The position numbers and the translations under genes are program-made. A DNA stretch of 64,000 nt from a virus (taxonomy: Duplodnaviria > Heunggongvirae > Uroviricota > Caudoviricetes). Below, piece by piece: positions 1 to 64,000 of this stretch. Every line of letters begins with the position of its first letter. Position 1 is the stretch's first letter. The notes beneath the pieces were generated by a model. That model worked only from the letters and a program-made list of their open reading frames with translations. It made no database searches and had not been told where the DNA came from. The stretch lies in IMG/VR virus record IMGVR_UViG_3300016484_000447, positions 23,773 to 87,772 of that record, one strand, 5' to 3'.

Positions 1-535
1 ACAACGTCGAGTACGCCTACCGCGCAGAAGCCCTTGGATGGCCTGTCGAGGATGGCTGGTCTGGGAAGATCGGCCCGTACCGGATGGTCGCAAAAGCCAT
101 TCAGATCATAGGGGCAAAATACAAGTGAGCAACGCTGTAATTCGCGTTGCGCTTGAAACCCGGCTGAAGCGTATCGCTTCGACAGTGAATCCAGTCCCTC
201 CAATCGCATTTCAGAACGCGGCTTTTGACAAGCCCACGTCTGGTGTGTGGCTGGAGTGCTTCATGATTCCGTCTGCGACCTTCGACCGCGAGACTCGGGC
301 GCAAGGCAAGACATTCATCGGAATGTTCCAAATCAACGTCTGGCAACAGACGGGCCTAGGCATGAGGGCTTCTGAGTCGGTCAGCGACTCTATCATGGCA
401 GGGTTCCCATCGGCGTTGAAAGACCCGAAGTACCCGAAACTCACAATCACCGGGGTTTCTACTGGTGGGGCGTTGAATGATACGTCTGGCTGGGTAGCAG
501 TTCCGGTGCTAGTCAACTACCGATACGACTCGTAA
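1..535 (+). CDS. phage structural protein (tail-terminator/tail-completion-like); start uncertain, frame is open to window edge
   Basis: 165-aa ORF from ATG 38, but the same frame has no stop back to nt 2, so the gene may begin upstream. Position immediately upstream of the major tail protein module; no recognisable catalytic motifs. Confidence 0.4.
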   Translation, partial: QRRVRLPRRSPWMACRGWLVWEDRPVPDGRKSHSDHRGKIQVSNAVIRVALETRLKRIASTVNPVPPIAFQNAAFDKPTSGVWLECFMIPSATFDRETRAQGKTFIGMFQINVWQQTGLGMRASESVSDSIMAGFPSALKDPKYPKLTITGVSTGGALNDTSGWVAVPVLVNYRYDS

Positions 536-543
536 GGTTTGAA

Positions 544-903
544 GTGGCAGTAATCGTTCAGACTTTCGATGCGAGGCTGTCCAAAGCTCCGGTGAACCTC
601 ACGTTGACAGCGAAGAACAACATCGCTGACACGTTCACGTACTACCCCGGAACCCGGCAAGTGTTTGCAGCGTACAACACGACTGCAAACGACAAGACCG
701 TGACGTTTGTCGGCTCTGCGCCGGTCCCGTTCACACCGGACGGATTCGGGGCTCCAGTAGACACGTCTGCTGGGAAGTCGATCACCGTTCCTGCGAACGG
801 TTGGACAATTCTCGACCTCGATGACATCTGGCCCTACCTAGCAGGTAGCGGCCTGTGCTCGGCAACCGGGGGAAACGGCCTCATGGTTGCGTTGTACAAC
901 TAA
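544..903 (+). CDS. small structural protein, paralog A (ends ...ALYN)
   Basis: GTG start. 119 aa. Clear paralog of the next ORF (shared MAVI..Q, GPVNLT, PANGWT..LDDIW, ALYN-COOH). Position between tail-terminator-like gene and major tail gene. Confidence 0.5.
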   Translation: MAVIVQTFDARLSKAPVNLTLTAKNNIADTFTYYPGTRQVFAAYNTTANDKTVTFVGSAPVPFTPDGFGAPVDTSAGKSITVPANGWTILDLDDIWPYLAGSGLCSATGGNGLMVALYN

Positions 904-920
904 CCTGAAAGACAGAAACA

Positions 921-1283
921 ATGGCAGTCATTGCTCAAAACACTGGCGTCGATGGCAAGGGCTCGAACGGCCCCGTCAACCTGACCCGGACAACCCTGAC
1001 AGCTTCTGACACGCTGACCTTCGTGCAAGGCAGCAACCAGAACCTGCACCTCTACAACACAACCGCTGCCATCGTCAACGTGACGCTGGTTGGCACAGCG
1101 CCTACCACACTGTCCCCGGACGGCTACGGTGGCACTCTCTCGACTGCTGGTGGCAAGGTCATCGCAGTCCCCGCAAACGGCTGGACTGTTGTCGAACTTG
1201 ACGACATCTGGGCCTTCCTGACAGGCACAGGCGTTGTGACCGTGACGAACGGCACTGGCGTTGTGGCTGCTCTCTACAACTGA
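921..1283 (+). CDS. small structural protein, paralog B (tandem duplicate of 544..903)
   Basis: 120 aa. About 45% identity by eye to the upstream ORF over full length, same C-terminal ALYN; T/G/V-rich beta-like composition. Confidence 0.5.
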   Translation: MAVIAQNTGVDGKGSNGPVNLTRTTLTASDTLTFVQGSNQNLHLYNTTAAIVNVTLVGTAPTTLSPDGYGGTLSTAGGKVIAVPANGWTVVELDDIWAFLTGTGVVTVTNGTGVVAALYN

Positions 1284-1303
1284 TTCCCTGAAAGGATACA
1301 CAA

Positions 1304-1741
1304 ATGGCTGTGATGACCACTGCCGGTTCCACCTTCGGTGTGACCGCAACTGCCCCTGGCACCTACAACGCTGCGGGCTTCAACGCCCTCTCCTTCACCT
1401 CTGTCGGCGAAGTGACCGACATGGGCGAGGTGGGACACGAGTACGCCCTGGTGAACCACAACTCCATCGCCGTCCGTCGCGTGCAGAAGCTGAAGGGCTC
1501 CTACGACGCTGGCGCGGTGACTCTGCAATTCGGTCGTGACTACACCGACGCAGGCCAGACCGCTCTGACAACCGCCCTGGCGGCAGACACTTCCGTTTCG
1601 TGCCGCGTCACGCTGCAAAACGGCAAGAAGCTGTACTTCACGGGTCTGGTGACTTCGTTCAAGACGAACGTGGGCCAGAGCGACCAGATCACCGCAGCTT
1701 CCTGCGTGATCGAACTGACCGGCGACGTGCTGGAAGTCTAA
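1304..1741 (+). CDS. major tail (tube) protein, siphovirus/GTA-like small type
   Basis: 145 aa. AAAGGA RBS. Composition and motifs (GEVTD..G.E...AL.N, KLKGSYDAG...F.GLVTS) typical of ~140-aa Phage_tail_2-type major tail proteins. Located directly upstream of the G/GT chaperone pair and tape measure. Confidence 0.65.
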   Translation: MAVMTTAGSTFGVTATAPGTYNAAGFNALSFTSVGEVTDMGEVGHEYALVNHNSIAVRRVQKLKGSYDAGAVTLQFGRDYTDAGQTALTTALAADTSVSCRVTLQNGKKLYFTGLVTSFKTNVGQSDQITAASCVIELTGDVLEV

Positions 1742-1856
1742 TCTCAGCAATGAGAGTGCGCAAGTGGGCGAAAGCCCCTTGCGCTTTTTTCGACTCTGGG
1801 GTACACTAGAGCCTTCAACAACATTCGTCCACCACACAAGCACGAAAGGATACACC

Positions 1857-2300
1857 ATGACCCAATCTCTCGACCTCGCTGCCATCGGCCTCGCCCTGAA
1901 GGACACCTTCGACCTGACGCTGAAGCATCCGATCACCGGCGATGACCTGACCGTCAAGAACAAGGCAGGAGAGCAAGAGCCCGTCAGCATCACCCTGTAC
2001 GGCACCGCGTCGAAGCAGTACCGCAACGCCCTGCAAGCCATGCAGCAACGCGCCCTGCGCCGCAATGCCCGCAAGGAGAAGCCCTCGGTCGAAGTGATGA
2101 CCGAAGAGTCGATCACCCTGCTGACCGCCTGCTCCGCTGGCGCGAAGAACCTGTCCGTCGATGGCGCTGATGTCGGCGTGGGCGAGCCCGAAGCCATCGC
2201 GGCCAGCTTCAAGAAGCTGTACGCCGACCCGCGCTTCTCGTGGGTGAAGGATCAGGTCGATGAGGCCCTGGGGGATCGCGGCAATTTTTTGTCGGCGTAA
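1857..2300 (+). CDS. tail assembly chaperone (lambda gpG analog)
   Basis: Start at MTQSLDL (AAAGGA RBS 8 nt upstream); the longer ORF from 1764 lacks an RBS. ~147 aa acidic protein immediately 5' of the tape measure gene; ends at slippery site. Confidence 0.6.
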   Translation: MTQSLDLAAIGLALKDTFDLTLKHPITGDDLTVKNKAGEQEPVSITLYGTASKQYRNALQAMQQRALRRNARKEKPSVEVMTEESITLLTACSAGAKNLSVDGADVGVGEPEAIAASFKKLYADPRFSWVKDQVDEALGDRGNFLSA

Positions 2301-2743
2301 CTGACCGTCTGAAGCTGTACGTGCGCCACCTCGCGTGGCTGCACGCTACACCTGAAGGCGCGAAGAAGTCCAGGCTGGCCTCATTCAAGGAAGCGGATGC
2401 AGAGCATCCAAGCCTTGAGCTTCCAGACATAGAAGGCGACCACAACGCGACATACGTTGTTGGGCTCCTTCACGAAGCTGGCCTCATGTCTACGAACGGC
2501 ATGGGGCCTGTTCCTCTTTCTTGGCTCGAAATCGAAGCGTGGATGCGGATGACGTGCCGCGACCTCCCTCTGTGGGAGAGGCTCACGATCAGAGAGTTGA
2601 GCGAGGAATACGTCTCCGGGCTGGTGACTGCGAAGGACAAGAACTGTCCAGCGCCGTTTGCCCCTGCACGCGAAGACGTTGACCGCGAAGCGGTTCAAAA
2701 CAAGATCATGTCTATTCTTGGCAAGCGTGTCAAGAAGGGCTGA
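1857..2743 (+). CDS. tail assembly chaperone frameshift fusion (gpGT analog; -1 PRF at 2285-2291)
   Basis: The ORF 2321..2743 is in the -1 frame relative to 1857..2300, has no own RBS or ATG, and is open back to the heptamer T_TTT_TTG (2285-2291) located 7 nt before the gpG-like stop. This is the canonical G/GT arrangement upstream of a tape measure gene. Confidence 0.55.
2285..2291 (+). other. -1 programmed ribosomal frameshift slippery heptamer T_TTT_TTG
   Basis: The X_XXY_YYZ pattern is in the correct zero-frame register (AAT TTT TTG). Downstream -1 frame is open for 150 codons. Confidence 0.55.
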
Positions 2744-2770
2744 TACGTGTAACAGAAAAGGAAGTGTCAA

Positions 2771-5700
2771 ATGACAATGGATGTCTCCAAGCTGGGGATC
2801 ATCGTTGAGTCGCAAGGCATCGACGCGGCCCGGAAGGCCCTGGACGGCGGAAACGGTCGTGGGGGTCTGGTTGGTGCGGCTGACAAGGCTGAACGCACTG
2901 TCACCAAGCTGACTGACTCTCTCGCTAAGATGGTGACGGTGAACGCCACGGGCTCTGCCCAGGCGTGGAACTCTGCCATGTCGCAGCTTGCCGTGACGCT
3001 GACGATGCTGAACGGCAATGTCAACACCCTGGGCAAGAACCTCGCGGCCCTGTCTCCTGAACTGGACAAGGCCACGGCTGCGACCAACAAGGCGGCTGCT
3101 GCGAAGCGTGAGTACAGCACGCACTCCGGGACGGCGCTGACGACTCTGAAGGCGATGACAACTGCGGCGCTGGCCTACGCTAGCGTCAATTTTGCCACGT
3201 CTATCGTCAAGCAAGCCGACTCTTGGCAGATGATGTCTGCCCGCCTGAGCAACGCCACGGGAAGCCTGCACAACGCCCAAGTGGCGCAACAGCAGATGTT
3301 CGACCTGTCGCAACGCCTGCGCGTGCCTCTCGAAGACAGCGTGAAGCTGTACAATCGTCTGGCTCCTGCCGTGCAACGGATGGGCAAGGACAGCGGGTAC
3401 GCGAAGGACATGGTTGAAGGCATTGCCACAGCCCTGCAACTGGGTGGTGCGAACGGGGCTGAAGCTTCGTCCGTCATGCTGCAACTGTCGCAGTCGTTCT
3501 CGTCTGGCGTCCTGAACGGTGCAGAATTCAACGCTGTCGCTGAGAACGGTTCCGTCCTCATGCGTGCGCTGGAGAAGTACACAGGCAAGGCGTCGTGGGA
3601 ACTCAAGAAGATGGGTTCCGAAGGCAAGCTGTCGATGCAGACGGTTGGTGAAGCGATCCAGAAGTTCCTGCCTGAGTGGCGTGAACAGTTCGACAAGCTG
3701 CCCCTGACGTTCGAGGGCGCGATGCAGCGCCTGAGCAACGCCTGGACGAAGGCTGTCGGCGAGATGGGTCAGGACACTGGGTTCAACCAAGAGTTGTCCA
3801 AGGCCCTGCGGGTCATCGAGGACATGATCCCTGCCGTGGCCCGTGGGCTCGGCGAAAGCTTCATCACCGTGATGAAGTGGGTGAGCGAGAACAAGGACAA
3901 GCTGGGCCAAATCTGGGATCAGGTTGTCGGACTCGGGAAGGATGTCTGGCGTCTGGTCGGGCAGTTCTTCGAGATGGTCGGTGTGATCGGCGGTGCTGGT
4001 GAACAGACTAGCGTGCTTGCCGCTGGCATCTTTGGCGTGCGTGCTGTCGTGGCGGCTACTGTCGATGTCGTGAAGGCCCTGGCTGCTGCGTTCGTGCATG
4101 TCGGTCTGGACATCGCTCAAGTCGTCCTGTGGCCGATCACGAAGGGCCTCGAACTGGTGGGCAAACTGGAAGAGAAGTTCGCGGACTTCTTCTCGTTTCT
4201 CGCCAAGGGCGCGGATAATGCCGGTATGCACGATCTGGCCGAAGGGCTGCGTGATGCTGCTGCAAACGCCCGGTTCACTGCGAGCGACAGCAAGGATGTC
4301 GTCAGTGCCATCGACGGCTTCATCCAGAAGTACCGCAACATGGCGGACGGCTGGACTGAAGGGCTGCGCAACGGACGTGGGGAACTGGACAACCTGCTGA
4401 ACGGCGTGAACGATCTGAAGAAGGCGACGGCGACAGTCAAGCCTATCAGCGTCATGGACGAGGAAGCGTGGAACGCCAGCAAGAACCCGAAGAAGCGGCC
4501 TGACACGGCGGCAGAGAAGGCGGCGAAGGCTGAACTCGAAAAGTTCACGAAGGCGATGGAAGACCTGAACGCCAAGTACGAAGAACAGGTCCAACTGCGG
4601 CAGCGGCTGGAGAAGTTCGGTGCTGACGCGGACAAGCTCTCCCCGGCCACCAAGACTGTCATTGCACTGCAAGAGCATCTGAACACGCTCACAGACAAGG
4701 GCATCAAGGGTGCAGCACTCGAACACGCTCAGAAGCTCCTGGCGCGTGCGCGTGAAGTCGAAACGCTTGATCTGCAAAATCGCAAGACCCAGGAAGCTCT
4801 CAAGCTCTCCCAGGCTCTCGTGGATCAGCAGTCGCAGACGACTCACGGGCTCGAAGAAGAAGCCCTGAAGCTCGAACAACAGGTTGCTACCTACGGCATG
4901 GCAAAGGGTGCTGTCGAGGCCCTGGCCCTGGCGGAAGCGAAGCGCCGGTATGCAGAACTCGACGCGACAAGCGACGGGCAACGCACCCCCGAGATGGAAG
5001 CGCGTCTGGCACTGCTCGGACGTGAAATCGTCGCACGGGAGCGCATCGCAGATGCGACAGCGAAGCTCGGCGCGATGCAAGTCTCGGACGAGTTCGACAA
5101 GCTGTTCGACCCGAAGAAGGCTGAGAAGTTCGGAGACGTGCTGGCTGAAGGGTTCGGGAACGTCGGTAAGGCCCTGGGCCAGATGATGAACTCGTTCGAC
5201 AAGTACGAAGCACGTCAGAGCAAGATCAAGAAGGGCTGGGAACTCGTCAACAAGGAAACTGACCCGACCAAGCGGGCGAAGATGACGGAGCGACTGATTG
5301 ACGAAGAGACTCAATCGCGCCTCGCATCCTACGCTGACATGGCGGGTGCGGCAAAGGGCTTCTTCGAGGAAGGCTCCCGTGGCTACAAGGCCCTGGAAGC
5401 TGCCGAAAAGACGTTCCGCCTCTTCCAGATGGCGATGAACATGAAGTCCTTCCTGCAAGAGATTGGTCTGCTGGAAGCGTCCACAGCGGCGACTGTCACT
5501 GCCAACACTACCAAGGCTGCGTCTGACGTGGCAGCGGCTACTGTGTCGGCATCGGCGTCGATGATGGAAGGCACTGCGTCTGCTGCTGCGGGCGTGGCGA
5601 ACCAAGCCAAGGGCGACCCGTACACAGCCTGGGCACGGATGGCAGCGATGGCTGCTGTCATGGCTGCTCTCGGCTTCGCTGTCGGTGGCGTCAGCGGCGG

Positions 5701-7924
5701 GGCAGATGTTGCGAAGCAACGACAAGCGTCTCAAGGCACGGGCACTGTCCTGGGCGATGCGAGCGCGAAGTCGGAGTCGATTAGCAAGTCCCTGGAACGC
5801 CTGTCGGCAAACAGCGACATCGCCCTGCGGTACTCGTCTGGGATGTTGACTTCCCTGCAAGCCATCGAGTACAATCTGACTGGTGCAACAAGCGGCGTCA
5901 TCCGTTCGCAAGGTGTCACCGGACGGGACTTCGAGGCAAGCAAGACAGGCGCAAGCGCACTGCAAGCTGCTGTCGTTGGCGGCGTCGTGGGCCTGCTGGA
6001 TCACTACCTCCTGGGTGGTGCGATCAGCAAGGTTCTCGGTTTCGGCTCTTCGACATCGCTGAAGGACTCGGGCATCGCTGGCTCTAACCAGTCGGTCGGT
6101 GACATCGTGAACAACGGCTTCGACCTGAAGGGATACCAAGACGTTCAGACCAAGAAGAAGGCTTTCTGGATCACGTATTCGGACAAGACCTCGACAAAGT
6201 ACAGCGATCTTGACCCCACAGTGAGCAAGGAGTTCGGCAACATCGTTGGCGGCATGGTGGATACACTGGTGCAAGCTGGGGAGGTGCTGGGCTTTAGCGG
6301 GGACGCTCTGCGTGCGAAGCTCGAAGCGGCGAACATCGACATCGGAAAGATCAGCCTGAAGGGCCTGACTGGTGAAGAGATTCAGAAGCAGCTTGAAGCT
6401 GTCTTCAGCGCCATTGGCGACAACCTGACCTCGCTGGCGCTCCCGTCTGTGGAGAAGTTCCAGAAGGCGGGCGAAGGACTGCTGGAGACAGCAGTGCGTG
6501 TTGCGTCTGGCGTTGAGACTGCGGACTACGAACTGGAGAAGCTCGGACTGACTTCGGTCGGTATCGGCGCCATCGCAAACACTGCGGGGGATGTCGGGGC
6601 GGAACTGGTGCGTCAGTCGATTCTGGTGGCTGAAGCTGGCACAGGAGTTGGCGAAATCGTTGCAACGCTCTCGGGCGAAGCTGGCGACATCGCTGACACC
6701 TACAAGGCTCTCGTCGGCGTGCGTACAAGCCTGCAAGGGCTGCGAATCGCAGATGACGTGTCTCGTGACCTGATTCGTGCTGCTGGGGGCCTTGACGCTC
6801 TGAAGGACGCTATCGACGCCTACACGTCGAACTTCTTCACTGCCGACGAACAGAACGCCATGAAGGCTTCGGCACTCCGCAAGGAGTTCGACAAGCTGGG
6901 TGTGGCAATGCCTGCGTCGAAGGCGGACTTCCGTAGCCTGATTGAAACGCTGTCGGCCTCTGGCACGAGCGGTCAAGAACTGGCTGTGAAGTTGATGGGA
7001 CTGTCTGGCGCATTCGCTGAGATTGCGGACGCTTACGAGACGAAGGTCGCGGACGCCCGGCAAGCTGTGACGGATGCGTATGAGCGGGAATCGCAAGCAC
7101 TGACGGACGTGAAGGACAAGTTCCTTGAGTTCGCTAGCTCGCTGCACGACTTCCGCACGACGCTGCTGACTGGCGATCTGTCCACCCTGGACGTTGCCGG
7201 AAAGTACGCGGCAGAGAAGGCCCACTTTGAAGAGGTGCTGGCGAAGGCGCAAGCTGGGGACACAAACGCCCTGGCCGACTTCGAGACTGTCGCGCAGGCG
7301 TACCTGCAAGCAAGCCGCGAAATGAATGCGTCGGGCACGCAGTACACGTCGGACTTCCAACGTGTGCTGGATGCTACTGCGATGCTTGAAGATGTGGCGG
7401 CAGGCAAGGCGACTGTTGCAGAACAGCAACTCGATGCGCTGAACAAGCAAGTCGATGGCATCATCACGGTCAACGAAAGTGTCCTGACGGTCACTCAAGC
7501 GATTGACGCCTTGAACGCACTCCTGGCCGGGGGCTTTGTCTCCGAGACTGGGCAAGACGGCAAGACGATCATGACACCGATTGACGGCTCGCACCGAAAC
7601 GGACTTGACTACGTTCCGTTTGACGGCTACATCGCAGAACTCCACAAGGGCGAAGCGGTGCTGACGGCATCCGAGAACAAGGCGTATCAGACGATGGATT
7701 ACAGCCAATACGGCAGCGGTTCGTCGGTGGCGCTGGTCGAGGAAATCAAGATGCTGCGCGAAGAGGTGAAGAATCTCCGTGAAGGCCAACGTGAACAAAC
7801 TGGGCAACTGATCGCTGCCAACTACGATGCCAATGAGCGCAACGCTCAGGCTGTCGTGGAAGGTACGCGAGATGCGGCCTCTGTTTCCAACTACGCAGAA
7901 AGGGCGAAAGCTACTCTAGCATGA
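2771..7924 (+). CDS. tail tape measure protein
   Basis: 1717 aa, AAAGGAAG RBS. Ala/Glu/Lys/Gln-rich, long predicted coiled-coil composition. Sits downstream of the G/GT pair; its stop overlaps the next start (ATGA). Confidence 0.85.
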   Translation: MTMDVSKLGIIVESQGIDAARKALDGGNGRGGLVGAADKAERTVTKLTDSLAKMVTVNATGSAQAWNSAMSQLAVTLTMLNGNVNTLGKNLAALSPELDKATAATNKAAAAKREYSTHSGTALTTLKAMTTAALAYASVNFATSIVKQADSWQMMSARLSNATGSLHNAQVAQQQMFDLSQRLRVPLEDSVKLYNRLAPAVQRMGKDSGYAKDMVEGIATALQLGGANGAEASSVMLQLSQSFSSGVLNGAEFNAVAENGSVLMRALEKYTGKASWELKKMGSEGKLSMQTVGEAIQKFLPEWREQFDKLPLTFEGAMQRLSNAWTKAVGEMGQDTGFNQELSKALRVIEDMIPAVARGLGESFITVMKWVSENKDKLGQIWDQVVGLGKDVWRLVGQFFEMVGVIGGAGEQTSVLAAGIFGVRAVVAATVDVVKALAAAFVHVGLDIAQVVLWPITKGLELVGKLEEKFADFFSFLAKGADNAGMHDLAEGLRDAAANARFTASDSKDVVSAIDGFIQKYRNMADGWTEGLRNGRGELDNLLNGVNDLKKATATVKPISVMDEEAWNASKNPKKRPDTAAEKAAKAELEKFTKAMEDLNAKYEEQVQLRQRLEKFGADADKLSPATKTVIALQEHLNTLTDKGIKGAALEHAQKLLARAREVETLDLQNRKTQEALKLSQALVDQQSQTTHGLEEEALKLEQQVATYGMAKGAVEALALAEAKRRYAELDATSDGQRTPEMEARLALLGREIVARERIADATAKLGAMQVSDEFDKLFDPKKAEKFGDVLAEGFGNVGKALGQMMNSFDKYEARQSKIKKGWELVNKETDPTKRAKMTERLIDEETQSRLASYADMAGAAKGFFEEGSRGYKALEAAEKTFRLFQMAMNMKSFLQEIGLLEASTAATVTANTTKAASDVAAATVSASASMMEGTASAAAGVANQAKGDPYTAWARMAAMAAVMAALGFAVGGVSGGADVAKQRQASQGTGTVLGDASAKSESISKSLERLSANSDIALRYSSGMLTSLQAIEYNLTGATSGVIRSQGVTGRDFEASKTGASALQAAVVGGVVGLLDHYLLGGAISKVLGFGSSTSLKDSGIAGSNQSVGDIVNNGFDLKGYQDVQTKKKAFWITYSDKTSTKYSDLDPTVSKEFGNIVGGMVDTLVQAGEVLGFSGDALRAKLEAANIDIGKISLKGLTGEEIQKQLEAVFSAIGDNLTSLALPSVEKFQKAGEGLLETAVRVASGVETADYELEKLGLTSVGIGAIANTAGDVGAELVRQSILVAEAGTGVGEIVATLSGEAGDIADTYKALVGVRTSLQGLRIADDVSRDLIRAAGGLDALKDAIDAYTSNFFTADEQNAMKASALRKEFDKLGVAMPASKADFRSLIETLSASGTSGQELAVKLMGLSGAFAEIADAYETKVADARQAVTDAYERESQALTDVKDKFLEFASSLHDFRTTLLTGDLSTLDVAGKYAAEKAHFEEVLAKAQAGDTNALADFETVAQAYLQASREMNASGTQYTSDFQRVLDATAMLEDVAAGKATVAEQQLDALNKQVDGIITVNESVLTVTQAIDALNALLAGGFVSETGQDGKTIMTPIDGSHRNGLDYVPFDGYIAELHKGEAVLTASENKAYQTMDYSQYGSGSSVALVEEIKMLREEVKNLREGQREQTGQLIAANYDANERNAQAVVEGTRDAASVSNYAERAKATLA

Positions 7925-9987
7925 CTATCTCGGACGCACAATACACCGCTTGGTTGAAAGACCAGAATGCGGTGCGCTGCGTCCTTGTCGAAGTCACGGT
8001 CGGTTTGGCAGGCGGCGGGACAGCAACCCGCTACCTGTCGAACAAGACCTATGTCACCGGGGCATCCGATGTCCCGGCGCATACCCCGTACTCGGCAAGG
8101 ATCACTGGCGGCATCAAGTTCACGAAGAGCCTGTCCCTTGATGGACAGGCTTCTTTGTCGTTTGGAGACATCGAACTCATCAACACCGATGGCTCGATGG
8201 ACTCGTGGCTGGGCGACTTCTGGGTCAACCGCCCGATCACCTTCTACCTGGGCGACCCGTCGTGGCCCCGGGCAGACTTTCGTGTCGCCTTCTCTGGCGT
8301 CACGACTGGCATTGACACGCGCAAGCGTGATCGCATCAACATCAAGCTGAGTGACATGCTCCAGCGTCTGAACAACCCGGTGACAGAAGTCAAGGTTGGC
8401 GGGACTGGTGCGCAAGCAGAATCACTCCTTCCGCTGTGCTTCGGTGAGTGCCACAACATCACGCCTGTCCTTGTCGATGCGACGGTCAACGAGTACCAAG
8501 TGCATCAAGGTGCAATCGAGGGTGTGATCGAGGTCCGCGACAATGGTGTGCCGGTGGCCTTCAGCCAAACCCCTGCTACCGGAAAGTTCCGCCTCTCGGC
8601 GAACCCGGCAGGCACCGTGACGTGCAGCGTCCAGGGGGCACTGATCCCAAGCAGCCAAAGGCTTCTCACTGCGATGGACTTGTCCGCAGCCCCCTGGGTG
8701 CAGACGAACTTGACATCTATCAGTGTCACGACTTCCGCAGGGGCTCCGTACCTTGGGTCCAGTGTCTACGCAATGGTCCCTAACGCGACAAGTGGGCAGC
8801 ACTTCGTCAGGTCCGATGTCACTGTGACCCCGGGTGCGACCACGGTCCATCAGGTGTTCGTGAAGGCTGGGGCGGCGACGAAGTTCGAGGTGTTTGTCCA
8901 GGGCCTTGAATCCTCTGCGACAGCTACCGGCGTGCTGCAATTCTCCAACGGGGACTTCACGGTGTCGGTGGATTCGGCGATGACCACGGCAGGCGGGACT
9001 ATCACAGCAGCCTACGCGACGAAGCTGAGTGGCGGCTGGTGGGCAATCACAATGATTTGCGCGCCGGATTCTACGTCTCCCACGCGCAGGTTCCGGGCGA
9101 AGACCTATTCTTCGGCTGGCGTTGCCAACTTTGCAGGGGATGCTTCGACGGTGTACGCATATTTGGCATCTCCGTTTGCGGCTGTGGGTACATGGCCTGT
9201 GCTCCCTGGACCGAACAACGAGGCTCTCACCGGCCCCGTGTACCGCAACAACGTGGTGGACATCATCCGGTACATCACCGAAACCTATGGAAATGCAACT
9301 CAACGCTTCACAGACCTTGACTTTGACAGGGATGTCATGGTACAATATGGTCTTCAGAACATGCAACCTGTCGGGTTCTACCTGAGCGACCGGCAGAACG
9401 TTCTTGACGTGTGCAACAAGCTGCTCTCGTCTTCTGGCGGGCGGCTGTACGTCACAACGGCTGGCAAGGTCGGTGCGGTCGAGTTGAACTTGCCGCAGGC
9501 GTCTGCCGGTACGGCTGTCAAGAGTACGGACATGGTTGACCGCTCGCTCGAAATCAAGCAGTTGGCACCAGTCGTTGCGTCGGTGAAGATCGGGTACTGC
9601 AAGAACTGGACAGTCCAGACGGGGCTGACAACTGGCATCGTCCCCGAGCATGTGTCGCTGTACGCCGAAGAGTGGTTGACGCAAACAGCCACTGACAGTG
9701 CAGCAGTAACGAACTACAACCTGTACACCGACCCGACGATGATCGAGACGTACCTTCTGACGGCTGCTGACGCGCTGGCTGAAGCGCAGCGTCGGTTGGG
9801 CATGTTCAGCACGCAACGGAAGATCATCAAGTACACGGGGTTCTATCACCTCCTGTACGAGACTCTCGGTGCGCCACAGACGCTGACCCACAGCCGGTTC
9901 GGCTTGAGCGGTGGCGTCACAGGGCAGATCGTTTCAATTTCTGTGGACTTGCTCAGTCCGCACGTAGATTTCGAGGTACTTGTGTAA
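7921..9987 (+). CDS. tail tip/distal tail protein (large)
   Basis: 688 aa. Start overlaps the TMP stop. The N-terminus follows a pattern common to distal-tail proteins that follow tape measures. Stop overlaps next start (TAAATG). Confidence 0.55.
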   Translation: MTISDAQYTAWLKDQNAVRCVLVEVTVGLAGGGTATRYLSNKTYVTGASDVPAHTPYSARITGGIKFTKSLSLDGQASLSFGDIELINTDGSMDSWLGDFWVNRPITFYLGDPSWPRADFRVAFSGVTTGIDTRKRDRINIKLSDMLQRLNNPVTEVKVGGTGAQAESLLPLCFGECHNITPVLVDATVNEYQVHQGAIEGVIEVRDNGVPVAFSQTPATGKFRLSANPAGTVTCSVQGALIPSSQRLLTAMDLSAAPWVQTNLTSISVTTSAGAPYLGSSVYAMVPNATSGQHFVRSDVTVTPGATTVHQVFVKAGAATKFEVFVQGLESSATATGVLQFSNGDFTVSVDSAMTTAGGTITAAYATKLSGGWWAITMICAPDSTSPTRRFRAKTYSSAGVANFAGDASTVYAYLASPFAAVGTWPVLPGPNNEALTGPVYRNNVVDIIRYITETYGNATQRFTDLDFDRDVMVQYGLQNMQPVGFYLSDRQNVLDVCNKLLSSSGGRLYVTTAGKVGAVELNLPQASAGTAVKSTDMVDRSLEIKQLAPVVASVKIGYCKNWTVQTGLTTGIVPEHVSLYAEEWLTQTATDSAAVTNYNLYTDPTMIETYLLTAADALAEAQRRLGMFSTQRKIIKYTGFYHLLYETLGAPQTLTHSRFGLSGGVTGQIVSISVDLLSPHVDFEVLV

Positions 9988-12900
9988 ATGGCAACGGTTG
10001 TCAATACCCGCGACGTTCAAATTCTGGCGACAACCCCTCGGGTGCTGGGCGTCCAGATGAACTCTAACATCCAGATCAGTCAGGATAACGTCACTGGTCT
10101 TGGCATCGTTGTCGATGGCACGAAGCAAATCTGGCTCTCGTCCACGACGCAAGTCTTCCAGATTCCCAAGTCTGGCTCGACTACACCTTCGAGCGTAACG
10201 CTCACTGCCAACGTCCGAAACCTGACTGCAACTCCGACCCTGAGCCTGATTTCAGGTACAATGTCGGTGACGCCAGTCCTTACTGCTGGGGTGTTCACAT
10301 ACACCCCGGATCAGCAGACCTCGGACGTGGTGACTTTCCGCCTGACTCTGACTCAGGACGGGAAGACCTACACAGATGACCTGACGATCATCAAGGTGCG
10401 AGAAGGCATCGACTCGGTGACGGGTCTTCTCACGAACGAGAACTTCTCGCTTCCTGCTGACTATCTCGGCAATGTCACAAGCTACGCCGGTTGCAATGGC
10501 AACTTCAAGGTGTACCAAGGTTCGACGGATGTCACGTCCGTCTGCACGTTCACGATCCCCGCTGGGGGCAACCCTGACTCCCTGACTGTGAGCCTGACTG
10601 GCTCCGGTGCAGGGGCAGGAACGTACAGCATCACGGGCGGCTACCCGACAGCGAAGGACATCACAACGCTGACGATCCGCTGCACCTTCGGCTCGACAGT
10701 CATCGACAAGGTGATGTCGATTGCCAAGGCCAAGGCTGGCGTCAACGGTGCTACTGCCAAGCAACTCGTCATGAACGTGTCGGCTCAGTCCTTCACGTTC
10801 AACGGTGACGGTGTGGCGGTGCCTTCGACGCAGATCATCACGCTGTTTGCCGCAAGCCAGAACCTGTCGGGTTCCCCGACGTTCTCGGCAACGGGCTACA
10901 ACGCCTCTGGAACGTCCATTGGCACGCTGACACTCTCTGGCACTGGGACGACTCGAACAATCGACCTAGCGGCCTTTGGAGCGGCGCAGTACGCCATCGT
11001 GACGGTCACTTGGGACGGCCTGACCGACAACACGACGCTCGTCCGGTTGAAGGACGGCGCATCGAACGTCATCGGCTACCTGACAAACGAAGCGTACACT
11101 GTGGCGACCGCTGCGGACGGCTCCGGTGGCACGTACACTGCTGCGGGCGGGACGTTCAAGGTCTTTGATGGCCTGACTGACATGACCGGCAACGCGGCTG
11201 TCACGTACAGCGTGCAGTCCTCGTCTGGCGTCAGCATCTCGATTGCGGCGACGGGTGTGTACACCGTCACTGGCACGACTGCCGATCAAGGCAATGCCAC
11301 GCTGCGGGCGGTCTACAAGGGCGTGACGGTTGACAAGTCCTACACCATTGCGCGCTCGAAGCAGGGCGCACAGGGTGCGAACGGAAGCAACGGGTCGAAC
11401 GGCCAGCGAGGCTCTCGGACGTTCTACGTGGCTATCGCTGGCTCCACTTGGAGCGACTCGACAGCTACCACAGCGGCATCCACCGATGGTGGCCCGGTCA
11501 TCAACGACATCGTGTGCGAGTTCAACAACGCTGTGAACTTCTCGCAGACGCGGTTCTGGACTGGTAGCTCCTGGACGATCATCAACGCGGTGGTCGATGG
11601 CAACCTGCTCGTCAGCGGCACAGTCGGCGCGAAGGCGCTGACGCTGAACAGCGGCGGTGGCAACAACGTCTGGATCGACTCCAACTACACTGACATCAAT
11701 GCGTGGCAAGTCTCGAACTGGGGCGTGCTCCCGACGCAGGCGACAGTGACGGATGGCATTGCAGGCGGGACAACGCTGCGTTCTCCGACTGGCAGCAACG
11801 CCAGCGCCCGGGGAGCGTTCCGCGTCCCTGTGACTGTTGGCAAGCAGTACCGCATCTCCGCAAAGGTGCGGAAGAGTGCCACAGCAAACGGCACGCTGTA
11901 CATCCGGCTTGACACAGGTACTGCGCGTACCGGAGCTTACGGTGAAGTCACCATCGGCATCGAAGGCGTGTCCACTGTCCCGACAAGCTGGACAGAGTAC
12001 GCTGCGACGTGGACGGCGACGACACCTTTCGTGTCCCCGATGGTGCTTGTGAACCACACAGGTACAGCGGGCTACATGGAAGCCCAGGACATCCGCATCG
12101 AAGAGTTGACGGACAGTGCGCTCATCGTCGTCGGTGGCATCGCTGCTGACAGGATCGACAGCCGTGGCCTGAGCATCAAGGATGCTCTTGGAAACGTCAT
12201 CCTGGCCGCTGGCAGCGCCCTGGACTGGTCGATGGTGGCTGGTCAGCCCCTGGACAAGATGTACTCGGCTGACATTGCATCGCAGTACGGTCTGAACCCG
12301 TCGCTTGTGCTGTGGCCTACCGCTGACGCCTATCCGACTGGTTGGGGCTCTTGGGCGGGCACAGCCCCGACACGAGAGACAGCTATCAACCGGAACGGGC
12401 AGTGGGGTTGTCGATACACGACTACAGGGGTGAACGCCGGATTTGCAGGGATTATCTCGTGGACTGCACCGCTCCCGGCAGACAGCTTCTTCACCGGAAG
12501 CATCGACCTGTACTTGCACAGTGTAACGTCTGGCAAGCCCGGGGCGCTGATTCGGGTCTACACTGCGGCGGACTTGTCAACGTATGTCGATACACAAGTT
12601 GTCCCAGCATCGTCGTCTACTGGATCGTGGCAACGGGTGCCGTTCATTGCCCGCGTTGGCGCTGGGCAGCAAATCTACGGAGTCCGGGTGTACCTCATGG
12701 CTTCGTGGACTGGCTTTGCCACGGGAGCGTTTACCGGGTCTGTGACATACGGGGGCATCGAGTTGAAGCCTGAACTCTCTGGCATGTACGGTGCTGTCAT
12801 TGGCACAAACCTGTCTGGGCAGTTCAACAGTGGAAACATCTCGACGTTCTTCGCTTCGGCTGCAATCGGTCTGGCGCAGATCAACACGGCGACTATCACA

Positions 12901-13038
12901 AACCTGTCTGCACTGTCGGCGACAATCGGCACGCTGCGGACTGCAACATCTGGAGGACGAGTCGAAATCATGGACAACAAAATCTATGTGTATGACACCT
13001 CGAATGCTCTGCGTGTGAAGATCGGGTACTTGCTGTGA
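9988..13038 (+). CDS. tail protein (baseplate hub / central fibre, host-specificity-like)
   Basis: 1016 aa beta-rich protein, T/S/G-rich. Position after distal tail protein. Translationally coupled to neighbours. Confidence 0.5.
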   Translation: MATVVNTRDVQILATTPRVLGVQMNSNIQISQDNVTGLGIVVDGTKQIWLSSTTQVFQIPKSGSTTPSSVTLTANVRNLTATPTLSLISGTMSVTPVLTAGVFTYTPDQQTSDVVTFRLTLTQDGKTYTDDLTIIKVREGIDSVTGLLTNENFSLPADYLGNVTSYAGCNGNFKVYQGSTDVTSVCTFTIPAGGNPDSLTVSLTGSGAGAGTYSITGGYPTAKDITTLTIRCTFGSTVIDKVMSIAKAKAGVNGATAKQLVMNVSAQSFTFNGDGVAVPSTQIITLFAASQNLSGSPTFSATGYNASGTSIGTLTLSGTGTTRTIDLAAFGAAQYAIVTVTWDGLTDNTTLVRLKDGASNVIGYLTNEAYTVATAADGSGGTYTAAGGTFKVFDGLTDMTGNAAVTYSVQSSSGVSISIAATGVYTVTGTTADQGNATLRAVYKGVTVDKSYTIARSKQGAQGANGSNGSNGQRGSRTFYVAIAGSTWSDSTATTAASTDGGPVINDIVCEFNNAVNFSQTRFWTGSSWTIINAVVDGNLLVSGTVGAKALTLNSGGGNNVWIDSNYTDINAWQVSNWGVLPTQATVTDGIAGGTTLRSPTGSNASARGAFRVPVTVGKQYRISAKVRKSATANGTLYIRLDTGTARTGAYGEVTIGIEGVSTVPTSWTEYAATWTATTPFVSPMVLVNHTGTAGYMEAQDIRIEELTDSALIVVGGIAADRIDSRGLSIKDALGNVILAAGSALDWSMVAGQPLDKMYSADIASQYGLNPSLVLWPTADAYPTGWGSWAGTAPTRETAINRNGQWGCRYTTTGVNAGFAGIISWTAPLPADSFFTGSIDLYLHSVTSGKPGALIRVYTAADLSTYVDTQVVPASSSTGSWQRVPFIARVGAGQQIYGVRVYLMASWTGFATGAFTGSVTYGGIELKPELSGMYGAVIGTNLSGQFNSGNISTFFASAAIGLAQINTATITNLSALSATIGTLRTATSGGRVEIMDNKIYVYDTSNALRVKIGYLL

Positions 13039-14135
13039 GTGTTGACTACGGTCTGAAGTGTACACCGGCCTCTGGATCGGCCCTCACGCTGGCAACAGCG
13101 TTGGGGGCTGTATTCGTCGGTGTCGTGGTATGCTCCATCACGTCTGGAACGCAAGTCCTCGACTACGCCAACGTGCCGTTTGGAGGGTTGTACGCCCTCC
13201 AAGTCGGAGAAGGAGTTCACACATGGGCAATCTCGAACAACGGCGGGGCAAGCCGCTTGACCTTCACGTATGCGAAGGCAGCTTACCAATCGTCCCGGAA
13301 CACGACATTGTACCTCTACGCCAACGCGACAACTGAGGGAAGCTACGGCATCAACGCAGTGAATGACCTTGGGCAACGGGTCGTGTCCACGATCTACCCG
13401 AATGCTCGGTTCCTGGGCAAACTGACGCTGACCGGACAGACACCAAGCAAGTACGATACCACGACGACTGTCTCGACGCAATACTCGTGGTACTGCAACA
13501 CGGCGACAATCTCCTACACACCGACAAGTGCTAACCACTCTACGGTCGTGTTTTGGACAATCCCGTCTTCGACTTCGACGGACTACTGGTACTACGGGAA
13601 GCCGACGCTTTCCGGTGTGGCACCGAATATGTACGCGAGGTTGTACTACAGGGGTTTGGCGGGGTTCAATGGCACCCTTCCGGTTCTGCCAGAGGCATTC
13701 GCCTTCGAGGTTGGCCCCTACGTCAATGCCTCAACCAGTTACGGCATCAGGGTCTATGACGCAAGTGGGAACGTCATGTTCGACGGTGCGACACCTCAAC
13801 TCGTCGTGTTGAGCATGATTACGAACGTTGACTACTCGACGGCGGGGACATCGTACACCCTTCCATCGGGGATCACACCGGCAATCTACTTCCCTCAGTA
13901 CATCAATGAGCGGAAGGGGTCTGGCTGCAATATAGACGGGTACGCGAAGCTGTTCGAGTATTTCGGCATGATGCAGCGGAATGGAACTACCTTGAACGCG
14001 GACATCATCACGATGAACGTCGAGGGTGACTTCTACGACTGCCGGGACACGGTGACAAACTACTACTACGGGAACAAGACCGGACTCGTTGTGCCAATCA
14101 TTGACGCCACGCAGTACGGTGGCGCTGCGATCTGA
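13035..14135 (+). CDS. tail-associated protein
   Basis: 366 aa. GTG start overlapping the previous stop. In the tail gene block. Confidence 0.45.
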   Translation: MSVDYGLKCTPASGSALTLATALGAVFVGVVVCSITSGTQVLDYANVPFGGLYALQVGEGVHTWAISNNGGASRLTFTYAKAAYQSSRNTTLYLYANATTEGSYGINAVNDLGQRVVSTIYPNARFLGKLTLTGQTPSKYDTTTTVSTQYSWYCNTATISYTPTSANHSTVVFWTIPSSTSTDYWYYGKPTLSGVAPNMYARLYYRGLAGFNGTLPVLPEAFAFEVGPYVNASTSYGIRVYDASGNVMFDGATPQLVVLSMITNVDYSTAGTSYTLPSGITPAIYFPQYINERKGSGCNIDGYAKLFEYFGMMQRNGTTLNADIITMNVEGDFYDCRDTVTNYYYGNKTGLVVPIIDATQYGGAAI

Positions 14136-14144
14136 AAGGAAATC

Positions 14145-14417
14145 ATGGCTCTCTTGAAAGAGTTCACGACACCTCAAGGTGTCACTGCGACATACCACAA
14201 GCTGCTGAAGGTTGAAATCTCGGTGGCAGAACAGTGCGTGACGCTGGTCATTGCCCTGTACCCTAGCGCAGAGGTGAGGGACAGTGGAGCCCAGGCGCTG
14301 TGGCACGAATACGTTCGAGTACCGTTCGAGGACTTCGTTGTTGACCCTCGACAACCGTTCTACGAACTGGCGGCGACGTATGTCAACTCCTACCTGAAGG
14401 GGGCTGAAGGTGGCTAA
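14145..14417 (+). CDS. hypothetical tail-module protein
   Basis: 90 aa. AAAGGAAATC RBS. Between tail genes. Confidence 0.4.
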   Translation: MALLKEFTTPQGVTATYHKLLKVEISVAEQCVTLVIALYPSAEVRDSGAQALWHEYVRVPFEDFVVDPRQPFYELAATYVNSYLKGAEGG

Positions 14418-15252
14418 CCTGCGAATCCTGTACAACAACGCTGCGAAGCGTGTTGCGTCGATCACGGCTGACACGACTCTCGGCGGGCTTGCAGCAACGA
14501 ACATGCTGTCTGACATCAAGAGCGAGGTCTGGCGTGGGTCGAATGCAACGACTGCCACGTTGACCCTGGCCTGGGCCGCAAACGAACCAGTGGCCTGCGT
14601 GGCGCTCCCGTTCTGCTCGCTGTCTTCGACATCCCAGATGCGCGTCAAGTGCTACTCCGATCAGGCGGCTACTGTCCAAGTCTACGCGACTGGGTGGATC
14701 AACGCAAGCCCTTCCTCCCTGATCGGCTCGGCGAGTGACTGGGGCGTACTGCCGTTCGGTGTGAACGCCTACAACTATGGTGGTAGTGCGAGTGCCGTGG
14801 TGTACTTTCCCGTACAGACGGTGCGAGCGATCAAGGTAGACCTACAAGACACTGCAAACCCGCTCGGGTACATCGAAGCCGGGTGCATCGTCGTCGGATC
14901 GTACTGGAGTCCAGTGTACAACGTCCAGTACGGAGAGGCAACCATCGAGGTGACGGACCAGAGCAAGCACGAACGCTCAGACGCTGGCGACCTGTTCACA
15001 GATCGTGGCCCGACGTTCAAGACGCTGAACCTGACGGTGCAGCACATGCCTGCGACAGACCGGGATGCCGTTTGGCGGATTCTCCGGGGGAATGGTATGG
15101 CGAAGCCTGTGTTCGTTTCCTTGGTGCCGGAATCGACGGACACAATGGACGAACAGATTTTCTCCCTGTACGGCAAGCTGTCGAAGGGGTCTTCCATCCA
15201 GTATCAATTCATGGGCCAGTACATGAGTGCCCTGCAAATCGAGGAACTCTGA
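14410..15252 (+). CDS. tail protein
   Basis: 280 aa. GTG start overlapping previous gene. In tail block. Confidence 0.45.
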   Translation: MANLRILYNNAAKRVASITADTTLGGLAATNMLSDIKSEVWRGSNATTATLTLAWAANEPVACVALPFCSLSSTSQMRVKCYSDQAATVQVYATGWINASPSSLIGSASDWGVLPFGVNAYNYGGSASAVVYFPVQTVRAIKVDLQDTANPLGYIEAGCIVVGSYWSPVYNVQYGEATIEVTDQSKHERSDAGDLFTDRGPTFKTLNLTVQHMPATDRDAVWRILRGNGMAKPVFVSLVPESTDTMDEQIFSLYGKLSKGSSIQYQFMGQYMSALQIEEL

Positions 15253-15253
15253 G

Positions 15254-16123
15254 ATGCCTTTCTACGCTGGGCAAATTGACTACATCGACCAACTGAACGC
15301 TGTCGAAGCGAACGCAAACAGGACGACTTATAGCTCGGCTGTGTTTGCGGTGTACGACTCGACAGACACCACGAAGATTGCCAAGTTCAACCTCTCCGGT
15401 TTCACAACTGGGGTGACGAACACGTACACGCTCCCTAACGGAACGTACACCCTGGCAGTCACCGGCGCCCTGAACCAGACGTTCTCCGGCCAGACCACTT
15501 TCTCGAACGCAACTCTGACGTTCGGTAGCTCGACAGCCACTAGCACAGTCGGCCTCGCGTCCGGGGCAACCACGTCAGGTTCGGTCAAGACAGTGAATAT
15601 CGGCACTGGTGGCGTCAGCGGCTCGACAACCAACATCACGATCGGTTCGACCTTCGGGACGACGATCACTCTCAACGTCGCACCGACAAGTGCGACAGGG
15701 TACAAGATCGGGACAACGACATCGACAGATGTCAACACTCTCGACTACTACCAAGAAGGTACGTTCACGCCCGTCGTGGCAGGCACTACCACTGCCGGTG
15801 CGGGGACGTACACAACGCAGGCTGGCAAGTATACCCGGATCGGAAACCGTGTCTACTTCAACCTGCAAATCGTGCAGACGGCTCACACGGGTACGGGGAA
15901 CATGGTCATCACTGGCCTGCCCTTCACCTCTGAAAGCTCGATGCACATTCCTCTCGACCTCCGCTGTGACAGCTTGACATTCACGGGTCAACTGTCGGCG
16001 TATGTCCAGTCGAACTCGACCCAGATCGTTCTCGAAACGCTGGCGTCTGGTGCGGCTCCGACTGCGCTGGCAATGGACACGGCTTGCTCCATCTGGATCA
16101 GCGGTCAATATCTGGTGCCGTAA
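15254..16123 (+). CDS. tail fibre-like protein (G/T/S-rich repeats)
   Basis: Start at MPFYAG one nt after the previous stop. T/G/S-rich low-complexity beta repeats typical of fibre shafts. Stop overlaps the holin start (TAATG). Confidence 0.45.
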   Translation: MPFYAGQIDYIDQLNAVEANANRTTYSSAVFAVYDSTDTTKIAKFNLSGFTTGVTNTYTLPNGTYTLAVTGALNQTFSGQTTFSNATLTFGSSTATSTVGLASGATTSGSVKTVNIGTGGVSGSTTNITIGSTFGTTITLNVAPTSATGYKIGTTTSTDVNTLDYYQEGTFTPVVAGTTTAGAGTYTTQAGKYTRIGNRVYFNLQIVQTAHTGTGNMVITGLPFTSESSMHIPLDLRCDSLTFTGQLSAYVQSNSTQIVLETLASGAAPTALAMDTACSIWISGQYLVP

Positions 16124-16470
16124 TGCTTGACAACGTGAACATGAACCACAAGGACTCTGGGGTTCTCTTTCACTCGGGCTGGCTGACCTACTTGGGTATC
16201 ATGGCAATCTCGCTCTGGGGCGGGCTTGTCAGCTACTTCGAGAAGCGAAGCACGTTCTCGTGGAAGACGCTGATTGCGCATCTGAGTTCGTCGTCGTTCG
16301 CAGGGATGATGACGTTCTTCGCGTGCGAGTACGCTGGAATCTCTGGCCCTCTGACTGGTGTCCTGTGCGGCGTTGCCGCTCACATGGGGACTCCCGCCTT
16401 GATCCGCTTCGCCATGAAGCTCAAGATCGTGCGTGACGTTCTCGCAGACGAAAAGGGGCAAACAAAGTAA
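16123..16470 (+). CDS. holin (multi-TM small membrane protein)
   Basis: 115 aa with about three hydrophobic helices and a charged C-terminus (KLKIVRDVLADEKGQTK). Immediately upstream of and overlapping the endolysin start. Confidence 0.5.
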   Translation: MLDNVNMNHKDSGVLFHSGWLTYLGIMAISLWGGLVSYFEKRSTFSWKTLIAHLSSSSFAGMMTFFACEYAGISGPLTGVLCGVAAHMGTPALIRFAMKLKIVRDVLADEKGQTK

Positions 16471-16997
16471 TGCAACTCACGCTGCAACAGTTGTGCAGCA
16501 TCATGCCCGAAGCCGCAAAGCTCCGGGCATCTCTCTTCCTCGAACCGCTGAACAAGGCGATGCAGGAGTTTGGGATCGACACCCCAAAACGGGTAGCCGC
16601 ATTCCTGGCTCAAATCGGCCACGAGAGCGGGCGTCTGGTGTACGTCAAGGAGTTGGCCTCGGGCCAAGCCTACGAGGGCCGCAAAGACCTGGGAAACACG
16701 CTCCCTGGGGATGGGGTCAAGTACAAGGGGCGCGGGCTCATCCAGATCACAGGCAAGGCCAACTACGTCGCCCTGGCGATGGCGCTGGACATCGACTGCA
16801 TCGTCCACCCAGAGGTGGTCGAACAGCCGGAAAACGCCTGCCGGTCTGCTGGGTGGTTCTGGAAGAAGCACAACCTCAACCAGTACGCCGACTCTGGTGA
16901 CTTTATCACCTTGACGAAGCGAATCAATGGTGGCACGAACGGGCTAGCCGACAGGCAAGCTCTCTACGCCAAGGCCAAGCAAGTGCTTGGCATCTGA
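16470..16997 (+). CDS. endolysin, glycoside hydrolase family 19 (chitinase-like lysozyme)
   Basis: Carries the GH19 signature AQIGHESG ... YKGRGLIQITGKANY. 175 aa, no signal peptide. Follows the holin. Confidence 0.8.
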   Translation: MQLTLQQLCSIMPEAAKLRASLFLEPLNKAMQEFGIDTPKRVAAFLAQIGHESGRLVYVKELASGQAYEGRKDLGNTLPGDGVKYKGRGLIQITGKANYVALAMALDIDCIVHPEVVEQPENACRSAGWFWKKHNLNQYADSGDFITLTKRINGGTNGLADRQALYAKAKQVLGI

Positions 16998-17014
16998 AGA
17001 ATTGGAGAACAATT

Positions 17015-18367
17015 GTGGCAGATACAATCATCCCGGTGGCGGGCGTTTTCAACACTCCGAGTGGAGCCCTCACAGGGTTGACAGAGGGTGACTACACGTA
17101 CCCCCTTCTCAGCCCCTCCGAGGTTGCGTCAACTCGTTCCTTGGTGTCAGGGGATTGGAATGCCAACCAAGCCGATGTGCTGACCGCTGGCGGTGGCCTC
17201 GTGGTGGCAACCGATGCCGGCGCGCTGTATGGTCCTGGTGGCGCCATCCCAACGGGTGGCGGATCGTCAGAGACCGTGGTGTCGCTCGCCGTCAGCGGCG
17301 CCACGAACGTGGATGCCGCGACCTATGCGCGCAAGACAATTGCGCTCACCATCAGCGGGGCTGCTGCCACCTATCACGCGGTGACGCTGACGGCTGGTGG
17401 CTGGGCAGCCGGTGACTGGGTTCTGTTCCGGCTTGACTCCCTCACGTCGTCTGCCGGCATCCAGGTCATCTCGCTGGCTGGCACCATCGTGCCCACGAGC
17501 GCCCCGAAGTTCGGGATGGTCGGCGGCTGGCTCAAGATCAAGCGCAACGCGGCCAACACGGGTTGGAACATCGAGCAGTCCATGCCTCTGTTCCCGCTCG
17601 GTGGCGGACTTGAAGCATGGCTGCTCTGCTCGACCTACTGCAAAGCCACGGTATTCGGCACGGACCACATCTGGAATCAGGGCTCACACAAGACCCAGCA
17701 CTCCAACAACGGGTCCACTGGCAGTTCGCTGGTCGAAATCGTGTCCGAGGGCACGCTCGACACCAACAACGTCACCGGAACCTATGCGCTGAACAGCTAC
17801 AGCCGCATCGGAACGCAAAACGTCGATTACTCGGGCAACTGGCGAATCAACGTCGAGCTGGCAACGTTCCCGCAGTACAACACGACTGGAGCATTCAGCA
17901 CCGGAATGCCCTCTGGCGTGGCCGGTAAGCGTCACGCCGCAATCCGTCTGGCCTCTACTAGGTACAGCGACTCCAAGCATTGGGGTGGCCTCATCCTGGG
18001 CAGCCAGACGGGCGCGCTCTACAACGGTGTGTGGGCGTGGTGGGACGACTACGGCAACCACATCCAGGCGCGTGGCCGCGGCACCACCAGTGAGCAGCGC
18101 GACACCGGCACTGCCTCGTTCACCGTTGCCGACAACACCGCGCAGGTCGCGCTGGCAGGCAGCGGCACGATCACCGTCACCCTGCCGCAGACCCCGTTCG
18201 ACGGGCAGGACCTGACCTTGTTCCTGGAGACAGGTTACACCGGAATCACCCTGAGCAGCGGCGCGCAGGGCGCCACCATCATCGGCGGCACCGTGGGCAC
18301 CACGGCGGGCAGCTTCGCGCGGTTCAGCTATCGCGCCGCGTCCAACACCTGGCGGCGCTGCGGCTGA
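17015..18367 (+). CDS. tail fibre / receptor-binding-like protein located after lysis cassette
   Basis: 450 aa. GTG start with GGAGAA RBS. G/T/A/S-rich beta composition resembling fibre proteins. Unusual position downstream of the endolysin; higher GC than the tail block. Confidence 0.35.
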   Translation: MADTIIPVAGVFNTPSGALTGLTEGDYTYPLLSPSEVASTRSLVSGDWNANQADVLTAGGGLVVATDAGALYGPGGAIPTGGGSSETVVSLAVSGATNVDAATYARKTIALTISGAAATYHAVTLTAGGWAAGDWVLFRLDSLTSSAGIQVISLAGTIVPTSAPKFGMVGGWLKIKRNAANTGWNIEQSMPLFPLGGGLEAWLLCSTYCKATVFGTDHIWNQGSHKTQHSNNGSTGSSLVEIVSEGTLDTNNVTGTYALNSYSRIGTQNVDYSGNWRINVELATFPQYNTTGAFSTGMPSGVAGKRHAAIRLASTRYSDSKHWGGLILGSQTGALYNGVWAWWDDYGNHIQARGRGTTSEQRDTGTASFTVADNTAQVALAGSGTITVTLPQTPFDGQDLTLFLETGYTGITLSSGAQGATIIGGTVGTTAGSFARFSYRAASNTWRRCG

Positions 18368-18410
18368 TTCCCATCATCTGCCGGTGCACATCAAAATCTG
18401 AAAGGACATC

Positions 18411-18683
18411 ATGAACAAGTTTCTCGCCATCCTCGACCTCTTCCGCAAGGGAGAGGCAGTCGCCAACAAGGAAGCCTGGAAGACGGGCCAGATCACTGCC
18501 ACTGCCCTCGCTGGCGTGGTCATGGCTGGGGCCAACGTGGCTGCGATGTACGGGCACCCGCTGCCTGCTGCAATCGACGCTGACACGGTGACGGCAGTCG
18601 CTGGCGCTGTCATCGGGGTTGTCAACCTCGTCCTGACATACGCGACATCCGAGACAGTCGGCTTCCTCCCCGAAAAGAACTGA
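18411..18683 (+). CDS. small membrane protein (2 TM)
   Basis: 90 aa. AAAGGA RBS. Two hydrophobic segments. Last gene before the convergent terminators. Confidence 0.4.
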   Translation: MNKFLAILDLFRKGEAVANKEAWKTGQITATALAGVVMAGANVAAMYGHPLPAAIDADTVTAVAGAVIGVVNLVLTYATSETVGFLPEKN

Positions 18684-18684
18684 C

Positions 18685-18718
18685 GAACAAAAGCCCGGAA
18701 GGCACAAGACCTCCCGGG
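18685..18718 (-). terminator. rho-independent terminator for leftward operon
   Basis: On the minus strand CCCGGGAGG-TCTTGTG-CCTTCCGGG is followed by CTTTTGTT. It lies just downstream of the last leftward gene (ends 18772). Confidence 0.65.
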
Positions 18719-18747
18719 CTCAAGTATAGTGCCGTGGTGGGCACATT

Positions 18748-18773
18748 GGACGCCTTCGGGCGTCCTTTTTTTT
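18748..18773 (+). terminator. rho-independent terminator of rightward late operon
   Basis: GGACGCCTTCGGGCGTCC hairpin followed by T8. Confidence 0.8.
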
Positions 18774-18954
18774 ATGCCTTCGCTTCCCTTGTGGCTTGCT
18801 GCCACAGGTAGAACATGGAAGAGACAGCAAGGTCTGGGTACGGGAAGATCGACTGGTCGATGTCTTCACGCTCCTTGATGCGATGGATGCACGCCTCGAA
18901 CTGCTGCTTCTCTTCCTCGGTGAAGGCCCGGAAGGGCTCAGGCTGCTGCGACAT
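18772..18954 (-). CDS. hypothetical protein
   Basis: 60 aa acidic ORF, last in the leftward operon. Confidence 0.35.
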   Translation of the reverse strand: MSQQPEPFRAFTEEEKQQFEACIHRIKEREDIDQSIFPYPDLAVSSMFYLWQQATREAKA

Positions 18955-19243
18955 CCAGTTGCTCGAAAGCCTGGGCGAGTTCGCTGGCCTTCTTCGTCTC
19001 GGCCTTGAAGCTGGCCTTCAGCCACTTGGACAGCACGCCCTTGTCGATGCCGAACGTCTCGGACATGGCTTCCACCGCGTCCTTGAAGTTGGTCTTCTCC
19101 TGGGCTTCGGCCTTCAGGTAGCCGAAGGCTTCTTCCTTGTACTTGCGCAGCAGTTCGGGATCGACGTTGACCGTCTCGTCGCCGATGGTGATGGGCTTCA
19201 GGTTCTCGGTGACGTTGCCGTCGTCTTGGTCATTGGGGTTCAT
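18938..19243 (-). CDS. hypothetical protein
   Basis: 101 aa. GGAG RBS 7 nt upstream of ATG. Acidic. Confidence 0.45.
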   Translation of the reverse strand: MNPNDQDDGNVTENLKPITIGDETVNVDPELLRKYKEEAFGYLKAEAQEKTNFKDAVEAMSETFGIDKGVLSKWLKASFKAETKKASELAQAFEQLDVAAA

Positions 19244-19388
19244 TCTTCATCTCCGTGGTTGATGTGGGAAGTCGGGCACGACTCGTTCGGGGCGAGCCAG
19301 ACGAATGTGTGTAGGTCGTGCCCGTGGATGCAGGCTTCGACAATGCGCTGGAACGCAGTCGATCCCGCCTCGCTGTAGACGGGCGACA

Positions 19389-19514
19389 TCACTCGCCCTT
19401 CTTCAGCTTCTTCAGCGCCGCCACGCGCTTCATGCGTTCGGCGGCGATCTTCTTGTGGCTGGCGATGTAGGCGGCGGCGTACTCGGCGTCGGTTTCGCGT
19501 TGCTTGAAATACAT
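19389..19514 (-). CDS. small basic protein
   Basis: 41 aa from MYFKQRE. AAGGAGAA RBS. The upstream part of the listed 66-aa ORF lacks an RBS. Confidence 0.3.
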   Translation of the reverse strand: MYFKQRETDAEYAAAYIASHKKIAAERMKRVAALKKLKKGE

Positions 19515-19717
19515 GGAGTTCTCCTTGTGTTGGTTGTTGTCAGCCCTGGGTCTTACCGGCGTTCGGGATGAAGCCGAGGATCGCCCCAAGGGGGAAGATC
19601 AGCAGGCCCAGGACGCGGATCAGCGAAGTCCAGTCCGGGCCTTTGAAGAGCCAGTACAGGTTCATGATGTAGCCGAGGACGGCCACGATCAGGAGGGCGT
19701 AGGCGATGGCGCCAATG

Positions 19718-19924
19718 TCAGACCTCGTTGAAGCTCTTCAGGTGGATGCCGCCACGGTACATGACAGGAGCGGAGCGGTGGCCCTGGCCGATCAGGAAGT
19801 CACGGGCGTCTTGGTTGCCCTCGACAGAGACTTCGGTGAACGGGATACCGGCCTGCTTCAGCCGGGCCTTCAGCGTGTCGCACTGGGGGCAGTTCTTCTT
19901 GGTGTAGACGATCAGTTCGTCCAT
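19718..19924 (-). CDS. nrdH: NrdH-like glutaredoxin
   Basis: 68 aa with a CPQC active-site motif near the N-terminus and a glutaredoxin-like fold pattern. Directly downstream of nrdB. Confidence 0.7.
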   Translation of the reverse strand: MDELIVYTKKNCPQCDTLKARLKQAGIPFTEVSVEGNQDARDFLIGQGHRSAPVMYRGGIHLKSFNEV

Positions 19925-19938
19925 GTGTGGTTCCTTTC

Positions 19939-21051
19939 TCAGAAGTCGATCACGTCACTGCCCAGGTCATCCTTGACCACGTTCAGTGCGTAGTTGTTGC
20001 CATCGGCCTCTTGCTGGGCGTTCTGGGTCTTGTTCACGTCGATCCAGTTGTCCATCCAGGGCAGCGGGTTGCGGCTCGGAGCGGGCAGTGCAGGTTCGAC
20101 ACCAGCGAGAGTGTAGCACTCTTTCGCGTTCCATGCCGTCCACTCGGCAGCGAGTTGTGGCGTGTAGCCAACAATGCTGCGACCATCGCCCAGCAGGTAC
20201 GGTGCCCACGAAGTCTCCTGCTCGACAACCTCGTCCAGCATCATCTTCACCCAGTCACGGTTGGCTTCCAGCCATGCCTTGCCCCGCTCCGTCGCCATCT
20301 CAACCTTGAGAATCTCGCGGTCGAGTGCAGCGTGGCAGAACAGTTCGTCAAGCATGATCTTCTGCACAGCCTTGCCGATGGACTGGAAGTACCCCTGCTC
20401 CACGATGGCGAAGGTGGCTGCGAAGCTGGACATGAACTGGATGCGCTCCAGGGCGTACAGTGCCCAGATGCCTCGCATGATGGCACCGTAGTACACGTCG
20501 TCGCCCATGACACGGAAGCCAGTCAGGCCGCTTTCCTTGAGGGTCTTCAGGGCGCCCATGACTGCCAGTTCGTCGAACACGACGTTGACGGTTTCAGCCC
20601 GCTTCAGCGTGCGCTCGTTCTCCATGACCATGCTGAAAACCTCGCCCGGGTTTGGCACGCACTGCTGCACGATGTTGGAGTAGGTCTTGGCGTGCGTGAC
20701 TTCCATGTTGGTGTTTTCCAACAGAGCTTCCCACAGTTCGGAGTTGGTCACGAACGGCGCCAGCAGCGGAGCGATTGCCCGGCTTGCTACGGAGTCCGCT
20801 TCCCACTGGTAGGCGATGTTCATGAGCATCACCTTGTAGATCGACTCGGGGCACGTCGTCAGGTCGAGACGGGACTGGTCGTGGTTGAACTCATCGAACA
20901 CCCACCGCTGGCTGACCTGACGCAGCGCGAGAGCTTGAATCGCAGGCGCGGAGACGTTGATGCTGTCGTGGAGGGCAGGGTTCTGCCCCATGAAGAGGGC
21001 GTACTGGCCCGCCTTCCACCCGCCGTTCTCGGGGTTGAAGATTCGACTCAC
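19939..21051 (-). CDS. nrdB: ribonucleotide reductase class Ia beta subunit
   Basis: 370 aa. Carries diiron/tyrosyl-radical subunit motifs (E..H pairs; FYAMLMN-like regions). Operon context with nrdA. Confidence 0.85.
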   Translation of the reverse strand: MSRIFNPENGGWKAGQYALFMGQNPALHDSINVSAPAIQALALRQVSQRWVFDEFNHDQSRLDLTTCPESIYKVMLMNIAYQWEADSVASRAIAPLLAPFVTNSELWEALLENTNMEVTHAKTYSNIVQQCVPNPGEVFSMVMENERTLKRAETVNVVFDELAVMGALKTLKESGLTGFRVMGDDVYYGAIMRGIWALYALERIQFMSSFAATFAIVEQGYFQSIGKAVQKIMLDELFCHAALDREILKVEMATERGKAWLEANRDWVKMMLDEVVEQETSWAPYLLGDGRSIVGYTPQLAAEWTAWNAKECYTLAGVEPALPAPSRNPLPWMDNWIDVNKTQNAQQEADGNNYALNVVKDDLGSDVIDF

Positions 21052-21563
21052 TGGACGGTTGCTCCTTGGAAGAGGTTGTGTTGCAGGTTGACGTGCGTCT
21101 GGGCGATGGTGGCCTCGTAGTCGAAGCCAGCCTTGACCTCGCCGATGGCGATGACTTCATCACTCACGCCGACGACTTCGCCATTGTAGGTCGAAACCTT
21201 CTTCGGCACAAGCAGGCGACCTTCAACGAAGTCCATGCCACGCAGGGTGACGCGCCACATGCCGCTGTGCTTGCTCTTCTTGTCCTCGGGGTCGGGAAGC
21301 TGCCGTTCCACGAGGCCCCACCAGCGCAGGGATGCCAGTTGGTTCGAGCGCAGGACAGCCTTGGGTGCGGTGTTGGGCACGTCGATCCACTCACGCAGGC
21401 CCTTCTCGGTGTTCTGCGAGGCCAGCCACTTCAGGCTGGCGACCATCGTCTTGTTCAGGGCGCGGCTGTAGACCTTGCCGAAACGCTCGCAGCACGGGCA
21501 GACGCCACCGTCACCGTGGATAGTGGCTTTCCAGGCGCTCTTGGCTTCTTGGATGGTCTGCAT
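21048..21563 (-). CDS. hypothetical Cys-rich protein inserted between nrdA and nrdB
   Basis: 171 aa from MQTIQEAK, with a CPCCERFGKV cluster. The upstream part of the 255-aa ORF is Arg/Pro junk overlapping another ORF. Confidence 0.4.
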   Translation of the reverse strand: MQTIQEAKSAWKATIHGDGGVCPCCERFGKVYSRALNKTMVASLKWLASQNTEKGLREWIDVPNTAPKAVLRSNQLASLRWWGLVERQLPDPEDKKSKHSGMWRVTLRGMDFVEGRLLVPKKVSTYNGEVVGVSDEVIAIGEVKAGFDYEATIAQTHVNLQHNLFQGATVQ

Positions 21564-21565
21564 GG

Positions 21566-21772
21566 TCAGATGGTGTGGTAGACGTTGTGGAACAGGCGAC
21601 CCAGGATTCGCTCCCCGTCGCACCCGATCTGGCTGTTCTCGCGGACGATGCTGGGGACGGTAACGTCCAAGCCGAAGAGGGCGCGAACGGCGTCGTACTC
21701 TCCTTTGTTCGAGACTTCGATGGTGAGGTTGAACGGCTTGAAACCATCCGCCTTGGTCTTGGTGACTTTCAT
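21566..21772 (-). CDS. small hypothetical protein
   Basis: 68 aa from MKVTKTK with AGGAGAG RBS 5 nt upstream. Sits between nrdA and the Cys-rich ORF. Confidence 0.35.
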   Translation of the reverse strand: MKVTKTKADGFKPFNLTIEVSNKGEYDAVRALFGLDVTVPSIVRENSQIGCDGERILGRLFHNVYHTI

Positions 21773-21876
21773 TGTACTCTCCTGTGTCGATGGATCGAAA
21801 ACGCCAGTGTACCACAAGTTCTCAGGCATGAGAAGCGTACAGACGAAAAAAAGGGAGCCCGAAGGCTCCCATGCTG

Positions 21877-24129
21877 TTACAGCGAACAGCTATCGCAGGC
21901 AGCAGCTTCCTGCTCTTGCGCCTTTTCCTCGACAATGCCAGTCGCGGAGTTGATGTAGTAGCGGGTCTTCATGCCCAGCTTGACGCGGAGAAGCCACTGT
22001 TCAACCAGTTCCTTCGCCGACACCTTCCGCTCCCCGTTGCCGTACTTGATGTACAGGTCAGCCGAGATAGCCTGTCCGGTGAAGCACTGCACCAGGGCGT
22101 ACACGAGGATCATGTCCTCGGTGGGGACATCCCACGCCATCTCGTACTTGTCCTTCAGTTCATCGTAGTCCGGGCAGATGAACAGGTTCTTGTTCACACC
22201 GGATGTCTTGATGACCTTGAACTCCCGGATGGGGTACAGACCGTTCGTGTGCCCGCCAGCCACAGAGGAAGACTCGCACGGCATGTGGGCTTCGAGAACG
22301 CTGAAACGAAGCCCGCCCAGCGCCATCATCCGCTTCCGAACGCCCTCCCAGTCCCGCTTCAGCTTGTAGCCGATCTTGTCCAGGGCTAGCCGATTCGCCG
22401 TGTCGATGGGAAGCCAGCCTTCCGCGTACTTCGTACTGCTCGCCCAGTCACACGCCCCACGCTCTTCTGCCAGACGCACAGCAGCTTTGTGCAAGCTGTA
22501 GCTGTGAAGTTCCGCCAGTTCTGCGATGTACAGCTTGCCCTCGGTCGAACTGTACTTCAGCCCGCGCTTCGCCATCGCATGAGCGAGGTTGGTGATCCCG
22601 ACGCCGATGGATCGACGCGCCCGTGCTGTGACTTCGAGGTGAGGGAACGGGTACTCCATCAGGTCGATCACGTTGTCGATCATCAGGGCGGCGTAGTACG
22701 CCACGTCCTCGTATTCCTCTTCGGACACTAGACCAGCAGCGATTGCCGCCAGAGAACAGAGCCCGATTTCACCGTCACGCTCGTAGGCCGACTTGTAAGA
22801 GTACAGTGCAGCCACGGACGAGAAGCCCTTCACCGGCAGGCCGATTTCTTGGCACAAGTTGGACAGGTAGATCGTGTCCTTGAACGGGGTGTGGCGGTTC
22901 ATCTCGAACGTGTTGTGTTCGTAGATTCGACCGTTCTCCACGGCTTCCGTCAGGAACGCGATTGCTAGTTCCCGGGCTTGCACCACAGTCTTCGGGATCA
23001 GCGGGTTGGCCTCAACCTTCGAGTATTCCGACAGGAACACTTGAGGGTCAGGATTGTACATCGCTTCGTGAAGCGCCGGGGCGTCCCCGTAGCTCACCAG
23101 CATCCAGGGCTCGTTCCGGGCCACGCGACGGGCAAACTCGGTGTTGTACCCCACGCTGTAGTCGATGTCCTTGATCCGCTTCTCAGGCAGCGTCTGCACG
23201 TTCTTCAGCTTGACCAGATCGAAGAACTCCGGGTCCAGCACGGTGAAGTGCATCGTCAGAGCCCCGCCGCGTCCAGCTTGCAGGTTTGCACCCACAGCCG
23301 CCTGCTGCACCTTGTAGTAGGGCAGCTTGCCCATGTGCTTGATCGCCCCGCGCCGCACCTTGTCACCCTTGCTACGGGTCTTCAGGTGAGAGCCGATGCC
23401 AGCCGATGCACAGGTCATCATGTAGGCAATGTGGTCAGACGCTGCCAGAGACGCCGCCGAGTCGTGGGTTGTCGATGTGCAGCACGATGCGTACTGCCGT
23501 TTCATGGTCCCCAGGTTCAGCGAGAACGGCGACGGCGGGTTGATCTTCTTCAGGCTGAAGTACGTGTACAGGCTCTTCACGTCGTTCATGCGCCGGTAGA
23601 GAGGCATCTTCGCCATGTTGCCCAGTGCCATACGCATGTACACGAACTGCGGCGTCTCGTAGCTCTTTCCGCCCACTCGGTCCACGATGGCGTACTTGTC
23701 CATCGTCTGCTTCGTCTCGGTCAGCGGAGCGTTGATGTCGCGGCTGTGGTCGATGAAGGTCTGGCAGAAGTCGAGTTCCTCGTCAGAGTAGCCCATTTCC
23801 TCCCAGTGACCTTGCGCAACCATCATGCGGTACATCTCCCGGACGGTAGGGATCGTCTCCCAGCTTCCGAAGATTTCCTTGTACAGCTTGCCCATGTACA
23901 GACGCCCAGCCATCTTTTGATGCGCCGTCGTCTCCATGTCCACGCAAGCCGCGATCATTGCCTTGTGCAGATCGTCAGTGGTCACGCCATCGTCACACTT
24001 CTTGGTCGCGGCCAGAACGACGGTAGACCAGTCCACGCCGATACCGCAGGCCCACTCAGCCCACTTGTTCAGCTTGTCAGGGTCGAACCACGCCGGTTGC
24101 CCGTTTCGCTTGATGACGGTACGAATCAT
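21877..24129 (-). CDS. nrdA: ribonucleotide reductase class Ia alpha subunit (with ATP-cone)
   Basis: 750 aa. N-terminal ATP cone (VIKRNG...FD..KL), catalytic-cysteine regions and C-terminal CxxC tail typical of NrdA. Confidence 0.9.
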   Translation of the reverse strand: MIRTVIKRNGQPAWFDPDKLNKWAEWACGIGVDWSTVVLAATKKCDDGVTTDDLHKAMIAACVDMETTAHQKMAGRLYMGKLYKEIFGSWETIPTVREMYRMMVAQGHWEEMGYSDEELDFCQTFIDHSRDINAPLTETKQTMDKYAIVDRVGGKSYETPQFVYMRMALGNMAKMPLYRRMNDVKSLYTYFSLKKINPPSPFSLNLGTMKRQYASCCTSTTHDSAASLAASDHIAYMMTCASAGIGSHLKTRSKGDKVRRGAIKHMGKLPYYKVQQAAVGANLQAGRGGALTMHFTVLDPEFFDLVKLKNVQTLPEKRIKDIDYSVGYNTEFARRVARNEPWMLVSYGDAPALHEAMYNPDPQVFLSEYSKVEANPLIPKTVVQARELAIAFLTEAVENGRIYEHNTFEMNRHTPFKDTIYLSNLCQEIGLPVKGFSSVAALYSYKSAYERDGEIGLCSLAAIAAGLVSEEEYEDVAYYAALMIDNVIDLMEYPFPHLEVTARARRSIGVGITNLAHAMAKRGLKYSSTEGKLYIAELAELHSYSLHKAAVRLAEERGACDWASSTKYAEGWLPIDTANRLALDKIGYKLKRDWEGVRKRMMALGGLRFSVLEAHMPCESSSVAGGHTNGLYPIREFKVIKTSGVNKNLFICPDYDELKDKYEMAWDVPTEDMILVYALVQCFTGQAISADLYIKYGNGERKVSAKELVEQWLLRVKLGMKTRYYINSATGIVEEKAQEQEAAACDSCSL

Positions 24130-24650
24130 GCACGGCCTTTCACGTACTCGCTGGGCAGCTTCAGGGAGCCAGCTTCGTTGTAGGGGCTTCCACGCACCAT
24201 GTCGCGGAAGTCAGTCAGTTCGCGGATGTACCGCTCGTTGCGTTGCCAGTCGGGCTCGACGTACTCGTCTTCGATTTCCTTGACAGGCTCTGCTGCGTAG
24301 TCGTCATCGAGGTCCACCCCGCCACCGATCATCCGGGCCAGTTCGGACGCCAGCGAGGGGTCACGACGGGCAGCGACGATCAGGCGCTCGATCAGGGGGC
24401 ACAGGGGGCTGTTCAGGTACGCGGGGTCTTCGTTGACTTGGCCCACGGCACGGTAGCCGATGGCGACCCGCCCTTGCAGGTCACGGTGAAGCGACGGGAC
24501 GTACAGGATGGGAGCCCGCAGGCTGAAGCCCAGTTGCGACAGGGCTTCGTTCATCAGGTCGTCGCACTCCAGGCGCACCATCTCTCGTTCGGTCTTGTTG
24601 GCGAATTCCGGGATCAGCTTCAGGTCGCGGAAAGAAAAAACTCTCGACAT
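24126..24650 (-). CDS. hypothetical protein
   Basis: 174 aa. Stop overlaps nrdA start. Confidence 0.45.
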   Translation of the reverse strand: MSRVFSFRDLKLIPEFANKTEREMVRLECDDLMNEALSQLGFSLRAPILYVPSLHRDLQGRVAIGYRAVGQVNEDPAYLNSPLCPLIERLIVAARRDPSLASELARMIGGGVDLDDDYAAEPVKEIEDEYVEPDWQRNERYIRELTDFRDMVRGSPYNEAGSLKLPSEYVKGRA

Positions 24651-24653
24651 TTG

Positions 24654-24812
24654 TTACTCCTTTGCCGCTTCCGCTGCGGCGTCTTGTAGTTCGGTGTTGA
24701 TCTTGTCGATCAACGCAGCCTCGCAGGCCGCGTTCGGGCACAGCGGGAGCTTGGGGTTCTCTGCGAAGAAGCCCACAGCCTCTTCACCGCAGATCACGCA
24801 CTCTTGGTTCAT
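24654..24812 (-). CDS. small zinc-ribbon protein
   Basis: 52 aa from MNQECVICGEE...CPNAAC (CxxC...CxxxxC). Confidence 0.35.
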   Translation of the reverse strand: MNQECVICGEEAVGFFAENPKLPLCPNAACEAALIDKINTELQDAAAEAAKE

Positions 24813-25096
24813 TCTTGCATCCTTGGCAGTTGCAGGTTGAGGGACTTCAGCCAAGCCACCAGCAGCGGGTGTTCCCGCAGGGGGTACTGCACTCGATACG
24901 AGTAGTCTTCGACCGTGTATCCATCGGTCGCAATCAGGTAGAACTCGTCGTCAAACAGCACTGCATCGACTTGGCCTGGGTTCTGGTCGAAGATGGCGGA
25001 AATCCCGTGCAGTGGCACAAACACAACGTTGCCATTCGACAACATGACCATCGCAACCGGAAGACCGGCGAGGTTGACTTGGAGTTGATACAGCAC
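24809..25096 (-). CDS. hypothetical protein
   Basis: About 95 aa from a GTG preceded by AAAGGGAA. The first 46 codons of the listed ORF are Arg/Pro/His-rich and overlap the upstream gene. Confidence 0.3.
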   Translation of the reverse strand: MLYQLQVNLAGLPVAMVMLSNGNVVFVPLHGISAIFDQNPGQVDAVLFDDEFYLIATDGYTVEDYSYRVQYPLREHPLLVAWLKSLNLQLPRMQE

Positions 25097-25113
25097 TAGG
25101 ATTCCCTTTCTTC

Positions 25114-25968
25114 TTACAGCGGCATTGCTTCGAGGATGGGCACGCCGTCCACGATGAGGCCCGTGCCGATGATCGGGCGCTTCAGGTTGGTGTTGTTGTA
25201 GGCAAACGCCAGCGAGTCGTCGTTGATGAGGCATCCGGTGTTCATCGCCCAGTACAGCCCGCGAGGGTTGGCCCAGTATTCGATTCCGAACTTCTCATGG
25301 TAGTGACCACACACGAAGGACATTCCCATTGCTTGCGACACGCGGACTGCGCTCGACAGCTTGCCGTGGTGGATGTACACGTCTTGACCATCCGGGAGGG
25401 TGATCGTCATGTCCATGTGCCACTTCCAGCCGTCTCCGACGCCCAGCACCTCGTTGTACGGCTTGATGTACCGTCGCGGGATGCCGTGATGCTTCGCCTT
25501 CCGGTAGACCATCGACCCGTGGTTGGAGTCAACCAGATCGACCACTGGGAACAGTTGCTCGACTTTGGCAATCACGGGGAGTGCCTTTTCGAGTTCCGGC
25601 CCGGCGTTGTCGAGGTCAGGGTCCGTGTCGTGGAAGGACATCGCGTGCTTGTCCAGTTCATCCCCGACGCAGATCACCCGTGTCGGCTCGTACCGCTTCT
25701 TCAGGCCCGCCAGGAACGGCAAGAGGCCGCTGTGGTGGTACGGAATGTGCATGTCCGAGATGAACAGGATGCGGGAGTTGTCATGCTCCTTCAGCACCTC
25801 GCCGATGTCCACCGATGCAGCCGCCGCTTCTGTCGGGATGATACCAACTCGACGGAGGTGGTCGCTGACAGTGGACTTCGGCTTCCTCAGTGCGTCAGCG
25901 ATCTGCCGCCAGGAGAGGTTGCCCGTGCTGGCGAGGACTTCTGCTTTCGCCTGCCATGTTTCATTCAT
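25114..25968 (-). CDS. calcineurin-like metallophosphoesterase with N-terminal HTH
   Basis: Carries the metallophosphoesterase motifs ISDMH, GDELDKH, GNHD-like region and GHYH. N-terminal 50 aa look like a helix-turn-helix domain. Confidence 0.65.
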   Translation of the reverse strand: MNETWQAKAEVLASTGNLSWRQIADALRKPKSTVSDHLRRVGIIPTEAAAASVDIGEVLKEHDNSRILFISDMHIPYHHSGLLPFLAGLKKRYEPTRVICVGDELDKHAMSFHDTDPDLDNAGPELEKALPVIAKVEQLFPVVDLVDSNHGSMVYRKAKHHGIPRRYIKPYNEVLGVGDGWKWHMDMTITLPDGQDVYIHHGKLSSAVRVSQAMGMSFVCGHYHEKFGIEYWANPRGLYWAMNTGCLINDDSLAFAYNNTNLKRPIIGTGLIVDGVPILEAMPL

Positions 25969-26554
25969 TGCTCGTAGCTCCTTTCAACTTCTCCTTCTTG
26001 TAGATTTCCACCAGTGCCTCACGACGTCTCTTGTCGTTCGACAGCGCACCAGAATTGTGCCCGAATTTCTCGCAGTGAGCAAGCACTTCAGATTTTTTGT
26101 GGCGCTTCATGAACGCGATTGCCCACTTCTCAGCAAGGGCATCCTCGAACGGAACACCGGAACGCTCTGCGTAGCTCTTGACCTTGTGGCAAGGCTTGCA
26201 GGCGAGAACCCAGTTACCGTTCGTGTTCAGGAGGTTCTGAAGGAACTTCCCAGCCGTCTCCCACGAGTTGCAGGAGCCAGCCATCTCGACGTGATCCACT
26301 TCGAGAGAGCTAGCAGAGAACATCTCCCCGCAGTAGTGGCACTTGCCCAGGCTCTTCGCCCGGCCCGTGTAGCCGTCAGGGGGCGGAACCATCTGGTCAC
26401 GCTTCCAGTCCAGCTTCGCGGGATACCGCTTCCACACTGCGCCTCGAATTCCGCCTCGCACCCACGCCCAGAAGGCCGCAGGCGTCTTCCAGATGTCCGG
26501 GAAGGCTTCCCAGGGTTCCTTATGTTCCATGTCGTTCGGAGTAACCCGCTCCAC
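25961..26554 (-). CDS. HNH endonuclease
   Basis: Motif CHYCG...EVDHV...N...LAC..CH (HNH with zinc ligands). 197 aa. Confidence 0.7.
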   Translation of the reverse strand: MERVTPNDMEHKEPWEAFPDIWKTPAAFWAWVRGGIRGAVWKRYPAKLDWKRDQMVPPPDGYTGRAKSLGKCHYCGEMFSASSLEVDHVEMAGSCNSWETAGKFLQNLLNTNGNWVLACKPCHKVKSYAERSGVPFEDALAEKWAIAFMKRHKKSEVLAHCEKFGHNSGALSNDKRRREALVEIYKKEKLKGATSNE

Positions 26555-27098
26555 TTCCGTTTAACGCTTTGATGGCATCTTCTCTGGCCTTGATGGCAAG
26601 GGCTTTTGCCAATTCCTCTCCGTACCGGCTTACGGAGAATGACTTACACCCACGCCTACCACTCAAAGTAATCCATACCGCCTTCCATCTCGGAGATTGA
26701 GTATGCTCGGCAACCCTACGAATACCTACCGTACCTGACGAGTTCGTGGCAGGCTTCTTGCGGTTCCTCGTGTTGACGCTCTGCCGCACCACTCTCAAAT
26801 TCTCTATGGTGTTGTTGAATGGGTTTCCGTCGATGTGATCCACAACGTTGGTAGGCTGGATGGTAATGCCGTTGAGGCTCAAGATTATGCGGTGGACGCT
26901 GTAGATTTTACCGTGGAGACGCGCCATCCATGCAGCCGGTGCTCCACTCTGCTTGTACATCTTTCTGCCAGCAGGTTCACCAGCAATTGCCACAAGGCGA
27001 CTCCCCCAAGCCCTGTCAACCTTCCACCGCAACCCGGACGGACTCGTCGGGTCGTAGTAGAACCAATCAGCCCAGTTAGGTGTTTGCTTCTCGGTCAA
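26520..27098 (-). CDS. HNH endonuclease (HNH_3-type, with AP2-like DNA-binding region)
   Basis: VDHIDGNPFNNTIENLRVV is an HNH_3 signature. C-terminal basic region. 192 aa. Confidence 0.6.
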   Translation of the reverse strand: MTEKQTPNWADWFYYDPTSPSGLRWKVDRAWGSRLVAIAGEPAGRKMYKQSGAPAAWMARLHGKIYSVHRIILSLNGITIQPTNVVDHIDGNPFNNTIENLRVVRQSVNTRNRKKPATNSSGTVGIRRVAEHTQSPRWKAVWITLSGRRGCKSFSVSRYGEELAKALAIKAREDAIKALNGSGAGYSERHGT

Positions 27099-28177
27099 TA
27101 CTCTACCCCCAGTCGCTTCATCACGTCCAGCACGTTCACCGGCTCTTCGTCCCGACTGCGCAGCATCCGCGCCAGGGTGAAGTTCTCCTGCATCACGTAC
27201 TTCCAGTCCACTTCGATTTCGTAGTCCTGTGCGTCAGGCTTCGGAATCTTCATGTCCTTCGGGTCTTCATAGCCCCGCCAGCCGATGATCTTCTTCGGCA
27301 AGGGGTACAGGGTTTGGTAGCCCTTGACCATCGCCTCAAAGGCTTCCTTGTCGTTCTTCGCGTCCTTGAGAACGTCGAAGGCGGACTTGTCAGCCCACTT
27401 CATCGCGGGGTTGGCGCTGTTGGCGAAGTAGTTGTCGGCGTCGTCACCGTTCATGACTTGGAAGTACAGCCACGCACGGCCACGTCCAGTCACCTTCTTC
27501 TTCTCCGCATTCCACGCCAGCCAGCCGTAGGCATCACCGTAGGAGTGCATTGTACCGCTGTCGCAGTGGTACAGATGACCCGGGACTTGGAAATAGTCCT
27601 TGTCGGTGAACGCCAGGATCAGCTTGTCCTTGTCGTCGCCGCTGGCCTTCCACTTCTTCCAGCCGTCTCGGGCGTCGATGGAACAGGCGTCGTCGGCCTC
27701 GATGCCTTCGACAATCGTGCAGGCGTGGTTCTTGATGAGGTAGTCCTTCATCGCTTCCAGATGCACGGGTCGCAGGGCACCTTCACGGTTGCCCTTGTAC
27801 TTGACGATGGTCGAGACATGCTCGCGGAAGACGACACCACGGCCAGAGTAGCCGTAGTGAACCTTGGTGCCAGTGGCTTCCTTGGCAGCGTTGATCTGCT
27901 GCTTCAGGGTGTGAAGCACCTTCGGGAGTTCTTCCGGCGTCTGCACGTCGATGATGTCGAACTCTTCCGGCGCCCGGCGCTGGCCCTCGCTCTTGGCAGC
28001 GTTGTACTCTGCCAGCCAGCCACCAGCTTTCTTCTTCCAGTGCCCCCAGAACTCCGTCCGGGTGGCGAACTCGTACTCGTCGCCGCTGGCCCGGTGGATG
28101 GCCTTGATCGTCCGCTCTTCACCGACAGAGCCTGCACTGTACAGCAGCGGGTCATAGTCGAAGCACAGCTTGGTCAT
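27095..28177 (-). CDS. 5'-3' exonuclease (T7 gp6-like / FEN family)
   Basis: Start at MTKLCFDYD (AAGGAG RBS). Segments LAFTDKDYF and GDDADN align with T7 gene 6 exonuclease (LAFTDS, GDDVMG). Confidence 0.55.
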   Translation of the reverse strand: MTKLCFDYDPLLYSAGSVGEERTIKAIHRASGDEYEFATRTEFWGHWKKKAGGWLAEYNAAKSEGQRRAPEEFDIIDVQTPEELPKVLHTLKQQINAAKEATGTKVHYGYSGRGVVFREHVSTIVKYKGNREGALRPVHLEAMKDYLIKNHACTIVEGIEADDACSIDARDGWKKWKASGDDKDKLILAFTDKDYFQVPGHLYHCDSGTMHSYGDAYGWLAWNAEKKKVTGRGRAWLYFQVMNGDDADNYFANSANPAMKWADKSAFDVLKDAKNDKEAFEAMVKGYQTLYPLPKKIIGWRGYEDPKDMKIPKPDAQDYEIEVDWKYVMQENFTLARMLRSRDEEPVNVLDVMKRLGVEY

Positions 28178-28344
28178 CGTTGCTCCTTCAGTTTGACTTC
28201 CCACTCTTCTCGAATGGGGTTCCACCGCCGCATGACCGTTTCAAGCCAGACGAAGTGTTGGCCGTTTGTTGTCGTGGTCGGCGTCCATTGGAAAGCCTCG
28301 TGCCACTCCATCTTGCGACGGTCAACTGTAATGTCGATCTTCAT
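28174..28344 (-). CDS. small hypothetical protein
   Basis: 56-aa ORF (MKIDITVDRRK...) with a strong GGAGGTGCA RBS. Its stop overlaps the exonuclease ATG (ATGA). Not in the supplied ORF list because it is under 60 aa. Confidence 0.3.
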   Translation of the reverse strand: MKIDITVDRRKMEWHEAFQWTPTTTTNGQHFVWLETVMRRWNPIREEWEVKLKEQR

Positions 28345-28389
28345 TGCACCTCCAATGCAAAAACCCCGCCCTTTTGGGCGGGGCCTGTG

Positions 28390-28809
28390 TTAGTGGGCGT
28401 TCAGCCCTTCTCCGTGAATACCGTGCCACGCCTTGTGATGGGCAGGGCATAGCCAGCGAACTTCAAGTGGTTTCAAGTAGTCGTCGTGATGCCCATGCAC
28501 GTCCACTGAGCCGCACTCTTCGCATGGCCCTGGGTTGAGCCTGCCATTCCGCACAGCGTTCCCGACAAGTACGTGTGCAGCACGCTTTACAGGGTTCTTT
28601 TCTCGATACCTGCGATGGTCTTCGAGGGTTTGACGACTGCCCCTCTCCCTATCGAAAGCGCGGTACTGTTCTAGCCTGTCAATTCGGTTGGATTTGACAT
28701 CTGTCTTAGTACATGCTTTGCACTTGTTGAGGTGCCCGTCAGCCATCCGAGGATGGCTGTAGTACTCCGATAGCGTCTTAACCTCTCCGCACTTGAAGCA
28801 CTTCTTCAC
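28390..28809 (-). CDS. HNH endonuclease (zinc-finger N-term)
   Basis: N-terminal CFKCGE...CKAC and C-terminal CEECG..DVHGHHDDY...WLCPAHH HNH motif. Confidence 0.6.
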   Translation of the reverse strand: MKKCFKCGEVKTLSEYYSHPRMADGHLNKCKACTKTDVKSNRIDRLEQYRAFDRERGSRQTLEDHRRYREKNPVKRAAHVLVGNAVRNGRLNPGPCEECGSVDVHGHHDDYLKPLEVRWLCPAHHKAWHGIHGEGLNAH

Positions 28810-28811
28810 GG

Positions 28812-29726
28812 TTAGAAGGGTACGTCAGAGTCGTCCATGTCGTCGGCAGGGGTTTCCTGCTGCGGCTTGGCCTTGCCCTTGGCAGCGGCCTTGGCGGCTT
28901 CCTTGCTCTGGGCAGCGGCCTTGGCGGGCTGTTCCTGCTTGTCGCCGTCCTTGTCGCCGCCGTTCTCAGCCTCGAAGGCTTCGATGGCCTTCTGCATCTG
29001 GGAACCGGCGTAGTTCAGGGCCAGCTTGATCTGCTTGCGCAGGCCAGCGCGGATGAAGCGGATGTCTTCCTTGGTGGCGTTGTCGAACGTGATGCACTTG
29101 GCTTCGCAGTTCAGCGGAGCGACTTCGATGGGGTTGCCGTCGTCGTCCTCGGGCACCTGGGCGGCACCCTTGAAGTTCACGTTCTTGTAGACGATGACGT
29201 TGCCGTCCTTGTCCTTCTTGCCGTCCTTGGCTTCGGTCTGCTTCACCTCGACGGACGCCATGAACGGCAGGTCGAGAAGCTGTTCCACGTCCATCGACTC
29301 GATCACGTCCTCGCGTCCGACTGCCTTGGCGATCTTCGTCAGCAGGTTGGCAGGGTGGAAGCCCCACGGCTTGCCTTGGATCAGGTTGCCCTTGGCGTCC
29401 TTCGGGGGCGTGGCGACGAAGTTGACGCCCTGCACCTTGCCCTGGAACGACTTGTTCAGCAGCAGACGGTAGTGCTGCTTGCCGATGTCGCCACCGTAGT
29501 CCACAGTGTCAGCCACGAGGTCGGCGAACACGGCGACTTGCTGACACGGCTTCTGCTCCTTCATGGTGCCATCGGCTTCCTCGAAGGGTTCACGCTCTTG
29601 CGTGCCCATGTCCACGATCAGCGACAGGCGGGCCTTGCGGCTACCGGCACGCGGGGTCGGGAAGTTGGCGGTGTTCTCGTAGTCGCCACCTTGGGGACGC
29701 GAAGCGTTTGCAGGCTTGAATGCCAT
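28812..29726 (-). CDS. ssDNA-binding protein-like (acidic C-terminal DDMDDSDVPF tail)
   Basis: 304 aa. C-terminal acidic tail ending in aromatic F, as in SSB / T7 gp2.5. Located among replication genes. OB-fold not verifiable by eye. Confidence 0.4.
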   Translation of the reverse strand: MAFKPANASRPQGGDYENTANFPTPRAGSRKARLSLIVDMGTQEREPFEEADGTMKEQKPCQQVAVFADLVADTVDYGGDIGKQHYRLLLNKSFQGKVQGVNFVATPPKDAKGNLIQGKPWGFHPANLLTKIAKAVGREDVIESMDVEQLLDLPFMASVEVKQTEAKDGKKDKDGNVIVYKNVNFKGAAQVPEDDDGNPIEVAPLNCEAKCITFDNATKEDIRFIRAGLRKQIKLALNYAGSQMQKAIEAFEAENGGDKDGDKQEQPAKAAAQSKEAAKAAAKGKAKPQQETPADDMDDSDVPF

Positions 29727-29812
29727 TCTCTTGTTTCCTTTGTAGTTGTGCTGTTTGACAGCCAGTTGATGCGCGATGTTGCGCCAGACACGGGCCTGTC
29801 GGCCCAGTGTTC

Positions 29813-30055
29813 TTACTTGCCGATCAGCTTGCGGATGTTCTCCGCAGCGGATGCGGCAGCGACGATTTCGGCTTCGGCAGCAGCCTTCTTGGCTTGTGCC
29901 TTGGCGATGGCGTCGTCATGCTTCTCGATGTCGCCTTCGTGCTTGGCCTGGAGGGCTTCCAGGGTGGTCGCGGTCTTGGCGAAGGCGCCCAGAACGGAGT
30001 CCACGGTCGGCTTCTTGCCGATCAGCGACAGCAGCAGAAAGATCAGTTGGTTCAC
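29813..30055 (-). CDS. hypothetical protein (N-terminal TM, coiled-coil)
   Basis: 80 aa with hydrophobic N-terminus and Ala/Lys-rich helix. Confidence 0.4.
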   Translation of the reverse strand: MNQLIFLLLSLIGKKPTVDSVLGAFAKTATTLEALQAKHEGDIEKHDDAIAKAQAKKAAAEAEIVAAASAAENIRKLIGK

Positions 30056-30324
30056 GGTTGGATTTCTCCTTGGAGTTTGGTGAAGGCACCGGACGAGTCA
30101 AGGAACTCAGCCTGCTTTTCGAGCATGGCTGTGAACTTGGCGTGTTCGGCTTTCAGGTTGTTGACGGTGACAGGCTTCCCAGTTGCCACCAGATACTCGA
30201 TCATCATGGCATTGACAGCCATGCCAAAACCGTTGATGATCGGGGTGAACGAGTCACTCTCAAACTTCTCGACAGTCTCGGTCAGAGCGAGAGCGACTTG
30301 GACGGAACTCGCGTCGTGCATCAT
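30052..30324 (-). CDS. hypothetical protein
   Basis: 90 aa. Start overlaps previous stop. Confidence 0.4.
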   Translation of the reverse strand: MMHDASSVQVALALTETVEKFESDSFTPIINGFGMAVNAMMIEYLVATGKPVTVNNLKAEHAKFTAMLEKQAEFLDSSGAFTKLQGEIQP

Positions 30325-30348
30325 TGTACCGCGTATGTCAACCGCTTG

Positions 30349-30567
30349 TCAAGCGGGGACGTACAGGGTGTTGCGCGTCTCGAACTGCTCGGTCACTTCG
30401 TCGTAGGCCACGATTTCGGTGGTGGTCGCAGGTTGACCGTTGGTGACGTTTTCGGTGTCGGGGTGATCGACGGGCGTGACAAGCGCACGGTTGCCGATGA
30501 TTGGGCCACCGCAGGCCGGGCCGAAGAATTGAACTTCGGTGTATTGGACGACTTTCTTCTCAGCCAT
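30349..30567 (-). CDS. hypothetical protein
   Basis: 72 aa from MAEKKVVQY with GAGGGGAG RBS. The upstream part of the listed ORF overlaps the dNMP kinase in another frame. Confidence 0.4.
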   Translation of the reverse strand: MAEKKVVQYTEVQFFGPACGGPIIGNRALVTPVDHPDTENVTNGQPATTTEIVAYDEVTEQFETRNTLYVPA

Positions 30568-31219
30568 GAGAACTCCCCTCGAAAGTGTCACACACGATGT
30601 CGAACAGATCATCGAGCGTGCTGTTGTTGTAGATCGTGAAGTCGGTGTCAGCGTTGAACTTGACGCCACCCTCGCTTGCATGGGCGTTGACCTGGGGCGC
30701 AGAATCCCGCACCACATGCCACACTTGTCCGCCCATCTTGCGGATCATCTCCGCTTCGTTCTCGAACCGAACATCGGTGATTGCGACGTTGAATCCGCAG
30801 TCACGCCACTCGTCCACCTTTCGCCGGGCAACCGTGAGCCAGATGTTGTCGTGAACGAGAAGTCGGCCCCATTCTGTGCCCAGCGTCTGAAGCATCTGTC
30901 GGGGACTCTTCGAGAAGTCCTCGATCAGCGTCTCCTTCAGGGCACCGTGGACGTGTTCGTCGGTCAGACCCAGCATCGTCTTCAAGCCCTCCTTCAAGGG
31001 GGCTGCAAACGCAAGGGTCTTGAACTGGAAGGCCGACTGTAGCATCCCTGCCACCGTATCCTTCCCGCTCCGAGCCCGGCCCGTCAGGCCGATCAGCTTC
31101 GGTGTTGGGGAGCCTGTTTCAAGCCCTTCGATGATGGCGCGGTAGTTCCCGCGCTCTTGTGTTGCCGCACCTCCGACTACCTTCAGGAAGTCCTCGGTGT
31201 GGATTGCCAGAACGGTCAT
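30560..31219 (-). CDS. deoxynucleoside monophosphate kinase (T4 gp1-like)
   Basis: P-loop GLTGRARSGKDT and a dNMP-kinase-like fold pattern. The start is placed at the second ATG (RBS AAGGAGAG); 31243 is the alternative. Confidence 0.6.
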   Translation of the reverse strand: MTVLAIHTEDFLKVVGGAATQERGNYRAIIEGLETGSPTPKLIGLTGRARSGKDTVAGMLQSAFQFKTLAFAAPLKEGLKTMLGLTDEHVHGALKETLIEDFSKSPRQMLQTLGTEWGRLLVHDNIWLTVARRKVDEWRDCGFNVAITDVRFENEAEMIRKMGGQVWHVVRDSAPQVNAHASEGGVKFNADTDFTIYNNSTLDDLFDIVCDTFEGSSHG

Positions 31220-31239
31220 TGTCCTCGTTGCTCTCCTTG

Positions 31240-31488
31240 TCAATGTAGTTTGTCATGAAGCCACGTTGCGATGATCGAGCCAAGGCCCGCCCCGACGCCA
31301 ATGACCAGGGCGATGACGCCCCAGCCGTTCTTGGCGACGGTTGACACAACGTAGACCTCGCACAGTGCCATCGCAATACTTGTGGGCAGAATCCACCAGT
31401 ATTTGCGATGCACAACGTTCAGTTGCTGGGCACTCTTCATGCCAACAAACAGAAAAGAAGTCCAGAATGCGATCACGTATTGAATCAT
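31240..31488 (-). CDS. small membrane protein (3 TM)
   Basis: 82 aa, strongly hydrophobic. Confidence 0.45.
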   Translation of the reverse strand: MIQYVIAFWTSFLFVGMKSAQQLNVVHRKYWWILPTSIAMALCEVYVVSTVAKNGWGVIALVIGVGAGLGSIIATWLHDKLH

Positions 31489-31931
31489 CTTGTCAGTAGG
31501 TACTCCTGCATGTTTGAAAGTATTTCAACAGAGTCTTCAACCCTCCCGAGCGTTAAGTTGCATCTTGCGCAAAGCAGCCCGCGTACTCTTCCCGTAGCAT
31601 GGCAGTGATCTATGTGGAGCGACTGCCCAGCCGGGCCATAGCCGTTAGGCTCTTGCTTGCAAATCTCGCATACGCCGTTAGCTCTCTCTAACATCTCTTG
31701 AAGCTCTTCAGGGCGCAGGCCAAGCTTGCGCGCCCTCGTAGCCCGTTGGCTTTGTTTTCTAGCCCTACGGAACTCTGGGTCGTCTGTGTACCGCTTGCGG
31801 CGGGAGGCTTCTTGTCGTGCATTTGTGCATCGCTTGCAGACCCGAGTCCTCCCGCCAGCACACTTTGAGTGCTTCGGGAAGTCCTCCAACGATTTAGACT
31901 CCCCGCAAGAGTTACACAGTCGAGTCAGCAT
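31485..31931 (-). CDS. recombination endonuclease VII (Holliday junction resolvase)
   Basis: N-terminal CxxC..C..C zinc finger plus CEIC...HIDHCH..G.VRGLLCARCN, the Endonuclease_7 signature. Confidence 0.75.
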   Translation of the reverse strand: MLTRLCNSCGESKSLEDFPKHSKCAGGRTRVCKRCTNARQEASRRKRYTDDPEFRRARKQSQRATRARKLGLRPEELQEMLERANGVCEICKQEPNGYGPAGQSLHIDHCHATGRVRGLLCARCNLTLGRVEDSVEILSNMQEYLLTR

Positions 31932-33513
31932 CTTCCTTCTGCACCACGATGTCCTGCACGCGGTTGCGGATCACGTCGAACGGCTCGTCAACCAGCAGCT
32001 TGCCGTCCTTGAAGATGACGCGCAGTTCGCCGCCAGCTTCTTCGTCCGGGGTCACGCTGTCGGACATGACGAACTTGCCGTCCACCAGATCGACACGCAT
32101 CAGGCCACGGGCCGACTTCTTGATGCCGCTGTCGGTCTTCGGGTCTTTGTACAGTTCGACCAGCTTGCCGTCCACCACAGCAGCCGTGGCCTTGACAGCC
32201 AGGGAGAGGGTGTCGCGGGTGACGTACTGGTAGGTGAACGAACCGACGCCGAAGACCACGTTGTTCGACGCAAAGTTGCGCTGTTGCAGGCGAGAGAAGA
32301 TTTCCTCTGCACGGTCCAGGGTGATCGAGTCACCGTAGATCAGGCCGATGGACGGGCTCAGTTCACGGTAGCCGAACTTGTTCACCGTGCCACCGAACTT
32401 CTCCCACAGCACCTCGATGGAGCCCTTGACTTCCTCTTCGGTCAGCGGGCTGACTTCGCCGGGAAGGTGGGGAGCCATCAGCGCCGCCTTGCTGAAGACG
32501 CCCTGCGGGGTGCGGACGATTTCGTCCTCGCGGTAGCCGCAGATGATCCGCACGGGATCGCCGCTGTCGGGGCGGACGACAACCTTGCCCGGCAGGAAGC
32601 CGTTGGGGCCACGCGCCTCGATTTCACCCTTCAGCGCCGGGAGGTACTCGGTCAGCACTTGCCAGTAGTCGATGGTATCGCTCACGATGGAGACGATGCC
32701 AGTCGGGTAGGCTTCGGTGATCCAGTAGCGGATCGTTTCCAGTTCACCATCGACAGCGATGCCCAGCGAGGTGACGCTGTGTTCCGACGCCGGGACACTG
32801 GTGCCGACGAGATAGCCGGTCGGGTAGCCGCTGTAGAACTTGTCCACGAAGCCCAGGGCAGCGATGGTGTCGGTGCCAGAGGACGACAGGAGGTGCCCGT
32901 AGCCAGACGCCGCCGCAGCTTGGCGACCCATGAGGCCGCGAGCCGAGAAGTCGTGGCACTGGAACGGAATGTGGTCACGGTTGCCCACCGTCTCGTCAGC
33001 GAAGCGGCGGCACAGGGTCAGGAACTGGTAGGCGGTGGTCGCCGAGGTGGTCACGCCCCAGCACTCCTGCGACAGCACCGTCTCGATGTACGTCACCAGC
33101 CATGCGAAGTCCTTGTGGGTGTTCTTCCACGTCGCCAGAGGCACCTTGAAGGGCACCTTGGAGCCTTCCGGCAGGGCCTTGATTTCCAGTGGCAGATAGC
33201 CCAGCTTGTGCAGCTTCTCGAAGTGTTCCATCGAGACGGCGCCGACGCCCAGGTAGCCTTCGACACGGGCCTTCCACTCGCCGATCACTTCCTTGAAGGG
33301 GCGCGAGAAGAACTCGTTGTTGAACTCGGCGATGATGAAGCCCTTGATGAAGGCTTGCATCCCGGCCCAGACGACGCGGCGTTCCGCGTCTTGGAACTGG
33401 CAGCGAGCGGCGCTGCGAGCGGTGATGTTGGCGTACAGCATGGTGGTGCCGTCGCGCATGAACTTCTTGTGCGAGAGCTTGTAGCCGTCAGCTTGTTCGA
33501 GGGGCTTGGTCAT
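31912..33513 (-). CDS. nicotinamide phosphoribosyltransferase family protein (NadV/NAMPT-like; candidate Namat)
   Basis: 533 aa with NAMPT family motifs throughout (the DG..M/YG..GT.. pattern, GYRG-like phosphoribosyl-binding regions, C-terminal FGxG). Adjacent to a Prs-like gene. Confidence 0.8.
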   Translation of the reverse strand: MTKPLEQADGYKLSHKKFMRDGTTMLYANITARSAARCQFQDAERRVVWAGMQAFIKGFIIAEFNNEFFSRPFKEVIGEWKARVEGYLGVGAVSMEHFEKLHKLGYLPLEIKALPEGSKVPFKVPLATWKNTHKDFAWLVTYIETVLSQECWGVTTSATTAYQFLTLCRRFADETVGNRDHIPFQCHDFSARGLMGRQAAAASGYGHLLSSSGTDTIAALGFVDKFYSGYPTGYLVGTSVPASEHSVTSLGIAVDGELETIRYWITEAYPTGIVSIVSDTIDYWQVLTEYLPALKGEIEARGPNGFLPGKVVVRPDSGDPVRIICGYREDEIVRTPQGVFSKAALMAPHLPGEVSPLTEEEVKGSIEVLWEKFGGTVNKFGYRELSPSIGLIYGDSITLDRAEEIFSRLQQRNFASNNVVFGVGSFTYQYVTRDTLSLAVKATAAVVDGKLVELYKDPKTDSGIKKSARGLMRVDLVDGKFVMSDSVTPDEEAGGELRVIFKDGKLLVDEPFDVIRNRVQDIVVQKEDADSTV

Positions 33514-33531
33514 TGGTCTGGTTCTCCTTGT

Positions 33532-34359
33532 TCAGATGATTCGGATGCGGGAAGTATAGCACTCCGGGACTTCCGGGGCTGTCATTCCGAGGTTTTGCAC
33601 GAAGATGATGTCGTATTTCGACAACAGTGCGTCGTAGCCCTTGGTGAACATGCCGTGCGTGACGTACAGGTTCAGTTCGCTGGGCCTTGCCGTTGCTCGG
33701 ATGGCATCGGCCACTGCCAGGAACGTCGCCCCGCCGTCGCACAGATCGTCCACGACACAGACTGACTTGTCAGCGATGTCGAACGGTTGGGCAGGAAGCC
33801 GCATACCCGTGATCTTGCCTTCAGGGTCGCGGACCTTGCTTGCACACAGAACCTTGGTCCCGATAGCAGCATCAGCCACTTGGTAGTGCTTGAAGACCTT
33901 CTTCTCGGCACCGGCGTCCGGGGCGACCAGCACGTCATGCACTGGCAGGTTGTAGGCGCACTCTTCCTGCGGCGTCACGCGCAGCTTGTCCACCAGAGCT
34001 TCCAGCACGGAACTGTGGGCGTCGTAGGTCGTGACCAGATCGAAGCCCAGGCTGTTCAGCATGACGCAGAACACCTTCAGTGCGTGGGCCTCGCCGGGTG
34101 AACAGCGGCGGTCTTGGCGGCTGTACGGGAAGTACGGGATCAGCAGCGTCCAGGCGCGGGCGCCAGCGTTCTTCACGATGTCAACCAGTTGAGCCAGAGC
34201 CACCAGATCGTCGTTGCCTTCCCAGCGAAGGATGACTTTCACCACTTCACCGACCAACACCCGCTCCGCGCAGGACTCGATCTTGACACCAGTCTCCCCA
34301 CAAGGGAACTTCCAGACCTTGACGCCGAGGTCGCGGCCAGCAACGCGGGCTGTCAGCAT
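33532..34359 (-). CDS. ribose-phosphate pyrophosphokinase family protein (Prs-like; candidate ADPR-PP synthetase Adps)
   Basis: 275 aa with Prs motifs (PYFPYSRQDR, VVDDLCDGGATF PRPP-binding loop). Confidence 0.8.
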   Translation of the reverse strand: MLTARVAGRDLGVKVWKFPCGETGVKIESCAERVLVGEVVKVILRWEGNDDLVALAQLVDIVKNAGARAWTLLIPYFPYSRQDRRCSPGEAHALKVFCVMLNSLGFDLVTTYDAHSSVLEALVDKLRVTPQEECAYNLPVHDVLVAPDAGAEKKVFKHYQVADAAIGTKVLCASKVRDPEGKITGMRLPAQPFDIADKSVCVVDDLCDGGATFLAVADAIRATARPSELNLYVTHGMFTKGYDALLSKYDIIFVQNLGMTAPEVPECYTSRIRII

Positions 34360-34682
34360 TGGCGCACCTCAACATCGTAGGGGATGTAGCCGTCGCCGAT
34401 CCAGTGCAGCGTGACACTGCCTTCGCCGCTGGCGATGTTCAGGGCGAAGAACGTCTGGCCGTCTTCGTAGTGCGTGGACGACACGGCACTGGTGATGCCG
34501 ACATCCACAAGGTCGGCCAGATCACCGTCGATGCGGTCGAAGCGCGAACGCTCGCTCAGGCTTTCGACACGGATGTTGCCGCCGTCTTGGAACTGGAACT
34601 CGATGAAGTCCCGGACGTGATCGTCACCCATCTCGGCTCCAATGTGGGTCGTGATTCGACCGACGAATTCAGAATGGTTCAA
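34353..34682 (-). CDS. hypothetical protein
   Basis: 109 aa acidic protein. Overlaps neighbours by a few nt. Confidence 0.4.
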   Translation of the reverse strand: MNHSEFVGRITTHIGAEMGDDHVRDFIEFQFQDGGNIRVESLSERSRFDRIDGDLADLVDVGITSAVSSTHYEDGQTFFALNIASGEGSVTLHWIGDGYIPYDVEVRQC

Positions 34683-35046
34683 GCTCTTTCTCCTTGTTCG
34701 TGAACTTCAGTTGGGCGATGCGCAAGTCATCGACTGTCATCGTTGTGTACCCGTGCTTGTTGAGCCATTGTATCACAGGTCTTGGCAGAACCTTGACAAA
34801 ATTTGTCTTCCCGTCGCGTCGAACAGTCGTCACGTTCGGGAAGTCGTCTGGTAGCTTGGTCAGGTACGAGAGCGCCAGTATAACATGCTTTTTCCCCGAA
34901 AGGATAGCCTGCATACAGGCAAGGAGAAGCTTGCTGGCTCCGTCCTCGCCCATCGGGCGCAGAGACGACAGGTACTCTTTCGAGGGCCTTCCGTTTCTCA
35001 CGCTCATTGTAGCACCATCAGTGGCATTCAGCCCAGTTGCGGCCAA
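34669..35046 (-). CDS. hypothetical protein (start uncertain)
   Basis: 125-aa ORF. The first ATG overlaps the DNA polymerase end by 29 nt; alternative start at 35007. Confidence 0.35.
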   Translation of the reverse strand: MAATGLNATDGATMSVRNGRPSKEYLSSLRPMGEDGASKLLLACMQAILSGKKHVILALSYLTKLPDDFPNVTTVRRDGKTNFVKVLPRPVIQWLNKHGYTTMTVDDLRIAQLKFTNKEKELEPF

Positions 35047-38000
35047 GCATGTAGCCTGCCGACAACTCGACGTTCAGCTTGTAGTACCGACCAGCCTCAA
35101 CGACAGCTTCGGTCGCCAGTTCCCCGGCCCGGCAGTAGCCGACGAAGTAGCCCTTCGGCCCCTTCATCACGTCACTCCACCGCTTGCCCGTGGCTTCCTC
35201 TTCAGCAGCCTTGAATGCAGCGGCAGCGGCCTTCGCATCCTTGGCTTCCTTCGAGTCTTCCATCTTCCCCGTCTCTTCGTTCTTGGTCTGCCATTCGCTC
35301 ACAGGGAACGTCTTGAACTTGACCAGTGAACGCTTGACTTCAAGCTGGGCCTCGTCATGGTAGGCGATCAGTTGCTGGCAGAACTCCTTCTCCTTCCAGT
35401 TGTCCCGGAAGAAATCAACTGCCATCCCTTCAGCCTTCAGCTTACGGTCGTGCAACACCATCGCCCGCTTCGCGCAGATCACCCCCGCCGACTGGAAAGC
35501 CGTGTTGATGACGTTACCCTTGCTTCGGATCGGCAGCTTGCGGTTGTCCAGGCCCTTCAGAAACTTCTTCTGGCCCGTCGTCTCCCAATACTGCTGCATC
35601 TTCTCCTTCAGTTCCTTCAGCGGCGCCGCCTGAGTCCAGAAGGTGTCGAAGATGGTCTGAGCATCTTCCAGCGAACAGCCGATGGTCTTGGCGACCCGGG
35701 GCGGCTGTGCATTGTAGCTGCAATTACCAGTCAAAGTCAGAACTCCGCCCTGCCGGATGAAGAACGACTCGCAGGCAGTGGACAGGCAGAATACGTCAGT
35801 CTTACGTGTAGGTGTGAAGTCCCCAGTCTGATACCCGGTGTAAGCAGACCGGCTTCCATTGATAGTTGCCATGCCTTCACCATCAATCCTGACAGTTGTC
35901 TTCATCCCTTCGAGGGCCATAGCTACAGCTATAGCGTCTGCAATGTTTCCAGGCCGCTGGCGGACAACTACTGCATTGATTACCCCTTGGCGACCATCGG
36001 CTTGCCAGAATGCGAGGATGAAGTTCATCCTGCTAACCCCATCTAGGCCGAGAACGTATTGCACCCAGTCGAATTCGTGCTTCCCCTTTCCGTAGAATCC
36101 GTGGCGTTTCGCCATTGCGCGGAAGTCCTCTGGGTCAATTCTGTACTCATTCATGCCACCGTTAGAGTACACAGTGAAGTTGACCCGCGCCATGCGTAGA
36201 GCCACCTCAACATCATCGCAAAACTTCTTCTGTCCCACGTTTGCGATAACACCAAGCTTTTCCCCGTGCCTGTTCTGCCTACATGGCAGAGACTCTGACC
36301 ACTTCCAGTATCCATCTGCCAGCAGCCATCCGATAAGTGCAGCGTCGTTCTGGACAGTGCCCCCGTTTCGCATCGGTGACGAGTTTAGGATAGACGATGC
36401 AGTGTTCAACTCGTCTGTGTACACAAGCCTCACCTCGTCAGAGTAGGCGTTCTTCGCCAGCCACCTGTGGTCTTCCGTTGCTTCGACACTCCAACGCTTA
36501 TTGCCGACTAACCCAACATCCGCGTCAGCGTAGAAGTGGCGCCCTGTAACTTCCGTCCAGTACATCTCCTTGTTTGTAGCATGGTAGCCAAGAACAAAAT
36601 CTCCGACCCCAATCTCGTTGAAAGTCTTCCACCCGTCCCTCGTCAATACATCTGTGTTGTCTACTGGCAAGCACCCATACTTGACGTTCTTCGCAGTCGA
36701 GCGCGGGAATTCCCGGCCCAGAATCTCCGAAATCATCCGCGCCAGCACACTATGGCAGTCGTTTGGCTTTTCAGCCGTCAACGACACCCCGTACTCTGGA
36801 CCGCCCTTGTAGCGGTAGACATAGTGGGCTTCGATCTTCGCTTCCAGGGAGTCGAAGTCATAGCCAAGCTGGACGAAGCCATCATCGACATCGACACCGA
36901 ATTGAGCCCGCATGTTCTTGCCGTACAGCGAAGTCACGCGAGGGATGTTGGCGACTAGCCGATGCTTGAAGCGTGAAGTCCCTGCACCGCAAGAGTCAGC
37001 AGGAGTAGGAATGCGGCCATCTTCTGCGATGCGTTCAGCAGCCAGGAAGCCCTTGCCCGCGAATTCATCATCATCCTCAAGTTCATCAGGGTCAACGCCA
37101 CCGCCAAGGATGGAATTGCGACGGTGAGTATAGGTCAGGTACTCCGAGACAAGCTTGGCGTGGGGGAACTTGTCAGCAAGCTCCAGCAGCGCCGGGTCGA
37201 TTTCCTTCTCCATCCCGACCGTGATCGTCGGGTTCGTGTAGACCTTCAGGGGCCGCTTCAGATCGTGCTTCAGCAGCTTTTCCCGCAGGCGGGAAGGGAC
37301 GGTGTTCAGTTCCTCGCAGCGGTCGCGGCAGAACGGGCTGTTGATCGTCTGCTCGACGTACCGTTCAACCGTCTCTGCGAACTTCTCGGGGGACAGCTTC
37401 TTCTTCTTGCTGTCGCACGTCAGGTCACGCTCCTTGTACTGAGTCGGGCGCCAGCCCATCTCGACAAGCCAGCCCTTGATGTGCGTCGTGTCCTTGACGG
37501 TGGCAGGTTCGTGCGTCTTGACAGGCACGTCAGCCGCCATCGGCAGGCTCCACGCTTTGCCGAAGATGTTGGCAACCCACCTCCCGTCAACCTGCTCCAA
37601 AGTCCCGCCGTGCTTCTCGGCGAACTTCTGCATGTGGCTCGATGGGTTCCCATTCTTGAGAAACTGAATCTTCGGCGGGAGGAATGCCTTCAACTTGGTC
37701 ACGCCCATCGGCTTCTCAGGCAGCAGCGGCTCGACGGTCTGACGGATGGACTCCATCTTCTCGTCAAGGTCGCGGACGTTGGCCTGGGCGAGTTCTTGGT
37801 CGAACCAGAAACCTCGGTGAGAGCCTCGCGTCACGATGTCGCGGACGCATTGCTCCAGGGTAAACGTGTCGCTCCAGTCCCACTCCCCGACTTCCTCCAG
37901 CAACGCCCAGTAGAGCTTGACGTTGACGTGGCAGTCACGCTCGTTGTAGTCGAGCATCTCGGGGTGGTACTGCGCGAACTCAGCACCACGGGGCGCGTTC

Positions 38001-38485
38001 CACGGGATCAGGCCAAGGTCAACGGCCCGCTGGCGCCAGTCGATCTTCTCCAGGCCCAGGCGTTTGCCCCATTCGTCCAGCGAGTGCCCGCCATAGCGGT
38101 CAGGGTTCAGGGCCTTTGACCAGACCAGCGTATCCACGATTTCGACTGGTTGCCCGTCGATGGTGCATTGGTCTGCAATCTCGTAGTCGATGTCGAAGTA
38201 CAGCTTCAGCACCAACAGGTCGTAGTCGATGATGTTGTGGCCGATCACCGTCTTCAGCTTCTTGAAGAGAGGGACGAAGCCAGTTCGCATCTCTTCCTCG
38301 CCAGCAAAGCGATACACCCGACCCGTGTCGATGTCGATGATGACCGCACACCAGACGCGGAAGATAGGCTTCAGCTTGAACGGGGCGGCGCGGTAGTCGA
38401 TGGTTGTGTGGTCGAGAAGCCCGTTGGCTTCCACGTCAAATACGCCCCTCATAGGGTCTTCTACTCCTTCAGGTAGGCGGTGCAA
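35018..38485 (-). CDS. family A DNA polymerase (T7 gp5-like, 3'-5' exo + pol) interrupted by an intein
   Basis: Exo motifs FDVEANGL, YNERDCHV. Pol motifs DFDSLE(A), motif B RSTAKNVKYG|...|CSYNAQ, motif C HDE-like. The 1155 aa include a 317-aa insertion. Confidence 0.85.
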   Translation of the reverse strand: MHRLPEGVEDPMRGVFDVEANGLLDHTTIDYRAAPFKLKPIFRVWCAVIIDIDTGRVYRFAGEEEMRTGFVPLFKKLKTVIGHNIIDYDLLVLKLYFDIDYEIADQCTIDGQPVEIVDTLVWSKALNPDRYGGHSLDEWGKRLGLEKIDWRQRAVDLGLIPWNAPRGAEFAQYHPEMLDYNERDCHVNVKLYWALLEEVGEWDWSDTFTLEQCVRDIVTRGSHRGFWFDQELAQANVRDLDEKMESIRQTVEPLLPEKPMGVTKLKAFLPPKIQFLKNGNPSSHMQKFAEKHGGTLEQVDGRWVANIFGKAWSLPMAADVPVKTHEPATVKDTTHIKGWLVEMGWRPTQYKERDLTCDSKKKKLSPEKFAETVERYVEQTINSPFCRDRCEELNTVPSRLREKLLKHDLKRPLKVYTNPTITVGMEKEIDPALLELADKFPHAKLVSEYLTYTHRRNSILGGGVDPDELEDDDEFAGKGFLAAERIAEDGRIPTPADSCGAGTSRFKHRLVANIPRVTSLYGKNMRAQFGVDVDDGFVQLGYDFDSLEAKIEAHYVYRYKGGPEYGVSLTAEKPNDCHSVLARMISEILGREFPRSTAKNVKYGCLPVDNTDVLTRDGWKTFNEIGVGDFVLGYHATNKEMYWTEVTGRHFYADADVGLVGNKRWSVEATEDHRWLAKNAYSDEVRLVYTDELNTASSILNSSPMRNGGTVQNDAALIGWLLADGYWKWSESLPCRQNRHGEKLGVIANVGQKKFCDDVEVALRMARVNFTVYSNGGMNEYRIDPEDFRAMAKRHGFYGKGKHEFDWVQYVLGLDGVSRMNFILAFWQADGRQGVINAVVVRQRPGNIADAIAVAMALEGMKTTVRIDGEGMATINGSRSAYTGYQTGDFTPTRKTDVFCLSTACESFFIRQGGVLTLTGNCSYNAQPPRVAKTIGCSLEDAQTIFDTFWTQAAPLKELKEKMQQYWETTGQKKFLKGLDNRKLPIRSKGNVINTAFQSAGVICAKRAMVLHDRKLKAEGMAVDFFRDNWKEKEFCQQLIAYHDEAQLEVKRSLVKFKTFPVSEWQTKNEETGKMEDSKEAKDAKAAAAAFKAAEEEATGKRWSDVMKGPKGYFVGYCRAGELATEAVVEAGRYYKLNVELSAGYMLGRNWAECH
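35723..36673 (-). mobile_element. intein with LAGLIDADG homing-endonuclease domain inserted in PolA motif B
   Basis: The insertion begins with Cys right after KYG of motif B (CLPVDNTDVLT...). It contains two LAGLIDADG motifs (LIGWLLADGYW, ILAFWQADGRQG) and ends ...TLTGN followed by Cys (+1). The extein junction restores YG|CSYNAQ, matching polI motif B YG-S...Q. Confidence 0.7.
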
Positions 38486-38646
38486 CGCACCTTCTTCATG
38501 CCGTCAGGGTCAACGCCGATGACGGGCATGGTTTTGAATTCGAGGTCGGAACAGTCCTCCCCAGCCCTGTAGCACGAACAACACATCCGCCCAGAGGGGC
38601 GGTGCGTCATCGGCTCGACTTCACAGTCTAGCACGGGTTCGTTCAT
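38461..38646 (-). CDS. small Cys-rich protein
   Basis: 61 aa from MNEPVLDCE...CCSCY...C. Its ATG overlaps the stop of the HD gene (ATGA). Confidence 0.3.
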   Translation of the reverse strand: MNEPVLDCEVEPMTHRPSGRMCCSCYRAGEDCSDLEFKTMPVIGVDPDGMKKVRCTAYLKE

Positions 38647-39068
38647 GGCGCAGACAGGTAGGCGATGTACTCCGCGTACTTCCTGACACGGCGCATGTCG
38701 TTTCGCTTCATGCTGTTGTGCAGGTTGCTCAAGGAGTCGCACAGCTTGACCTTCAAGGCCAGCGGGTTCGACTTGACTCGGAACAGGTAGTCCGAGCGGC
38801 TCTCGCCTTCTCGCTTGGTCAGAGCCACCACGGCATCCACGATGTCATCATCGAAAAGAGCCCGCAGAACAGGCTCAGTCATCGTCGTGTCTTCGAGGAT
38901 GTCGTGAAGGTTGGCGATGATCTTCAGTCGCTCATCACCCGGGAAGTGGTTTCCGACGCTACCTCGCACATGGGCGATGTGCGTCGTGTAGGGCCACTCC
39001 CCGTACATCTGACCGGCGTGAAACTTCGTTGCGAGATGCTCTGAAAGTTCGAGGTCGGTCATCTGCAT
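38643..39068 (-). CDS. HD-domain phosphohydrolase
   Basis: H..H...HD pattern (TTHIAHV ... NLHDILEDT ... D), 141 aa. Confidence 0.55.
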   Translation of the reverse strand: MQMTDLELSEHLATKFHAGQMYGEWPYTTHIAHVRGSVGNHFPGDERLKIIANLHDILEDTTMTEPVLRALFDDDIVDAVVALTKREGESRSDYLFRVKSNPLALKVKLCDSLSNLHNSMKRNDMRRVRKYAEYIAYLSAP

Positions 39069-39071
39069 CCC

Positions 39072-39401
39072 TTACATGGGCATTTCGGCCAGATCGTCGC
39101 CGGCCATCGTGACCATGAACAGCAGGTCCGCCATGTCGCCGGTCGGACCCCACTGGATGCCACGGGCGGCGGCGTCGTTGGCCTTGGCAGCGCCCGCCAT
39201 GACAGCCAGACGGATCGCGGTCTTGGCCCACTCGGGCGCGGTGACGATCATGTTGTCCACGGCTTGCTCGATGGATTGGCCCGGGGCGGGCTCGATCTTG
39301 CTGCTGGCGGCCAGACCGGCGCTGACCGCGCCGAGAATGGAGAAGACGACGGCTTCGTTCGGGGTGCGGACGGTTGCGGCGTGTTGTTGCAGTGCGTTCA
39401 T
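39072..39401 (-). CDS. hypothetical protein
   Basis: 109 aa Ala-rich. Confidence 0.4.
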   Translation of the reverse strand: MNALQQHAATVRTPNEAVVFSILGAVSAGLAASSKIEPAPGQSIEQAVDNMIVTAPEWAKTAIRLAVMAGAAKANDAAARGIQWGPTGDMADLLFMVTMAGDDLAEMPM

Positions 39402-39457
39402 GTTGCTTTCTCCTTGTCAGTGTTGATGCTTGAATTCTACCTTGAATCGGCTACGTG

Positions 39458-40036
39458 TCAAGCGAAGTTCACGTAATTTTTTAGGCAGCGGTCGAGAGGT
39501 ACATGAACTTTTCGACCTGTGATCTTGTCCCAGGTGTCCTTCGTGCCGCCGTCTGCTGGCTCTTTTCCTTGGCCCCAAGTGTACGCCAGACAGGCGTCAC
39601 TTGCAAGGGCTACTTTCGAGTTTCTTGCGAACATCCCTCCGTACCCTTCGGCAGAGGGCTCCATCTCGACCGTGCATCCCGGCATGGTCATGGCAGTGGC
39701 AATCTCTCTCCGACCGTCGATGCCCGTCTGCTGGGTGAAGCGTTCGTGGTAGTAGTTCGCAGCAGCAGCAGAGCTTGAAGCCGGGCCGACGAACCTGTAG
39801 GTGTGTTGCGCAAACACGGACGGCAGGTATAGGCGAAGCTTGAACTGCTCTGGGTCTGCGAGGAACAGCGAGACGGCGATATGGTCTGCCCACGCCGCTC
39901 CACCGCTTACCAGTTCGACGTTAGAGACGAACCGGCGCCTCGCGTCCTCCCACATAGCACACCAAAGTTCAAGATCGTAGGTCTTGTCTTTGTCTCTTCC
40001 AGCAGTGCCGATGACAGCGACAGATTTTATTGCCAT
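39458..40036 (-). CDS. DprA/Smf-like Rossmann-fold (SLOG) protein
   Basis: VIGTAGRD...; SGGAAWADHIA (matches the DprA GxAxGxDxxAH pattern); FARNSKVALASDACLAYTWG (matches DprA F..RNRiia..sda..vvea). Confidence 0.45.
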   Translation of the reverse strand: MAIKSVAVIGTAGRDKDKTYDLELWCAMWEDARRRFVSNVELVSGGAAWADHIAVSLFLADPEQFKLRLYLPSVFAQHTYRFVGPASSSAAAANYYHERFTQQTGIDGRREIATAMTMPGCTVEMEPSAEGYGGMFARNSKVALASDACLAYTWGQGKEPADGGTKDTWDKITGRKVHVPLDRCLKNYVNFA

Positions 40037-41655
40037 GGGGGCGTGTCCATTTCAAGAGCTTCCATTTCCTGTTGCAAACTGAACAGCGACATATCACCGC
40101 GCAGGGCGAGGCTGTAGTCGAAACAGGCGTCAGGCCGCGCCTTCAACACCTTGACTGTGTTGGTCGGGCGCTCCAAAGCCTTCTCAGCATTGAGGTATTC
40201 TGACACAGTGTTGTTGTACTGCAACTTCTTGATGGCCCGGGTGGCAGCGACGTACAACAGATTCTGCTCTTCGGTGGACAGGCCGACCCACTCACCGTCG
40301 TCATTGTAGCACGACTTGAAATCGTCTTCGATGATGACTTGCTCCCACTCCCGGCCCTTCGACTTGTGCGCGGTGGTGAACGTCACTTGCGGGTTGTCCG
40401 CGTTGACGTGCGTCTCCAGAATCTTGATCCAGCGGTCTGCAAGACCCTCGTTGATGACCTTGCAAATGCGCCCCAGTTCAGCATCGCTCTTGCTCTCGCC
40501 GACCATCTCGTCCCAGTTCTGGTAGGGCAGCAGCTTGTCGTGCTTGACATCCTTCATGGCACCCTCGCGCAGCGCCTTGGCGCTTTGCAGGAGCTTCACG
40601 AAGTCCTTCACGTCGATTTCCAGGCTCACAGCCTTGCCAGCCACGATGTCCTCGACGGCGGCGTACAGCAGGGCGCTGTTGGTACGGAACAGGCGGGTGT
40701 AGGGCAGGGTGGTGTCCACGACATCGCGGGGACGCGCAACGCTCTCGATGGCCTCGTTGCCGGTGATCTGCATGTCGCGTTCGAGAACCGTGGTGGCGAT
40801 GTCAGCGACGGCCTGACCGTAGCGGAAGCTCTTGGTCAGGTGGCGGACATCCGACTGCACCATCTGCATCGCGTTGACAGCGCCGCGCCAGCCGTAGATC
40901 GCTTGACGGGCATCGCCCACCATGACAATCTGCATCCGGCCCTTCTGGTTCATGATGATGTCGAAGACACACGGGGTAGTGTCTTGGAACTCGTCCACGT
41001 ACAGCACCTCGATGCCGCCGAAGACGGGCTTGCTCAGTTGGAAGAGCTTCAGGTAGGTGTCGTGGGTGGCGAGGACGACGCTCGACTCGTTCGTGCGCTC
41101 GTCCCACAGACGACGCGCCAGCTTCGTCACAGCGTCCACGATGAACGCGACGTTCTGGGTGTTGTCGTGAAGCTTCTGCTTCAGTTCCATCGTGGGGACG
41201 TGCTTCGACTCGATGCGCTCGTCAGCCGACTGCTCGAAGCGGGCCACGGTGTCACGCACCAGCAGGCCGATGTACGGTGCAGTGATGACCACGCCATCGC
41301 GGTTCTCGAAGGACTCGATGTTGTAGTAGCGGGCGATTTCGGCGCCAGTGCCAGCGACGTTGACGTAGCGGCCACGGGGGCGGACCAGTTTGTGTTGCAG
41401 ACGCTTGCCGAAAGTGGCGTAGGCGCGGCTGTGGGTGGTCTGGCACTTGACGTAGGGAGGGAACTTCTCAGCAGCCTCGTTGGCAGTGACCTTGTTGAAC
41501 GCGAGGTATAGCGACGGGGCTTCCTTCGCGCCTGCCATCATGGTCAGCGTCGAGGTCTTGCCAGAGCCAGCGCAGGCTTCGACCTTCAGCATCATCACGC
41601 CGCTGACAAGGGCGTCGATGCAGGATTGTTGTTGTTGGGTGGGCTTGCGGCTCAT
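40027..41655 (-). CDS. UvrD/PcrA-like SF1 DNA helicase
   Basis: Walker A ACAGSGKTST, DEFQD (motif II), YGWRGA (motif III-like), C-terminal helicase motifs. Confidence 0.8.
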   Translation of the reverse strand: MSRKPTQQQQSCIDALVSGVMMLKVEACAGSGKTSTLTMMAGAKEAPSLYLAFNKVTANEAAEKFPPYVKCQTTHSRAYATFGKRLQHKLVRPRGRYVNVAGTGAEIARYYNIESFENRDGVVITAPYIGLLVRDTVARFEQSADERIESKHVPTMELKQKLHDNTQNVAFIVDAVTKLARRLWDERTNESSVVLATHDTYLKLFQLSKPVFGGIEVLYVDEFQDTTPCVFDIIMNQKGRMQIVMVGDARQAIYGWRGAVNAMQMVQSDVRHLTKSFRYGQAVADIATTVLERDMQITGNEAIESVARPRDVVDTTLPYTRLFRTNSALLYAAVEDIVAGKAVSLEIDVKDFVKLLQSAKALREGAMKDVKHDKLLPYQNWDEMVGESKSDAELGRICKVINEGLADRWIKILETHVNADNPQVTFTTAHKSKGREWEQVIIEDDFKSCYNDDGEWVGLSTEEQNLLYVAATRAIKKLQYNNTVSEYLNAEKALERPTNTVKVLKARPDACFDYSLALRGDMSLFSLQQEMEALEMDTPPWQ

Positions 41656-41737
41656 GTGTTCTCCGAGGTGTCTGCGTTGCGATGAAATGAATTATGCCCC
41701 ACCCGGCAAAGGATGGGGCACATACCCGACAAAACTG

Positions 41738-42208
41738 TCAGGTTTTCTGAAGCATCCGAATCTCCGAGACGAGATCGGAGAGTTCACGCTCCCACTCGAA
41801 CGGCACGTTCTCATTGTTGAGAGCCGCAGTCGAGATGGCATCAGCGACAGCCGACAGACGCCCTTGCAGCCACGCACGACGGGCCGGAAGGCTCTTGATG
41901 CCGGGAGCCATCGACGGCACTTGAACCTCTGGAAGCGGTTGGATCGAGCCGTCAGACCACAGGAACACCTCCCTCGCTGCTTCCTTCGAGAAAAACTCCG
42001 CGTTCCCACTTGTCGAGTAGGAGAGCGATGCCCCGTATGACCCGTCTCCGTACAGAGCCTCAAAGCCCCTGGAGTCATACACCGTCTGCTCAGGCCCGCT
42101 GAACCTGAACCCGGCACTATTGGCAGCAGCGCGAGCCTTTGCGAAATCGTCGCCAGGGCACCACAGCTTCCACGGGCCAAAGGTCATCAAGTTGAACGTG
42201 TTGCTCAT
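41738..42208 (-). CDS. hypothetical protein
   Basis: 156 aa. Stop-start coupling with the next gene (ATGA). Confidence 0.45.
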   Translation of the reverse strand: MSNTFNLMTFGPWKLWCPGDDFAKARAAANSAGFRFSGPEQTVYDSRGFEALYGDGSYGASLSYSTSGNAEFFSKEAAREVFLWSDGSIQPLPEVQVPSMAPGIKSLPARRAWLQGRLSAVADAISTAALNNENVPFEWERELSDLVSEIRMLQKT

Positions 42209-42720
42209 CAGCGACGACGCCCCACGGAGATGCTCGTGCGACCAGAGGTGGAGCCGAACGTTGACGGGCGCGATGTCACGGTGGAAGTCACGCCACGGCT
42301 ATTCGACCACGACGACGTGGAAGGCGGGGTGTAGCGTTGAGCGGGCGGGGTCGGCGTGGCATAGCGTTGGGCAGGTGCCGTGGTGGTCACAGGGGCTGGC
42401 GCGGTGTGACGCTCCACGACGGTCGTGTGCGTGCTGCGGCCACCGCCGAAGCTGTTGCCGATCATCGAGCCCAGCATCGAGCCAGCGAAGGCGCTTCCGA
42501 AGCCGCTGTCGTGATGCACCACAGCCGGGGCAGGAGCGACGACAACAGGCGCAGCACCGACCACAGCCGGGGCAGTCATCACGGGGGCTTGCTGGACCGG
42601 GGCGTAGCCGACAGCCACTGGGCGTGCGGGGACGCAGGAAGCGATCATCAGCAGCAGGACGATGACGCCGACAATGCCAGCGATCCAGCGTCGGTGTGTG
42701 GGGCGAAAGAATTCAGTCAT
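42208..42720 (-). CDS. putative lipoprotein with long low-complexity (A/P/V/T/S) region
   Basis: N-terminal signal anchor plus an LLMIASC lipobox-like cysteine, followed by 130 aa of proline/alanine/threonine-rich sequence. Confidence 0.4.
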   Translation of the reverse strand: MTEFFRPTHRRWIAGIVGVIVLLLMIASCVPARPVAVGYAPVQQAPVMTAPAVVGAAPVVVAPAPAVVHHDSGFGSAFAGSMLGSMIGNSFGGGRSTHTTVVERHTAPAPVTTTAPAQRYATPTPPAQRYTPPSTSSWSNSRGVTSTVTSRPSTFGSTSGRTSISVGRRR

Positions 42721-42818
42721 TGGGTTTCTCCTTGGGTTGGTTGTGCTTCGTCCCGTAGAACCACGGGAACAAGACCATGAGTGGGACTTGCGCAGCCCAC
42801 ATTGCGTAGAACGGGTTC

Positions 42819-42995
42819 ACTTCACGCGGACGAGGACGGGGTTCGCACCCTCCACGCCCTGCCTGACGAACTCACGCGCCTGACGGTACTCGACCGCAGG
42901 GACGTGGTAGTGTTGAATCTCGCCAGCCACCCGGCAACCGACAAGGAACGTCGGGATCGGGGTGAAGTCGAAGCTCAGTTGCGAATTCTCACTCA
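42819..42995 (-). CDS. small hypothetical protein
   Basis: 58-aa ORF (MSENSQLSFDF...) between the lipoprotein and primase-helicase. Not in the list because it is under 60 aa. Confidence 0.25.
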
Positions 42996-43009
42996 TGGGA
43001 AGCTCCTTG

Positions 43010-44806
43010 TCAATACTCGACAGGCGGTTGCTTTGCGAGCCAATCGTCCTTGTCGTACATGGTGTGGGTCACGTTGTCGTAGTAGTATTCACCAGCAACG
43101 CCTGTGTGGCCCGTCCAGCGGATTTTACTCGCCTTCATCCGCGTCGTGTTGCGCTCAATCGGGTCTTCTGCTTCCTTGTTGCGTGTGAACAACAGGTTGC
43201 AGGCGCCAGACTTGAAGATCGAGCTAGAACCTTGCATGTCCTCTTCAAACAGGTCTGCACCCGTCGAGTTGGCCTGCTTGCCACCTTGGCTCTTGCGGAC
43301 GTGGTTGACGTTGATGAAGATGACATCGTGGCTCTTCACCATGCCCTTCATCCACTTCAGGAACGTCGCCTGCTCTTCGATAGGGAGCCCGTCGAGGATG
43401 TCTTGCAGAGGGTCGAGGATGATGAGTTGGCAACCGCAAGCGATCACCAGTTCTTCGATCTTCGCCTTCATCGACTCCAGGCCACCGTCCCGGTCTTCGA
43501 TCAGGTAGAAGCGTTGCTCCCCGTTCTCCTTGAAGTACAGGTTGCGCTCGGCTTCCATGATGTCAGGCCGCGCCAGGAACTCCAGCTTCTCTTCGACGGA
43601 CTCGATCAGGTCGATCTTCCTGCCGACGTGACGCGACAGTAGCTTCGTGCCGTACTGCCCGACATCCGACTCCAACGTGACGATGCCGGGCTTGTACGGA
43701 CTGTTGAAAATCCAGTAGTACGTGCATTCGTCAACGATGGTGGACTTGCCAGTGCCAGACGCAGACCCCAGGTTGATGATGGTCTTGAGCGGAATGCCGC
43801 CAGCCATCAGCCGCTGAAGTTTGTGCATGAAACGGGGCAGGGGCACCTTCGGAGCCGCCGCAGCTTCACGGATGCGGTTTGCCACTGCGCCAGAGCCGAC
43901 AATTCCGTCAGGCGTCCAGGGTTTCGCGGCCCAGTAATCGCTCAGGAACTCCCGCTCTTTCCCGATGGCGTTGCCAGCCTTGTCCACCACGTAGTCGTCG
44001 GCATCCTTGTAGCGCATCGTCATGATGTACGCCTTCCCCTTGGGAAGCACCTTGGCGATCTTCTCCGCTGCCTCTCGACCGGGGTCGTCACTGTCCATGC
44101 AGACGATGATCTTCTCGAAACGCTCGAAGAATGCGTACTGGGCTTGAACCTGCTTCCACGCACCCCCTTCGCCGAGGGTAGAACACACGACAGCGGGGAC
44201 ATCGTAGTCCTTGCCTCGCCGGGTGATGTCATCCTTCAGCATTTGGTACGTGTTCAGAAGCTTCGTCTCCCCGCCGACGATCAGGCAGACCTTGGCCTGC
44301 GAGGTGAAGCGGAACTGCCCCACCATGTCGCATTCCTTGCCCACCTTGCCGGGGGATTGCGAGAAGTCCTTCGGGAAACGCCGAACTCGGTAGCCCACCA
44401 GTTGCCCGTCGATTGTCGTCGGGAAATACTGGGCGCAGGGCTCGCCAGTCTCGGCATCGTACTCGTACCGGACTCCGAACCAGCGGCTAGTTTCGTCACG
44501 GATTCCACGGTAGCCGTGCCCAGCGAGGCCCGTCATCTCCTTGATTTCTTGCTGCTCTTCAGGCGTTAGTGCCTCTCGTGTCATCAGAACCTCTTCATCT
44601 TGTTGTTCTTGATCGTCCCACCCCATCTCAGCCCTGTGGGCGTCTGAGGGGATGGTGAAGCCGCACGCCCAGCAGTGGGCGCCGTTACCCGGCCCGTACA
44701 CATGCAGGTTGTTCCCAGACGAATCCCCGCCAGCCCTGCGGCAACGCGGGCAGGCAGTCTTGTGTTCGTAGCTTGTGTCGATGCCGTACTTTTCGGCCAG
44801 TGACAT
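43010..44806 (-). CDS. bifunctional primase-helicase (T7 gp4-like)
   Basis: N-terminal Cys4 zinc-binding domain (CPRC...CWAC), TOPRIM region (CMDSDDPGREAA), DnaB-family Walker A GSASGTGKST and Walker B IILDPLQD. Confidence 0.85.
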   Translation of the reverse strand: MSLAEKYGIDTSYEHKTACPRCRRAGGDSSGNNLHVYGPGNGAHCWACGFTIPSDAHRAEMGWDDQEQQDEEVLMTREALTPEEQQEIKEMTGLAGHGYRGIRDETSRWFGVRYEYDAETGEPCAQYFPTTIDGQLVGYRVRRFPKDFSQSPGKVGKECDMVGQFRFTSQAKVCLIVGGETKLLNTYQMLKDDITRRGKDYDVPAVVCSTLGEGGAWKQVQAQYAFFERFEKIIVCMDSDDPGREAAEKIAKVLPKGKAYIMTMRYKDADDYVVDKAGNAIGKEREFLSDYWAAKPWTPDGIVGSGAVANRIREAAAAPKVPLPRFMHKLQRLMAGGIPLKTIINLGSASGTGKSTIVDECTYYWIFNSPYKPGIVTLESDVGQYGTKLLSRHVGRKIDLIESVEEKLEFLARPDIMEAERNLYFKENGEQRFYLIEDRDGGLESMKAKIEELVIACGCQLIILDPLQDILDGLPIEEQATFLKWMKGMVKSHDVIFINVNHVRKSQGGKQANSTGADLFEEDMQGSSSIFKSGACNLLFTRNKEAEDPIERNTTRMKASKIRWTGHTGVAGEYYYDNVTHTMYDKDDWLAKQPPVEY

Positions 44807-45084
44807 CAGGGGAAGATGGTCAGGCCAGCCAGGGTGCAGTTGGTCAGGGCGCGGAACAGTGCGCGATCCAGTTGTTGATCGCGGGCGACACCCTTGATGA
44901 CCTTGCGGCCTTGGAAGATGACCTGACTGACACGCTTGGCGTCCTCCTTCTGGCCGAAGACCCGCAGCGCAGCGCGGACATCCTTCAGGTTGGAAACCTG
45001 GGCTTCGAGTTGGGCAATCGAGCGGCCACGCTTGGCGATGCGTGATTGCAGGGCTCGGGTGGCAGCGACTTGTTTCTCACTCAT
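44806..45084 (-). CDS. hypothetical protein
   Basis: 92 aa from MSEKQVAAT with AGGAGAA RBS. The upstream ATG of the listed ORF lies inside a terminator hairpin. Confidence 0.4.
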   Translation of the reverse strand: MSEKQVAATRALQSRIAKRGRSIAQLEAQVSNLKDVRAALRVFGQKEDAKRVSQVIFQGRKVIKGVARDQQLDRALFRALTNCTLAGLTIFP

Positions 45085-45096
45085 GAGATTCTCCTG

Positions 45097-45121
45097 TTGA
45101 AAAGGCCCCTGCAATGGGGCC
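45097..45121 (-). terminator. rho-independent terminator (leftward)
   Basis: On the minus strand GGCCCC-ATTGCA-GGGGCC is followed by TTTTCAAC. It lies between the SPFH gene stop and the next start. Confidence 0.55.
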
Positions 45122-45142
45122 TTGAGTTGATCTGTCCAGCGA

Positions 45143-45943
45143 TTACTTGCCGGTTCCGACGATGCCCTTGAAGTCGAAGGGCACCAGCACGCTCTGCACC
45201 TTGCCGTTCAGCATGGCCTGGGCCATCATCTGCCGGGTCTGGGCGTCCATGTAGTCAATGGCACCCCGGTTGGAGTTCAGGATGGCGATGCGCTCGGCTT
45301 CCTTGGCGGCAGTCTGGACTTCGACTTCCTTCTTGGCCTTGTCGTTCTTGGCCTTGACGAGTTCGTTGGCGCTCTGCACCACGCTGTCGGCGGGGGTGAT
45401 CGCACGCACCTTGACGTTGGAGACGGTCAGGATGCCTTCCATGCCTTCAGCCTTCAGGGCGGCTTCGATGTCGGCCTTCACGTTGCGCTCGATGGCTTCG
45501 CGGTTGTCGTTCATGACCAGGGCCTCGTACTTGCGGGCTTCCTTGTACACGGCGTTGCGAGCCGTGGTCAGAACCCAGTTGTACATCAGGTAGATGTCGC
45601 CGTCGTGGGCCGCGTGGAACGCCTTGCTCTTCGTGCTGTACAGTTCGGCCACCGCCTGCGGGTTGATCGAGTACAAGACGTTCATGTCGAAGTCCTTCAT
45701 CGTGCTGTTGTCCAGGGCGACAGGGGTCATGTCCAGCACTTCGGCGGTCACGTCCTTGACGGGGAAGGTCAGGATGTCACCGACGAGGGTCTGGTTGAAG
45801 CTGCCGGGCAGCAGTTCGCCCTGCTGGACTTGCTTGTCGAAACCGATGCGGATGCCGACCTCGCCGGTTTCGATCCGCTTCATGCAGCCGGTGGACATGA
45901 CAGCCATCAGCATGATGGCGAAGATGGTGAAGATGCGCTTCAT
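45143..45943 (-). CDS. SPFH/band-7 (prohibitin/stomatin-like) domain lipoprotein
   Basis: Signal peptide with lipobox (LMAVMSTGC). SPFH-like core with Ala/Glu/Lys-rich C-terminal helix. Confidence 0.65.
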   Translation of the reverse strand: MKRIFTIFAIMLMAVMSTGCMKRIETGEVGIRIGFDKQVQQGELLPGSFNQTLVGDILTFPVKDVTAEVLDMTPVALDNSTMKDFDMNVLYSINPQAVAELYSTKSKAFHAAHDGDIYLMYNWVLTTARNAVYKEARKYEALVMNDNREAIERNVKADIEAALKAEGMEGILTVSNVKVRAITPADSVVQSANELVKAKNDKAKKEVEVQTAAKEAERIAILNSNRGAIDYMDAQTRQMMAQAMLNGKVQSVLVPFDFKGIVGTGK

Positions 45944-46143
45944 TGGGTTTTCTCCTTGGGTTGTGCAGCAGATGCGGGCTTTCCTGCTCGCGGAAGCTGC
46001 GTTGGGGTGTGTTGTATCGGCTTGGACTGCTCCCTGGGCTGCTGCACCTTCGGACGGAACAGCAGCAGTTGGATCGCAGGCGGGATAGCGACCGTCGCAA
46101 ACGGCGCCATCGCCAGCGCCAACATGACCAGGGCGCGTTTCAT
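45940..46143 (-). CDS. small secreted/membrane protein
   Basis: 67 aa with N-terminal signal/TM segment, Pro/Gln-rich tail. Confidence 0.35.
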   Translation of the reverse strand: MKRALVMLALAMAPFATVAIPPAIQLLLFRPKVQQPREQSKPIQHTPTQLPRAGKPASAAQPKEKTQ

Positions 46144-46331
46144 CGGCTGCGGCTCTGCATGTAGCTCAGGTTGCGGGCACGCTCGGCCTCGAACTGGACG
46201 CGGGCGTTGGCTTCCTTGCCGATGTTGACTTCCTTCTCGTGTTGGCGAGCGGCCAGCATCTTCGGGTCTTGTTCGACGCTGGCGCAGGCAGTCATGGCGA
46301 GGGCAGCGGCGATCAGGAACAGCTTCTTCAT
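46140..46331 (-). CDS. small lipoprotein
   Basis: 63 aa. Signal peptide with LAMTAC lipobox. Confidence 0.5.
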   Translation of the reverse strand: MKKLFLIAAALAMTACASVEQDPKMLAARQHEKEVNIGKEANARVQFEAERARNLSYMQSRSR

Positions 46332-46367
46332 GGTGGACTCCTTCTCAGGTTGTGCCCTCGCGGGCGG

Positions 46368-46541
46368 TTAGAACATCAGGACAACGAAGGCAAGTGTAGC
46401 CATTGCCACGAACGCTGTCAAGCCAGAAATGAAAAGACCCTTCAGCAGAGTACGCTTTTCAGCCCAGGTCGAGTGCTTCAGGAACAGGTAGCCGACGTAG
46501 ACCAGTGCCCAGGTCAGCAGAAACGAGACGATGATCTTGCC
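46368..46541 (-). CDS. small membrane protein (2 TM)
   Basis: 57 aa from MGKIIVSFLL. The rest of the listed 199-aa ORF is Arg/Pro-rich antisense-type junk. Confidence 0.35.
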   Translation of the reverse strand, partial: GKIIVSFLLTWALVYVGYLFLKHSTWAEKRTLLKGLFISGLTAFVAMATLAFVVLMF

Positions 46542-46546
46542 CATGT

Positions 46547-47539
46547 TCAACCCCCCATGTTCTCGCCGGGGATGGTCTTGCGATTCTGCACCCAGCCGCG
46601 CAGGTTGCCACTCCACAGCTTCATCTTCCTGTCCATGTGCGAGACACCATCTTGCCAAGTGGTCGGCATCTGCGGGACGTTGTAGCCCATGTACCCGGCG
46701 TCGAACATCGGCGTGGCTTGGTGTTCGAGGGCGGAAGCGTGCTTCCGTGCGTCTCCCACCAGCCGCTCGTAGACCGACAGGCTCTTCATGAGGTTGTAGT
46801 CCACGTTGCGGAACGACACAGCCGCAGAGCGGGCGCAGGACACGATGATTGCTTCCTCTTTGGACAGGTACTGCCAACGCTCGACACCGCCTCCGCACTC
46901 GATGACGATGCTGTACGAGACAGTGCCGTCGTCCTCGTACTCCGTGGAGATGTACGGGAGGTGCCACTGGCCCGGCTCCAGGCGCATCGGCACGCTGGCG
47001 TCCTTGGCCTCACGCATGACGCGGGCCAGTTCGCGGATCGTCGGGTCTGCCGCGTCGTCGTCACGGAGCCAGAAGAAGTTGTTCCACTCCGTCCCCGACA
47101 TCACGGTCTTCATCATCTGGAACGGCTCCAGCAGACGGTTGTAGACCTGCTTGTGGTAGCCCGCGTTGTAGAACTGTTCCGCCCACGCAACGGACATATT
47201 CTTTGCCTCGTCCCACGCTTCTTCCGGGGTGAGGTCCGAGCCGTCGAAAGCGTCGATGACCGTGGCGTCGTAGTCCACACCCTTGTCCTGCATCCCCGGA
47301 TTGGCCTGACCGAAGCGGACGGGGCGTGCGGTCAGTTGTTCCAGCATCTTATGGAACGGGATGGCCCGGCTGCTGGCGCTGTTGCGGCTCTTGTCGCGGT
47401 GGGTGTTGAGTTCGGCCAGGATCAGGCGCGGGTACTCCAGTTCGTAGGTCAGCATCTCGATGTCTGCGGGTGAGATGCTGTGCGCCAGGATGGTCGCCTT
47501 GATGCCGAACTTGCCTTCGACTGTGATGAGTTTCTTCAT
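46547..47539 (-). CDS. ThyX-like flavin-dependent thymidylate synthase family protein
   Basis: HRDKSRNSASSR matches the ThyX signature (R)HRxxSxNExSxR. 330 aa, larger than canonical ThyX. Confidence 0.5.
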   Translation of the reverse strand: MKKLITVEGKFGIKATILAHSISPADIEMLTYELEYPRLILAELNTHRDKSRNSASSRAIPFHKMLEQLTARPVRFGQANPGMQDKGVDYDATVIDAFDGSDLTPEEAWDEAKNMSVAWAEQFYNAGYHKQVYNRLLEPFQMMKTVMSGTEWNNFFWLRDDDAADPTIRELARVMREAKDASVPMRLEPGQWHLPYISTEYEDDGTVSYSIVIECGGGVERWQYLSKEEAIIVSCARSAAVSFRNVDYNLMKSLSVYERLVGDARKHASALEHQATPMFDAGYMGYNVPQMPTTWQDGVSHMDRKMKLWSGNLRGWVQNRKTIPGENMGG

Positions 47540-47802
47540 TCGTCCTCCATGAGAATCAGCGGGGCGTACATGAACATGCGCGCCATCATTGTGTTGTACA
47601 GCTTCCAGACCTTCTTGTCAAGGCCGATGCCGGTGAATGCGATCATGCCGTCGAAGGCCGTCTGGCCGATCAGCGAAAGCTCTTCACTCCCCTTGATCCT
47701 GTCGAACCATCGCAGGATTTTGTTGGAGTCCTCTTCGCTGTACAGCTTCAGCAGCGCTTCAAGCGCATCTGTTCGCCATTGGGCGTATTCCCGTTCGTTC
47801 AC
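47536..47802 (-). CDS. hypothetical protein
   Basis: 88 aa. Coupled to ThyX-like gene. Confidence 0.4.
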   Translation of the reverse strand: MNEREYAQWRTDALEALLKLYSEEDSNKILRWFDRIKGSEELSLIGQTAFDGMIAFTGIGLDKKVWKLYNTMMARMFMYAPLILMEDE

Positions 47803-47975
47803 AGCTTTCCGTACTTGGCTACGAAGTCCGCGACAGTTTTCTCGTCACGGTCCTTGAAGCCAGATTCCGAGTATACGCGAGACGCTGTGAAATGCTCAAG
47901 CCTGCTCTTTGCACGGGCTGCGGCTTCCACTTCGTACTTGTACTTGAGGAATTTGTAGTGCTTCGCTTCGTCCAT
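47799..47975 (-). CDS. small hypothetical protein
   Basis: 58-aa ORF MDEAKHYKFLKYKYEV... Weak RBS. Confidence 0.2.
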   Translation of the reverse strand: MDEAKHYKFLKYKYEVEAAARAKSRLEHFTASRVYSESGFKDRDEKTVADFVAKYGKL

Positions 47976-47989
47976 ATAAGTGAGAACCT

Positions 47990-48148
47990 TTACGGATGAA
48001 CGTGAAGCTTAGAAATGGATTCGACCTGACTCAGCAAGAACCATTCACGGCCATGCCGCTTCAGTCCGACCCCTCCTTTCAAGGGCTTGTACCCAAGCTT
48101 CAGCCATTCGGCAGTGGTCTTGCGGTCGATGTGTGCAAAAACGCTCAT
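47990..48148 (-). CDS. small hypothetical protein
   Basis: 52-aa ORF MSVFAHIDRK... with AAGGAG RBS. Its ATG is 3 nt after the SleB-like stop. Confidence 0.3.
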   Translation of the reverse strand: MSVFAHIDRKTTAEWLKLGYKPLKGGVGLKRHGREWFLLSQVESISKLHVHP

Positions 48149-48150
48149 CT

Positions 48151-48594
48151 TTACTCCTTGCAGAATGTGTGGTTTCCGATGCGCTTGCAGGCAGTACCTG
48201 GGGGCTTGACTCCGTTGAAGAAGATGTACTTCTCGTCAGTGAGAACCCTGGGGTGCATGATGGCCGCATTGTAGTAGCTCTCGCTCTCGTCTGTCAACGC
48301 CACCAGACCCTTTTTCTTGTACCACGGGAACTGTTGCTTCTGTGCAACAACCTCGCAGACTGACTTCCCCGTCTTTGCAGACCTGTGGAAGATTACGTCA
48401 AGCACTGCCCGTCTTCCCTTGTCGGGCTCTCCACGGGCTTCGTGGTAGACGGCGCTGACGAGGCACCTGTACTGGGATTCGTCGTACTCGACTCCAACAT
48501 TCGACACTGGCTTGGCAAACGACAGCAGCAAGGCAATGGCGACGATGGGGTAGGTCAGGAGCTTGATTGTTTTTCGCATGATCGGAGTGTACAT
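48151..48594 (-). CDS. SleB/CwlJ-type cell-wall hydrolase with signal peptide
   Basis: N-terminal signal/TM segment. AVYHEARGE...VIFHR...KQQFPWY matches the Hydrolase_2 (SleB) signature. Confidence 0.6.
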   Translation of the reverse strand: MYTPIMRKTIKLLTYPIVAIALLLSFAKPVSNVGVEYDESQYRCLVSAVYHEARGEPDKGRRAVLDVIFHRSAKTGKSVCEVVAQKQQFPWYKKKGLVALTDESESYYNAAIMHPRVLTDEKYIFFNGVKPPGTACKRIGNHTFCKE

Positions 48595-48644
48595 GAAAAA
48601 AGCCCGCCACAGGGGCGGGCTTCTAGGGCTGTTGCACGGAAGCG

Positions 48645-49343
48645 TCAGTGGGCGCCGACCGGGGCCAGCACCGGCAGTTGCATCTGCGTCTTGGCGAAGG
48701 TCATCAGTTCCATCGCAATCTGCACCACGTCGTCGTAGGTCGCCTCGAAAGGGACGACGACAGACATCGTGCCGTGCGTGAACACGCGACCGCTGGGGAT
48801 GCCCTTGCCCTCGGCTTCGCGGCGGGCTTCCAGAGCCCTGTTCGCGGCGTCCGCGACCCGGCGCTCTTCCTCGGTCATGGTGGGCTGCTTCGGGGCTTCC
48901 GGGGCCTTGGTGGGGCCTTCGGTGTCCCGTTGCCGCTTGACCTGCACCGGCTTGCCGATGTAGGCCAGGACGCTGTTGATGCCCGTGAAGTTGTACTCCT
49001 TGAGCTTCTCGGCGATCACGTTGACCTGTTGCTTCGGCGGGGCGTCACCCACCCAGTCGATCAGCGTCTCGCGGCCACCGATGAACACGAACAGGTCAGC
49101 CGCCACGCCGACGCGACGGGCCACGGTCTTGTAGTCCTCGCCGACCGGGGTCTTGCAGGCGTAGCCCGCCTTCTCGTAGACCTCGCGCAGCGCACGCTTG
49201 GCCTCGATGCCGACCTTGGCCGGTTCCGCCTTGACGCCGAACAGGGACAGGCCGACAGCCAGTTCCAGTTGCAGCGCATCGCGGTGGAAGCTGCCCGCGT
49301 CCGCCAGCGCACCGATCCACATGGACTCGGTGGGCTTCAGCAT
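48645..49343 (-). CDS. hypothetical protein
   Basis: 232 aa, mixed composition, no recognisable motif. Confidence 0.45.
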   Translation of the reverse strand: MLKPTESMWIGALADAGSFHRDALQLELAVGLSLFGVKAEPAKVGIEAKRALREVYEKAGYACKTPVGEDYKTVARRVGVAADLFVFIGGRETLIDWVGDAPPKQQVNVIAEKLKEYNFTGINSVLAYIGKPVQVKRQRDTEGPTKAPEAPKQPTMTEEERRVADAANRALEARREAEGKGIPSGRVFTHGTMSVVVPFEATYDDVVQIAMELMTFAKTQMQLPVLAPVGAH

Positions 49344-49600
49344 GGTGGGCTTGTTGATGGCTTCCTCGACGGCCTTTTGCTAGGCCTTGATCGATGGACG
49401 GGCACCGTGCATGGCAGCGGCGGAAGCAGTGCGGCGAGCGCGGGTGGTGGTAGCAGTCTTGGTCATGATGAACCCTCCTGTGAAAAGGTGAACTACTCTA
49501 GGCCACTCGGTCAGCGCCCATCGCCAACCGATGTCTATATCATCGTCACCTTCCAACCCACAGTCAAGCACTTTCTGCAATACCCGACAAAACTGTCAGG

Positions 49601-49795
49601 TCATTTCGTGCATTTCACAGGGCGACCGTCGTCACCGATGACTTGGTGCAGGGTGCCATTGGCATCCATGACCCACTCGTAGCCTGCGTGGCACTGGTGG
49701 GTGTCCAAGCTGCCGCCGAAGATGATGGCGCCGATGATGCCGACAAAGGCCAGCGCGATCAGCAGTTCGAGAGGGGTGAATCCGTTGCGCTTCAT
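49601..49795 (-). CDS. type IV pilin-like mini-protein (prepilin-type N-terminus)
   Basis: MKRNG|FTPLELLIALAFVGIIGAII carries a class-III signal (G-F...E5). Mature part ~55 aa with two Cys (C-terminal disulfide loop). The ATG overlaps the ligase stop (ATGA). Confidence 0.5.
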   Translation of the reverse strand: MKRNGFTPLELLIALAFVGIIGAIIFGGSLDTHQCHAGYEWVMDANGTLHQVIGDDGRPVKCTK

Positions 49796-50781
49796 TCGCT
49801 CATGTCCTCTTCGCTTCGGATGCCGACGAACGTCGGGAACCGGGGTTTGTCCTTCTGGCCTTTCGGGAAGAACTTGGCCTTGCCGATCTGGCCGACGAGG
49901 TTGTCTTCGGTCTTGTTCACGAAGTCCTCCCACGCCTTGACCCGTTGGTCATGCAGCATGTTGCCAGGGCCGACATCGACCAGTTGACCCTTGGCGATCA
50001 GCACCTTGCCGTTGTGGATGACATCCGCCAGGGCACGCATCTGGATCATGCCGACCATACCCTTCGGCACCATGTTCTCTTGGTGCGTGCTGCGCTCGGT
50101 GCGACCCAGTTCGTTGACCTTGGCCTCGTTCTGGTTTTCCTTGGCTTCGATCAGGTTCTCGATCACACCCTCGAAGTCGATGAACCGCTTGATGCGCAGG
50201 TACGTGCCGCCGCGCACCGTTGCCCGGCCCGACTTGTGAAGCCCTTGAGGATCGCGCACGATGACTCCTTCAAACCCGGCGTCCAGGCACTCGTCCTCGA
50301 AAGCCAGAAGTTCCTCCAGCGAATGCACCAGCTTCCAGGGCACCAGGGAGACGTTGAACAGCTTCCGCCAGTCGCCGACTTGGTGGGCAACGGTCAGAGC
50401 TTCCAGGCGCTCGATGTAGGGCAGATGAACGGTTGCCGGGCCGATGTAGTCGAAGGCCCACCACACCAGATCGTTGCTGCGGGTGGGCTTGCCCTCCTTC
50501 GCCGTCTTGCGGTTGACGAAGCCAGTCGTGTTGCTGCACAGCCGGGCATCCGTCCAGTCGCCCAAGGCCAGTTCCCCGTCCACGCCCAACAGCGCCTCGT
50601 TGCTGAAGCACTCGGCGATGAAGTTGTTCTTGAACGGCTTCAGGCTGCGGCCCGTGATGTCTCCCGCCAAGTTGAGGCCACGCACACCGTCGATCTTCGG
50701 CATGGCGACAACCGGGAACTTCACCTTGTCTTCCTCAAGGTCGCAGGCCAGATGCGGTTTCATGTCTGTCTTCTTCGTCAC
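49792..50781 (-). CDS. ATP-dependent DNA ligase (T7-like)
   Basis: KIDGVRG adenylation motif (KxDG), EGVIVR (motif IV-like), LIAKGQ. The start is placed at GTG 7 nt after the GGAG RBS. Confidence 0.75.
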   Translation of the reverse strand: MTKKTDMKPHLACDLEEDKVKFPVVAMPKIDGVRGLNLAGDITGRSLKPFKNNFIAECFSNEALLGVDGELALGDWTDARLCSNTTGFVNRKTAKEGKPTRSNDLVWWAFDYIGPATVHLPYIERLEALTVAHQVGDWRKLFNVSLVPWKLVHSLEELLAFEDECLDAGFEGVIVRDPQGLHKSGRATVRGGTYLRIKRFIDFEGVIENLIEAKENQNEAKVNELGRTERSTHQENMVPKGMVGMIQMRALADVIHNGKVLIAKGQLVDVGPGNMLHDQRVKAWEDFVNKTEDNLVGQIGKAKFFPKGQKDKPRFPTFVGIRSEEDMSE

Positions 50782-50813
50782 TCGTTTCTCCTTTGTTTTG
50801 TGTCGAAGCCAGG

Positions 50814-50842
50814 ACTGTAGCACGCACACTGACGGATGTCAA
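50814..50842 (-). promoter_or_regulatory. sigma70-type promoter for the leftward early/replication operon (TTGACA-17-TACAGT)
   Basis: On the minus strand TTGACA (50842-50837), 17-nt spacer, TACAGT (50819-50814). Then GGAG RBS and the ligase GTG. A GCCCTG-GA-CAGGGC dyad sits immediately upstream of the -35. Confidence 0.65.
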
Positions 50843-51060
50843 GCCCTGTCCAGGGCCAGTCCTCGCACACAAGACAGTCCTATACATGCTCTGGAAGAGC
50901 CTTATAACTAGAACTTATAAGACTGCCGGTAGGCAGTCATCATGTACTTAGACAATATGTTAGTGAGTGTCTACTAACGTACTATATAGATTAAAATAGC
51001 ATAGTTCTGGCTGTCGTGCAAGTAGGGTTTACCCCTATCAAAAAGTTTTAGGGATGCCGA
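50843..51060. promoter_or_regulatory. AT-rich divergent control region (possible operators / origin-like features)
   Basis: About 200 bp of ~35-40% GC in a 60-65% GC genome. Contains GACTGCC-GGTAG-GCAGTC hairpin, CTTATAA direct repeats, TTAGT..ACTAA dyad and T/A tracts. Lies between the leftward promoter and the first rightward genes. Confidence 0.4.
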
Positions 51061-51128
51061 AAACCACAGCTTTTTCATGTACACTCCCGTTCACCGTCGA
51101 AACACAAACGCAAGGAAGGAGAAGCAAG

Positions 51129-51371
51129 TTGGGTACTGTCAACACGTTCGCTGTCTACCAAGAGGCCAAGGCCCGCATTGCGGCGAAGACGCACGACATC
51201 AAGGACGAGGTGATCGTCGCTCTCTGGGACGTGACCACGCAGGCGACTGCGATGGCTGCGAACAAGGCCCTGGAAGCTGACGCCGCCCGCAAGACCGTCG
51301 CCGAGTACGCGCACCAGAACGAACTCCTTGCGAGTCGTCTGGCCGGTCAAGCTTCCAAGGCAGTCAACTGA
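51129..51371 (+). CDS. hypothetical protein
   Basis: TTG start 6 nt after GGAAGGAGA. 80 aa Ala-rich. Confidence 0.35.
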   Translation: MGTVNTFAVYQEAKARIAAKTHDIKDEVIVALWDVTTQATAMAANKALEADAARKTVAEYAHQNELLASRLAGQASKAVN

Positions 51372-51372
51372 C

Positions 51373-51528
51373 ATGCCGAAGCTCCACACCGTCGTTTCTG
51401 GCCCGGTTGAAGTGGCGGAGTCCATGTTCAACTCGAAGTTCCTTGCGGCGTGGCTGCTGACGCCGTGCGTCAACGGTGCCGACCACCAAGACGATTTCGG
51501 CCTGTTCATCGCAGGCGGGGAACTCTGA
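51373..51528 (+). CDS. small hypothetical protein
   Basis: 51 aa from MPKLHTV. ATG overlaps previous stop (TGACATG). Confidence 0.3.
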   Translation: MPKLHTVVSGPVEVAESMFNSKFLAAWLLTPCVNGADHQDDFGLFIAGGEL

Positions 51529-51672
51529 CACAGCCCTGGAAGATTTCCGGGACATCTCCCAGAAATGGGAAGTTTTCCAGAACATTTTCCAGGATTTGTG
51601 GCATTTTTACAACACATCTCACACGAAGGAGAGAGCCATCAACATCCCGACCCCACTCCAGCGCATCGCTGC

Positions 51673-52381
51673 CATGAACGAAGCTTTCGGCAATCCTGCC
51701 GGTGACTTCGACAACATTGATCCCCGCGCCCTGCTGAACCAGTGCCGCAACATCTTCGATGAGTACGTCGAACTGCTGCACGCCTTCGGTGTGAGCCCCG
51801 ATGTCCTGCACTCGTTCAAGGTCATCCACAACAACACCCTGTACGGCTTCGAGCCAACCGTGGACAAGATGGACGTGACCGAAGTCCGTGACGCCCTGTG
51901 CGACATCCAAGTCTTCGCAGGCGGCGCCCAACACCTCATGGGCGTCGATGCCGACGTGGACATGCACTCCGTCATCAACGGTGTCATGTCGCGCTTCATC
52001 AAGGACGAAGAAGACAAGCAGGCCACCATCGCCCTGCACGCTGCCAAGGGTGTCACCGATGTCTACTTCGAGGGGGAGTTCCCGCGCATGGTCATGAAGT
52101 CCGCCAGCGACCAGCCCGACGCCCCCAGGGGCAAGTTCCTGAAGTCCGCCAGCTACATGCCGACACGCTTCTACGCTCCCTTGGATGTCCGCTACGCGAA
52201 GGCCCTCGGTGCGAACGATGGTCAGGCAATGGCCTATGCCGGGACTGCTGAGATTGCGCGGGCCAGCGGGAACTCTGTCGATGCAGTGTTCTCTGGCGGC
52301 TCGATGTCGCTGAAGGTCATCGTTCCGACCGTCCCGGTGACTGTGTGCGGGACCGGCATCGTCGGTGCTGCTGACTGCTGA
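51673..52381 (+). CDS. hypothetical protein, possible MazG-like all-alpha NTP-pyrophosphohydrolase N-domain; start uncertain
   Basis: EYVE...EVRD spacing is reminiscent of the MazG ExxE/ExxD motifs. AAGGAGAG RBS at 51626 suggests a non-ATG start near 51644. C-terminal 100 aa Gly/Ala-rich. Confidence 0.35.
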
Positions 52382-52406
52382 CCAAACGCTGCTAGCCTGG
52401 ATTCAA

Positions 52407-52449
52407 GGCCGACTCGGAAATGGTTTCAACTTCGAGTCGGCCAGTTTTT
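52407..52449 (+). terminator. rho-independent terminator
   Basis: GGCCGACTCG...CGAGTCGGCC 10-bp stem followed by AGTTTTT. Confidence 0.75.
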
Positions 52450-52539
52450 CGCTGGGAAAAATGCAGTTTTGCTTGAATAGGTAAGCCCGCCCGCCCCACC
52501 CCAGCCGCCTCGCCGCCCCCGGGCGACCCCACCTGTTGC

Positions 52540-52660
52540 GCGGACGCCACACTTTTCGCATGGCGCAATGGCGCACCGCATGGCGGAACGTTCTGCATGG
52601 TGGCGCGGCGTTTCGCAATGTGGAATTTCACAGGATGGGATGGCGTTTCGCTATGTGGGG
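52540..52660. repeat. iteron-like repeat tract (GCATGGCG x3; TTTCGC[A/T][A/T]TG[G/T]GG x3)
   Basis: ttttcGCATGGCGcaatggcgcaccGCATGGCGgaacgttctGCATGGTGGCG...ggcgTTTCGCAATGTGGaatttcacaggatgggatggcgTTTCGCTATGTGGg. Non-coding 570-bp gap. Confidence 0.4.
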
Positions 52661-52903
52661 GCGGCGGGCTCCAAAAAGTTACGGGCGCAGACGGCCCTTC
52701 AGTCGATTTAGACCGAATGGCGCGATTGTAGCGGGGCGCCCGGCCCCGTCAAGCGGATTTTGGAATACCCGACCACACTGCCGGGTTATTTTTCGAGCGG
52801 GCAGGGGCGGATTACACACCCGGGGGACCGCCTGCGCCGATGCTGTGCCCACAGCATACCACAGAAAATCCCATTAGTGAGAAACCCCGCGAGCTTGTCG
52901 GGT

Positions 52904-52934
52904 TTGACACTTTCCGCGCTGGGTCTGCTATAGT
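52904..52934 (+). promoter_or_regulatory. repeated promoter unit P1 (TTGACA-19-TGcTATAGT + conserved leader GGGAACCACTGCAACACA)
   Basis: Perfect TTGACA. TGn-extended TATAGT 19 bp downstream. 32-nt leader with GGAG RBS to ATG 52967. Confidence 0.55.
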
Positions 52935-52966
52935 GGGAACCACTGCAACACACCGGAGCCCCGGAC

Positions 52967-53152
52967 ATGAAGACCCCCGCCGAACTGGCCCGCCTGTATG
53001 ATGCGGGCGCCCTGGATGAAGTAGCCCGCGAAGCCCTGCGCTATGGCGCAATCCTCGCCGACACTGAGGACCCCGAGAGCCTGACCCGCTGGCGTCATGT
53101 CTGGCAACGCCCGGCGCACATCGCCGACATTCTGGGGCTTCCCGTGGCCTGA
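52967..53152 (+). CDS. small hypothetical protein (array gene a)
   Basis: 61 aa. GGAG RBS. Follows P1. Confidence 0.45.
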   Translation: MKTPAELARLYDAGALDEVAREALRYGAILADTEDPESLTRWRHVWQRPAHIADILGLPVA

Positions 53153-53219
53153 GTCTGGTCTATCACCTGGGGCGCCTACACGTTCCCGGCGAGCTAATAC
53201 CCGACAAAACCGAAGGGGC

Positions 53220-53250
53220 TTGACACCAAGCCCAAAACGTGACACACTGC
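53220..53250 (+). promoter_or_regulatory. repeated promoter unit P13 (GGGGCTTGACACCAAGCCC dyad; -10-like CACTGC/ACACTG)
   Basis: TTGACA sits in a perfect 8-bp-stem dyad. Only ~5 nt separate the hexamer from ATG 53256, so the mRNA may be leaderless. Confidence 0.35.
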
Positions 53251-53255
53251 GAAGC

Positions 53256-53465
53256 ATGGAACAAAAATTTTTCACCGTCAACGTTTCGAGGCAAACGGCA
53301 CACACCGTAAAGCCTGGAAGCAAGACCCATGCAACCATCGCCGCCGCGTGGAAGGGGCAACCCTTTAACATGCGGATTGGCGGGGAGGTTCACCGCATTT
53401 TCAACCATGCCGGGGACGCTGGCCGGTGGCTTGTGTTCCTGCAACTTGACGCCCCCCAAACCTAA
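53256..53465 (+). CDS. small hypothetical protein (array gene b)
   Basis: 69 aa from MEQKFF. Upstream part of the listed ORF contains the promoter. Confidence 0.35.
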   Translation: MEQKFFTVNVSRQTAHTVKPGSKTHATIAAAWKGQPFNMRIGGEVHRIFNHAGDAGRWLVFLQLDAPQT

Positions 53466-53480
53466 ACCGGAGCCCAAACC

Positions 53481-53771
53481 GTGAAGACATCCCACACCAT
53501 CGCCCCCGCTGGCTTCGCCGCCGCCCTGTCTGACCTGGGCAAAGCCTGCGACACCCTGGCGCCCCTGGCCCATGAAAGCCGCGAAGCTTCCGCCGCTCAT
53601 GGTGGCATTCTGGCTGCTGTGGCCGAACTCATCGCAAACGCTGGCCCCGTGGGGGGCGTGAAGATGTCCCGCGCAATGGATGCCGCGACCCGCGCCGGGT
53701 TCGAGGTGGAATTCTACCCGGGTAGCATCCGCGTTTCCCGCAATGCTTCCGCCGCTGGTCAAACCCTGTAA
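53481..53771 (+). CDS. small hypothetical protein (array gene c)
   Basis: 96 aa. GTG start 8 nt after GGAG. Confidence 0.4.
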   Translation: MKTSHTIAPAGFAAALSDLGKACDTLAPLAHESREASAAHGGILAAVAELIANAGPVGGVKMSRAMDAATRAGFEVEFYPGSIRVSRNASAAGQTL

Positions 53772-53785
53772 CCGGAGTCCCGAAC

Positions 53786-54184
53786 ATGGCCCAAAAATTC
53801 CACGCTGACCCCCGAACCCGTTTTGTGCATCCGAACGGGGCGGAGGCTTTCGGGCCTGGGGGTCCGATGGACTGCCTGGGCACCTGGGCGAAGGTGCGAA
53901 AATGCCCGGTCTACCTGGGCGGGGAAGACACCGGGCACCGCCTGACCTGCTACGCCACGGGCTACGCTGACACCGCGTTTTCTGTCCCTGCCTGCACCCG
54001 GTACAAGGGGCAACACATCGGGGGGTTTTTCACCCTGGACGAAAGCAAGGGGGGCGCAGTGTTTCGCGTGGTGGACCGCTACGCCGACAAGCTGCGAGCC
54101 CTGAGCCTGGGCGAAGCCCCGCCCGCAGTGCCCACCCTGGCAGGGCAACGCGCCCGGCTGGAAGCTGGCAAGGGGCAAGCATGA
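53786..54184 (+). CDS. hypothetical protein (array gene d), Cys-containing
   Basis: 132 aa. GGAG RBS. C..C..C..C spacing suggests a zinc-binding region. Confidence 0.45.
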   Translation: MAQKFHADPRTRFVHPNGAEAFGPGGPMDCLGTWAKVRKCPVYLGGEDTGHRLTCYATGYADTAFSVPACTRYKGQHIGGFFTLDESKGGAVFRVVDRYADKLRALSLGEAPPAVPTLAGQRARLEAGKGQA

Positions 54185-54558
54185 CGCCCGGACAAGTCGC
54201 CCGCGCCCTGGAAGCCGCAGAGGCCCGATACTGGGCAGAGGTGGACCGCATCGCCGAAGCTGTCACCCGCGAGAACGTCGCCCCATTCTGCGACCGGCAC
54301 GGGGTCAGATTCCGCCCGGGGATGGGTTCATGGGATTTTGACGGGGCCGCAGCGGAAGACACCCCGCGCCGCCCCGCCCGCGCCTGGGCTAGCTGGGATT
54401 TTTCCGAACTCCCCGCGAAGCTTGCCAAAGTGCTAGACGCCCGGACCATCGGGGGGCATTCCCTGGGGGGCAATCGCCCCGGACTACACCCCGCCGAACT
54501 TCAAAGCCTGAGCGTTTTTGTCGGGCTTGACACTTCCCCCGGGCTTGCTGTGCTATAG
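54181..54558 (+). CDS. hypothetical protein (array gene e)
   Basis: 125 aa. ATGA overlap with gene d. Its 3' end runs through promoter unit P2. Confidence 0.4.
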   Translation: MTPGQVARALEAAEARYWAEVDRIAEAVTRENVAPFCDRHGVRFRPGMGSWDFDGAAAEDTPRRPARAWASWDFSELPAKLAKVLDARTIGGHSLGGNRPGLHPAELQSLSVFVGLDTSPGLAVL

Positions 54559-54559
54559 T
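54527..54559 (+). promoter_or_regulatory. repeated promoter unit P2 (TTGACA-21-TGcTATAGT + GGGAACCACTGCAACACA)
   Basis: Preceded by TTTTTGTCGGG motif. Conserved 18-nt leader identical to P1. GGAG then ATG 54596. Confidence 0.5.
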
Positions 54560-54595
54560 GGGAACCACTGCAACACACAACCCGGAGCAAACGCA

Positions 54596-54799
54596 ATGCC
54601 CTACATTCTGGACGCCCATAACGGCTACTGGTCGCAAGTCATCCGCGCCGACATGGCAAAGGGGCGCACCGCTCAACGGGCGTGCAATGACACCTTTCGG
54701 GCCATTCTTATGATGGGCCGGGGCAAAGCTGAAGCCCTGCGGGTGACGCAAGCCGCTGCACACTTCGCCGGGGTTGCCCCGGAGTCTGTCAACTGGTGA
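54596..54799 (+). CDS. small hypothetical protein (array gene f)
   Basis: 67 aa from MPYILDAH. Confidence 0.45.
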   Translation: MPYILDAHNGYWSQVIRADMAKGRTAQRACNDTFRAILMMGRGKAEALRVTQAAAHFAGVAPESVNW

Positions 54800-54849
54800 A
54801 CCACAGAGCCCCGGAAACGGGGCTACAATCAACGAACGGAGCCCGACAC

Positions 54850-55110
54850 ATGGCGACCTCTTACCGCTTCAAACTGAACGCCCAAAAGGCCGAATTCTAC
54901 CCCTGGGGCTGCGCCGTGGCCTATGGCCTGGACTGCACCCTGAAGGCTGAAGAATTCACCGGCACGCTACCCGAAGCCCTGGCCCGCCTGGAAGCTTTCG
55001 CCGCTGAAGCCCCCGCCCCTTCCCGCTCGTTTCTGCGGGTGGCACCTGGGGAGCGCACGCCCCGGGGCTTCAAGCAAGCGACCACGCACGCCGACCACCG
55101 GAGCGAATAA
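54850..55110 (+). CDS. small hypothetical protein (array gene g)
   Basis: 86 aa from MATSYRF. Upstream AGCCCCGGAAACGGGGCT hairpin, then TACAAT, then GGAG. Confidence 0.45.
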   Translation: MATSYRFKLNAQKAEFYPWGCAVAYGLDCTLKAEEFTGTLPEALARLEAFAAEAPAPSRSFLRVAPGERTPRGFKQATTHADHRSE

Positions 55111-55129
55111 CCCCACAGCCTAAAGGGGC

Positions 55130-55160
55130 TTGACACTGGCCCCGAAAACTGCGACACTGC
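55130..55160 (+). promoter_or_regulatory. repeated promoter unit P3 (GGGGCTTGACACTGGCCCC; -10-like CACTGC; leader GCAAGCACTG)
   Basis: Same architecture. 70-nt leader containing GCCCCGCAAGGGGC GNRA-type hairpin. GGAG then ATG 55232. Confidence 0.4.
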
Positions 55161-55231
55161 AAGCACTGAAGGCGATCCCCGCCGACCTGAAACACAACCC
55201 GCCCCGCAAGGGGCAACCCGGAGCCCCGAAC

Positions 55232-55648
55232 ATGGCACACCCCCTGCAACTCTGCACCGCAAAAGGTGCCGCACACGTCATCGGCCCCGCCAAAGGTGGC
55301 AAAATGTTGGACGAAAAAAAGCTGTCCCGCTCGTTTTCGTTCCTGGCAATCACGCCCGAAGGCGCACCCGAGGAAGTCGCCCGAATTCTGGTCTGGGGCA
55401 CTGCTGCCCGGTCTTACGCCTCCGTTTGGCTGAAGGTTCCCGGGGATTGGCGAGGTGGGCACGCCCACGCCGGGGGCTACGGCTACCACCGGGGGAGCGC
55501 CGCAGTCAATCGCGCCCTGAAGTCTGCCGGGGTGCTGCTGGATTATGACATCGAGGGCCGTGGCGAAACCGCCTATCCTGGCGCAATCGCCGCCGCGCTG
55601 CTGGCCCTGGACGAGTACCGCCCGGTCTACATGCTGCAAGCCTACTAA
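55232..55648 (+). CDS. hypothetical protein (array gene h)
   Basis: 138 aa from MAHPLQL. Confidence 0.45.
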   Translation: MAHPLQLCTAKGAAHVIGPAKGGKMLDEKKLSRSFSFLAITPEGAPEEVARILVWGTAARSYASVWLKVPGDWRGGHAHAGGYGYHRGSAAVNRALKSAGVLLDYDIEGRGETAYPGAIAAALLALDEYRPVYMLQAY

Positions 55649-55670
55649 AGACCCCGCCCCGTGTAGGGGC

Positions 55671-55702
55671 TTGACACTGCCCGGGGAAACCGGGCACAAT
55701 GC
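55671..55702 (+). promoter_or_regulatory. repeated promoter unit P4 (TTGACA ... TGCACAATGC; leader CAAAGCATCGAAACACA)
   Basis: Spacer hairpin GCCCGG-ggaaa-CCGGGC. Leader identical to P7. GGAG then ATG 55734. Confidence 0.4.
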
Positions 55703-55733
55703 AAAGCATCGAAACACACCGGAGCCGCAGAAA

Positions 55734-56111
55734 ATGCCCCGCTACATCCTGACCACCGCCCGCCCCCTGGACAAGACCGACATTAACGAGGTTCTCTCCC
55801 GCCTGCCTGTGGCTGGCCCTGCAACCCTTGAAGATGTCCGCCCCCGCCTGGAAGTGTACGGGCGCCGCTGGTGGCAACAGTCTTACGGCAACACCTACCA
55901 TAGTGTGCGGGTTTTGCTGGATGGCGTCGAGGTGGCACACTGCCCCTATGCCTACGGCTACGGGTCCGCGTACAGTCAAACCGCCGTGAAACTGCTGAAG
56001 CAAGCCGGGATTGTTCCGAGCGATCACCGCGCCGTCGGTGCCTGGGGCCTGTCCGACCTTTTCGACGTGGTGGAAAACGTGGAAGACGTGCAACGGAAGA
56101 AAGACCTTTGA
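55734..56111 (+). CDS. hypothetical protein (array gene i)
   Basis: 125 aa from MPRYILTT. Confidence 0.45.
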   Translation: MPRYILTTARPLDKTDINEVLSRLPVAGPATLEDVRPRLEVYGRRWWQQSYGNTYHSVRVLLDGVEVAHCPYAYGYGSAYSQTAVKLLKQAGIVPSDHRAVGAWGLSDLFDVVENVEDVQRKKDL

Positions 56112-56123
56112 AGCTGTGGGGGC

Positions 56124-56153
56124 TTGACAAGTCCCCCGCAATTCTCAACAATG
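56124..56153 (+). promoter_or_regulatory. repeated promoter unit P5 (GGGGGCTTGACAAGTCCCCC; ...CAATGG + GAACCACTG)
   Basis: TTGACA embedded in G5/C5 dyad. Leader variant of P1. Confidence 0.4.
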
Positions 56154-56205
56154 GGAACCACTGGAAGGCAACCCGCCGACCTGCAACACGTCAACACCTG
56201 ACACC

Positions 56206-56616
56206 ATGAACGCCGAAAACCTGACCCCAGCCGCCCGATTCTTCTACGATCACGCCGGGTATTCCTACAGCCCCGCCACGGAAACAGCGGAAGCCGGGCG
56301 CATCCGCTGCGCCCTTGCCCTGGCTGAAGCTGAAGAGAAGGGCGAAGCCCTGGGCTATTGCGTCCGCTGGGGCGTTGACCCTGACGTGACATCTGCCGAT
56401 TGGGTGGAAGCCGGGCAACCGGGAAGCAAGGGGCACCGCCCGTGGGCGACGTGGCAAGCGACGTGCTACGGGCCGACCCCTGAAGACGAAACCGAAGAGG
56501 CCCCGATTCTGGCAAGCCTGGGCGGGGTTGATTTTGGCCGCAATGGTTCGCCGTTTGGCGACGATTACGCCCGTGTCGTCCGCGCCGAACTCTTCGCCGA
56601 AGCCCTGGAAACCTGA
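56206..56616 (+). CDS. hypothetical acidic protein (array gene j)
   Basis: 136 aa. Confidence 0.45.
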   Translation: MNAENLTPAARFFYDHAGYSYSPATETAEAGRIRCALALAEAEEKGEALGYCVRWGVDPDVTSADWVEAGQPGSKGHRPWATWQATCYGPTPEDETEEAPILASLGGVDFGRNGSPFGDDYARVVRAELFAEALET

Positions 56617-56638
56617 ACCCGCCCGCAAGGGCTGCACA

Positions 56639-56764
56639 ATGTACACCATCAAGAAAACCGGCGCCCTGTGGCAAGTCCTGAGCCCTTCCGGGCTTGTCCA
56701 ATTCCAAAGCCTGCGCCGCATCAACTGCACCGATTGGGTGCGCCAACAATCCCCGACGAACTGA
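56639..56764 (+). CDS. very small ORF (array gene k)
   Basis: 41 aa from MYTIKK. No clear RBS. Confidence 0.2.
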   Translation: MYTIKKTGALWQVLSPSGLVQFQSLRRINCTDWVRQQSPTN

Positions 56765-56781
56765 CCAAAGGAACCGACACC

Positions 56782-56913
56782 ATGCAAGGCAACGCCCACA
56801 CCATCAAGACCCGCAAGACGCAAGCCCCGCAGCGCCCGCGCCTGTCCGAAGAGGCCCGCGCCCGCCGTGCGAAGGCGAAAACCTGGGAGCGAGCCCCCCG
56901 CGCCTGGGCCTAA
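56782..56913 (+). CDS. very small basic ORF (array gene l)
   Basis: 43 aa from MQGNAH. AAAGGAA RBS. Confidence 0.3.
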   Translation: MQGNAHTIKTRKTQAPQRPRLSEEARARRAKAKTWERAPRAWA

Positions 56914-57018
56914 ACGCCCCGCAGAAGCCCGAACGCCTGCCAGTCTAGGCTACCCCACAGCCCCGCCCGCCCCGGGGCTTCTAGAGGCTTACAGCAAAGA
57001 CCCCACAACCCGCTAAGG

Positions 57019-57049
57019 TTGACACCCGGGCGGGTTTTGGTGCTATAGT
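57019..57049 (+). promoter_or_regulatory. repeated promoter unit P6 (TTGACA-19-TGcTATAGT in loop of GGTGC...GCACC hairpin)
   Basis: Spacer contains ACCCG-G-CGGGT-TTTT. The -10 TATAGT lies in the loop of a 5-bp-stem hairpin. GGAG then ATG 57095. Confidence 0.5.
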
Positions 57050-57094
57050 TGCACCATCGCAACCCGCCGCAAGGCACACCACGGAGCCCGCAAC

Positions 57095-57304
57095 ATGGCG
57101 AACTTTATCAAGACCCTGCAAGCCGAAAAGGCCGAAGCCGAAGCCCGCACCGCTGCGACCCTGGAAGCCCTGGAAGAATTCCGCGCCCTGCTGCTGTCGC
57201 CGAAGCATCAAGGGACTGCCCCGGATGGCACCCGTAATGACTGGATCAGCACGGGCGACGTGCTGCGCCGCCTGGAAATGATCCGGCAAGCGTTGACGGG
57301 ATAA
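57095..57304 (+). CDS. small hypothetical protein, coiled-coil (array gene m)
   Basis: 69 aa. Confidence 0.45.
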   Translation: MANFIKTLQAEKAEAEARTAATLEALEEFRALLLSPKHQGTAPDGTRNDWISTGDVLRRLEMIRQALTG

Positions 57305-57323
57305 CCCCGAAACGTGTAGGGGC

Positions 57324-57353
57324 TTGACACCAAGCCCCGAAGCCTGCACAATG
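57324..57353 (+). promoter_or_regulatory. repeated promoter unit P7 (perfect dyad GGGGCTTG-ACAC-CAAGCCCC; TGCACAATGC; leader as P4)
   Basis: TTGACA in 8-bp perfect dyad. The 24-nt leader is identical to P4's. Confidence 0.4.
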
Positions 57354-57389
57354 CAAAGCATCGAAACACAGCGCCACGGAGCCGACACA

Positions 57390-57617
57390 ATGAACCAAGC
57401 CGCCGCCCTTCAAGTCATCGCCATTGCAACCCGCGTGCAAAGCATCGCCAGCATGGCCGATTCTTCCGCGCTGTGCCTGAAGGATGCCCGCGCCCTGGCT
57501 GACCGCAGCGCCTGGAAGTATGCGACCGAACGCGCCCTGAAGGCGATTTTGTACGCTGTGGGGGTGTATGGTCCCGCCTACCGCGAAGCCTGCGCCGTGC
57601 TGGCTTCCCACGCCTGA
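57390..57617 (+). CDS. small hypothetical protein (array gene n)
   Basis: 75 aa from MNQAAAL. Confidence 0.45.
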   Translation: MNQAAALQVIAIATRVQSIASMADSSALCLKDARALADRSAWKYATERALKAILYAVGVYGPAYREACAVLASHA

Positions 57618-57659
57618 GAATGCAACCCGCCCCGCAAGGGGCGCCCCGGAGCCCATGCC

Positions 57660-57860
57660 ATGATCTACATTCAACGCAAGCAAGGCCGCGACCTTGAAAC
57701 CGTGGACGAATTCCCGACCCGAAAGGAAGCCCGCGCCATGCTGGCAGAGTACCGCATGAGCGACCCGGGCGCCCATTTCTACACGTCGGGCCGGGCCTGT
57801 CGCGCCTGGGCTGAAAAGACCGCAGCGCCAGCAAAGCCCGACAAAAACGCTAAGGCTTGA
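57660..57860 (+). CDS. small hypothetical protein (array gene o)
   Basis: 66 aa. Preceded by GCCCCGCAAGGGGCGCC hairpin and GGAG. Confidence 0.4.
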   Translation: MIYIQRKQGRDLETVDEFPTRKEARAMLAEYRMSDPGAHFYTSGRACRAWAEKTAAPAKPDKNAKA

Positions 57861-57887
57861 CACTTCGCCCCGCCCGTGTGCTACACT
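57857..57887 (+). promoter_or_regulatory. repeated promoter unit P8 (TTGACA-19-TGcTACACT; leader GCAAGCACTGCAAC)
   Basis: Overlaps the stop of gene o. ATG 57920. Confidence 0.45.
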
Positions 57888-57919
57888 GCAAGCACTGCAA
57901 CGAACAAAGGCCCGATGCC

Positions 57920-58078
57920 ATGACCGAAAACCAAAAGTTTGCCCTTGAACTGCTGGGCTACCTGCCTGCGGGTTACGTGCTGGTCTGCGAACTGATGAAC
58001 CACCGGGCCTGCGATCTTTGGGGCCGGGCTGGCGCCATTTGCGTCAACGGGCGCACCGTGTACATTTTCAAAATCTGA
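57920..58078 (+). CDS. small Cys-containing ORF (array gene p)
   Basis: 52 aa from MTENQKF. Confidence 0.35.
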   Translation: MTENQKFALELLGYLPAGYVLVCELMNHRACDLWGRAGAICVNGRTVYIFKI

Positions 58079-58087
58079 GGCCACACC

Positions 58088-58729
58088 ATGACCGCACCGC
58101 ACTACACCCCCGCCCGCTACATCGTCCAATTCACCGCAAACCCTGCCACGGGTAAGGGTTCTGTCTGCTGTATCGTGGACACCTGGGGAGTGTATCCCCA
58201 GACGAAGGCCGGGGGTTTGAACGCCCACCGCATCGCCGCCGACTGGAACGCCGGACGCCTGAACCGACACGAAGCCGCAGCAATCGCCCGGCATTTCATG
58301 ATCGCCGCAATCTTCGCCGATGCCCCCGAAGGCACCGCGCCCCGACCGACTGCCCGCGCCCTGGAAGTCGCCGAAGAACTGGCCCGCGAGTTTGTCGCCG
58401 CCCTGGGCCTGCCCCTGTTCCGCGCCTGCCTGGACGCCTACACCGCCGAAGGGCTGCACCCCGACTGCCATGGGGACGCCTGCGCCGCTTTCGGGCATGA
58501 CCTTTATCTGACCCTGGACGGACACGGGGCCGGATTCTGGGACCGGGACGCCCTGGCATGGGACCACAACCCCGAAGAATGCGCCCGCCTGGGGCTTGCG
58601 AAGGGGCAGACCATCGGGGAGAAAATCACCGAAGCGTGCGAGGCTTCCCGCTGGCGTGACGTTGACGGGCTGGAATTTTACCGGGGCTGGGTCTACCTGC
58701 GCGAGCCGATGAAGCCCGCCAATACCTGA
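58088..58729 (+). CDS. hypothetical protein (array gene q), largest in array
   Basis: 213 aa. GAGG RBS. Cys/His-containing (CHGDAC). Confidence 0.5.
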   Translation: MTAPHYTPARYIVQFTANPATGKGSVCCIVDTWGVYPQTKAGGLNAHRIAADWNAGRLNRHEAAAIARHFMIAAIFADAPEGTAPRPTARALEVAEELAREFVAALGLPLFRACLDAYTAEGLHPDCHGDACAAFGHDLYLTLDGHGAGFWDRDALAWDHNPEECARLGLAKGQTIGEKITEACEASRWRDVDGLEFYRGWVYLREPMKPANT

Positions 58730-58744
58730 CAGAACCAAAGGGGC

Positions 58745-58774
58745 TTGACACCTGGGGCGAAAGTCTGCACAATG
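58745..58774 (+). promoter_or_regulatory. repeated promoter unit P9 (TTGACA ... TGCACAATGG + GGGAACCACTGCAACACA)
   Basis: Leader identical to P1/P2. GGAG then ATG 58810. Confidence 0.45.
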
Positions 58775-58809
58775 GGAACCACTGCAACACACAACCCGGA
58801 GCGCACACC

Positions 58810-58998
58810 ATGACCAAGAGCCCGCAAAACATCGGCGACACCCTGAGCTTCAAGACCCCGAAGGGCGAAGCCCTGACGGGCACCATTGAAGGCCGGGCAT
58901 GGTTTGGCGACTGGGTGCAATCCTACGATGTCCGCACCCCCGAGGGGCACCGCTACACTGTCAACACGTCCGGGGAATCCGGGCACCGCTACGCCTGA
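58810..58998 (+). CDS. small hypothetical protein (array gene r)
   Basis: 62 aa. Confidence 0.45.
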   Translation: MTKSPQNIGDTLSFKTPKGEALTGTIEGRAWFGDWVQSYDVRTPEGHRYTVNTSGESGHRYA

Positions 58999-59110
58999 CC
59001 CCACGGCAAAGCCCCTACAAACAATGGGGGCTTTCCTGTGGAGCCTGAAACTCCGCTACACTGTGACCACCACAACCCGCCACAATGGCAACTGAAAGGA
59101 AACCGACACC

Positions 59111-59293
59111 ATGAACGCCGCTCAACGTCGCACCGCCCGCCGCACCATCGCCCGCGCTTTCCCGACCGGCGCCAGCGTGACCACCCCGAAGGGCACCGCC
59201 GCCACCGTGACGGGGCACACCCCCGCCGCCGTGCTGGTGAAGCTGCGCAACGGCCACCGCGCCGCGTACCGTCCCGCCGTGCTGGGCCTGTAA
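59111..59293 (+). CDS. small basic protein (array gene s)
   Basis: 60 aa. AAAGGAAA RBS. TACACT -10-like upstream without a clear -35. Confidence 0.4.
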   Translation: MNAAQRRTARRTIARAFPTGASVTTPKGTAATVTGHTPAAVLVKLRNGHRAAYRPAVLGL

Positions 59294-59382
59294 GCCCGCA
59301 CACAAGCCCGCTAGGGGCTTGCGGAAGGGGCCGACACCCTGACCCCTTCCGCCAATCCCTGCAACGCTAGAAAGCCCCGACA

Positions 59383-59565
59383 ATGGCCCGCATAACGCCC
59401 CGTTTCCTGACCCGCCGCACCGCTGCGAGCTATCGCCACACAGACGAAGTGCCCGCAGAGTTTGGCGCCTGCATGAGTGGGCACCGTGACCGGGGCGAGG
59501 TGGGATTTTCCCTGACCCGCGACGAACCCGGGGAGCCGCTGCCCGAGGGTTCCCGCTGGCTTTGA
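59383..59565 (+). CDS. small hypothetical protein (array gene t)
   Basis: 60 aa. Preceded by 8-bp-stem hairpin GGAAGGGG...CCCCTTCC and a degenerate GGGGCTTGCGG unit. Confidence 0.35.
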   Translation: MARITPRFLTRRTAASYRHTDEVPAEFGACMSGHRDRGEVGFSLTRDEPGEPLPEGSRWL

Positions 59566-59572
59566 AAAACTG

Positions 59573-59603
59573 TTGACCGCTGGCGCCTGTGCTGTGCTAT
59601 GAT
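59573..59603 (+). promoter_or_regulatory. orphan promoter unit P14 (TTGACC-19-TGcTATGAT, -10 in loop of GCTGTGC...GCACAGC hairpin) with no ORF before P10
   Basis: Good extended -10. About 100 nt follow to the next promoter with no ORF, so it may drive a small non-coding RNA. Confidence 0.4.
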
Positions 59604-59705
59604 GTAGGCACAGCATCGGGAACCGGCGCCGGGTGCATAATCCACCCCTGCGCGTTTGCTTTTCACTCTCACATTGCGGAAAGCCCCCCCCACAGAAGAT
59701 AGGAT

Positions 59706-59735
59706 TTGACACCACCCGCAGACATCGCCACAATG
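59706..59735 (+). promoter_or_regulatory. repeated promoter unit P10 (TTGACA ... CACAATGG + GGGAACCACTGCAACACA)
   Basis: Leader as P1. GGAG then ATG 59775. Confidence 0.45.
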
Positions 59736-59774
59736 GGAACCACTGCAACACACCACCGCAACGGAGCAAACACC

Positions 59775-60113
59775 ATGCAAAACGCCATCGCCGAAATCAT
59801 CTCCACCATGACCGAGAATGTGCAAGCCCTGGAAGCCCTGGGCGAGTCCCTGAAGGGTCAAGACCTGGGCGCCGTGTACGTGCTGGAAAATCAGGGGTTT
59901 TTCGTCTGTGTCGAGTCTGGCAAGGCTTCCGCCTGTGGCCTGATTGGTGCGAGCCGCCACACTCAAGCCGAAGCCCTGAAGCTGGCCCGCATCGTCAAGA
60001 ATGGCAACAATCACCCCGCCCGCGCCCTGCCCCTGGGTGAAGCCCTGGCGCACGAACTGGCGCAAGCCCGCGAAACCCTGGCCGACATCGAAGCCCGCGC
60101 CGCCTCCCTGTGA
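59775..60113 (+). CDS. hypothetical protein (array gene u)
   Basis: 112 aa from MQNAIAEI. Confidence 0.45.
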   Translation: MQNAIAEIISTMTENVQALEALGESLKGQDLGAVYVLENQGFFVCVESGKASACGLIGASRHTQAEALKLARIVKNGNNHPARALPLGEALAHELAQARETLADIEARAASL

Positions 60114-60145
60114 ACTGAGGCAAAGCCCCTGCGAATTGTAGGGGC

Positions 60146-60176
60146 TTGACACCTAGCCCCGCTTCCGTGCCATAAT
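60146..60176 (+). promoter_or_regulatory. repeated promoter unit P11 (AAGCCCCT...AGGGGCTTGACAC; TGcCATAAT in GCCAT-A-ATGGC hairpin)
   Basis: Upstream hairpin shares its 3' arm with the -35. Extended -10 CATAAT. GGAG then ATG 60221. Confidence 0.5.
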
Positions 60177-60220
60177 GGCATCACTGCGAACGAAACGCAG
60201 CAATCAACGGAGTGCAGACC

Positions 60221-60403
60221 ATGCGCAAGATTCACGAAGTCACCGGCCCGAAGGGCACCGCCAAAATCTACCGCGATGCCGAGTGGCAAGAGTACCGCGT
60301 GAAGTTTTTCACGCCCGAGGGTGAACACCTGAAGGAAGCCGACCACCACACCGACGACAAGGGCGACGCGAAGCAAACCGCCGAAACCTGGGCGAACTCC
60401 TAA
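60221..60403 (+). CDS. small hypothetical protein (array gene v)
   Basis: 60 aa from MRKIHEV. His/Asp-rich C-terminus. Confidence 0.4.
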   Translation: MRKIHEVTGPKGTAKIYRDAEWQEYRVKFFTPEGEHLKEADHHTDDKGDAKQTAETWANS

Positions 60404-60460
60404 GCAAGCCGAAGCCCCGGGGAAGCCCGGGGCATTCTCAACTCTGAGACAGTCCACGCC

Positions 60461-60811
60461 ATGACCTACACCAGCAAAGGCGCCCGCGCCCTTCAAGCCC
60501 TGACCGCAAAGCATGGGCGCCCCGTTGACTGGCCCGAAGTGGCCCCCGCCCTGTCCCCGCTCATCCTGCGCCGCTTGCGTACCCTGCGGGCTGACAATGC
60601 CCACGGTATCGCCTACGCCGTGGCCGCTGAAGCCCTGGGGCTTGATGCCCTGCGGGTGAAGCTGGAAGACATCAACGCGCAACACCACCGGCGCGGCTGG
60701 CTGACCCCTGAACTGTCCACCGCCCGCAATGCCGCGTATGACGAACTTTTGACCGAAGCCCGGCGCCTGCTGTCCGCTGACGAATTCGCCGCCCTTTACG
60801 CCTGTTTCTGA
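60461..60811 (+). CDS. hypothetical protein (array gene w)
   Basis: 116 aa. Preceded by CCCCGGGG-containing hairpin. Confidence 0.4.
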   Translation: MTYTSKGARALQALTAKHGRPVDWPEVAPALSPLILRRLRTLRADNAHGIAYAVAAEALGLDALRVKLEDINAQHHRRGWLTPELSTARNAAYDELLTEARRLLSADEFAALYACF

Positions 60812-60818
60812 CCCTACC

Positions 60819-61196
60819 ATGACCACAGCCACCGCCCCCGCCGTTTTCTATGTCTCGACCCTGGGCACCCCCGAAGGGGGGCCGGGCGATTACCTGGGCG
60901 AAGCCCCCACAGCCGCCGAAGCCCTGGCCCTGTGCCGCCTGTCCTGCGAGATTCGCAAAGGCCCGCCCGCTGACACCACCACCCGGGCCGGGTCTGCCCG
61001 CCTGACGTTTCAACCCTGGCGCCTGACCCTGGGAACCCGCGAGAAAGTCGCGCAGCGCAAGCCCTGGGCGCTGTTTGTGGGCGGGTCTGCTGTCAACGCC
61101 TACGCCACGCAAGCCGAAGCCCTGGGGCACTGTCTGGCCCGCTATAGCGTGGCCCTGCCCGCCCTGGTTGACGAGTCCGGGAAGCTGTACCGCTGA
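60819..61196 (+). CDS. hypothetical protein (array gene x)
   Basis: 125 aa. 7-nt gap after gene w. Confidence 0.4.
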   Translation: MTTATAPAVFYVSTLGTPEGGPGDYLGEAPTAAEALALCRLSCEIRKGPPADTTTRAGSARLTFQPWRLTLGTREKVAQRKPWALFVGGSAVNAYATQAEALGHCLARYSVALPALVDESGKLYR

Positions 61197-61226
61197 CCAC
61201 AGAAAGACCCCGCCCCGTGTAGGGGC

Positions 61227-61257
61227 TTGACACTTTCGGGCGCCCTGGTGTTATGAT
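61227..61257 (+). promoter_or_regulatory. repeated promoter unit P12 (TTGACA-19-TGtTATGAT in loop of GGTGT...ACACC hairpin)
   Basis: GGGCGCCC palindrome in spacer. GGAG then ATG 61290. Confidence 0.5.
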
Positions 61258-61289
61258 GACACCACACCAAACGCAACGGAGCCCGAAAC

Positions 61290-61646
61290 ATGCACACCCC
61301 CGCAATCACCGTTTACGCTGACCTCTGGCTGACCGCTGACGCCTACAATCCGCGCCTGCGTGCCACTGTCCCGGGTTCCTGGGTTCTGCGCCTGTGGGAT
61401 CGCCTGCCGGGTCAATTCCTGTCGGCCCCTGTGCCTGAATTCTACGGGAACACTCCCGACGAAGCGAAGCGCAACGCCGTGCAAGCCCTGAAGGGCTACG
61501 GGGTGCGGGGAGTGCTGAAGGTTACGCGCTGCGACGGTGACGCCCGCGAAGCCGCAGAGTCCGCAGAGTGGGAGCGGGAGCAGCGTCAAACCCTATGGGC
61601 TGAAATGGGGGGCTATGCTGCGGGTATCCCCCGCCCGTGCCACTGA
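61290..61646 (+). CDS. hypothetical protein (array gene y)
   Basis: 118 aa. Last gene of array, followed by terminators. Confidence 0.45.
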   Translation: MHTPAITVYADLWLTADAYNPRLRATVPGSWVLRLWDRLPGQFLSAPVPEFYGNTPDEAKRNAVQALKGYGVRGVLKVTRCDGDAREAAESAEWEREQRQTLWAEMGGYAAGIPRPCH

Positions 61647-61710
61647 CCACGGCAGACCCTTATTAGCCCTGTACAGGGCCAGCAAAACCGGCCCCAAACG
61701 GGGCCATTCT

Positions 61711-61731
61711 GGGGCCTTTTGGCCCCTTTTT
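61711..61731 (+). terminator. rho-independent terminator
   Basis: GGGGCC-TTTT-GGCCCC followed by TTTTTG. Confidence 0.6.
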
Positions 61732-61752
61732 GCGCCTGGGCGCCAGCACTGC

Positions 61753-62040
61753 CACAAGCCCAAAGCACAAGCAAGGGCGAAGCCCTGGGCGCCCCTGGCG
61801 CAAGCCGGGAAAGACCACAAGCACAACCACAAGCACGGGGCGAGCCGCTACCCGCGCCCCGCCCCAAAGTCTCAGAAAACCGGCCCCGAATGGGGCTTTT
61901 TGTGCTGGCCCCGTCCGGGGCTATACGTGCCCACAAGCGAAAGCCCACAAGCGAAAAAGTGTTGCGCAGCAACAACATAGGGCAATGCCTGCGCCTGGGG
62001 CGCCATACAGCACACAAGCACAAACCCACAGAAAAGCACA
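61753..62040. repeat. CACAAGC direct-repeat tract (>=7 exact copies plus variants; includes 14-bp tandem CCCACAAGCGAAAG x2)
   Basis: Exact CACAAGC at 61753, 61766, 61816, 61828, 61932, 61946, 62013. Variants CACAACC and CACAAAC. Non-coding (no RBS-led ORF). Confidence 0.5.
61881..61901 (+). terminator. rho-independent terminator (second)
   Basis: CCGGCCCC-GAAT-GGGGC followed by TTTTTG. Confidence 0.5.
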
Positions 62041-62218
62041 CAGCACCGGGAAGGGCTTAAATCAGCCCTGGAAGGGCCTAATGCACTGCCCCGAAGGGGC
62101 AGGGCTTGCCCGCGCCCTGGGGCGCCTGTAGGGGCTAAAAAGGGGCTTCATGGGGCGATAGCTTGGGGCTATGCTCTATGGGCTTGCGATAGTGAAGGGA
62201 GGGGGTTTGCTTGATCGC

Positions 62219-62251
62219 AGTTTGCGAAGAACACCAAACGTGGCGTTTTCG
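62219..62251. other. imperfect dyad TTGCGAAGAACAC-N7-GGCGTTTTCGCAA, candidate recombinase site
   Basis: 7-bp perfect inverted ends (TTGCGAA / TTCGCAA), ~33 bp overall, 44 bp downstream of the serine recombinase stop. Shares GGCGTTT(T)CGCAA with the 52.6-kb repeat tract. Confidence 0.3.
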
Positions 62252-62294
62252 CAACAAAGTGGGGCCATTACAGCCTCTGGCCCCGTGGCCCGGG

Positions 62295-62990
62295 TTATCC
62301 CTGCACTCCGAGGGCCTGAAGCCGCTTTAGAACCCCGTGAACCGTGCTAGCGTGCCATTGTCCACCCCTGGCTGTCCTGTTGCCCTGTGCGTTTAGCTCT
62401 GCTGCCATCTGGGCGCACGTCATACCCGCCGACCTCATCCGCAACACCACCGGGGCAAGGTGAAGGGCGAAGCTGTCCGCCTCTGCCTTGATCGCCTGCA
62501 CTGCCGCTGCCCGTGCCCTGGGGCCGCTTTCCTCTGGCGCCCTATGGGACGCTATGCCTAGGGCCTGTCCCCGTGCCTGGAGGGCCTTTAATGCTGCCCT
62601 GGTGCGTTCCCCGATGGTGCGCCGCTCATGCTCTGCCAGCATCGCCTTTAGGTGAAGCTGGAAGGGCTGAACCTCTAGCCCATCCTCTACCGTGGCAAAG
62701 CTGGCCCCTTGGTTCATCAGGGCCGCGACGAACTCAACCGACCGCGATAGTCGGTCAAGCTTGGACACCAGCAAGACGGCCCGCCCCTGGCGTGCCTGTG
62801 CCAGTGCCTGACGTAGACCGGGGCGCCTGTCTAGGCCATAGCCGCCTGACGCTACCTCTTCGACGTGCCCCACCTCTTCCCCTTGGTGCGACTGAATGAA
62901 GCGACGAAGGGCCGCTAGCTGGGCCTCTAACCCATTCCGGCTGTCGCCCTGTTCCTGCGTGCTTACCCTGGTGTAGAGAACGAACCGCAT
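62295..62990 (-). CDS. serine recombinase (resolvase/invertase family) with C-terminal HTH
   Basis: MRFVLYTRVSTQEQ places catalytic Ser at position 10 as in gamma-delta resolvase. Also LVSKLDRLSR and a C-terminal helix-turn-helix. Start placed at second ATG, downstream of a TATAAT. Confidence 0.75.
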   Translation of the reverse strand: MRFVLYTRVSTQEQGDSRNGLEAQLAALRRFIQSHQGEEVGHVEEVASGGYGLDRRPGLRQALAQARQGRAVLLVSKLDRLSRSVEFVAALMNQGASFATVEDGLEVQPFQLHLKAMLAEHERRTIGERTRAALKALQARGQALGIASHRAPEESGPRARAAAVQAIKAEADSFALHLAPVVLRMRSAGMTCAQMAAELNAQGNRTARGGQWHASTVHGVLKRLQALGVQG

Positions 62991-63026
62991 ACGCTGGCCC
63001 CTGTGGAAGTGATCGAAGCCCCGATT

Positions 63027-63055
63027 ATACACGATCTAGACGCCCCTCTAGATTC
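63027..63055 (-). promoter_or_regulatory. putative recombinase promoter (TATAAT) with TCTAGA-N6-TCTAGA palindromic repeats over the -35 region
   Basis: On the minus strand TCTAGAGGGGCGTCTAGATCGTG-TATAAT, 32 nt upstream of ATG 62990. Confidence 0.35.
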
Positions 63056-63313
63056 CTGAATGGGGGCTGTTGCGTGCTGTTCGAGGCAGACGGGAAGGGC
63101 TGGACGGGGCCGGGGCTGTCATATTTTCAGGGCTTGGCACGGGCGAGAAGGGGGAATAGGCCGCCGTTAAGCAACGCACTCACGTATGCCCCACATTCCA
63201 AAATAGCCCCACTCGCGCCTGCATAGGATTTGCATATCGACCCTGCCCTGGTCATATATTCTGGCTATGCCTGCAAGCACTATGCCAAAGTCGGGCTACC
63301 CACCAAATTTTTT

Positions 63314-63812
63314 TTACGCAGATTTTGGAACGAAATTTACAAGGGCGTCGTAAACTCCATCTCTCAGGTTTGGCCTGTGCTTATCTGCGAGAGTCAGAAT
63401 GGTAGCCCTCTTCTCCGCGTAGTACGCAGCGGGCCTCTCATGCTTGTATGGGAGCCTCAAGGCATTGTTCAACTCTGTAGGCAGTAGGCAGCAGGTGTCG
63501 GGACTGTAGACTTTGGCGCCAGTGCTGAGAAGGTCTTTGTCTACCTGCCAGTCCCTGTCCCACCACATAGGTTGGACGATCAAGAATTCGCAGAACTCTT
63601 GAAAGTTGGCGAAACCGAATTCGACACCTGTGTAGGCCCTACCGCCAGGGTAACGCTGTGAAGACCCACCAACGGTAGTCCTCGCTTTGATCTGGTGCCA
63701 CAGCCTTCCAAATCTGGTGAGAGTGGACTTGCCGTTGAGCTTAAAGCTCTGGACATATCCTTCATCACCGACTGCCCAAAAGTCTAAGTAGTGCATGGAG
63801 ACTTTGTTTGTC
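63314..63812 (-). CDS. hypothetical protein in lower-GC segment
   Basis: 166 aa from MTNKVSMHY. GAAGGAAG RBS. Preceded by GCCGCCCTTGAGGCGGC hairpin. ~50% GC versus ~63% elsewhere. Confidence 0.4.
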
Positions 63813-63849
63813 ATAGCTTCCTTCAAGTATAAAGCCGCCTCAAGGGCGG

Positions 63850-64000
63850 CTGTCGTCACTCTGCGTAGTGCTTCCTGTATCGCTCTTCGGCGCACTCCAC
63901 GCACACTCTGCAACGCTTGGCAACGTTGAACATCGTGTTCTTGCAGTCGGAACAGGTGTTCATGTACTTTCCAGGGGCATACCCGAAGTCCTTCAAAGTT
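63850..64000 (-). CDS. partial gene (3' end), C-terminal zinc ribbon; start beyond window
   Basis: Frame open to the window edge. C-terminus ...YMNTCSDCKNTMFNVAKRCRVCVECAEERYRKHYAE* (CxxC...CxxC). Confidence 0.35.

Follow-up and report, generated by a model that had tools for sequence, protein, structure and literature searches.

The NAD+ reconstitution pathway 1 (NARP1) of Bacillus phage SPbetaL1 has been defined biochemically (Osterman et al., bioRxiv 10.1101/2024.02.11.579819; Lan et al., PMC12774641). NARP1 is reported from 859 phage genomes (4.3 %), and its Adps enzymes form a phage clade separate from cellular Prs (bioRxiv 10.1101/2024.02.11.579819), 97 % of Adps-clade genes adjoining a gene for the second enzyme, Namat. 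In structural work on the Vibrio phage ICP1 Adps, acceptor-site residues (R87, H121, D161, D212 and D213) were defined, loss of the α11–α12 segment was recognized as a signature of the Adps family, and the donor site was found to be remodelled, with C215–S220 and a Phe221 cap that are conserved among Adps and unlike the DTGGT of Prs (PMC13586617). A clamp helix (SCH) found only in Namat has the consensus GS-X-phi1-X-phi2-X-phi3-TRD, in which the aromatic X residues at positions 3 and 7 contact adenine (PMC12774641).

We have examined a gene pair in the window, by which we mean the whole 64 000-nucleotide stretch of DNA analysed, from an uncultured tailed phage with a genome of ~88 kb (~87.8 kb) and a terminase at most 41 % identical to that of any cultured phage. 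We conclude that this pair is very probably a NARP1 anti-defence module, and we infer both enzymatic activities and the anti-defence role by homology to the characterized systems of SPbetaL1, Bas63, ICP1 and DyoEdafos. The published catalytic residues are all conserved, as are the specificity residues with the exception of two positions, Ala36 in the clamp loop of the putative Namat and Phe92 of Adps. Our working model is that a host defence that depletes NAD+ (Thoeris, DSR1/2, SIR2-HerA, SEFIR, Kongming or similar) would cleave NAD+, leaving ADP-ribose (ADPR) together with nicotinamide, that Adps would pyrophosphorylate the distal ribose of ADPR with the β,γ-pyrophosphate of ATP, yielding ADPR-PP, and that Namat, with an adenine-binding ‘selectivity clamp’ at its entrance, would exchange the pyrophosphate for nicotinamide and so form NAD+ directly. 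Such a pathway would need neither an NMN intermediate nor an NMN adenylyltransferase (NMNAT), and rebuilding NAD+ in this manner would let the phage survive bacterial defences that destroy it. A sequence-only reading of the same DNA had already favoured NARP1-type Adps plus Namat over Prs plus NadV or NARP2, and this interpretation passed the sequence-level tests applied here, namely motifs, profile scores, clades, NMNAT absence and synteny. The pair is thus a genuine further example of a pathway already described, and an ordinary one in kind because NARP1 is present in about 4 % of phages.

The gene pair and its neighbours

Both genes are on the minus strand, with the putative adps gene (33532–34359; 275 aa), predicted to encode a PRPS-like ADP-ribose pyrophosphokinase (ADPR + ATP → ADPR-PP + AMP), lying upstream of and co-directional with the putative namat gene (31912–33513; 533 aa), predicted to encode a Nampt-like nicotinamide ADP-ribose transferase (ADPR-PP + nicotinamide → NAD+ + PPi). 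Both ORFs are exactly as first described, a 533-aa NAMPT-family gene downstream of a 275-aa PRPP-synthetase-family gene in one operon. The 18-nt spacer between them holds an AAGGAG ribosome-binding site (33524–33529), 10 nt before the namat ATG, and neither a promoter nor a terminator signal exceeding chance was found within it. On the other side of adps, its ATG overlaps the stop codon of an upstream ORF, u1, in the heptamer ATGCTGA (34353–34359), an overlap that suggests translational coupling, and a GAGGTG ribosome-binding site for the adps start lies at 34365–34370; all three elements were read from the sequence and are on the minus strand. The acidic u1 ORF (34353–34682, minus strand; 109 aa) is followed upstream by u2 (34669–35007, minus strand; 112 aa), which separates u1 from the DNA polymerase gene and for which a gene call is present in L007. 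The adps-then-namat order is the same in SPbetaL1, ICP1, Felixounavirus, Barbavirus, Kayvirus, Pakpunavirus and mycobacteriophages, and is kept in clade relatives with 39–58 % identical Adps. The adjacency is not due to chance, as it recurs in relatives and in all the validated NARP1 phages that we examined.

The operon may not be the whole of the system. A reading that extends the NARP1 assignment without excluding it would add to the core pair an unlinked Macro-domain ADPR-1''-phosphate phosphatase (Adpp-like) and possibly u1 and u2, and we consider it a plausible, if somewhat unlikely, addition. Adpp-type phosphatases occur in 15 % of NARP1 operons and one is functional in Vibrio phage Gary, and the genome of the window phage does encode a Macro protein (148 aa; Pfam PF01661, 4e-12) that resembles two NARP1-associated phosphatases, being 35 % identical to the product of the Macro gene directly upstream of adps in Barba19A and 31 % identical to the PAK_P1 ‘phosphatase’ encoded two genes after namat. 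However, the gene lies just outside the window, ~32 kb from the adps–namat operon, whereas the published definition of NARP1-AP calls for a Macro-domain gene (PF01661, PF14519 or PF20016) no more than two genes from the NARP1 operon (bioRxiv 10.64898/2026.01.28.702374), and within that distance we found u1, u2, an endonuclease VII gene and a holin-like ORF. Moreover, Macro genes are present in 1237 phage records, many with no NARP1 nearby, and the best NCBIfam match of the protein is the DarG macrodomain (65.6 bits), so that its role may instead be to counteract DNA ADP-ribosylation of the DarT type. As regards u1 and u2, both are conserved beside adps in the clade of the window phage (u1 in this clade only, with 34 % identity to the equivalent ORF of L102; u2 with 36–37 % identity by blastp and alignment), and u1 is coupled to adps. 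Against a role in the pathway, neither has a Pfam or PHROG match, other NARP1 phages have neither of them upstream of adps, and the AF2 single-sequence model of u1 (pLDDT 52) was unusable. The RyR-domain glycosidase (PF02026) of the NARP1 + RyDEP type gave no match at E ≤ 0.01 in the flanking ORFs. The specific proposal of a ‘split’ system, in which the Macro protein would act in trans as an Adpp-type phosphatase and/or u1 and u2 would be new accessory factors, seems to us improbable. If the extended system were real, protection would reach defences that make modified ADPR products, and u1 and u2, if accessory, might channel further products derived from NAD+ into NARP1 or act as inhibitors of a host NADase.

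The upstream protein compared with Adps and Prs

Database names describe the core pair as Prs plus Nampt. In Pfam the 275-aa protein hits Pribosyltran_N (8e-11) and the 533-aa protein NAPRTase (2.6e-36); their PHROG matches are phrog_619 ‘ribose-phosphate pyrophosphokinase’ (2.7e-71) and phrog_448 ‘nicotinamide phosphoribosyl transferase’ (1e-174), respectively. Taken at face value, these names favour classical salvage, in which a true PRPP synthetase and a true Nampt (NadV) would make NMN from nicotinamide, ATP and ribose-5-phosphate, and the host's own NMNAT (NadR or NadD) would complete NAD+. However, the Prs-like protein falls below the cutoff of every Prs model: on NCBIfam TIGR01251 (cutoff 113) it scores 100.7 bits, its best, compared with 106 for SPbetaL1 Adps, 98 for ICP1 Adps, 124 for the Bas63-type protein and 423 for E. 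coli Prs, and on the other Prs-specific NCBIfam models it reaches 47–82 bits against cutoffs of 296–536 (E. coli Prs, as control, gave 422.7 and 532.6 bits on NCBIfam Prs models). An Adps HMM gave 195.8 bits and a gamma-proteobacterial Prs HMM 56.5 bits, and in leave-one-out controls seven reference Adps-type proteins, all Namat-adjacent and two of them (ICP1 and SPbetaL1) biochemically proven, scored likewise. In a neighbour-joining tree the split of Prs from the rest was recovered in 200/200 replicates, with the 275-aa protein in the non-Prs cluster alongside validated Adps; in both tree and HMM the Prs outgroup consisted of gamma-proteobacterial sequences only, and all trees were neighbour-joining, not maximum likelihood.

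The sequence-only reading had held that sequence cannot separate Prs from Adps. This has been overtaken by two structural papers of 2026, which give signatures for the purpose (PMC13586617; PMC12774641), and by the separation of the clades (bioRxiv 10.1101/2024.02.11.579819). The key residues of the Adps-like protein are R81, H115, D148, the catalytic K175 and the PP loop D204–F213. This loop reads DDLCDGGATF, compared with DDICDGAASF in ICP1, DDICDGGATF in PAK_P1 and DDMIDTGGTL in ten Prs sequences; the loop, K175 and R177 are invariant across 49 clade members, C207, D208, G209, G210, T212 and F213 being invariant or nearly so. The β-hairpin SKVRDPEGKITGM holds K175, which corresponds to ICP1 K185 and SPbetaL1 K162, whereas Prs has DKRRPxANV. 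K175, R81, H115, D148, D204 and D205 are all present and invariant in the clade; being common to Adps and Prs, they point to competence, not specificity, whereas the sequence context of the hairpin is Adps-type. Of the specificity residues, the window protein has Cys in place of Phe92, which in ICP1 Adps contacts the adenine of ADPR; this position also varies among other Adps-type proteins.

Cellular Prs/PRPS (E. coli b1207, human PRPS1) is 25–29 % identical to the window protein and shares with it R81, H115, the ribose-site DD and the fold; an AF2 model (pLDDT 95) is PRPS-like, with a Foldseek TM of ~0.76 to PRPS. The PP loop and catalytic hairpin differ, as does the C terminus: the model has no terminal helix pair, and the alignment stops ~24 residues short of the Prs C terminus, so that α11–α12, the filament and allosteric elements, are gone. 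Homologues are present in 1564 phage records, the best 120 all being 244–293 aa long. For the Adps clade the published criterion is a Namat gene within ten genes, and here namat is the next gene. The rewired PP loop at the donor site and the missing α11–α12 segment argue against a true PRPP synthetase and hence against classical salvage, as does the lack of product from the SPbetaL1 Adps, of the same sub-family, in the canonical assay for Prs. That the 275-aa protein, which is 34–37 % identical to proven Adps, is an Adps pyrophosphorylating ADPR is thus a well-supported prediction.

The downstream protein and the search for an NMN adenylyltransferase

The 533-aa protein passed NCBIfam PRK09198 (482 bits, cutoff 405), a result in line with classical salvage, but this model is non-discriminating, since it also gives 594 bits for SPbetaL1 Namat and 504 for a KVP40-like Nampt. 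More informative comparisons point to Namat. A Namat HMM gave 632 bits and a NARP2-Nampt HMM 237 bits; phmmer against the PDB scored SPbetaL1 Namat (9W5X/9W5W) at 409 bits and human or bacterial Nampt at ~180; and tblastn scores against phages were bimodal, at 300–480 bits (ICP1, Felixounavirus, Kayvirus) and 100–176 bits (T4-like, KVP40-like, phiM12). In a neighbour-joining tree of 13 sequences the Adps-linked and NMNAT-linked groups were split in 200/200 replicates, with the 533-aa protein on the Adps-linked side. In the phylogenetic placement that the sequence-only reading had proposed as a check, the two proteins thus lie outside the Prs and NMNAT-linked Nampt groups (neighbour-joining; Prs gamma-proteobacterial only).

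The catalytic core comprises D9, Y11, F189, R192, D215, H245, R314, D316, G394 and D395; measured against the SPbetaL1 reference core (D13', Y15', F189, R192, D215, the catalytic His, R306, D308, G360, D361, R399' and D400'), all published residues are kept, including R433, D434, the catalytic His and the NAM/NMN site. The clamp helix motif GSFTYQYVTRD lies at G424–D434, with F426 and Y430 equivalent to SPbetaL1 F392 and Y396, whereas five of five NMNAT-linked/KVP40-like phage Nampts read GG[GAQ]LLQxxxRD and have no aromatic clamp motif, a further point against a true Nampt. The β1–β2 clamp loop (SCL) is long, as in Namat and unlike the short loop of NARP2 Nampts. At the ‘third residue’ of this loop, as a rule Arg, Lys or Tyr, the window protein has Ala36, followed by R37, a possible stacking Arg; clade relatives have K-Y or K-H here, and a change of donor specificity through this unusual Ala36–Arg37 loop is conceivable but improbable. 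With 44–46 % identity to proven Namat, the protein is, on well-supported grounds, predicted to be a Namat that prefers ADPR-PP and makes NAD+ directly. As Namat enzymes keep residual NAM + PRPP → NMN activity in vitro, some contribution through NMN may occur; classical salvage as the function of the pair is nevertheless highly unlikely.

An NMNAT was sought in the window and about 19 kb of flanks, ~95 % of the ~87.8 kb genome. No PF01467 or Nudix match was found in ORFs across 18.9–64 kb or among the tail, fibre and lysis ORFs that were scanned, and precomputed Pfam annotation of the flanks listed no NMNAT or Nudix; the structural block at 1–9.9 kb was covered by the precomputed-Pfam gene table (to ~10.9 kb of the window) plus tblastn. 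A phage NMNAT-Nudix protein used as tblastn query gave a best E of 0.28 in window and flanks, and the GxFxPxHxGH motif was absent from all six frames of the window and 19.5 kb of flanks. The earlier observation that no NMNAT (HxGH) gene lies nearby thus holds more widely, and the rest-of-genome search suggested with it found none over this ~95 %. A NARP2-type arrangement, with a Nampt, an NMNAT elsewhere in the genome and the Prs-like gene supplying PRPP, is extremely improbable: in KVP40-type phages the two genes are indeed either apart or adjacent, and 4.5 kb of the ~87.8 kb lay beyond the search, but a tRNA array borders the edge of that stretch, no NMNAT/Nudix gene was found in the rest, the 533-aa protein lies opposite the NARP2 Nampts in the 200/200 split and has no GGxLLQ motif, and no phage with both NARP1 and NARP2 is reported in the literature.

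Comparison with known systems

NARP2 (Nampt of the Vibrio phage KVP40 type plus a bifunctional Nmnat/Nudix protein) shares with the window system the superfamily fold, the catalytic residues and the NAD+-restoring purpose. Its Nampt is, however, only 28–30 % identical to the window protein, with GG[GA]LLQ in place of the aromatic clamp, and its partner gene is an NMNAT whereas that of the window is Prs-like.

The NARP1 systems are closer. In SPbetaL1 (Adps WIT26982, Namat WIT26983) the gene order is as in the window. Its Namat shares 45.6 % identity and matches the catalytic core residue for residue, and its clamp helix, GSFTYQYNTRD, differs at one tolerated position, which is usually either Asn or Val; its Adps (272 aa, compared with 275) likewise has the catalytic Lys and the truncated C terminus. 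The host phyla differ, as do several details: the SPbetaL1 PP loop is the variant DDLSSFGGTF, whereas the window has the DDxCDGGxTF of ICP1, Felixounavirus and Pakpunavirus; in the final alignment the SPbetaL1 clamp loop is five residues shorter and uses R40 where the window has Ala36–Arg37; and the window Namat has extra loop insertions at 303–308 and 331–352 and a 10-aa C-terminal tail. Felixounavirus, the group of Escherichia phage Bas63 (represented here by phage skuden), and ICP1, whose Adps structures are those of PMC13586617, have Adps 37 and 34 % identical, respectively, to that of the window, with the CDGG-type PP loop and the K-x-R-[DN]...G-x-I hairpin in common, and Namats 43–46 % identical with the motif GS[FY]TYQY.TRD. 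Felixounavirus genomes are of similar size class (85–93 kb) but carry an HNH homing endonuclease gene between adps and namat and have a much larger Namat insertion (593 aa). The closest cultured relative of the window Namat is that of Rheinheimera phage Barba19A (49–51 % identity; neighbour-joining sister in 178/200 replicates), and the PP and RF loops of the Adps of Pseudomonas phage PAK_P1 are near-identical to those of the window protein. In both of these phages NARP1 is accompanied by an adjacent Macro-domain ‘phosphatase’ gene of the NARP1-AP type (bioRxiv 10.64898/2026.01.28.702374), whereas in the window phage the Macro gene stands well away from the operon.

Gene pair and family assignment

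Two ORFs, both on the minus strand and in the order that the sequence-only reading had described, encode a 275 aa Prs-like protein (adps, 33532..34359) followed by a 533 aa NAMPT-like protein (namat, 31912..33513). The former contains a ribose-phosphate pyrophosphokinase N-terminal domain (Pfam, 8e-11) and matches phrog_619 (2.7e-71); the latter matches NAPRTase (Pfam, 2.6e-36) and phrog_448, ‘nicotinamide phosphoribosyl transferase’ (1e-174). Only 18 nt separate the genes, an AAGGAG site lies 10 nt ahead of the namat start codon, and the adps start codon overlaps the stop of a 109 aa ORF upstream (ATGCTGA). A scan for promoter and terminator consensus sequences over 30.4–39.2 kb (8.8 kb around the pair) gave counts at chance level, and we therefore make no claim as to transcription-unit boundaries. 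Taken with the shared strand, short gap and start/stop overlap, this places the pair within an extended series of co-directional genes, from the DNA polymerase gene to a dNMP kinase gene.

The structure of SpbetaL1 Namat with NAD+ led to definition of a ‘selectivity clamp’, comprising a conserved helix motif, GS-X-phi-X-phi-X-phi-TRD, whose aromatic X residues stack on adenine, and a variable beta1–beta2 loop (Lan et al., PMC12774641). The clamp helix of the window Namat reads GSFTYQYVTRD (residues 424–434) and that of SpbetaL1 GSFTYQYNTRD. When aligned, nine Adps-linked enzymes conformed to GS[FY][TS][YS]Q[YFC]x[TS]RD and five KVP40-like or NMNAT-linked Nampts to GG[GAQ]LLQxxxRD, without exception; in three added clade relatives the motif likewise opens with GS and an aromatic residue, and two of the three have His or Met as the third of the aromatic positions. 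The variable loop is the single feature that departs from the pattern. Its length is Namat-like, yet Ala36 occupies the third position, at which Arg, Lys or Tyr is typical, and Arg37 comes next; in two clade relatives this site reads Lys-Tyr or Lys-His, as usual. All catalytic-core residues are conserved, including the phosphorylatable His. Among PDB entries the protein scores 409 bits against SpbetaL1 Namat and approximately 180 against human and bacterial Nampt, and tblastn against 2049 phage records gave bimodal scores that divided as the Namat and Nampt groups do. Group-specific HMMs gave 632 bits (Adps-linked) vs 237 bits (NMNAT-linked), and neighbour-joining split the Adps-linked from the NMNAT-linked enzymes with 200/200 bootstrap support, placing the window protein on the Adps-linked side as sister to that of Rheinheimera phage Barba19A. 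The NCBIfam model PRK09198 (482 bits, cutoff 405) was dropped as a discriminator because Namat and Nampt both pass it.

Two further observations concern this enzyme family. PDB entries 9KE8/9KEO, deposited as ‘nicotinamide phosphoribosyltransferase’ and for which we found no accompanying publication, score 400 bits to the window Namat and read GAQTYQRNTRD at the site of the GS-aromatic motif; they may represent a third flavour of the family. In ICP1 isolates 2017_Dha_AD and 2019_Dha_H, an in-frame stop lies approximately 27 codons into the homologous region of the namat frame, so that the annotated CDS begins late (439 aa), without the N-terminal D/Y residues of the nicotinamide site; the adps match in 2019_Dha_H is broken into two pieces.

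The structure of ICP1 Adps identified three family features, namely a remodelled PP loop and donor site, a beta-hairpin bearing a catalytic Lys, and loss of the C-terminal alpha11–alpha12 helices (Liu et al., PMC13586617). The PP loop of the window protein, DDLCDGGATF, resembles those of ICP1 (DDICDGAASF) and PAK_P1 (DDICDGGATF), the ten Prs sequences reading DDMIDTGGTL; its hairpin is SKVRDPEGKITGM, including K175, where Prs has DKRRPxANV; and in alignment its C-terminus falls approximately 24 residues short of the Prs end. Across 49 members of its clade, the PP-loop residues, K175 and the acceptor-site residues vary little or not at all, and each of the best 120 database homologues is 244–293 aa long. 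The AlphaFold2 model, of high confidence (pLDDT 95), adopts the PRPS fold (TM approximately 0.76, 25% identity) with no terminal helix pair; a fold search with it against PDB entries released up to April 2026 returned PRPS matches only, with no solved Adps among them. ICP1 Phe92 is conserved neither here nor in other Adps-type proteins. Against TIGR01251 the window protein scores 100.7 bits, below the cutoff of 113, as do SpbetaL1 Adps (106) and ICP1 Adps (98), while Bas63-type Adps reaches 124 and E. coli Prs 423. Compared with a Prs sample drawn from Gammaproteobacteria only, it scored 195.8 bits with an Adps-type HMM vs 56.5 with a Prs HMM (the seven reference Adps-type proteins scored alike in a leave-one-out control), and in a distance-based tree it fell in the non-Prs cluster together with validated Adps. 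The earlier view that Prs and Adps are inseparable by sequence is thus outdated, since PP loop, hairpin, C-terminal truncation and profile scores separate them.

Proposed function and the salvage alternative

The residues and architecture linked by structural work to the Adps and Namat activities are present in the two proteins. By homology, we infer that Adps would transfer pyrophosphate from ATP to ADP-ribose and that Namat would exchange this pyrophosphate for nicotinamide, yielding NAD+; this would replenish the NAD+ that effectors of Thoeris, DSR, SIR2-HerA, SEFIR or Kongming destroy. The alternative is classical salvage, in which Prs makes PRPP, Nampt makes NMN and the host completes NAD+. 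We consider this alternative unlikely because the 275 aa protein fails every Prs model, its donor site is rewired, and SpbetaL1 Adps gave zero product in the canonical Prs assay. Namat may still form some residual NMN.

The surroundings had been described as free of NMNAT, and this held when the search was widened: none was found in the window and flanks, which make up about 95% of the genome, the remaining 4.5 kb starting beside a tRNA array. PF01467, Nudix and NadR-type domains were absent from ORFs over 18.9–64 kb and from the scanned tail, fibre and lysis ORFs, and precomputed Pfam annotation of both flanks contained no NMNAT. A tblastn query with the phiM12 phage NMNAT-Nudix protein gave a best E of only 0.28, and the GxFxPxHxGH motif was not found in any of the six frames. 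NARP1 and NARP2 together have been reported in no phage (Osterman et al., bioRxiv 10.1101/2024.02.11.579819). Clamp motif, PP loop, C-terminal truncation, profile scores, trees, synteny and the lack of an NMNAT in about 95% of the genome support the original proposal of a NARP1-type Adps and Namat, and we read the pair as a genuine NARP1 module carried by a phage lineage not characterized before.

The phage genome

The exact proteins also occur on an 87,915 bp metagenome contig (ENA ERZ27292660) and an 82,244 bp Logan contig. Coordinate bookkeeping gives a genome of approximately 87.8 kb, of which the window is 64 kb; its ends overlap by approximately 141 nt, which makes it a circular or terminally redundant molecule. 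No cultured phage has a terminase more than 41% identical to the one encoded here; Pakpunavirus and a Limnohabitans phage come closest, and the matches also include numerous records of Rheinheimera (Barbavirus) and Escherichia phages. Megablast of the locus against phages gave a sole match of 145 nt at 75% identity; the phage is thus without a close cultured relative.

The block around the pair is one of replication and nucleotide metabolism (ribonucleotide reductase, glutaredoxin, ThyX, dNMP kinase, UvrD-like helicase, primase-helicase, ligase and family A polymerase). The polymerase gene (35018..38485) contains a 317 aa insertion (35723..36673, minus strand) that is missing in clade relatives (806–810 aa vs 1144 aa). 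It follows a conserved KYG, begins CLPVDN and finishes LTLTGN then Cys; these boundaries are intein-like and an LLADGY stretch is LAGLIDADG-like, and Pfam detected neither a Hint nor a LAGLIDADG domain in it. At approximately 52000..62000 GC content is 0.63–0.65 vs 0.57–0.61 across most of the remainder, AT skew is positive and none of the many small ORFs has a Pfam match; this is probably an early-gene region of differing composition. A serine recombinase (62295..62990, minus strand; Resolvase N-terminal domain, 1e-25, plus Recombinase domain) sits in a genome that is otherwise lytic-looking.

The upstream flank (9.5 kb) encodes terminase, portal, protease and capsid, preceded at L008 16..1726 by at least ten tRNA genes (Leu, Trp, Gln, Met, Asp, Ile, Glu, Asn, Ala, Pro). 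This array probably extends into the remaining 4.5 kb; no tRNA genes lie inside the window. The downstream flank, L011 (9.8 kb), encodes an RNA ligase (2596..3855), RtcB (4442..5716), a Macro-domain protein and small ORFs. The closeness of the first two suggests a module for tRNA repair, with which the phage could offset the action of anticodon nucleases.

Relation to known NARP1 loci

Metagenomic relatives whose Adps is 53–58% identical share the window's order of polymerase, two small ORFs, adps, namat, one or two small ORFs and dNMP kinase. Between the polymerase gene and adps lie two minus-strand ORFs, u1 (34353..34682, 109 aa, translationally coupled to adps) and u2 (34669..35007, 112 aa), whose conservation is confined to the clade (27–37% identity) and in which domain search detected no domain; a single-sequence AF2 model of u1 (pLDDT 52) was unusable. 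Downstream, an endonuclease VII gene (31485..31931, minus strand; Pfam 1e-21) overlaps the last 20 nt of namat with its start. It looks mobile, as it lies upstream of the small ORFs in clade relative L102 and is missing in relative L101; HNH and HNH-AP2 nuclease genes occur elsewhere in the window (25961..27098). In the two relatives the position directly after namat holds a conserved gene of 177–244 aa (L101 8378..9112; L102 8678..9211; 54% mutual identity, an H..HD-like motif, no Pfam matches). The window genome has endonuclease VII and a holin-like ORF at this position, and no homologue of the conserved gene was found in it. The dNMP kinase gene (30560..31243, minus strand) is third after namat, and lies two to four genes downstream in the window and both relatives. 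As phage dNMP kinases trigger Kongming, an NAD+-depleting defence (PMC12774641), its linkage to NARP1 may, speculatively, be more than a common metabolic module.

Some NARP1 loci include RyDEP, a RyR-domain glycosidase, or Adpp, a Macro-domain phosphatase that converts ADPR-1''-phosphate to ADPR and widens NARP1 to aRES defence (bioRxiv 10.64898/2026.01.28.702374). A Pfam scan of the flanking ORFs gave no match to either within the operon. The Macro-domain protein of the downstream flank (148 aa; L011 6961..7407), encoded approximately 2.4–2.9 kb past the 3' end of the window and 32 kb from adps-namat, could by its sequence be an unlinked Adpp: it is 35% identical to the product of a Barba19A Macro gene, which there sits directly upstream of adps, and 31% identical to a PAK_P1 ‘phosphatase’ placed two genes after namat. 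An anti-DarT role is equally possible, its best NCBIfam match being the DarG macrodomain.

NARP1 carriers would now include an uncultured, high-GC phage lineage of approximately 88 kb with dozens of related metagenomic contigs, and the prediction that this phage resists NAD+-depleting defences would be useful for phage choice or engineering. The structure-derived signatures of 2026 (Namat clamp; Adps PP loop and truncation) also allow ‘Prs + NadV’ pairs of metagenomic phages to be re-annotated without experiments. Understanding of the pathway itself is unchanged by the new example. NARP1 is already known and common, occurring in 4.3% of phages, with Namat neighbouring 97% of Adps-clade genes (Osterman et al., bioRxiv 10.1101/2024.02.11.579819). 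The adps-then-namat order seen here is also that of SpbetaL1, ICP1, Felixounavirus, Barbavirus, Kayvirus, Pakpunavirus and a mycobacteriophage, and in a more distant relative a homing endonuclease separates the two genes, as in Felixounavirus.

Follow-up and report, generated by a model that had tools for sequence, protein, structure and literature searches.

Does the 317-residue segment that interrupts the DNA polymerase gene of this phage represent an intein, and if so, is it still mobile and by which route would it splice? The window, meaning the whole 64-kb stretch of DNA analysed here, carries the segment in frame in a T7-like replicative polymerase. We consider it to be a genuine intein, located in the O-helix of the fingers (motif B) and containing a double-motif LAGLIDADG endonuclease that is probably active, at a probability of roughly 0.9.

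The interrupted polymerase gene

The minus-strand open reading frame 35018..38485 reads ...RSTAKNVKYG / CLPVDNTD...(317 aa)...VLTLTGN / CSYNAQPPRVAKTIG, in which slashes, here and below, mark the splice junctions. The ATG at codon 12 (window position 38452) is the probable start, because it agrees with where homologues begin and with gene call P0001 of the database, a protein identical to the precursor gene product. This gives a precursor of 1144 aa and, after splicing, a product of 827 aa (94.3 kDa), in place of the 1155 and ~838 aa of the first-pass annotation. The gene is organized as follows:

35018..38452, minus strand: intein-containing family-A (T7-like) DNA polymerase precursor gene, 1144 codons and stop
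36674..38452, minus strand: N-extein, aa 1-593, last residues ...RSTAKNVKYG
35723..36673, minus strand: intein, 317 aa, 35.4 kDa, absent from a 99%-identical allele; based also on AF2 fold, Foldseek and low GC
35018..35722, minus strand: C-extein, aa 911-1144 and stop, first residues CSYNAQPPRVAKTIG

The spliced sequence has T7 DNA polymerase as its best match in the PDB (E 6e-21), and a family profile finds both T7 and Klenow (E 1e-82). The Pfam DNA_pol_A match scores under its curated cut-off (30.7 vs 34.3 bits). A 3'-5' exonuclease and motifs A, B and C, with motif B in the form RxxxKxxxYG..Y, place the enzyme among the T7-like family-A polymerases. The N-extein ends with the first half of the O-helix, containing the equivalents of T7 R518, K522, Y526 and G527, and the C-extein begins with its second half (Y530 equivalent), motif C (HDE) lying further on. 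Across the splice junction, the equivalents of R518, K522, Y526 and Y530 align with T7. The restored motif B, in T7 numbering, is R518-xxx-K522-xxx-Y526-G527 / F528-x-Y530, which replaces the pattern R..AK...YG.S...Q given earlier, as the latter is not the standard motif. Because the O-helix is split between the equivalents of G527 and F528, the polymerase should need splicing for its activity.

The insert runs in frame from window position 36673 down to 35723, from Cys1 to Gly-Asn and followed by Cys+1, exactly at the positions first assigned to it. The strongest evidence for an intein is a natural empty-site allele, P0002, from a metagenomic phage. This 827-aa polymerase, 99% identical in protein, lacks exactly 317 aa and has KYG-CSYNAQ at the site; only seven of its 827 residues differ from those of the spliced window protein. 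Its gene (L004 10001-12484) aligns without gaps with the window gene minus 951 nt, with 151 nucleotide differences (93.9% identity) that result in only those seven amino-acid changes. The polymerase of Aeromonas phage phiA047 also has no insert (KYA/CSYGAQ), and neither do the Pakpunavirus phages, whose matches end at 72% coverage, in two pieces. The insertion thus occupies a conserved host site, and the junction is exactly restored in orthologues without it.

The composition of the insert is foreign to its surroundings. Its GC content is 52.9% against a window mean of 59.9%, the lowest of any 951-bp stretch of the 64-kb window. At third codon positions it reaches 60.6% against 78% in the exteins, a large deficit which suggests a short residence of the element. 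The 180 nt upstream of the site differ from the empty allele by 20 mismatches where 10.9 were expected (Poisson P about 0.009). Once corrected for the number of segments compared, this excess is not significant, and a co-conversion tract upstream of the site was rejected.

Splicing blocks, endonuclease domain and predicted fold

Residue conservation was counted over 134 full-length representatives of the intein family. Four splicing blocks and an endonuclease domain were located in the insert:

36632..36673, minus strand: splicing block A (CLPVDNTDVLTRDG), N-terminal nucleophile Cys1
36455..36496, minus strand: splicing block B (RWSVEATEDHRWLA), Thr66 (B:7), His69 (B:10), Trp71 (B:12)
35834..36358, minus strand: LAGLIDADG homing-endonuclease domain, about intein aa 106-280, from predicted helices, Foldseek and Pfam
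36305..36337, minus strand: LAGLIDADG motif 1 (LIGWLLADGYW), intein aa 113-123, catalytic Asp120
35984..36019, minus strand: LAGLIDADG motif 2 (ILAFWQADGRQG), intein aa 219-230, catalytic Asp226
35750..35797, minus strand: splicing block F (DVFCLSTACESFFIRQ), Cys296 at F:4; Phe, and no His, at F:13
35720..35743, minus strand: splicing block G (VLTLTGN/C), Thr315 (G:5), Gly316 (G:6), Asn317 (G:7), Cys+1

Cys1 is found in all 134 representatives, and P3, L10 and G14 of block A are invariant or nearly so. The TxxH of block B corresponds to T66-E-D-H69; T66, H69 and W71 are each conserved in 134/134. In block F, conservation reaches 134/134 for C296, 125/134 for T299 and 127/134 for Q308, and in block G it is 131/134 for T315 and 133/134 for both G316 and N317. 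The +1 residue is Cys in 65 representatives, Ser in 41 and Thr in 28, and never another residue. The insert therefore has the N-terminal Cys or Ser, the TxxH, the C-terminal Asn and the Cys, Ser or Thr at +1 by which inteins are recognized. The residues that usually assist class 1 splicing are replaced, with Cys296 at F:4, Phe at F:13 and Gly316 at G:6. Those residues (Asp F:4, His F:13, His G:6) are common in inteins without defining them, and functional inteins that lack them are on record (PMC5050341; PMC7891396). At F:4, class 1 inteins usually have Asp where the window intein has Cys. The unusual Cys F:4, Trp B:12 and Thr G:5, as well as the missing His F:13, had been overlooked in the first-pass annotation. 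The penultimate Gly, which had been called atypical, is essentially invariant in this family.

The AF2 model of the insert (pLDDT 96.6, pTM 0.93) predicts, with high confidence, a HINT splicing domain with a two-motif LAGLIDADG endonuclease. The top matches of this model in the PDB (Foldseek) are all inteins: TliVMA (2.8e-14), PI-PfuI (1.1e-12) and PI-SceI (1.4e-11), with PhoVMA also among them. The window intein sequence alone has no match in Pfam, NCBIfam or the PDB sequences. Its relationship to known inteins is consequently seen with family-level profiles or structure prediction: the family profile matches the solved inteins Spl DnaX (6e-5), AceL NrdHF (1e-4), RecA (3e-3) and gp41-1 (8e-3), and Pfam Intein_splicing is matched by three of 20 family members. 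A word-indexed homologue search with the insert alone returned no match even though the identical protein is in the collection, which is ascribed to a limitation of the index. By phmmer, 1157 matches were obtained at E<=1e-3 among 1.84 billion cluster representatives, the best at 1e-106, so that the similarity is far beyond chance; all of them sit inside larger proteins.

Both LAGLIDADG strings reported earlier are present. Each contains an acidic residue followed by Gly (LLAD120G and WQAD226G), and the family has Asp or Glu at both positions: at 120, Asp in 123/134 and Glu in 9/134, with G121 in 131/134; at 226, Asp in 70/134 and Glu in 63/134, with G227 in all 134. The model has helices at 111-120 and 212-226, with a beta-strand after each. 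Foldseek aligned the domain with I-DmoI, I-Tsp061I and I-SceI over about 180 columns (E 3e-7 to 5e-5). Pfam LAGLIDADG_3 recognizes the domain at the family level, in 14 of 20 members, the window copy not being one of them. Q148, R185, Q239, G242 and G256, the further conserved endonuclease residues, are all intact in the window copy. From these residues and the distribution of the family, the homing endonuclease is probably active. Its activity is not guaranteed, because degenerate versions exist in close relatives.

Relatives of the intein and their distribution

Within a large phage intein family that has already been studied, the window intein is an ordinary member. Its phage clade comprises over 1000 clusters at 50% identity, and relatives also occur in phage RNR-beta, portal and tape-measure genes. 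About 100 of the 134 representatives are inserted at five adjacent O-helix positions (523/524 to 528/529 in T7 numbering), and the polymerase O-helix is an intein hot spot. The site is empty in 104 of the 120 nearest polymerase clusters; nine have a full intein at the motif-B site, five have an intein with the first endonuclease half deleted (HMM positions about 115-205), and two have a related intein at a second site; one polymerase contains two inteins. It had been asked whether the insert might be a conserved PolA subdomain in relatives; the empty alleles rule this out. The first interpretation, a LAGLIDADG intein splitting motif B of PolA, is supported by the precise empty-site allele, by the splicing blocks and predicted fold, and by a sporadic distribution and foreign base composition.

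The closest system studied by experiment is the intein of the RDF/phosphoesterase of Mycobacteriophage Bethlehem ('MP-Be gp51'), for which complete splicing has been demonstrated (Kelley et al. 2016, PMC5050341). It ends with TGN/S, its G316H (Gly-to-His) variant splices more slowly, and its endonuclease is toxic in E. coli (PMC5050341). It is homologous to the window intein over the whole length (family HMM, E 4e-31), although in a direct BLASTP the match is weak and confined to about 80 C-terminal residues (30% identity, E 3e-4). Both inteins have 317 aa, Cys1, Cys at F:4, Thr at G:5, a terminal Gly-Asn and a LAGLIDADG endonuclease. They differ in their host protein (phosphoesterase/RDF vs polymerase), at B:12 (Val in Bethlehem, Trp in the window) and at +1 (Ser vs Cys). 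The earlier concern that the penultimate Gly may affect the chemistry finds no sign of impairment, given the complete splicing of this homologue with its GN end. By the same analogy, we infer that the window intein splices.

In PolA of cultured phages, inteins of the same family were found in Escherichia Phapecoctavirus (nieznany, ukendt, nepoznato, AV126; 35% identity, here and next over the full length), Pseudomonas Flaumdravirus KIL1-5 (32%) and Vibrio phages VnaP and VPMCC14 (25-27%). Their host polymerases are divergent from that of the window (43% identity for Phapecoctavirus). The Phapecoctavirus inteins occupy the same site (KYG/C...TLTGN/C), whereas the KIL1 intein is located four residues upstream in the O-helix (K522-T/C). 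A search downstream of the KIL1 polymerase gene did not reveal the C-terminal part that this polymerase lacks. The Phapecoctavirus, Flaumdravirus and Vibrio phage records label these genes as plain DNA polymerase, with the inteins unannotated.

Among solved structures, PI-SceI (1vde), PI-PfuI (1dq3), TliVMA/PhoVMA (7qss-7qsu) and PI-TkoII (2cw7) have the same architecture, in which a double-motif LAGLIDADG endonuclease splits the HINT domain (Foldseek E 1e-9 to 3e-14, TM about 0.6-0.68). They share only 8-15% identity with the window intein and are longer (360-540 vs 317 aa); compared with them, the assisting residues of the window intein are non-canonical (Cys F:4, Gly G:6, no His F:13). The class 3 inteins (MP-Be DnaB, Msm/Mch DnaB-1, AceL NrdHF; PMC2807308) resemble it in the Trp-Cys-Thr triplet, phage association and LAGLIDADG endonuclease, but have no N-terminal nucleophile and nearly always Ser or Thr at +1, in contrast to its Cys1 and Cys+1.

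Proposed splicing route, expected homing and alternative readings

On the class 1 route, translation would yield a 130-kDa precursor of 1144 aa, which should be inactive with its nucleotide-binding helix split. In the HINT domain, Cys1 would perform the N-to-S acyl shift at the Gly593-Cys594 bond, assisted by Thr66 and His69, and the thioester would then move to Cys+1. Cyclisation of Asn317 would free the intein without a penultimate His, Gly holding that place in this lineage. An S-to-N shift would finally form the Gly-Cys peptide bond, so that the 827-aa polymerase would read RSTAKNVKYGCSYNAQ, the junction of the natural intein-less allele. Once free, the 35-kDa intein should cleave polymerase alleles without an intein during co-infection, across the insertion site (AAGAACGTCAAGTACGGT/TGCAGCTACAATGCACAA in the empty allele). 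The candidate target is taken from the empty allele of L004, with cleavage expected near AAGTACGGT/TGCAGCTAC. Repair from the intein-bearing copy would then spread the element.

It is highly improbable that the insert is no intein at all, being instead a permanent polymerase domain or an in-frame intron ORF excised from the RNA. The failure of any curated intein model to match the insert as a single sequence would fit such a reading. Against it stand a 99%-identical polymerase that functions without the insert, as do 104/120 close relatives, the separation of O-helix catalytic residues by the insert, splice-junction residues that are (nearly) invariant in the family, and the predicted HINT and LAGLIDADG fold. 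The intron version was rejected after an Rfam scan of 34500-39000 at E<=1, in which there was no group I or II intron and only one chance miRNA match. An unlikely reading, if a less remote one, accepts a splicing-competent intein and takes its endonuclease to be inactive, the element being a vertically inherited, harmless passenger instead of a homing one. Of the 14 inteins at motif B in the nearest polymerases, five are without the first LAGLIDADG half, so endonuclease decay does occur in this lineage. In the window copy, however, all family (near-)invariant endonuclease residues are intact (D120, G121 and G227 as well as D226 and the five named above), the domain is modelled at high confidence, and the GC3 deficit suggests a short residence.

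The splicing route itself can also be read differently. W71, C296 and T315 form the class 3 triplet Trp B:12/Cys F:4/Thr G:5, conserved in 134/134, 134/134 and 131/134 representatives and also present in shorter relatives. The clade pairs the class 1 Cys1 with this triplet and a Gly-Asn C-terminus (near-)invariably. Cys296 might thus serve as an obligate nucleophile attacking the N-terminal junction or as a relay from Cys1 to Cys+1, or the three active-site cysteines (Cys1, Cys296, Cys+1) might act as a redox switch; we regard such a hybrid or redox-gated route as doubtful. In its favour, strong conservation of Thr G:5 is reported for class 3 inteins alone, and AceL NrdHF, a class 3 intein, also lacks His at F:13 and G:6 (PMC7891396). 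Three of 37 WCT inteins have Ser1 or Cys1, with a mechanism left open by Tori et al. (PMC2807308), and one DnaB intein of class 3 has been described as a sensor of oxidative stress (PMC6195587). On the other side, the invariance of Cys1 (134/134) suggests that it is under selection, which fits the class 1 first step, and it rules out class 3 membership, marked by the absence of Cys, Ser or Thr at position 1. The operational definition of class 3 (no N-end Cys, together with Cys at C2:4; PMC7891396) does not apply either. The homologous Bethlehem RDF intein, in which Cys1 accompanies Val-Cys-Thr, is treated as a class 1 element (PMC5050341). Cys at F:4 is documented for a polyphyletic set of class 1 inteins (PMC3196547), and the family profile shows no particular preference for the canonical DnaB inteins of class 3 in the PDB (E about 2). 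If the hybrid or redox route were true, maturation of the phage polymerase would be conditional, and the window intein would be a living representative of the proposed phage class 1 progenitor of class 3 inteins.

The near-identical filled and empty alleles and the half-deleted endonucleases make the cycle of invasion and decay visible within one polymerase lineage. In genome annotation, the window polymerase and the Phapecoctavirus, Flaumdravirus and several Vibrio phage genes should be marked as intein-containing. A compact 317-aa intein without a penultimate His may also interest protein engineers.

Three free-standing HNH genes had further been proposed in the window. For the third candidate (63314-63913), the one indication is a weak resemblance to a KIL1 phage gene that carries an HNH annotation; the other two (25961-26554 and 26520-27098, minus strand) are confirmed by Pfam.

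Insertion in the polymerase O-helix and its empty alleles

The family-A (T7-like) DNA polymerase gene carries an in-frame insert:

35018..38485, minus: family-A DNA polymerase, by ORF reading
36673 to 35723, minus: 317-aa insert CLPVDNTD...VLTLTGN, polymerase residues 594-910

The ATG at 38452 (N-terminus MRGVFDVEANGLL) is the probable start, since it agrees with the N-termini of homologues and with the database gene call P0001, a 1144-aa protein from an 87.9-kb metagenomic contig, 100% identical to the window polymerase. The insert is preceded by ...RSTAKNVKYG and followed by CSYNAQPPRVAKTIG..., and ORF translation reproduces exactly the boundaries and flanking residues of the first-pass annotation. 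Extended open frames, some reaching 679 aa, run antisense to the true minus-strand genes (e.g., 31726-33765 and 37124-38119, plus strand); these and similar ones were rejected as genes, being a common artefact of ~60% GC with GC-rich third positions.

The spliced sequence was aligned to T7 DNA polymerase as R518-STA-K522-NVK-Y526-G527 / C(F528)-S-Y530 (slash, splice junction), which confirms motif B as the insertion site. This places the junction between G527 and F528, and the O-helix is therefore split by the intein. In T7 polymerase, this helix bears residues contacting the incoming dNTP. Given the split, the precursor should be inactive before splicing.

A search with the whole polymerase found an intein-less allele, P0002, of 827 aa (1144 - 317) with the junction KYGCSYNAQ; the spliced window protein differs from it at 7/827 residues. 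Its gene (10001-12484 of contig L004, ENA ERZ4198739) aligns without gaps to the window gene minus 951 nt, with 151 substitutions (93.9% identity) and only 7 amino-acid changes. The insert is also absent from the closest named phages, Aeromonas phage phiA047 (Plateaulakevirus, 57% identity; junction KYA/CSYGAQ) and the Pakpunavirus group, and the site is empty in 104 of the 120 nearest polymerase clusters. By these comparisons, the insertion is precise and dispensable. The alternative that the insert is a conserved PolA subdomain, for which a check in relatives had been proposed, is excluded because such relatives lack it, and the intein reading stands. An Rfam scan found no intron.

In the 180 nt that precede the insert (36674-36853), 20 substitutions relative to L004 stand where 10.9 are expected, about twice the gene average, an excess that loses significance after multiple-window correction. 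Co-conversion or drift of the target site might account for it. Two of the substitutions are synonymous changes in the last two codons of the N-extein (TAC GGT to TAT GGG).

Splicing residues and fold

The insert sequence alone has no match among Pfam, NCBIfam or PDB sequence models. In an exhaustive phmmer search, 1157 cluster representatives passed E<=1e-3, of which 404 also passed E<=1e-10; every match lay inside a larger protein (340-2200 aa). The family profile matches solved inteins (Spl DnaX, 6e-5; AceL NrdHF, 1e-4; RecA, 3e-3; gp41-1, 8e-3), and Pfam matched LAGLIDADG_3 in 14/20 family members and Intein_splicing in 3/20. The AlphaFold2 model (91-sequence alignment) has a pLDDT of 96.6 and a pTM of 0.93. 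Foldseek against the PDB ranks the inteins TliVMA, PI-PfuI, PhoVMA, PI-SceI and PI-TkoII at the top (E 3e-14 to 1e-9), followed by free-standing LAGLIDADG enzymes, e.g., I-DmoI. Each LAGLIDADG helix closes with an acidic residue and Gly (D120-G121 and D226-G227; D or E at both in the family), and the remaining conserved endonuclease residues Q148, R185, Q239, G242 and G256 are all intact.

Conservation over 134 full-length family representatives
A:1, Cys1: 134/134
B:7, Thr66: 134/134
B:10, His69: 134/134
B:12, Trp71: 134/134
F:4, Cys296: 134/134
G:5, Thr315: 131/134
G:6, Gly316: 133/134
G:7, Asn317: 133/134
+1, Cys / Ser / Thr: 65 / 41 / 28

The insert is an intein in which a LAGLIDADG endonuclease is embedded, as first proposed: empty alleles, conserved splicing residues, fold and family profile matches all bear this out. 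Splicing and cleavage are predicted activities.

The penultimate Gly had been regarded as atypical and as possibly affecting the splicing chemistry. It is instead characteristic of the family and no defect. The RDF intein of mycobacteriophage Bethlehem, homologous to the family (family HMM E 4e-31), likewise has 317 aa, Cys1 and a Gly-Asn end (HLTGN/S). It splices completely, G316H slows its splicing markedly, and the penultimate His is often absent from phage class 1 inteins (Kelley et al., PMC5050341).

The first-pass annotation read the junction residues correctly but overlooked that the family combines Trp B:12, Cys F:4 and Thr G:5 (the WCT triplet) with invariant Cys1 and has no His at F:13. 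This triplet is the defining mark of class 3 inteins; Tori et al. found Ser1 or Cys1 in only 3/37 WCT inteins and left their mechanism open (PMC2807308). Because Cys1 is invariant, we infer that the first splicing step would follow class 1. Cys296 is as invariant as Cys1, which suggests an added role: it might stand in for Asp in activation, relay the acyl group or provide redox control. Shorter relatives, and proteins with two such inteins, share the signature C-[VL]-P..., T..H[RK]W, WC..T, TGN/[CST].

Distribution and signs of mobility

DNA polymerase I is already among the listed intein hosts (PMC4760082), and actinophage inteins have been catalogued in phosphoesterase, portal, tape-measure and RNR-beta (bioRxiv 10.1101/2025.01.02.630785). 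The present phage intein is akin to the RDF intein of Bethlehem, which has been characterised, and occupies a hot spot in motif B of PolA; the original observation is confirmed and its interpretation supported with corrections. The PolA O-helix holds 101/134 family representatives at five adjacent positions, the other 33 being in other proteins.

Family insertion sites in the O-helix (T7 numbering)
527/528: 67
526/527: 16
524/525: 12
523/524: 5
528/529: 1

Distant relatives lie in phage genes for RNR-beta, portal and tape-measure proteins. Unannotated inteins were found in cultured phages, at the same site in Phapecoctavirus nieznany and others, and four residues upstream in Flaumdravirus KIL1. 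In KIL1 (Pseudomonas phage vB_PsyM_KIL1, L003 1237-4344), the annotation gives the polymerase CDS as a join of two segments, with the intein in frame. The protein ends directly after motif C (...SFHDES*), the usual C-terminal ~120 residues being absent, and no continuation was found within 2.6 kb downstream.

Among the nearest polymerases, nine have a full intein at the motif-B site. Five others (P0010, P0011, P0012, P0016, P0064) have ~250-aa inteins that retain every splicing block but in which the first half of the LAGLIDADG endonuclease is deleted (family HMM positions ~115-205); their sequences suggest natural intermediates in the loss of the endonuclease, on the way to mini-inteins. In two polymerases, a related GN-ending intein sits at PNDCH/. 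Further sites of the same lineage, seen among P0004, P0055 and P0115, are PND[CV]H/C...SGN/[ST], ~20 residues upstream of motif B, and ESHY/C...TGN/C; P0115 (1376 aa) has two inteins within one polymerase. The window intein has a GC of 52.9% and a GC3 of 60.6%, against 59% and 78% in the exteins, and is the lowest-GC 951-bp stretch of the window (mean 59.9 +/- 2.8%).

Gene surroundings and other mobile genes

The polymerase sits within a replication and nucleotide-metabolism block, its neighbours including a deoxynucleoside monophosphate kinase and two genes directly downstream of the polymerase block:

31912-33513, minus: nicotinamide/nicotinate phosphoribosyltransferase family (Pfam NAPRTase)
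33532-34359, minus: PRPP-synthetase-like (Pribosyltran_N)

Together they resemble a phage module for NAD+ salvage. Only in this region does the DNA resemble that of a named phage, namely Pseudomonas phage Psxphi15 (75% identity). In the syntenic L004, a T7 gp4-like primase-helicase (Toprim_2 + AAA_25) lies upstream of the polymerase.

25961-26554, minus: free-standing HNH gene (Pfam HNH)
26520-27098, minus: free-standing HNH gene (HNH_3 + AP2 DNA-binding domain)
63314-63913, minus: 199-aa ORF in a low-GC patch

Of the three free-standing HNH genes claimed earlier, Pfam confirms the first two, which are adjacent, slightly overlapping and of homing-endonuclease type. The 199-aa ORF may be the third; it has no Pfam match and only resembles (26% identity over 111 aa) a gene annotated as HNH endonuclease beside the KIL1 polymerase. 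In L004, a 93-96% identical relative, the primase-helicase and the gene that follows it are separated by a ~600-bp HNH_3 gene (5637-6209). The HNH_3 gene at 26520-27098 is 38% identical to it and sits elsewhere; the matching place in the window (~43013-43057 vs L004 5609-6206) has none. Other presence/absence differences of 370-580 bp occur at ~31428-31931, ~28384-28801 and ~26518-27099, which points to fast turnover of small mobile genes between the two phages. The heavy selfish-element load proposed earlier is a reasonable judgement.

Follow-up and report, generated by a model that had tools for sequence, protein, structure and literature searches.

A mini-prepilin gene of a siphovirus-type phage and its large, apparently virus-restricted protein family with a candidate role in the host cell envelope

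The window, by which we mean the whole 64,000-nucleotide stretch of viral DNA analyzed, carries on its minus strand an ATP-dependent DNA ligase gene and, overlapping its 3′ end, a short gene encoding a protein that we refer to as the mini-prepilin. The following features were read at this locus:

49601..49795, minus strand: coding sequence of the mini-prepilin, 64 aa plus stop, with the translation MKRNGFTPLELLIALAFVGIIGAIIFGGSLDTHQCHAGYEWVMDANGTLHQVIGDDGRPVKCTK
49781..49795, minus strand: leader MKRNG, with Gly-1 as its last residue and a prepilin-peptidase cut predicted after G5 from the sequence and the family leaders
49712..49780, minus strand: pilin-like alpha1-N segment FTPLELLIALAFVGIIGAIIFGG, with Phe+1, Glu+5 and Gly+14 (AF2 and family profile)
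49610..49693, minus strand: Cys35...Cys62 beta-module, predicted to be periplasmic, with the pattern C-x2-G-Y-x-[FW]...Q-V-I-G-x2-G-x-P-V-x-C
49805..49811, minus strand: Shine-Dalgarno sequence AAGAGGA within the 3′ end of the ligase gene (GAGGA at 49805–49809, 9 nt upstream of the ATG; read from the sequence)
49792..50781, minus strand: ATP-dependent DNA ligase (Pfam DNA_ligase_A_M; gene call of 329 aa)
50814..50842, minus strand: sigma-70-like promoter TTGACA-17-TACAGT, with TG, upstream of the ligase and the mini-prepilin (consensus scan)

The mini-prepilin starts with MKRNG, followed by Phe at +1, Glu at +5 (F-T-P-L-E) and a hydrophobic stretch, and six-frame scans of the window identified no other in-frame class III motif in a plausible ORF. 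The mature protein has 59 aa, somewhat more than the ~55 aa estimated in the initial annotation, and contains exactly two Cys residues, located at precursor positions 35 and 62 and 26 residues apart. Its ATG (49793–49795) overlaps the TGA of the ligase (49792–49794), which gives the sequence ATGA at 49792–49795. By consensus scan alone, two sigma-70-like sites were found against 0.4 expected. As the promoter is located just upstream of the ligase, the ligase and the mini-prepilin would be the first genes of a leftward unit, and the promoter and the surrounding replication genes together suggest that the mini-prepilin is probably expressed early.

The identical protein is already on record, on contigs of 82–88 kb. 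An ortholog, P0002 (locus L001), is 77% identical to the window copy and is found in the same order of genes as in the window (ligase, mini-protein, unknown protein, Hydrolase_2), with the same 4-nt ATGA overlap between ligase and mini-prepilin. The window copy scores below the cut-offs of curated HMMs, with 13.2 bits against a gathering cut-off of 21.2 bits for Pfam N_methyl (PF07963) and 15.6 against 16.3 for TIGR02532. We attribute the low scores to the Pro at +3, which is unique to this copy among the 150 family members with a Cys module (described below); P0002, which has the canonical GFSIIE, reaches 31.1 bits and is thus above the N_methyl gathering cut-off of 21.2. Between the window copy and P0002 the dN/dS ratio is 0.30 (Nei-Gojobori); the C-terminal half of the protein taken separately gives 0.19 and the N-terminal half 0.49. 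On these sequence comparisons we consider the mini-prepilin gene to be real and under purifying selection.

A word-indexed homolog search retrieved only the mini-prepilin itself and one ortholog. When 1.84 billion cluster representatives were searched exhaustively by HMMER, with a two-sequence profile as query, the result was 196 proteins at E ≤ 1e-3, mostly of 60–95 aa and matching from end to end, and the family amounts to about 200 clusters at 50% identity. In an alignment of 65 sequences, the members of which are 28–52% identical to the window copy (the 77% ortholog excepted), Gly-1, Glu+5, Cys35, Gly57 and Cys62 are invariant, while Phe+1, Ile20, Gly38 and Gln51 are nearly so. The C-terminal Cys pair pointed out in the initial annotation is accordingly present as Cys35 and Cys62 and strictly conserved within this alignment, where the C-terminal consensus of the family reads C-x2-G-Y-x-F-x5-G-x3-Q-x5-G-x-G-V-x-C. 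Among the 150 members with the Cys module, in which the modal spacing between the two Cys residues is 26, the motif G-[FMYWLIV]-x3-E is kept in 142, Phe is found at +1 in 137, and leaders of 3–8 aa ending in Gly are the rule. Gly+14 is present in 115 of the 142 (81%), and a Pro near +22 in 78 (55%). Most relatives of the window mini-prepilin exceed the N_methyl HMM cut-off. The class III signal (prepilin-peptidase type) with Glu+5 that had been proposed from the window sequence is thus real, as seen both from the 142 of 150 members that keep it and from the similarity of the N-terminus to type IVa pilins, GspG and PpdD described below. The suspicion raised at the same time, that homologs might lack the G-F...E register and merely share a generic TM helix, did not hold, since ~95% of the homologs keep the register.

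A profile search of a 5.8-billion-protein set separated the family from ordinary pilins: true members scored 69–97 bits and were never located on contigs above 185 kb, whereas ordinary pilins scored ~52–55 bits, matched with the N-terminus only, and were located on chromosomes. When a profile of the C-module only was used, 21 proteins of 61–73 aa were retrieved, including 18 with a precomputed N_methyl match, and no other architecture carrying the C-module was observed among the 21. In a minority of proteins the C-module is attached to an ordinary TM or signal anchor, as in P0044, P0262, P0269 and a protein of Acidovorax phage ACP17; ordinary TM anchors without the prepilin motif make up about 5–10% of the C-module proteins, and prepilin processing would therefore not always be required. 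The helix beyond Glu5 diverges in the subfamily linked to SPFH genes (see below).

AF2 modeling with the family alignment gave a mean pLDDT of 87, with a helix at residues 8–26 (pLDDT up to 97) and a small sheet of strands 33–36, 39–43 and 49–51. The hydrophobic alpha1-N helix of ~20–25 residues that follows the cleavage site in pilins is thus predicted here by both AF2 and the profile. The predicted periplasmic part comprises ~36 aa with three short strands; it gave no fold match in the structure comparison, where the C-terminal motif had no known fold relative, and the first match in BFVD was the ACP17 homolog. When the family profile was compared with PDB sequences, the matches (Geobacter PilA-N, PAK pilin, Neisseria PilE, Myxococcus and Thermus PilA, PpdD and GspG; E 1e-5 to 3.5e-11) were restricted to the first 26–31 residues of type IVa pilins. 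The N-terminus therefore corresponds to a pilin alpha1-N and the remainder is not a pilin head; the globular alpha-beta head of pilins, in which alpha1-C packs on a 4–5-stranded antiparallel sheet, is absent from the mini-prepilin. With respect to the D-region of pilins, a C-terminal loop closed by a disulfide, the Cys pair is invariant, its modal spacing is 26, and its disulfide is predicted. Besides N_methyl, no Pfam family was matched by the window copy, the ortholog or the relatives. The best PDB match (E 3.5e-11) is Geobacter PilA-N ('geopilin domain 1'), which has a comparable mature size of 61 aa and illustrates that a pilin almost devoid of a head domain is still accepted by the T4P machinery. 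Alignment is limited to the N-terminal ~30 residues, however, and PilA-N differs from the mini-prepilin in having no disulfide module, in pairing with PilA-C and in being encoded on the chromosome, in a pilus operon.

Two sub-family probes were used to search for family loci. In IMG/VR, 25 and 7 loci were found with the two probes, 32 in total, and 185,579 species-representative genomes of bacteria and archaea gave no true match; the single match in that set (L040) is a false positive located inside a SpoVT/AbrB-type gene. Among 50,697 deposited phage records, the module is carried only by Synechococcus phage BUCT-ZZ01, the copy of which has a canonical N-terminus, and by Acidovorax phage ACP17, the copy of which has a generic anchor. 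All eight contexts inspected are phage-like, with co-directional small genes amid replication/nucleotide-metabolism or auxiliary genes (RNA ligase, DNA ligase, UvsX, family B DNA polymerase, DnaB, endonuclease VII, dCMP deaminase and NAMPT) on contigs of 34–161 kb. The GC content of the family loci ranges from 37% to 60%. No T4P or T2SS assembly genes were identified in the window or in the eight contexts. Searches against PHROGs gave weak N-terminal matches only, with small families that have no assigned function and with one labelled 'pilin', and tblastn of the mini-prepilin against phages gave no match, probably as a result of low-complexity masking. No description of the family was found in the literature consulted. 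As judged from its sequences, the family appears to be large, uncharacterized and restricted to viruses.

For a survey of linked genes, the family loci were searched with Band_7 proteins and all plus-strand ORFs were then clustered. The commonest neighbor of the mini-prepilin, located next to it or close by in 28 of 41 loci, is the gene of an SPFH/Band_7 lipoprotein of ~265 aa. The second commonest is the gene of a 58-aa two-TM protein located immediately upstream of the SPFH gene (23 of 41 loci), and the next cluster was present in 14 of 41. The usual order is two-TM, SPFH, mini-prepilin, with hardly any sequence between the genes and often a gap or overlap of 0–4 nt, and in three loci (L045–L047) the end of the SPFH gene shares 4 nt with the start of the mini-prepilin gene. 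The SPFH linkage extends across divergent lineages: counted by identity clusters, it is seen in 22 of 33 clusters at 90%, 10 of 20 at 70% and 4 of 6 at 50%. In the window, the corresponding genes and the small genes between them are:

45143..45943, minus strand: SPFH/Band_7 lipoprotein, 266 aa, with a signal peptide and the lipobox ...STGC (Pfam Band_7, 61.3 bits; phrog_200 'lipoprotein')
45940..46143, minus strand: 67-aa signal/TM protein (ORF translation; assigned to the module by position only)
46140..46331, minus strand: 63-aa lipoprotein (ORF translation; assigned to the module by position only)
46368..46544, minus strand: 58-aa two-TM hairpin protein (ORF clustering; called as a 58-aa gene in locus L002)

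Here the mini-prepilin, two-TM and SPFH genes are all on the minus strand and dispersed, with 3.7 kb between the mini-prepilin and the SPFH gene. The 63-aa lipoprotein and the 67-aa signal/TM protein (45940..46331) gave no family matches, and PADLOC returned no match for the mini-prepilin, the SPFH protein, the two-TM protein or the small lipoproteins. The initial annotation had placed the mini-prepilin in translational coupling with the DNA ligase. The ATGA overlap itself is present, in the window as in L001, but the coupling to the ligase is incidental: in relatives the mini-prepilin gene adjoins or overlaps the SPFH/Band_7 lipoprotein gene instead. In Vi01-like phages and in Acinetobacter phages, a related SPFH lipoprotein follows a small two-TM protein and the mini-prepilin is absent; in Vi01 the neighborhood of the lipoprotein gene includes a gene with the annotation superinfection exclusion. 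A literature search for functional studies of phage SPFH lipoproteins found none. The SPFH neighborhood suggests that the mini-prepilin probably remodels the host cell envelope.

The best explanation for these observations, which we hold tentatively and at somewhat less than an even chance, is that the mini-prepilin is a decoy pilin within a phage gene set of the superinfection-exclusion type that modifies the envelope. We infer its processing, topology, disulfide, target and phenotype as follows. The precursor would insert N-in/C-out in the host inner membrane (SRP/Sec), and a host prepilin peptidase of the PilD/GspO type would cut off MKRNG and methylate Phe1. The 59-aa product would then consist of a pilin-like alpha1-N helix with Glu5 and a periplasmic beta-module of ~30 residues, closed by a Cys35–Cys62 disulfide upon oxidation by DsbA. 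Via PilD and the assembly platform, the decoy could enter a type IV filament pathway (pilus, T2SS pseudopilus or competence pilus), where it may block, cap or alter filament assembly because it has no normal head domain. The SPFH/Band_7 lipoprotein and the 58-aa two-TM protein would be the partner parts of the gene set. Small early superinfection-exclusion proteins of the envelope, membrane-bound or periplasmic, are known from virulent phages in the form of Imm and Sp of T4; no sequence or fold similarity between these and the mini-prepilin was detected, and the likeness is one of functional class only.

In pilins, methylation and assembly require Glu5, whereas cleavage and simple anchoring in the membrane do not, and a charged residue is costly in a TM helix. 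The invariance of Glu5 thus argues that the filament machinery is engaged and favors a decoy mechanism acting on T4P, T2SS or competence pili, and the invariance of Gly-1 together with Glu5 is what would be expected if both the prepilin peptidase and the filament machinery must recognize the mini-prepilin. Three observations count against a pure decoy: some variants have a generic anchor, the C-module is the more strongly constrained part, and the gene is tightly linked to that of the SPFH lipoprotein, which a simple pilus-poison model leaves unexplained. Further points against the decoy are the sub-threshold HMM scores and the unusual Pro at +3 of the window copy, the divergence of the helix beyond Glu5 in the SPFH-linked subfamily, and the lack of T4P or T2SS genes nearby.

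By analogy with published systems, the idea of a "pilus poison" is plausible. A 17-aa TM peptide of a pilin is by itself able to lower pilus function and susceptibility to PhiCbK (PMC7196804). In Sztanko et al. (2026; PMC12952977), prophage FimU mimics are described as blocking phage adsorption, so that superinfection exclusion by phage-made pilin mimics is documented, and truncated PilA-like genes of ~60 aa are reported from virulent Pseudomonas phages. The truncated proteins, which in the same paper are proposed to enter pili or to inhibit their assembly (PMC12952977), resemble the mini-prepilin in size, in having a short basic leader (with GFTL-x-E in the truncated PilA-like proteins) and a hydrophobic helix, and in being encoded among the early/auxiliary genes of non-temperate phages. 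PAK_P3 gp139 (ADX32338.1) may, as a guess, be an example of this type. Unlike the mini-prepilin, it has a hydrophilic tail without Cys and without the C-x2-G-Y...G-x-G-V-x-C module, and similarity between the two is confined to the N-terminal ~25 residues; because the Cys module is lacking, we place gp139 in a different family.

P-FimU of F10-like phages and P-PilA of Xylella prophages are likewise phage-encoded members of the type IV pilin family, and are described in the same paper (PMC12952977) as pilus-incorporated, adsorption-blocking proteins that serve competition between phages. They are full-length proteins of ~180 aa, are expressed from prophages, and share ~30–50% identity with host FimU/PilA across the head domain. 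The mini-prepilin, in contrast, has no head domain, and its similarity to pilins ends after alpha1-N, that is, after 26–31 residues. It also differs from the prophage mimics in its distribution, with no true match in the 185,579 cellular genomes and with replication modules of phage contigs of 57–180 kb as its contexts. Phage pilin mimicry and short PilA-like genes in virulent phages are thus already known (2026), and it is the distinct architecture, the restriction to viruses and the three-gene envelope module that set the present family apart.

The linkage described above also fits a different role, which we regard as rather unlikely when set on its own but as the most serious alternative to a decoy pilin. 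The periplasmic Cys–Cys module would then be an effector that works with the SPFH lipoprotein and the two-TM protein, much as NfeD-type proteins pair with SPFH proteins, to organize or stabilize an envelope microdomain, for instance against incoming phage DNA or lysis from without; pili and T2SS would not be the target, and the prepilin signal would be just one of several acceptable membrane anchors. Bacterial SPFH proteins have small membrane partners of the NfeD type, such as YbbJ for QmcA and YuaF for FloT. These are, like the mini-prepilin, small and membrane-anchored, with a beta-rich soluble end and with their gene beside that of the SPFH protein. In addition to the frequency and tightness of the SPFH and two-TM linkage, which persists across clusters at 70% and 50% identity, the generic-anchor variants retain the C-module, and the C-terminal half of the protein is more constrained than the N-terminal half (dN/dS of 0.19 against 0.49). 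The C-module proteins with a generic anchor, about 5–10% of the total, imply that the C-module rather than pilin mimicry may be the effector. The small two-TM partner of an SPFH lipoprotein in Vi01, near its superinfection-exclusion-annotated gene, and in Acinetobacter phages also points in this direction. On the other hand, Gly-1 and Glu5 are kept in ~95% of the members, a degree of conservation that a role as anchor alone does not readily account for. The module of ~30 aa is small compared with the ~60–70 aa of NfeD proteins and gives no NfeD/OB-fold signal in Pfam, the usual order is SPFH then mini-prepilin, and the anchor is a class III signal. Moreover, the genes are 3.7 kb apart in the window, ACP17 and several other loci have no SPFH gene nearby, and shared ancestry may partly account for the synteny.

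The decoy pilin and the SPFH association can also be combined into a hitherto undescribed, virus-only envelope system of mini-prepilin, SPFH lipoprotein and 58-aa two-TM protein, a proposal that we consider unlikely in this full form. In such a system a head-less pseudo-subunit, installed via the host prepilin peptidase and possibly the filament platform, would act together with a periplasmic SPFH assembly to shut down or re-purpose the type IV filaments of infected cells or to seal their envelope. To mechanisms outside the readings considered here we assign a small remaining share of the probability.

An improbable alternative to entry of a decoy pilin into the filament is that the alpha1-N helix imitates a full inner-membrane pool of pilin and binds pilin-sensing kinases of the PilS or PleC type, whereby pilin transcription would be switched off, or pilus retraction and changes in c-di-GMP would be induced, with the filament never being entered. 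Pilin TM segments signal to PleC, and the 17-aa peptide cuts susceptibility to a pilus phage (PMC7196804); PilA controls PilS via intramembrane contact (Kilmury & Burrows 2016, as cited in PMC6058289); and the N-terminus of the family is nearly identical to the consensus of T4a pilins. The conserved Cys–Cys module and the SPFH linkage would be left unexplained by such signaling, however, many members, among them the window copy, vary in the part of the helix that follows Glu5, and the sensors are lineage-specific, yet the family loci span 37–60% GC.

A lysis-related role, as a spanin-like or antiholin-like envelope protein acting with a nearby cell-wall hydrolase or with lipoproteins, is very improbable. 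It is suggested by the Hydrolase_2 protein with an N-terminal TM segment that is encoded two genes downstream, in the window as in the ortholog locus, and by the superficial resemblance of an inner-membrane Cys protein and a lipoprotein to an i-spanin/o-spanin pair. No holin-like neighbors were found, however, the gene is located in replication or early-type regions, and the other family loci have no hydrolase nearby; with holin-like neighbors and, outside these two loci, a hydrolase absent, the idea of a lysis cassette was rejected. The class of two-component spanins was also discarded, as the periplasmic part is a beta structure of ~36 aa, not a long coiled coil, and is far too short to span the periplasm, and there is no holin neighborhood. 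Finally, a chance ORF or mis-annotation, in which the motif would be a coincidental TM-like stretch in non-coding DNA or in an alternative frame, might be suspected from the shortness of the ORF and the sub-threshold HMM scores of the window copy, but is effectively refuted by the family evidence, with 196 cluster representatives at E ≤ 1e-3, an ortholog with a dN/dS of 0.30 and the same ATGA junction, a mean AF2 pLDDT of 87 and a Shine-Dalgarno sequence.

Mimicry of pilus subunits in phage-versus-phage defense has been shown just recently, and for full-length prophage FimU only. If the mini-prepilins act on type IV filaments as decoy pilins, virulent phages would be shown to use pilin mimicry as well, and the family would be a natural source of small proteins that inhibit pili, type II secretion or competence, with relevance for anti-virulence strategies and for the design of phage-therapy cocktails. 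If they instead work with the SPFH proteins, they would give a first clue to what SPFH/Band_7 lipoproteins do for the phages that encode them. If true, a virus-only envelope system would mean that superinfection exclusion or host takeover can proceed by a new mechanism, one that uncultured virulent phages widely share. In either case the module of three genes is of a size that allows direct cloning and testing.

As for the phage itself, the mini-prepilin region gave no match by DNA megablast against cultured phages, and no tRNAs were found in the window. The best matches of the ligase, polymerase and tail fiber are 31–57% identical and scattered over many host genera. The window represents a novel siphovirus-type genome with a GC content of 59.8%, encoding a 1717-aa tape measure protein, ribonucleotide reductase, DNA polymerase, NAMPT, ThyX, a primase-helicase and a UvrD-like helicase. 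In its overall appearance the phage looks virulent.

A conserved phage module was observed in loci L015-L047 of the mini-prepilin family, in which a gene for a 58-aa two-TM hairpin protein is followed by one for an SPFH/Band_7 lipoprotein and then, usually, by the mini-prepilin gene. In the window, the first two of these genes lie within one minus-strand stretch:

45143..46544 (-), two-TM hairpin protein and SPFH/Band_7 lipoprotein genes

The SPFH lipoprotein (phrog_200) is also accompanied by a small 2-TM partner in Vi01-like and Acinetobacter phages; a functional study of the two-TM/SPFH lipoprotein phage module was not found in the literature. Members of the SPFH-linked sub-family (L015-L038) have an additional conserved motif, [FWI]G[IV]NG-x-TE[ST]R, directly ahead of the first Cys and a conserved C-terminal tail beyond the last Cys, often NPN/EPGKPGSFG. 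The helix following Glu5 is far more variable than in canonical members.

A canonical family member, UTS52068.1, was identified in Synechococcus phage BUCT-ZZ01 (ON615601.1), labelled Kyanoviridae, together with an SPFH lipoprotein sharing 42% identity with that of the window and encoded ~12 kb from the UTS52068.1 gene. At 156,057 bp, the BUCT-ZZ01 record is nearly as long as the 156,281-bp record for Acidovorax phage ACP17. In ACP17, the Cys-Cys module is found on a hydrophobic, non-prepilin N-terminus (ASS33915.1, locus L010 372..617), and the gene adjoins those for RNA ligase 2 and DNA ligase. Variants of the Cys-Cys protein with generic anchors were also observed among the metagenomic relatives (P0044, P0262, and P0269). 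Pseudomonas phage PAK_P3 gp139 (locus L011 2992..3171; 59 aa), with the N-terminal motif GFTLTE and a hydrophilic tail without Cys, belongs to a separate phage mini-prepilin family, of which many PAK_P3/PAK_P1-like phages have a member.

In the window, a divergent intergenic region (50830..51053) separates the leftward ligase unit from rightward genes. Two sigma-70-like promoter matches were identified around this unit:

50814-50842, strong match (TTGACA-17-TACAGT, TG-extended), in the divergent intergenic region
49539-49567, second, weaker match, downstream of the mini-prepilin

The region of replication genes also includes a cell-wall hydrolase gene, which is conserved in the locus of the 77%-identical mini-prepilin ortholog (L001) and has no holin-like neighbours:

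48151..48594 (-), Hydrolase_2 (SleB-type), carrying a TM or signal-anchor segment at its N-terminus

The window phage, which has only distant relatives, further encodes an auxiliary nucleotide/NAD metabolism set that is large for a siphovirus-type genome of ~85 kb:

21877..24129, ribonucleotide reductase
31912..33513, nicotinamide phosphoribosyltransferase (NAMPT)
46547..47539, ThyX
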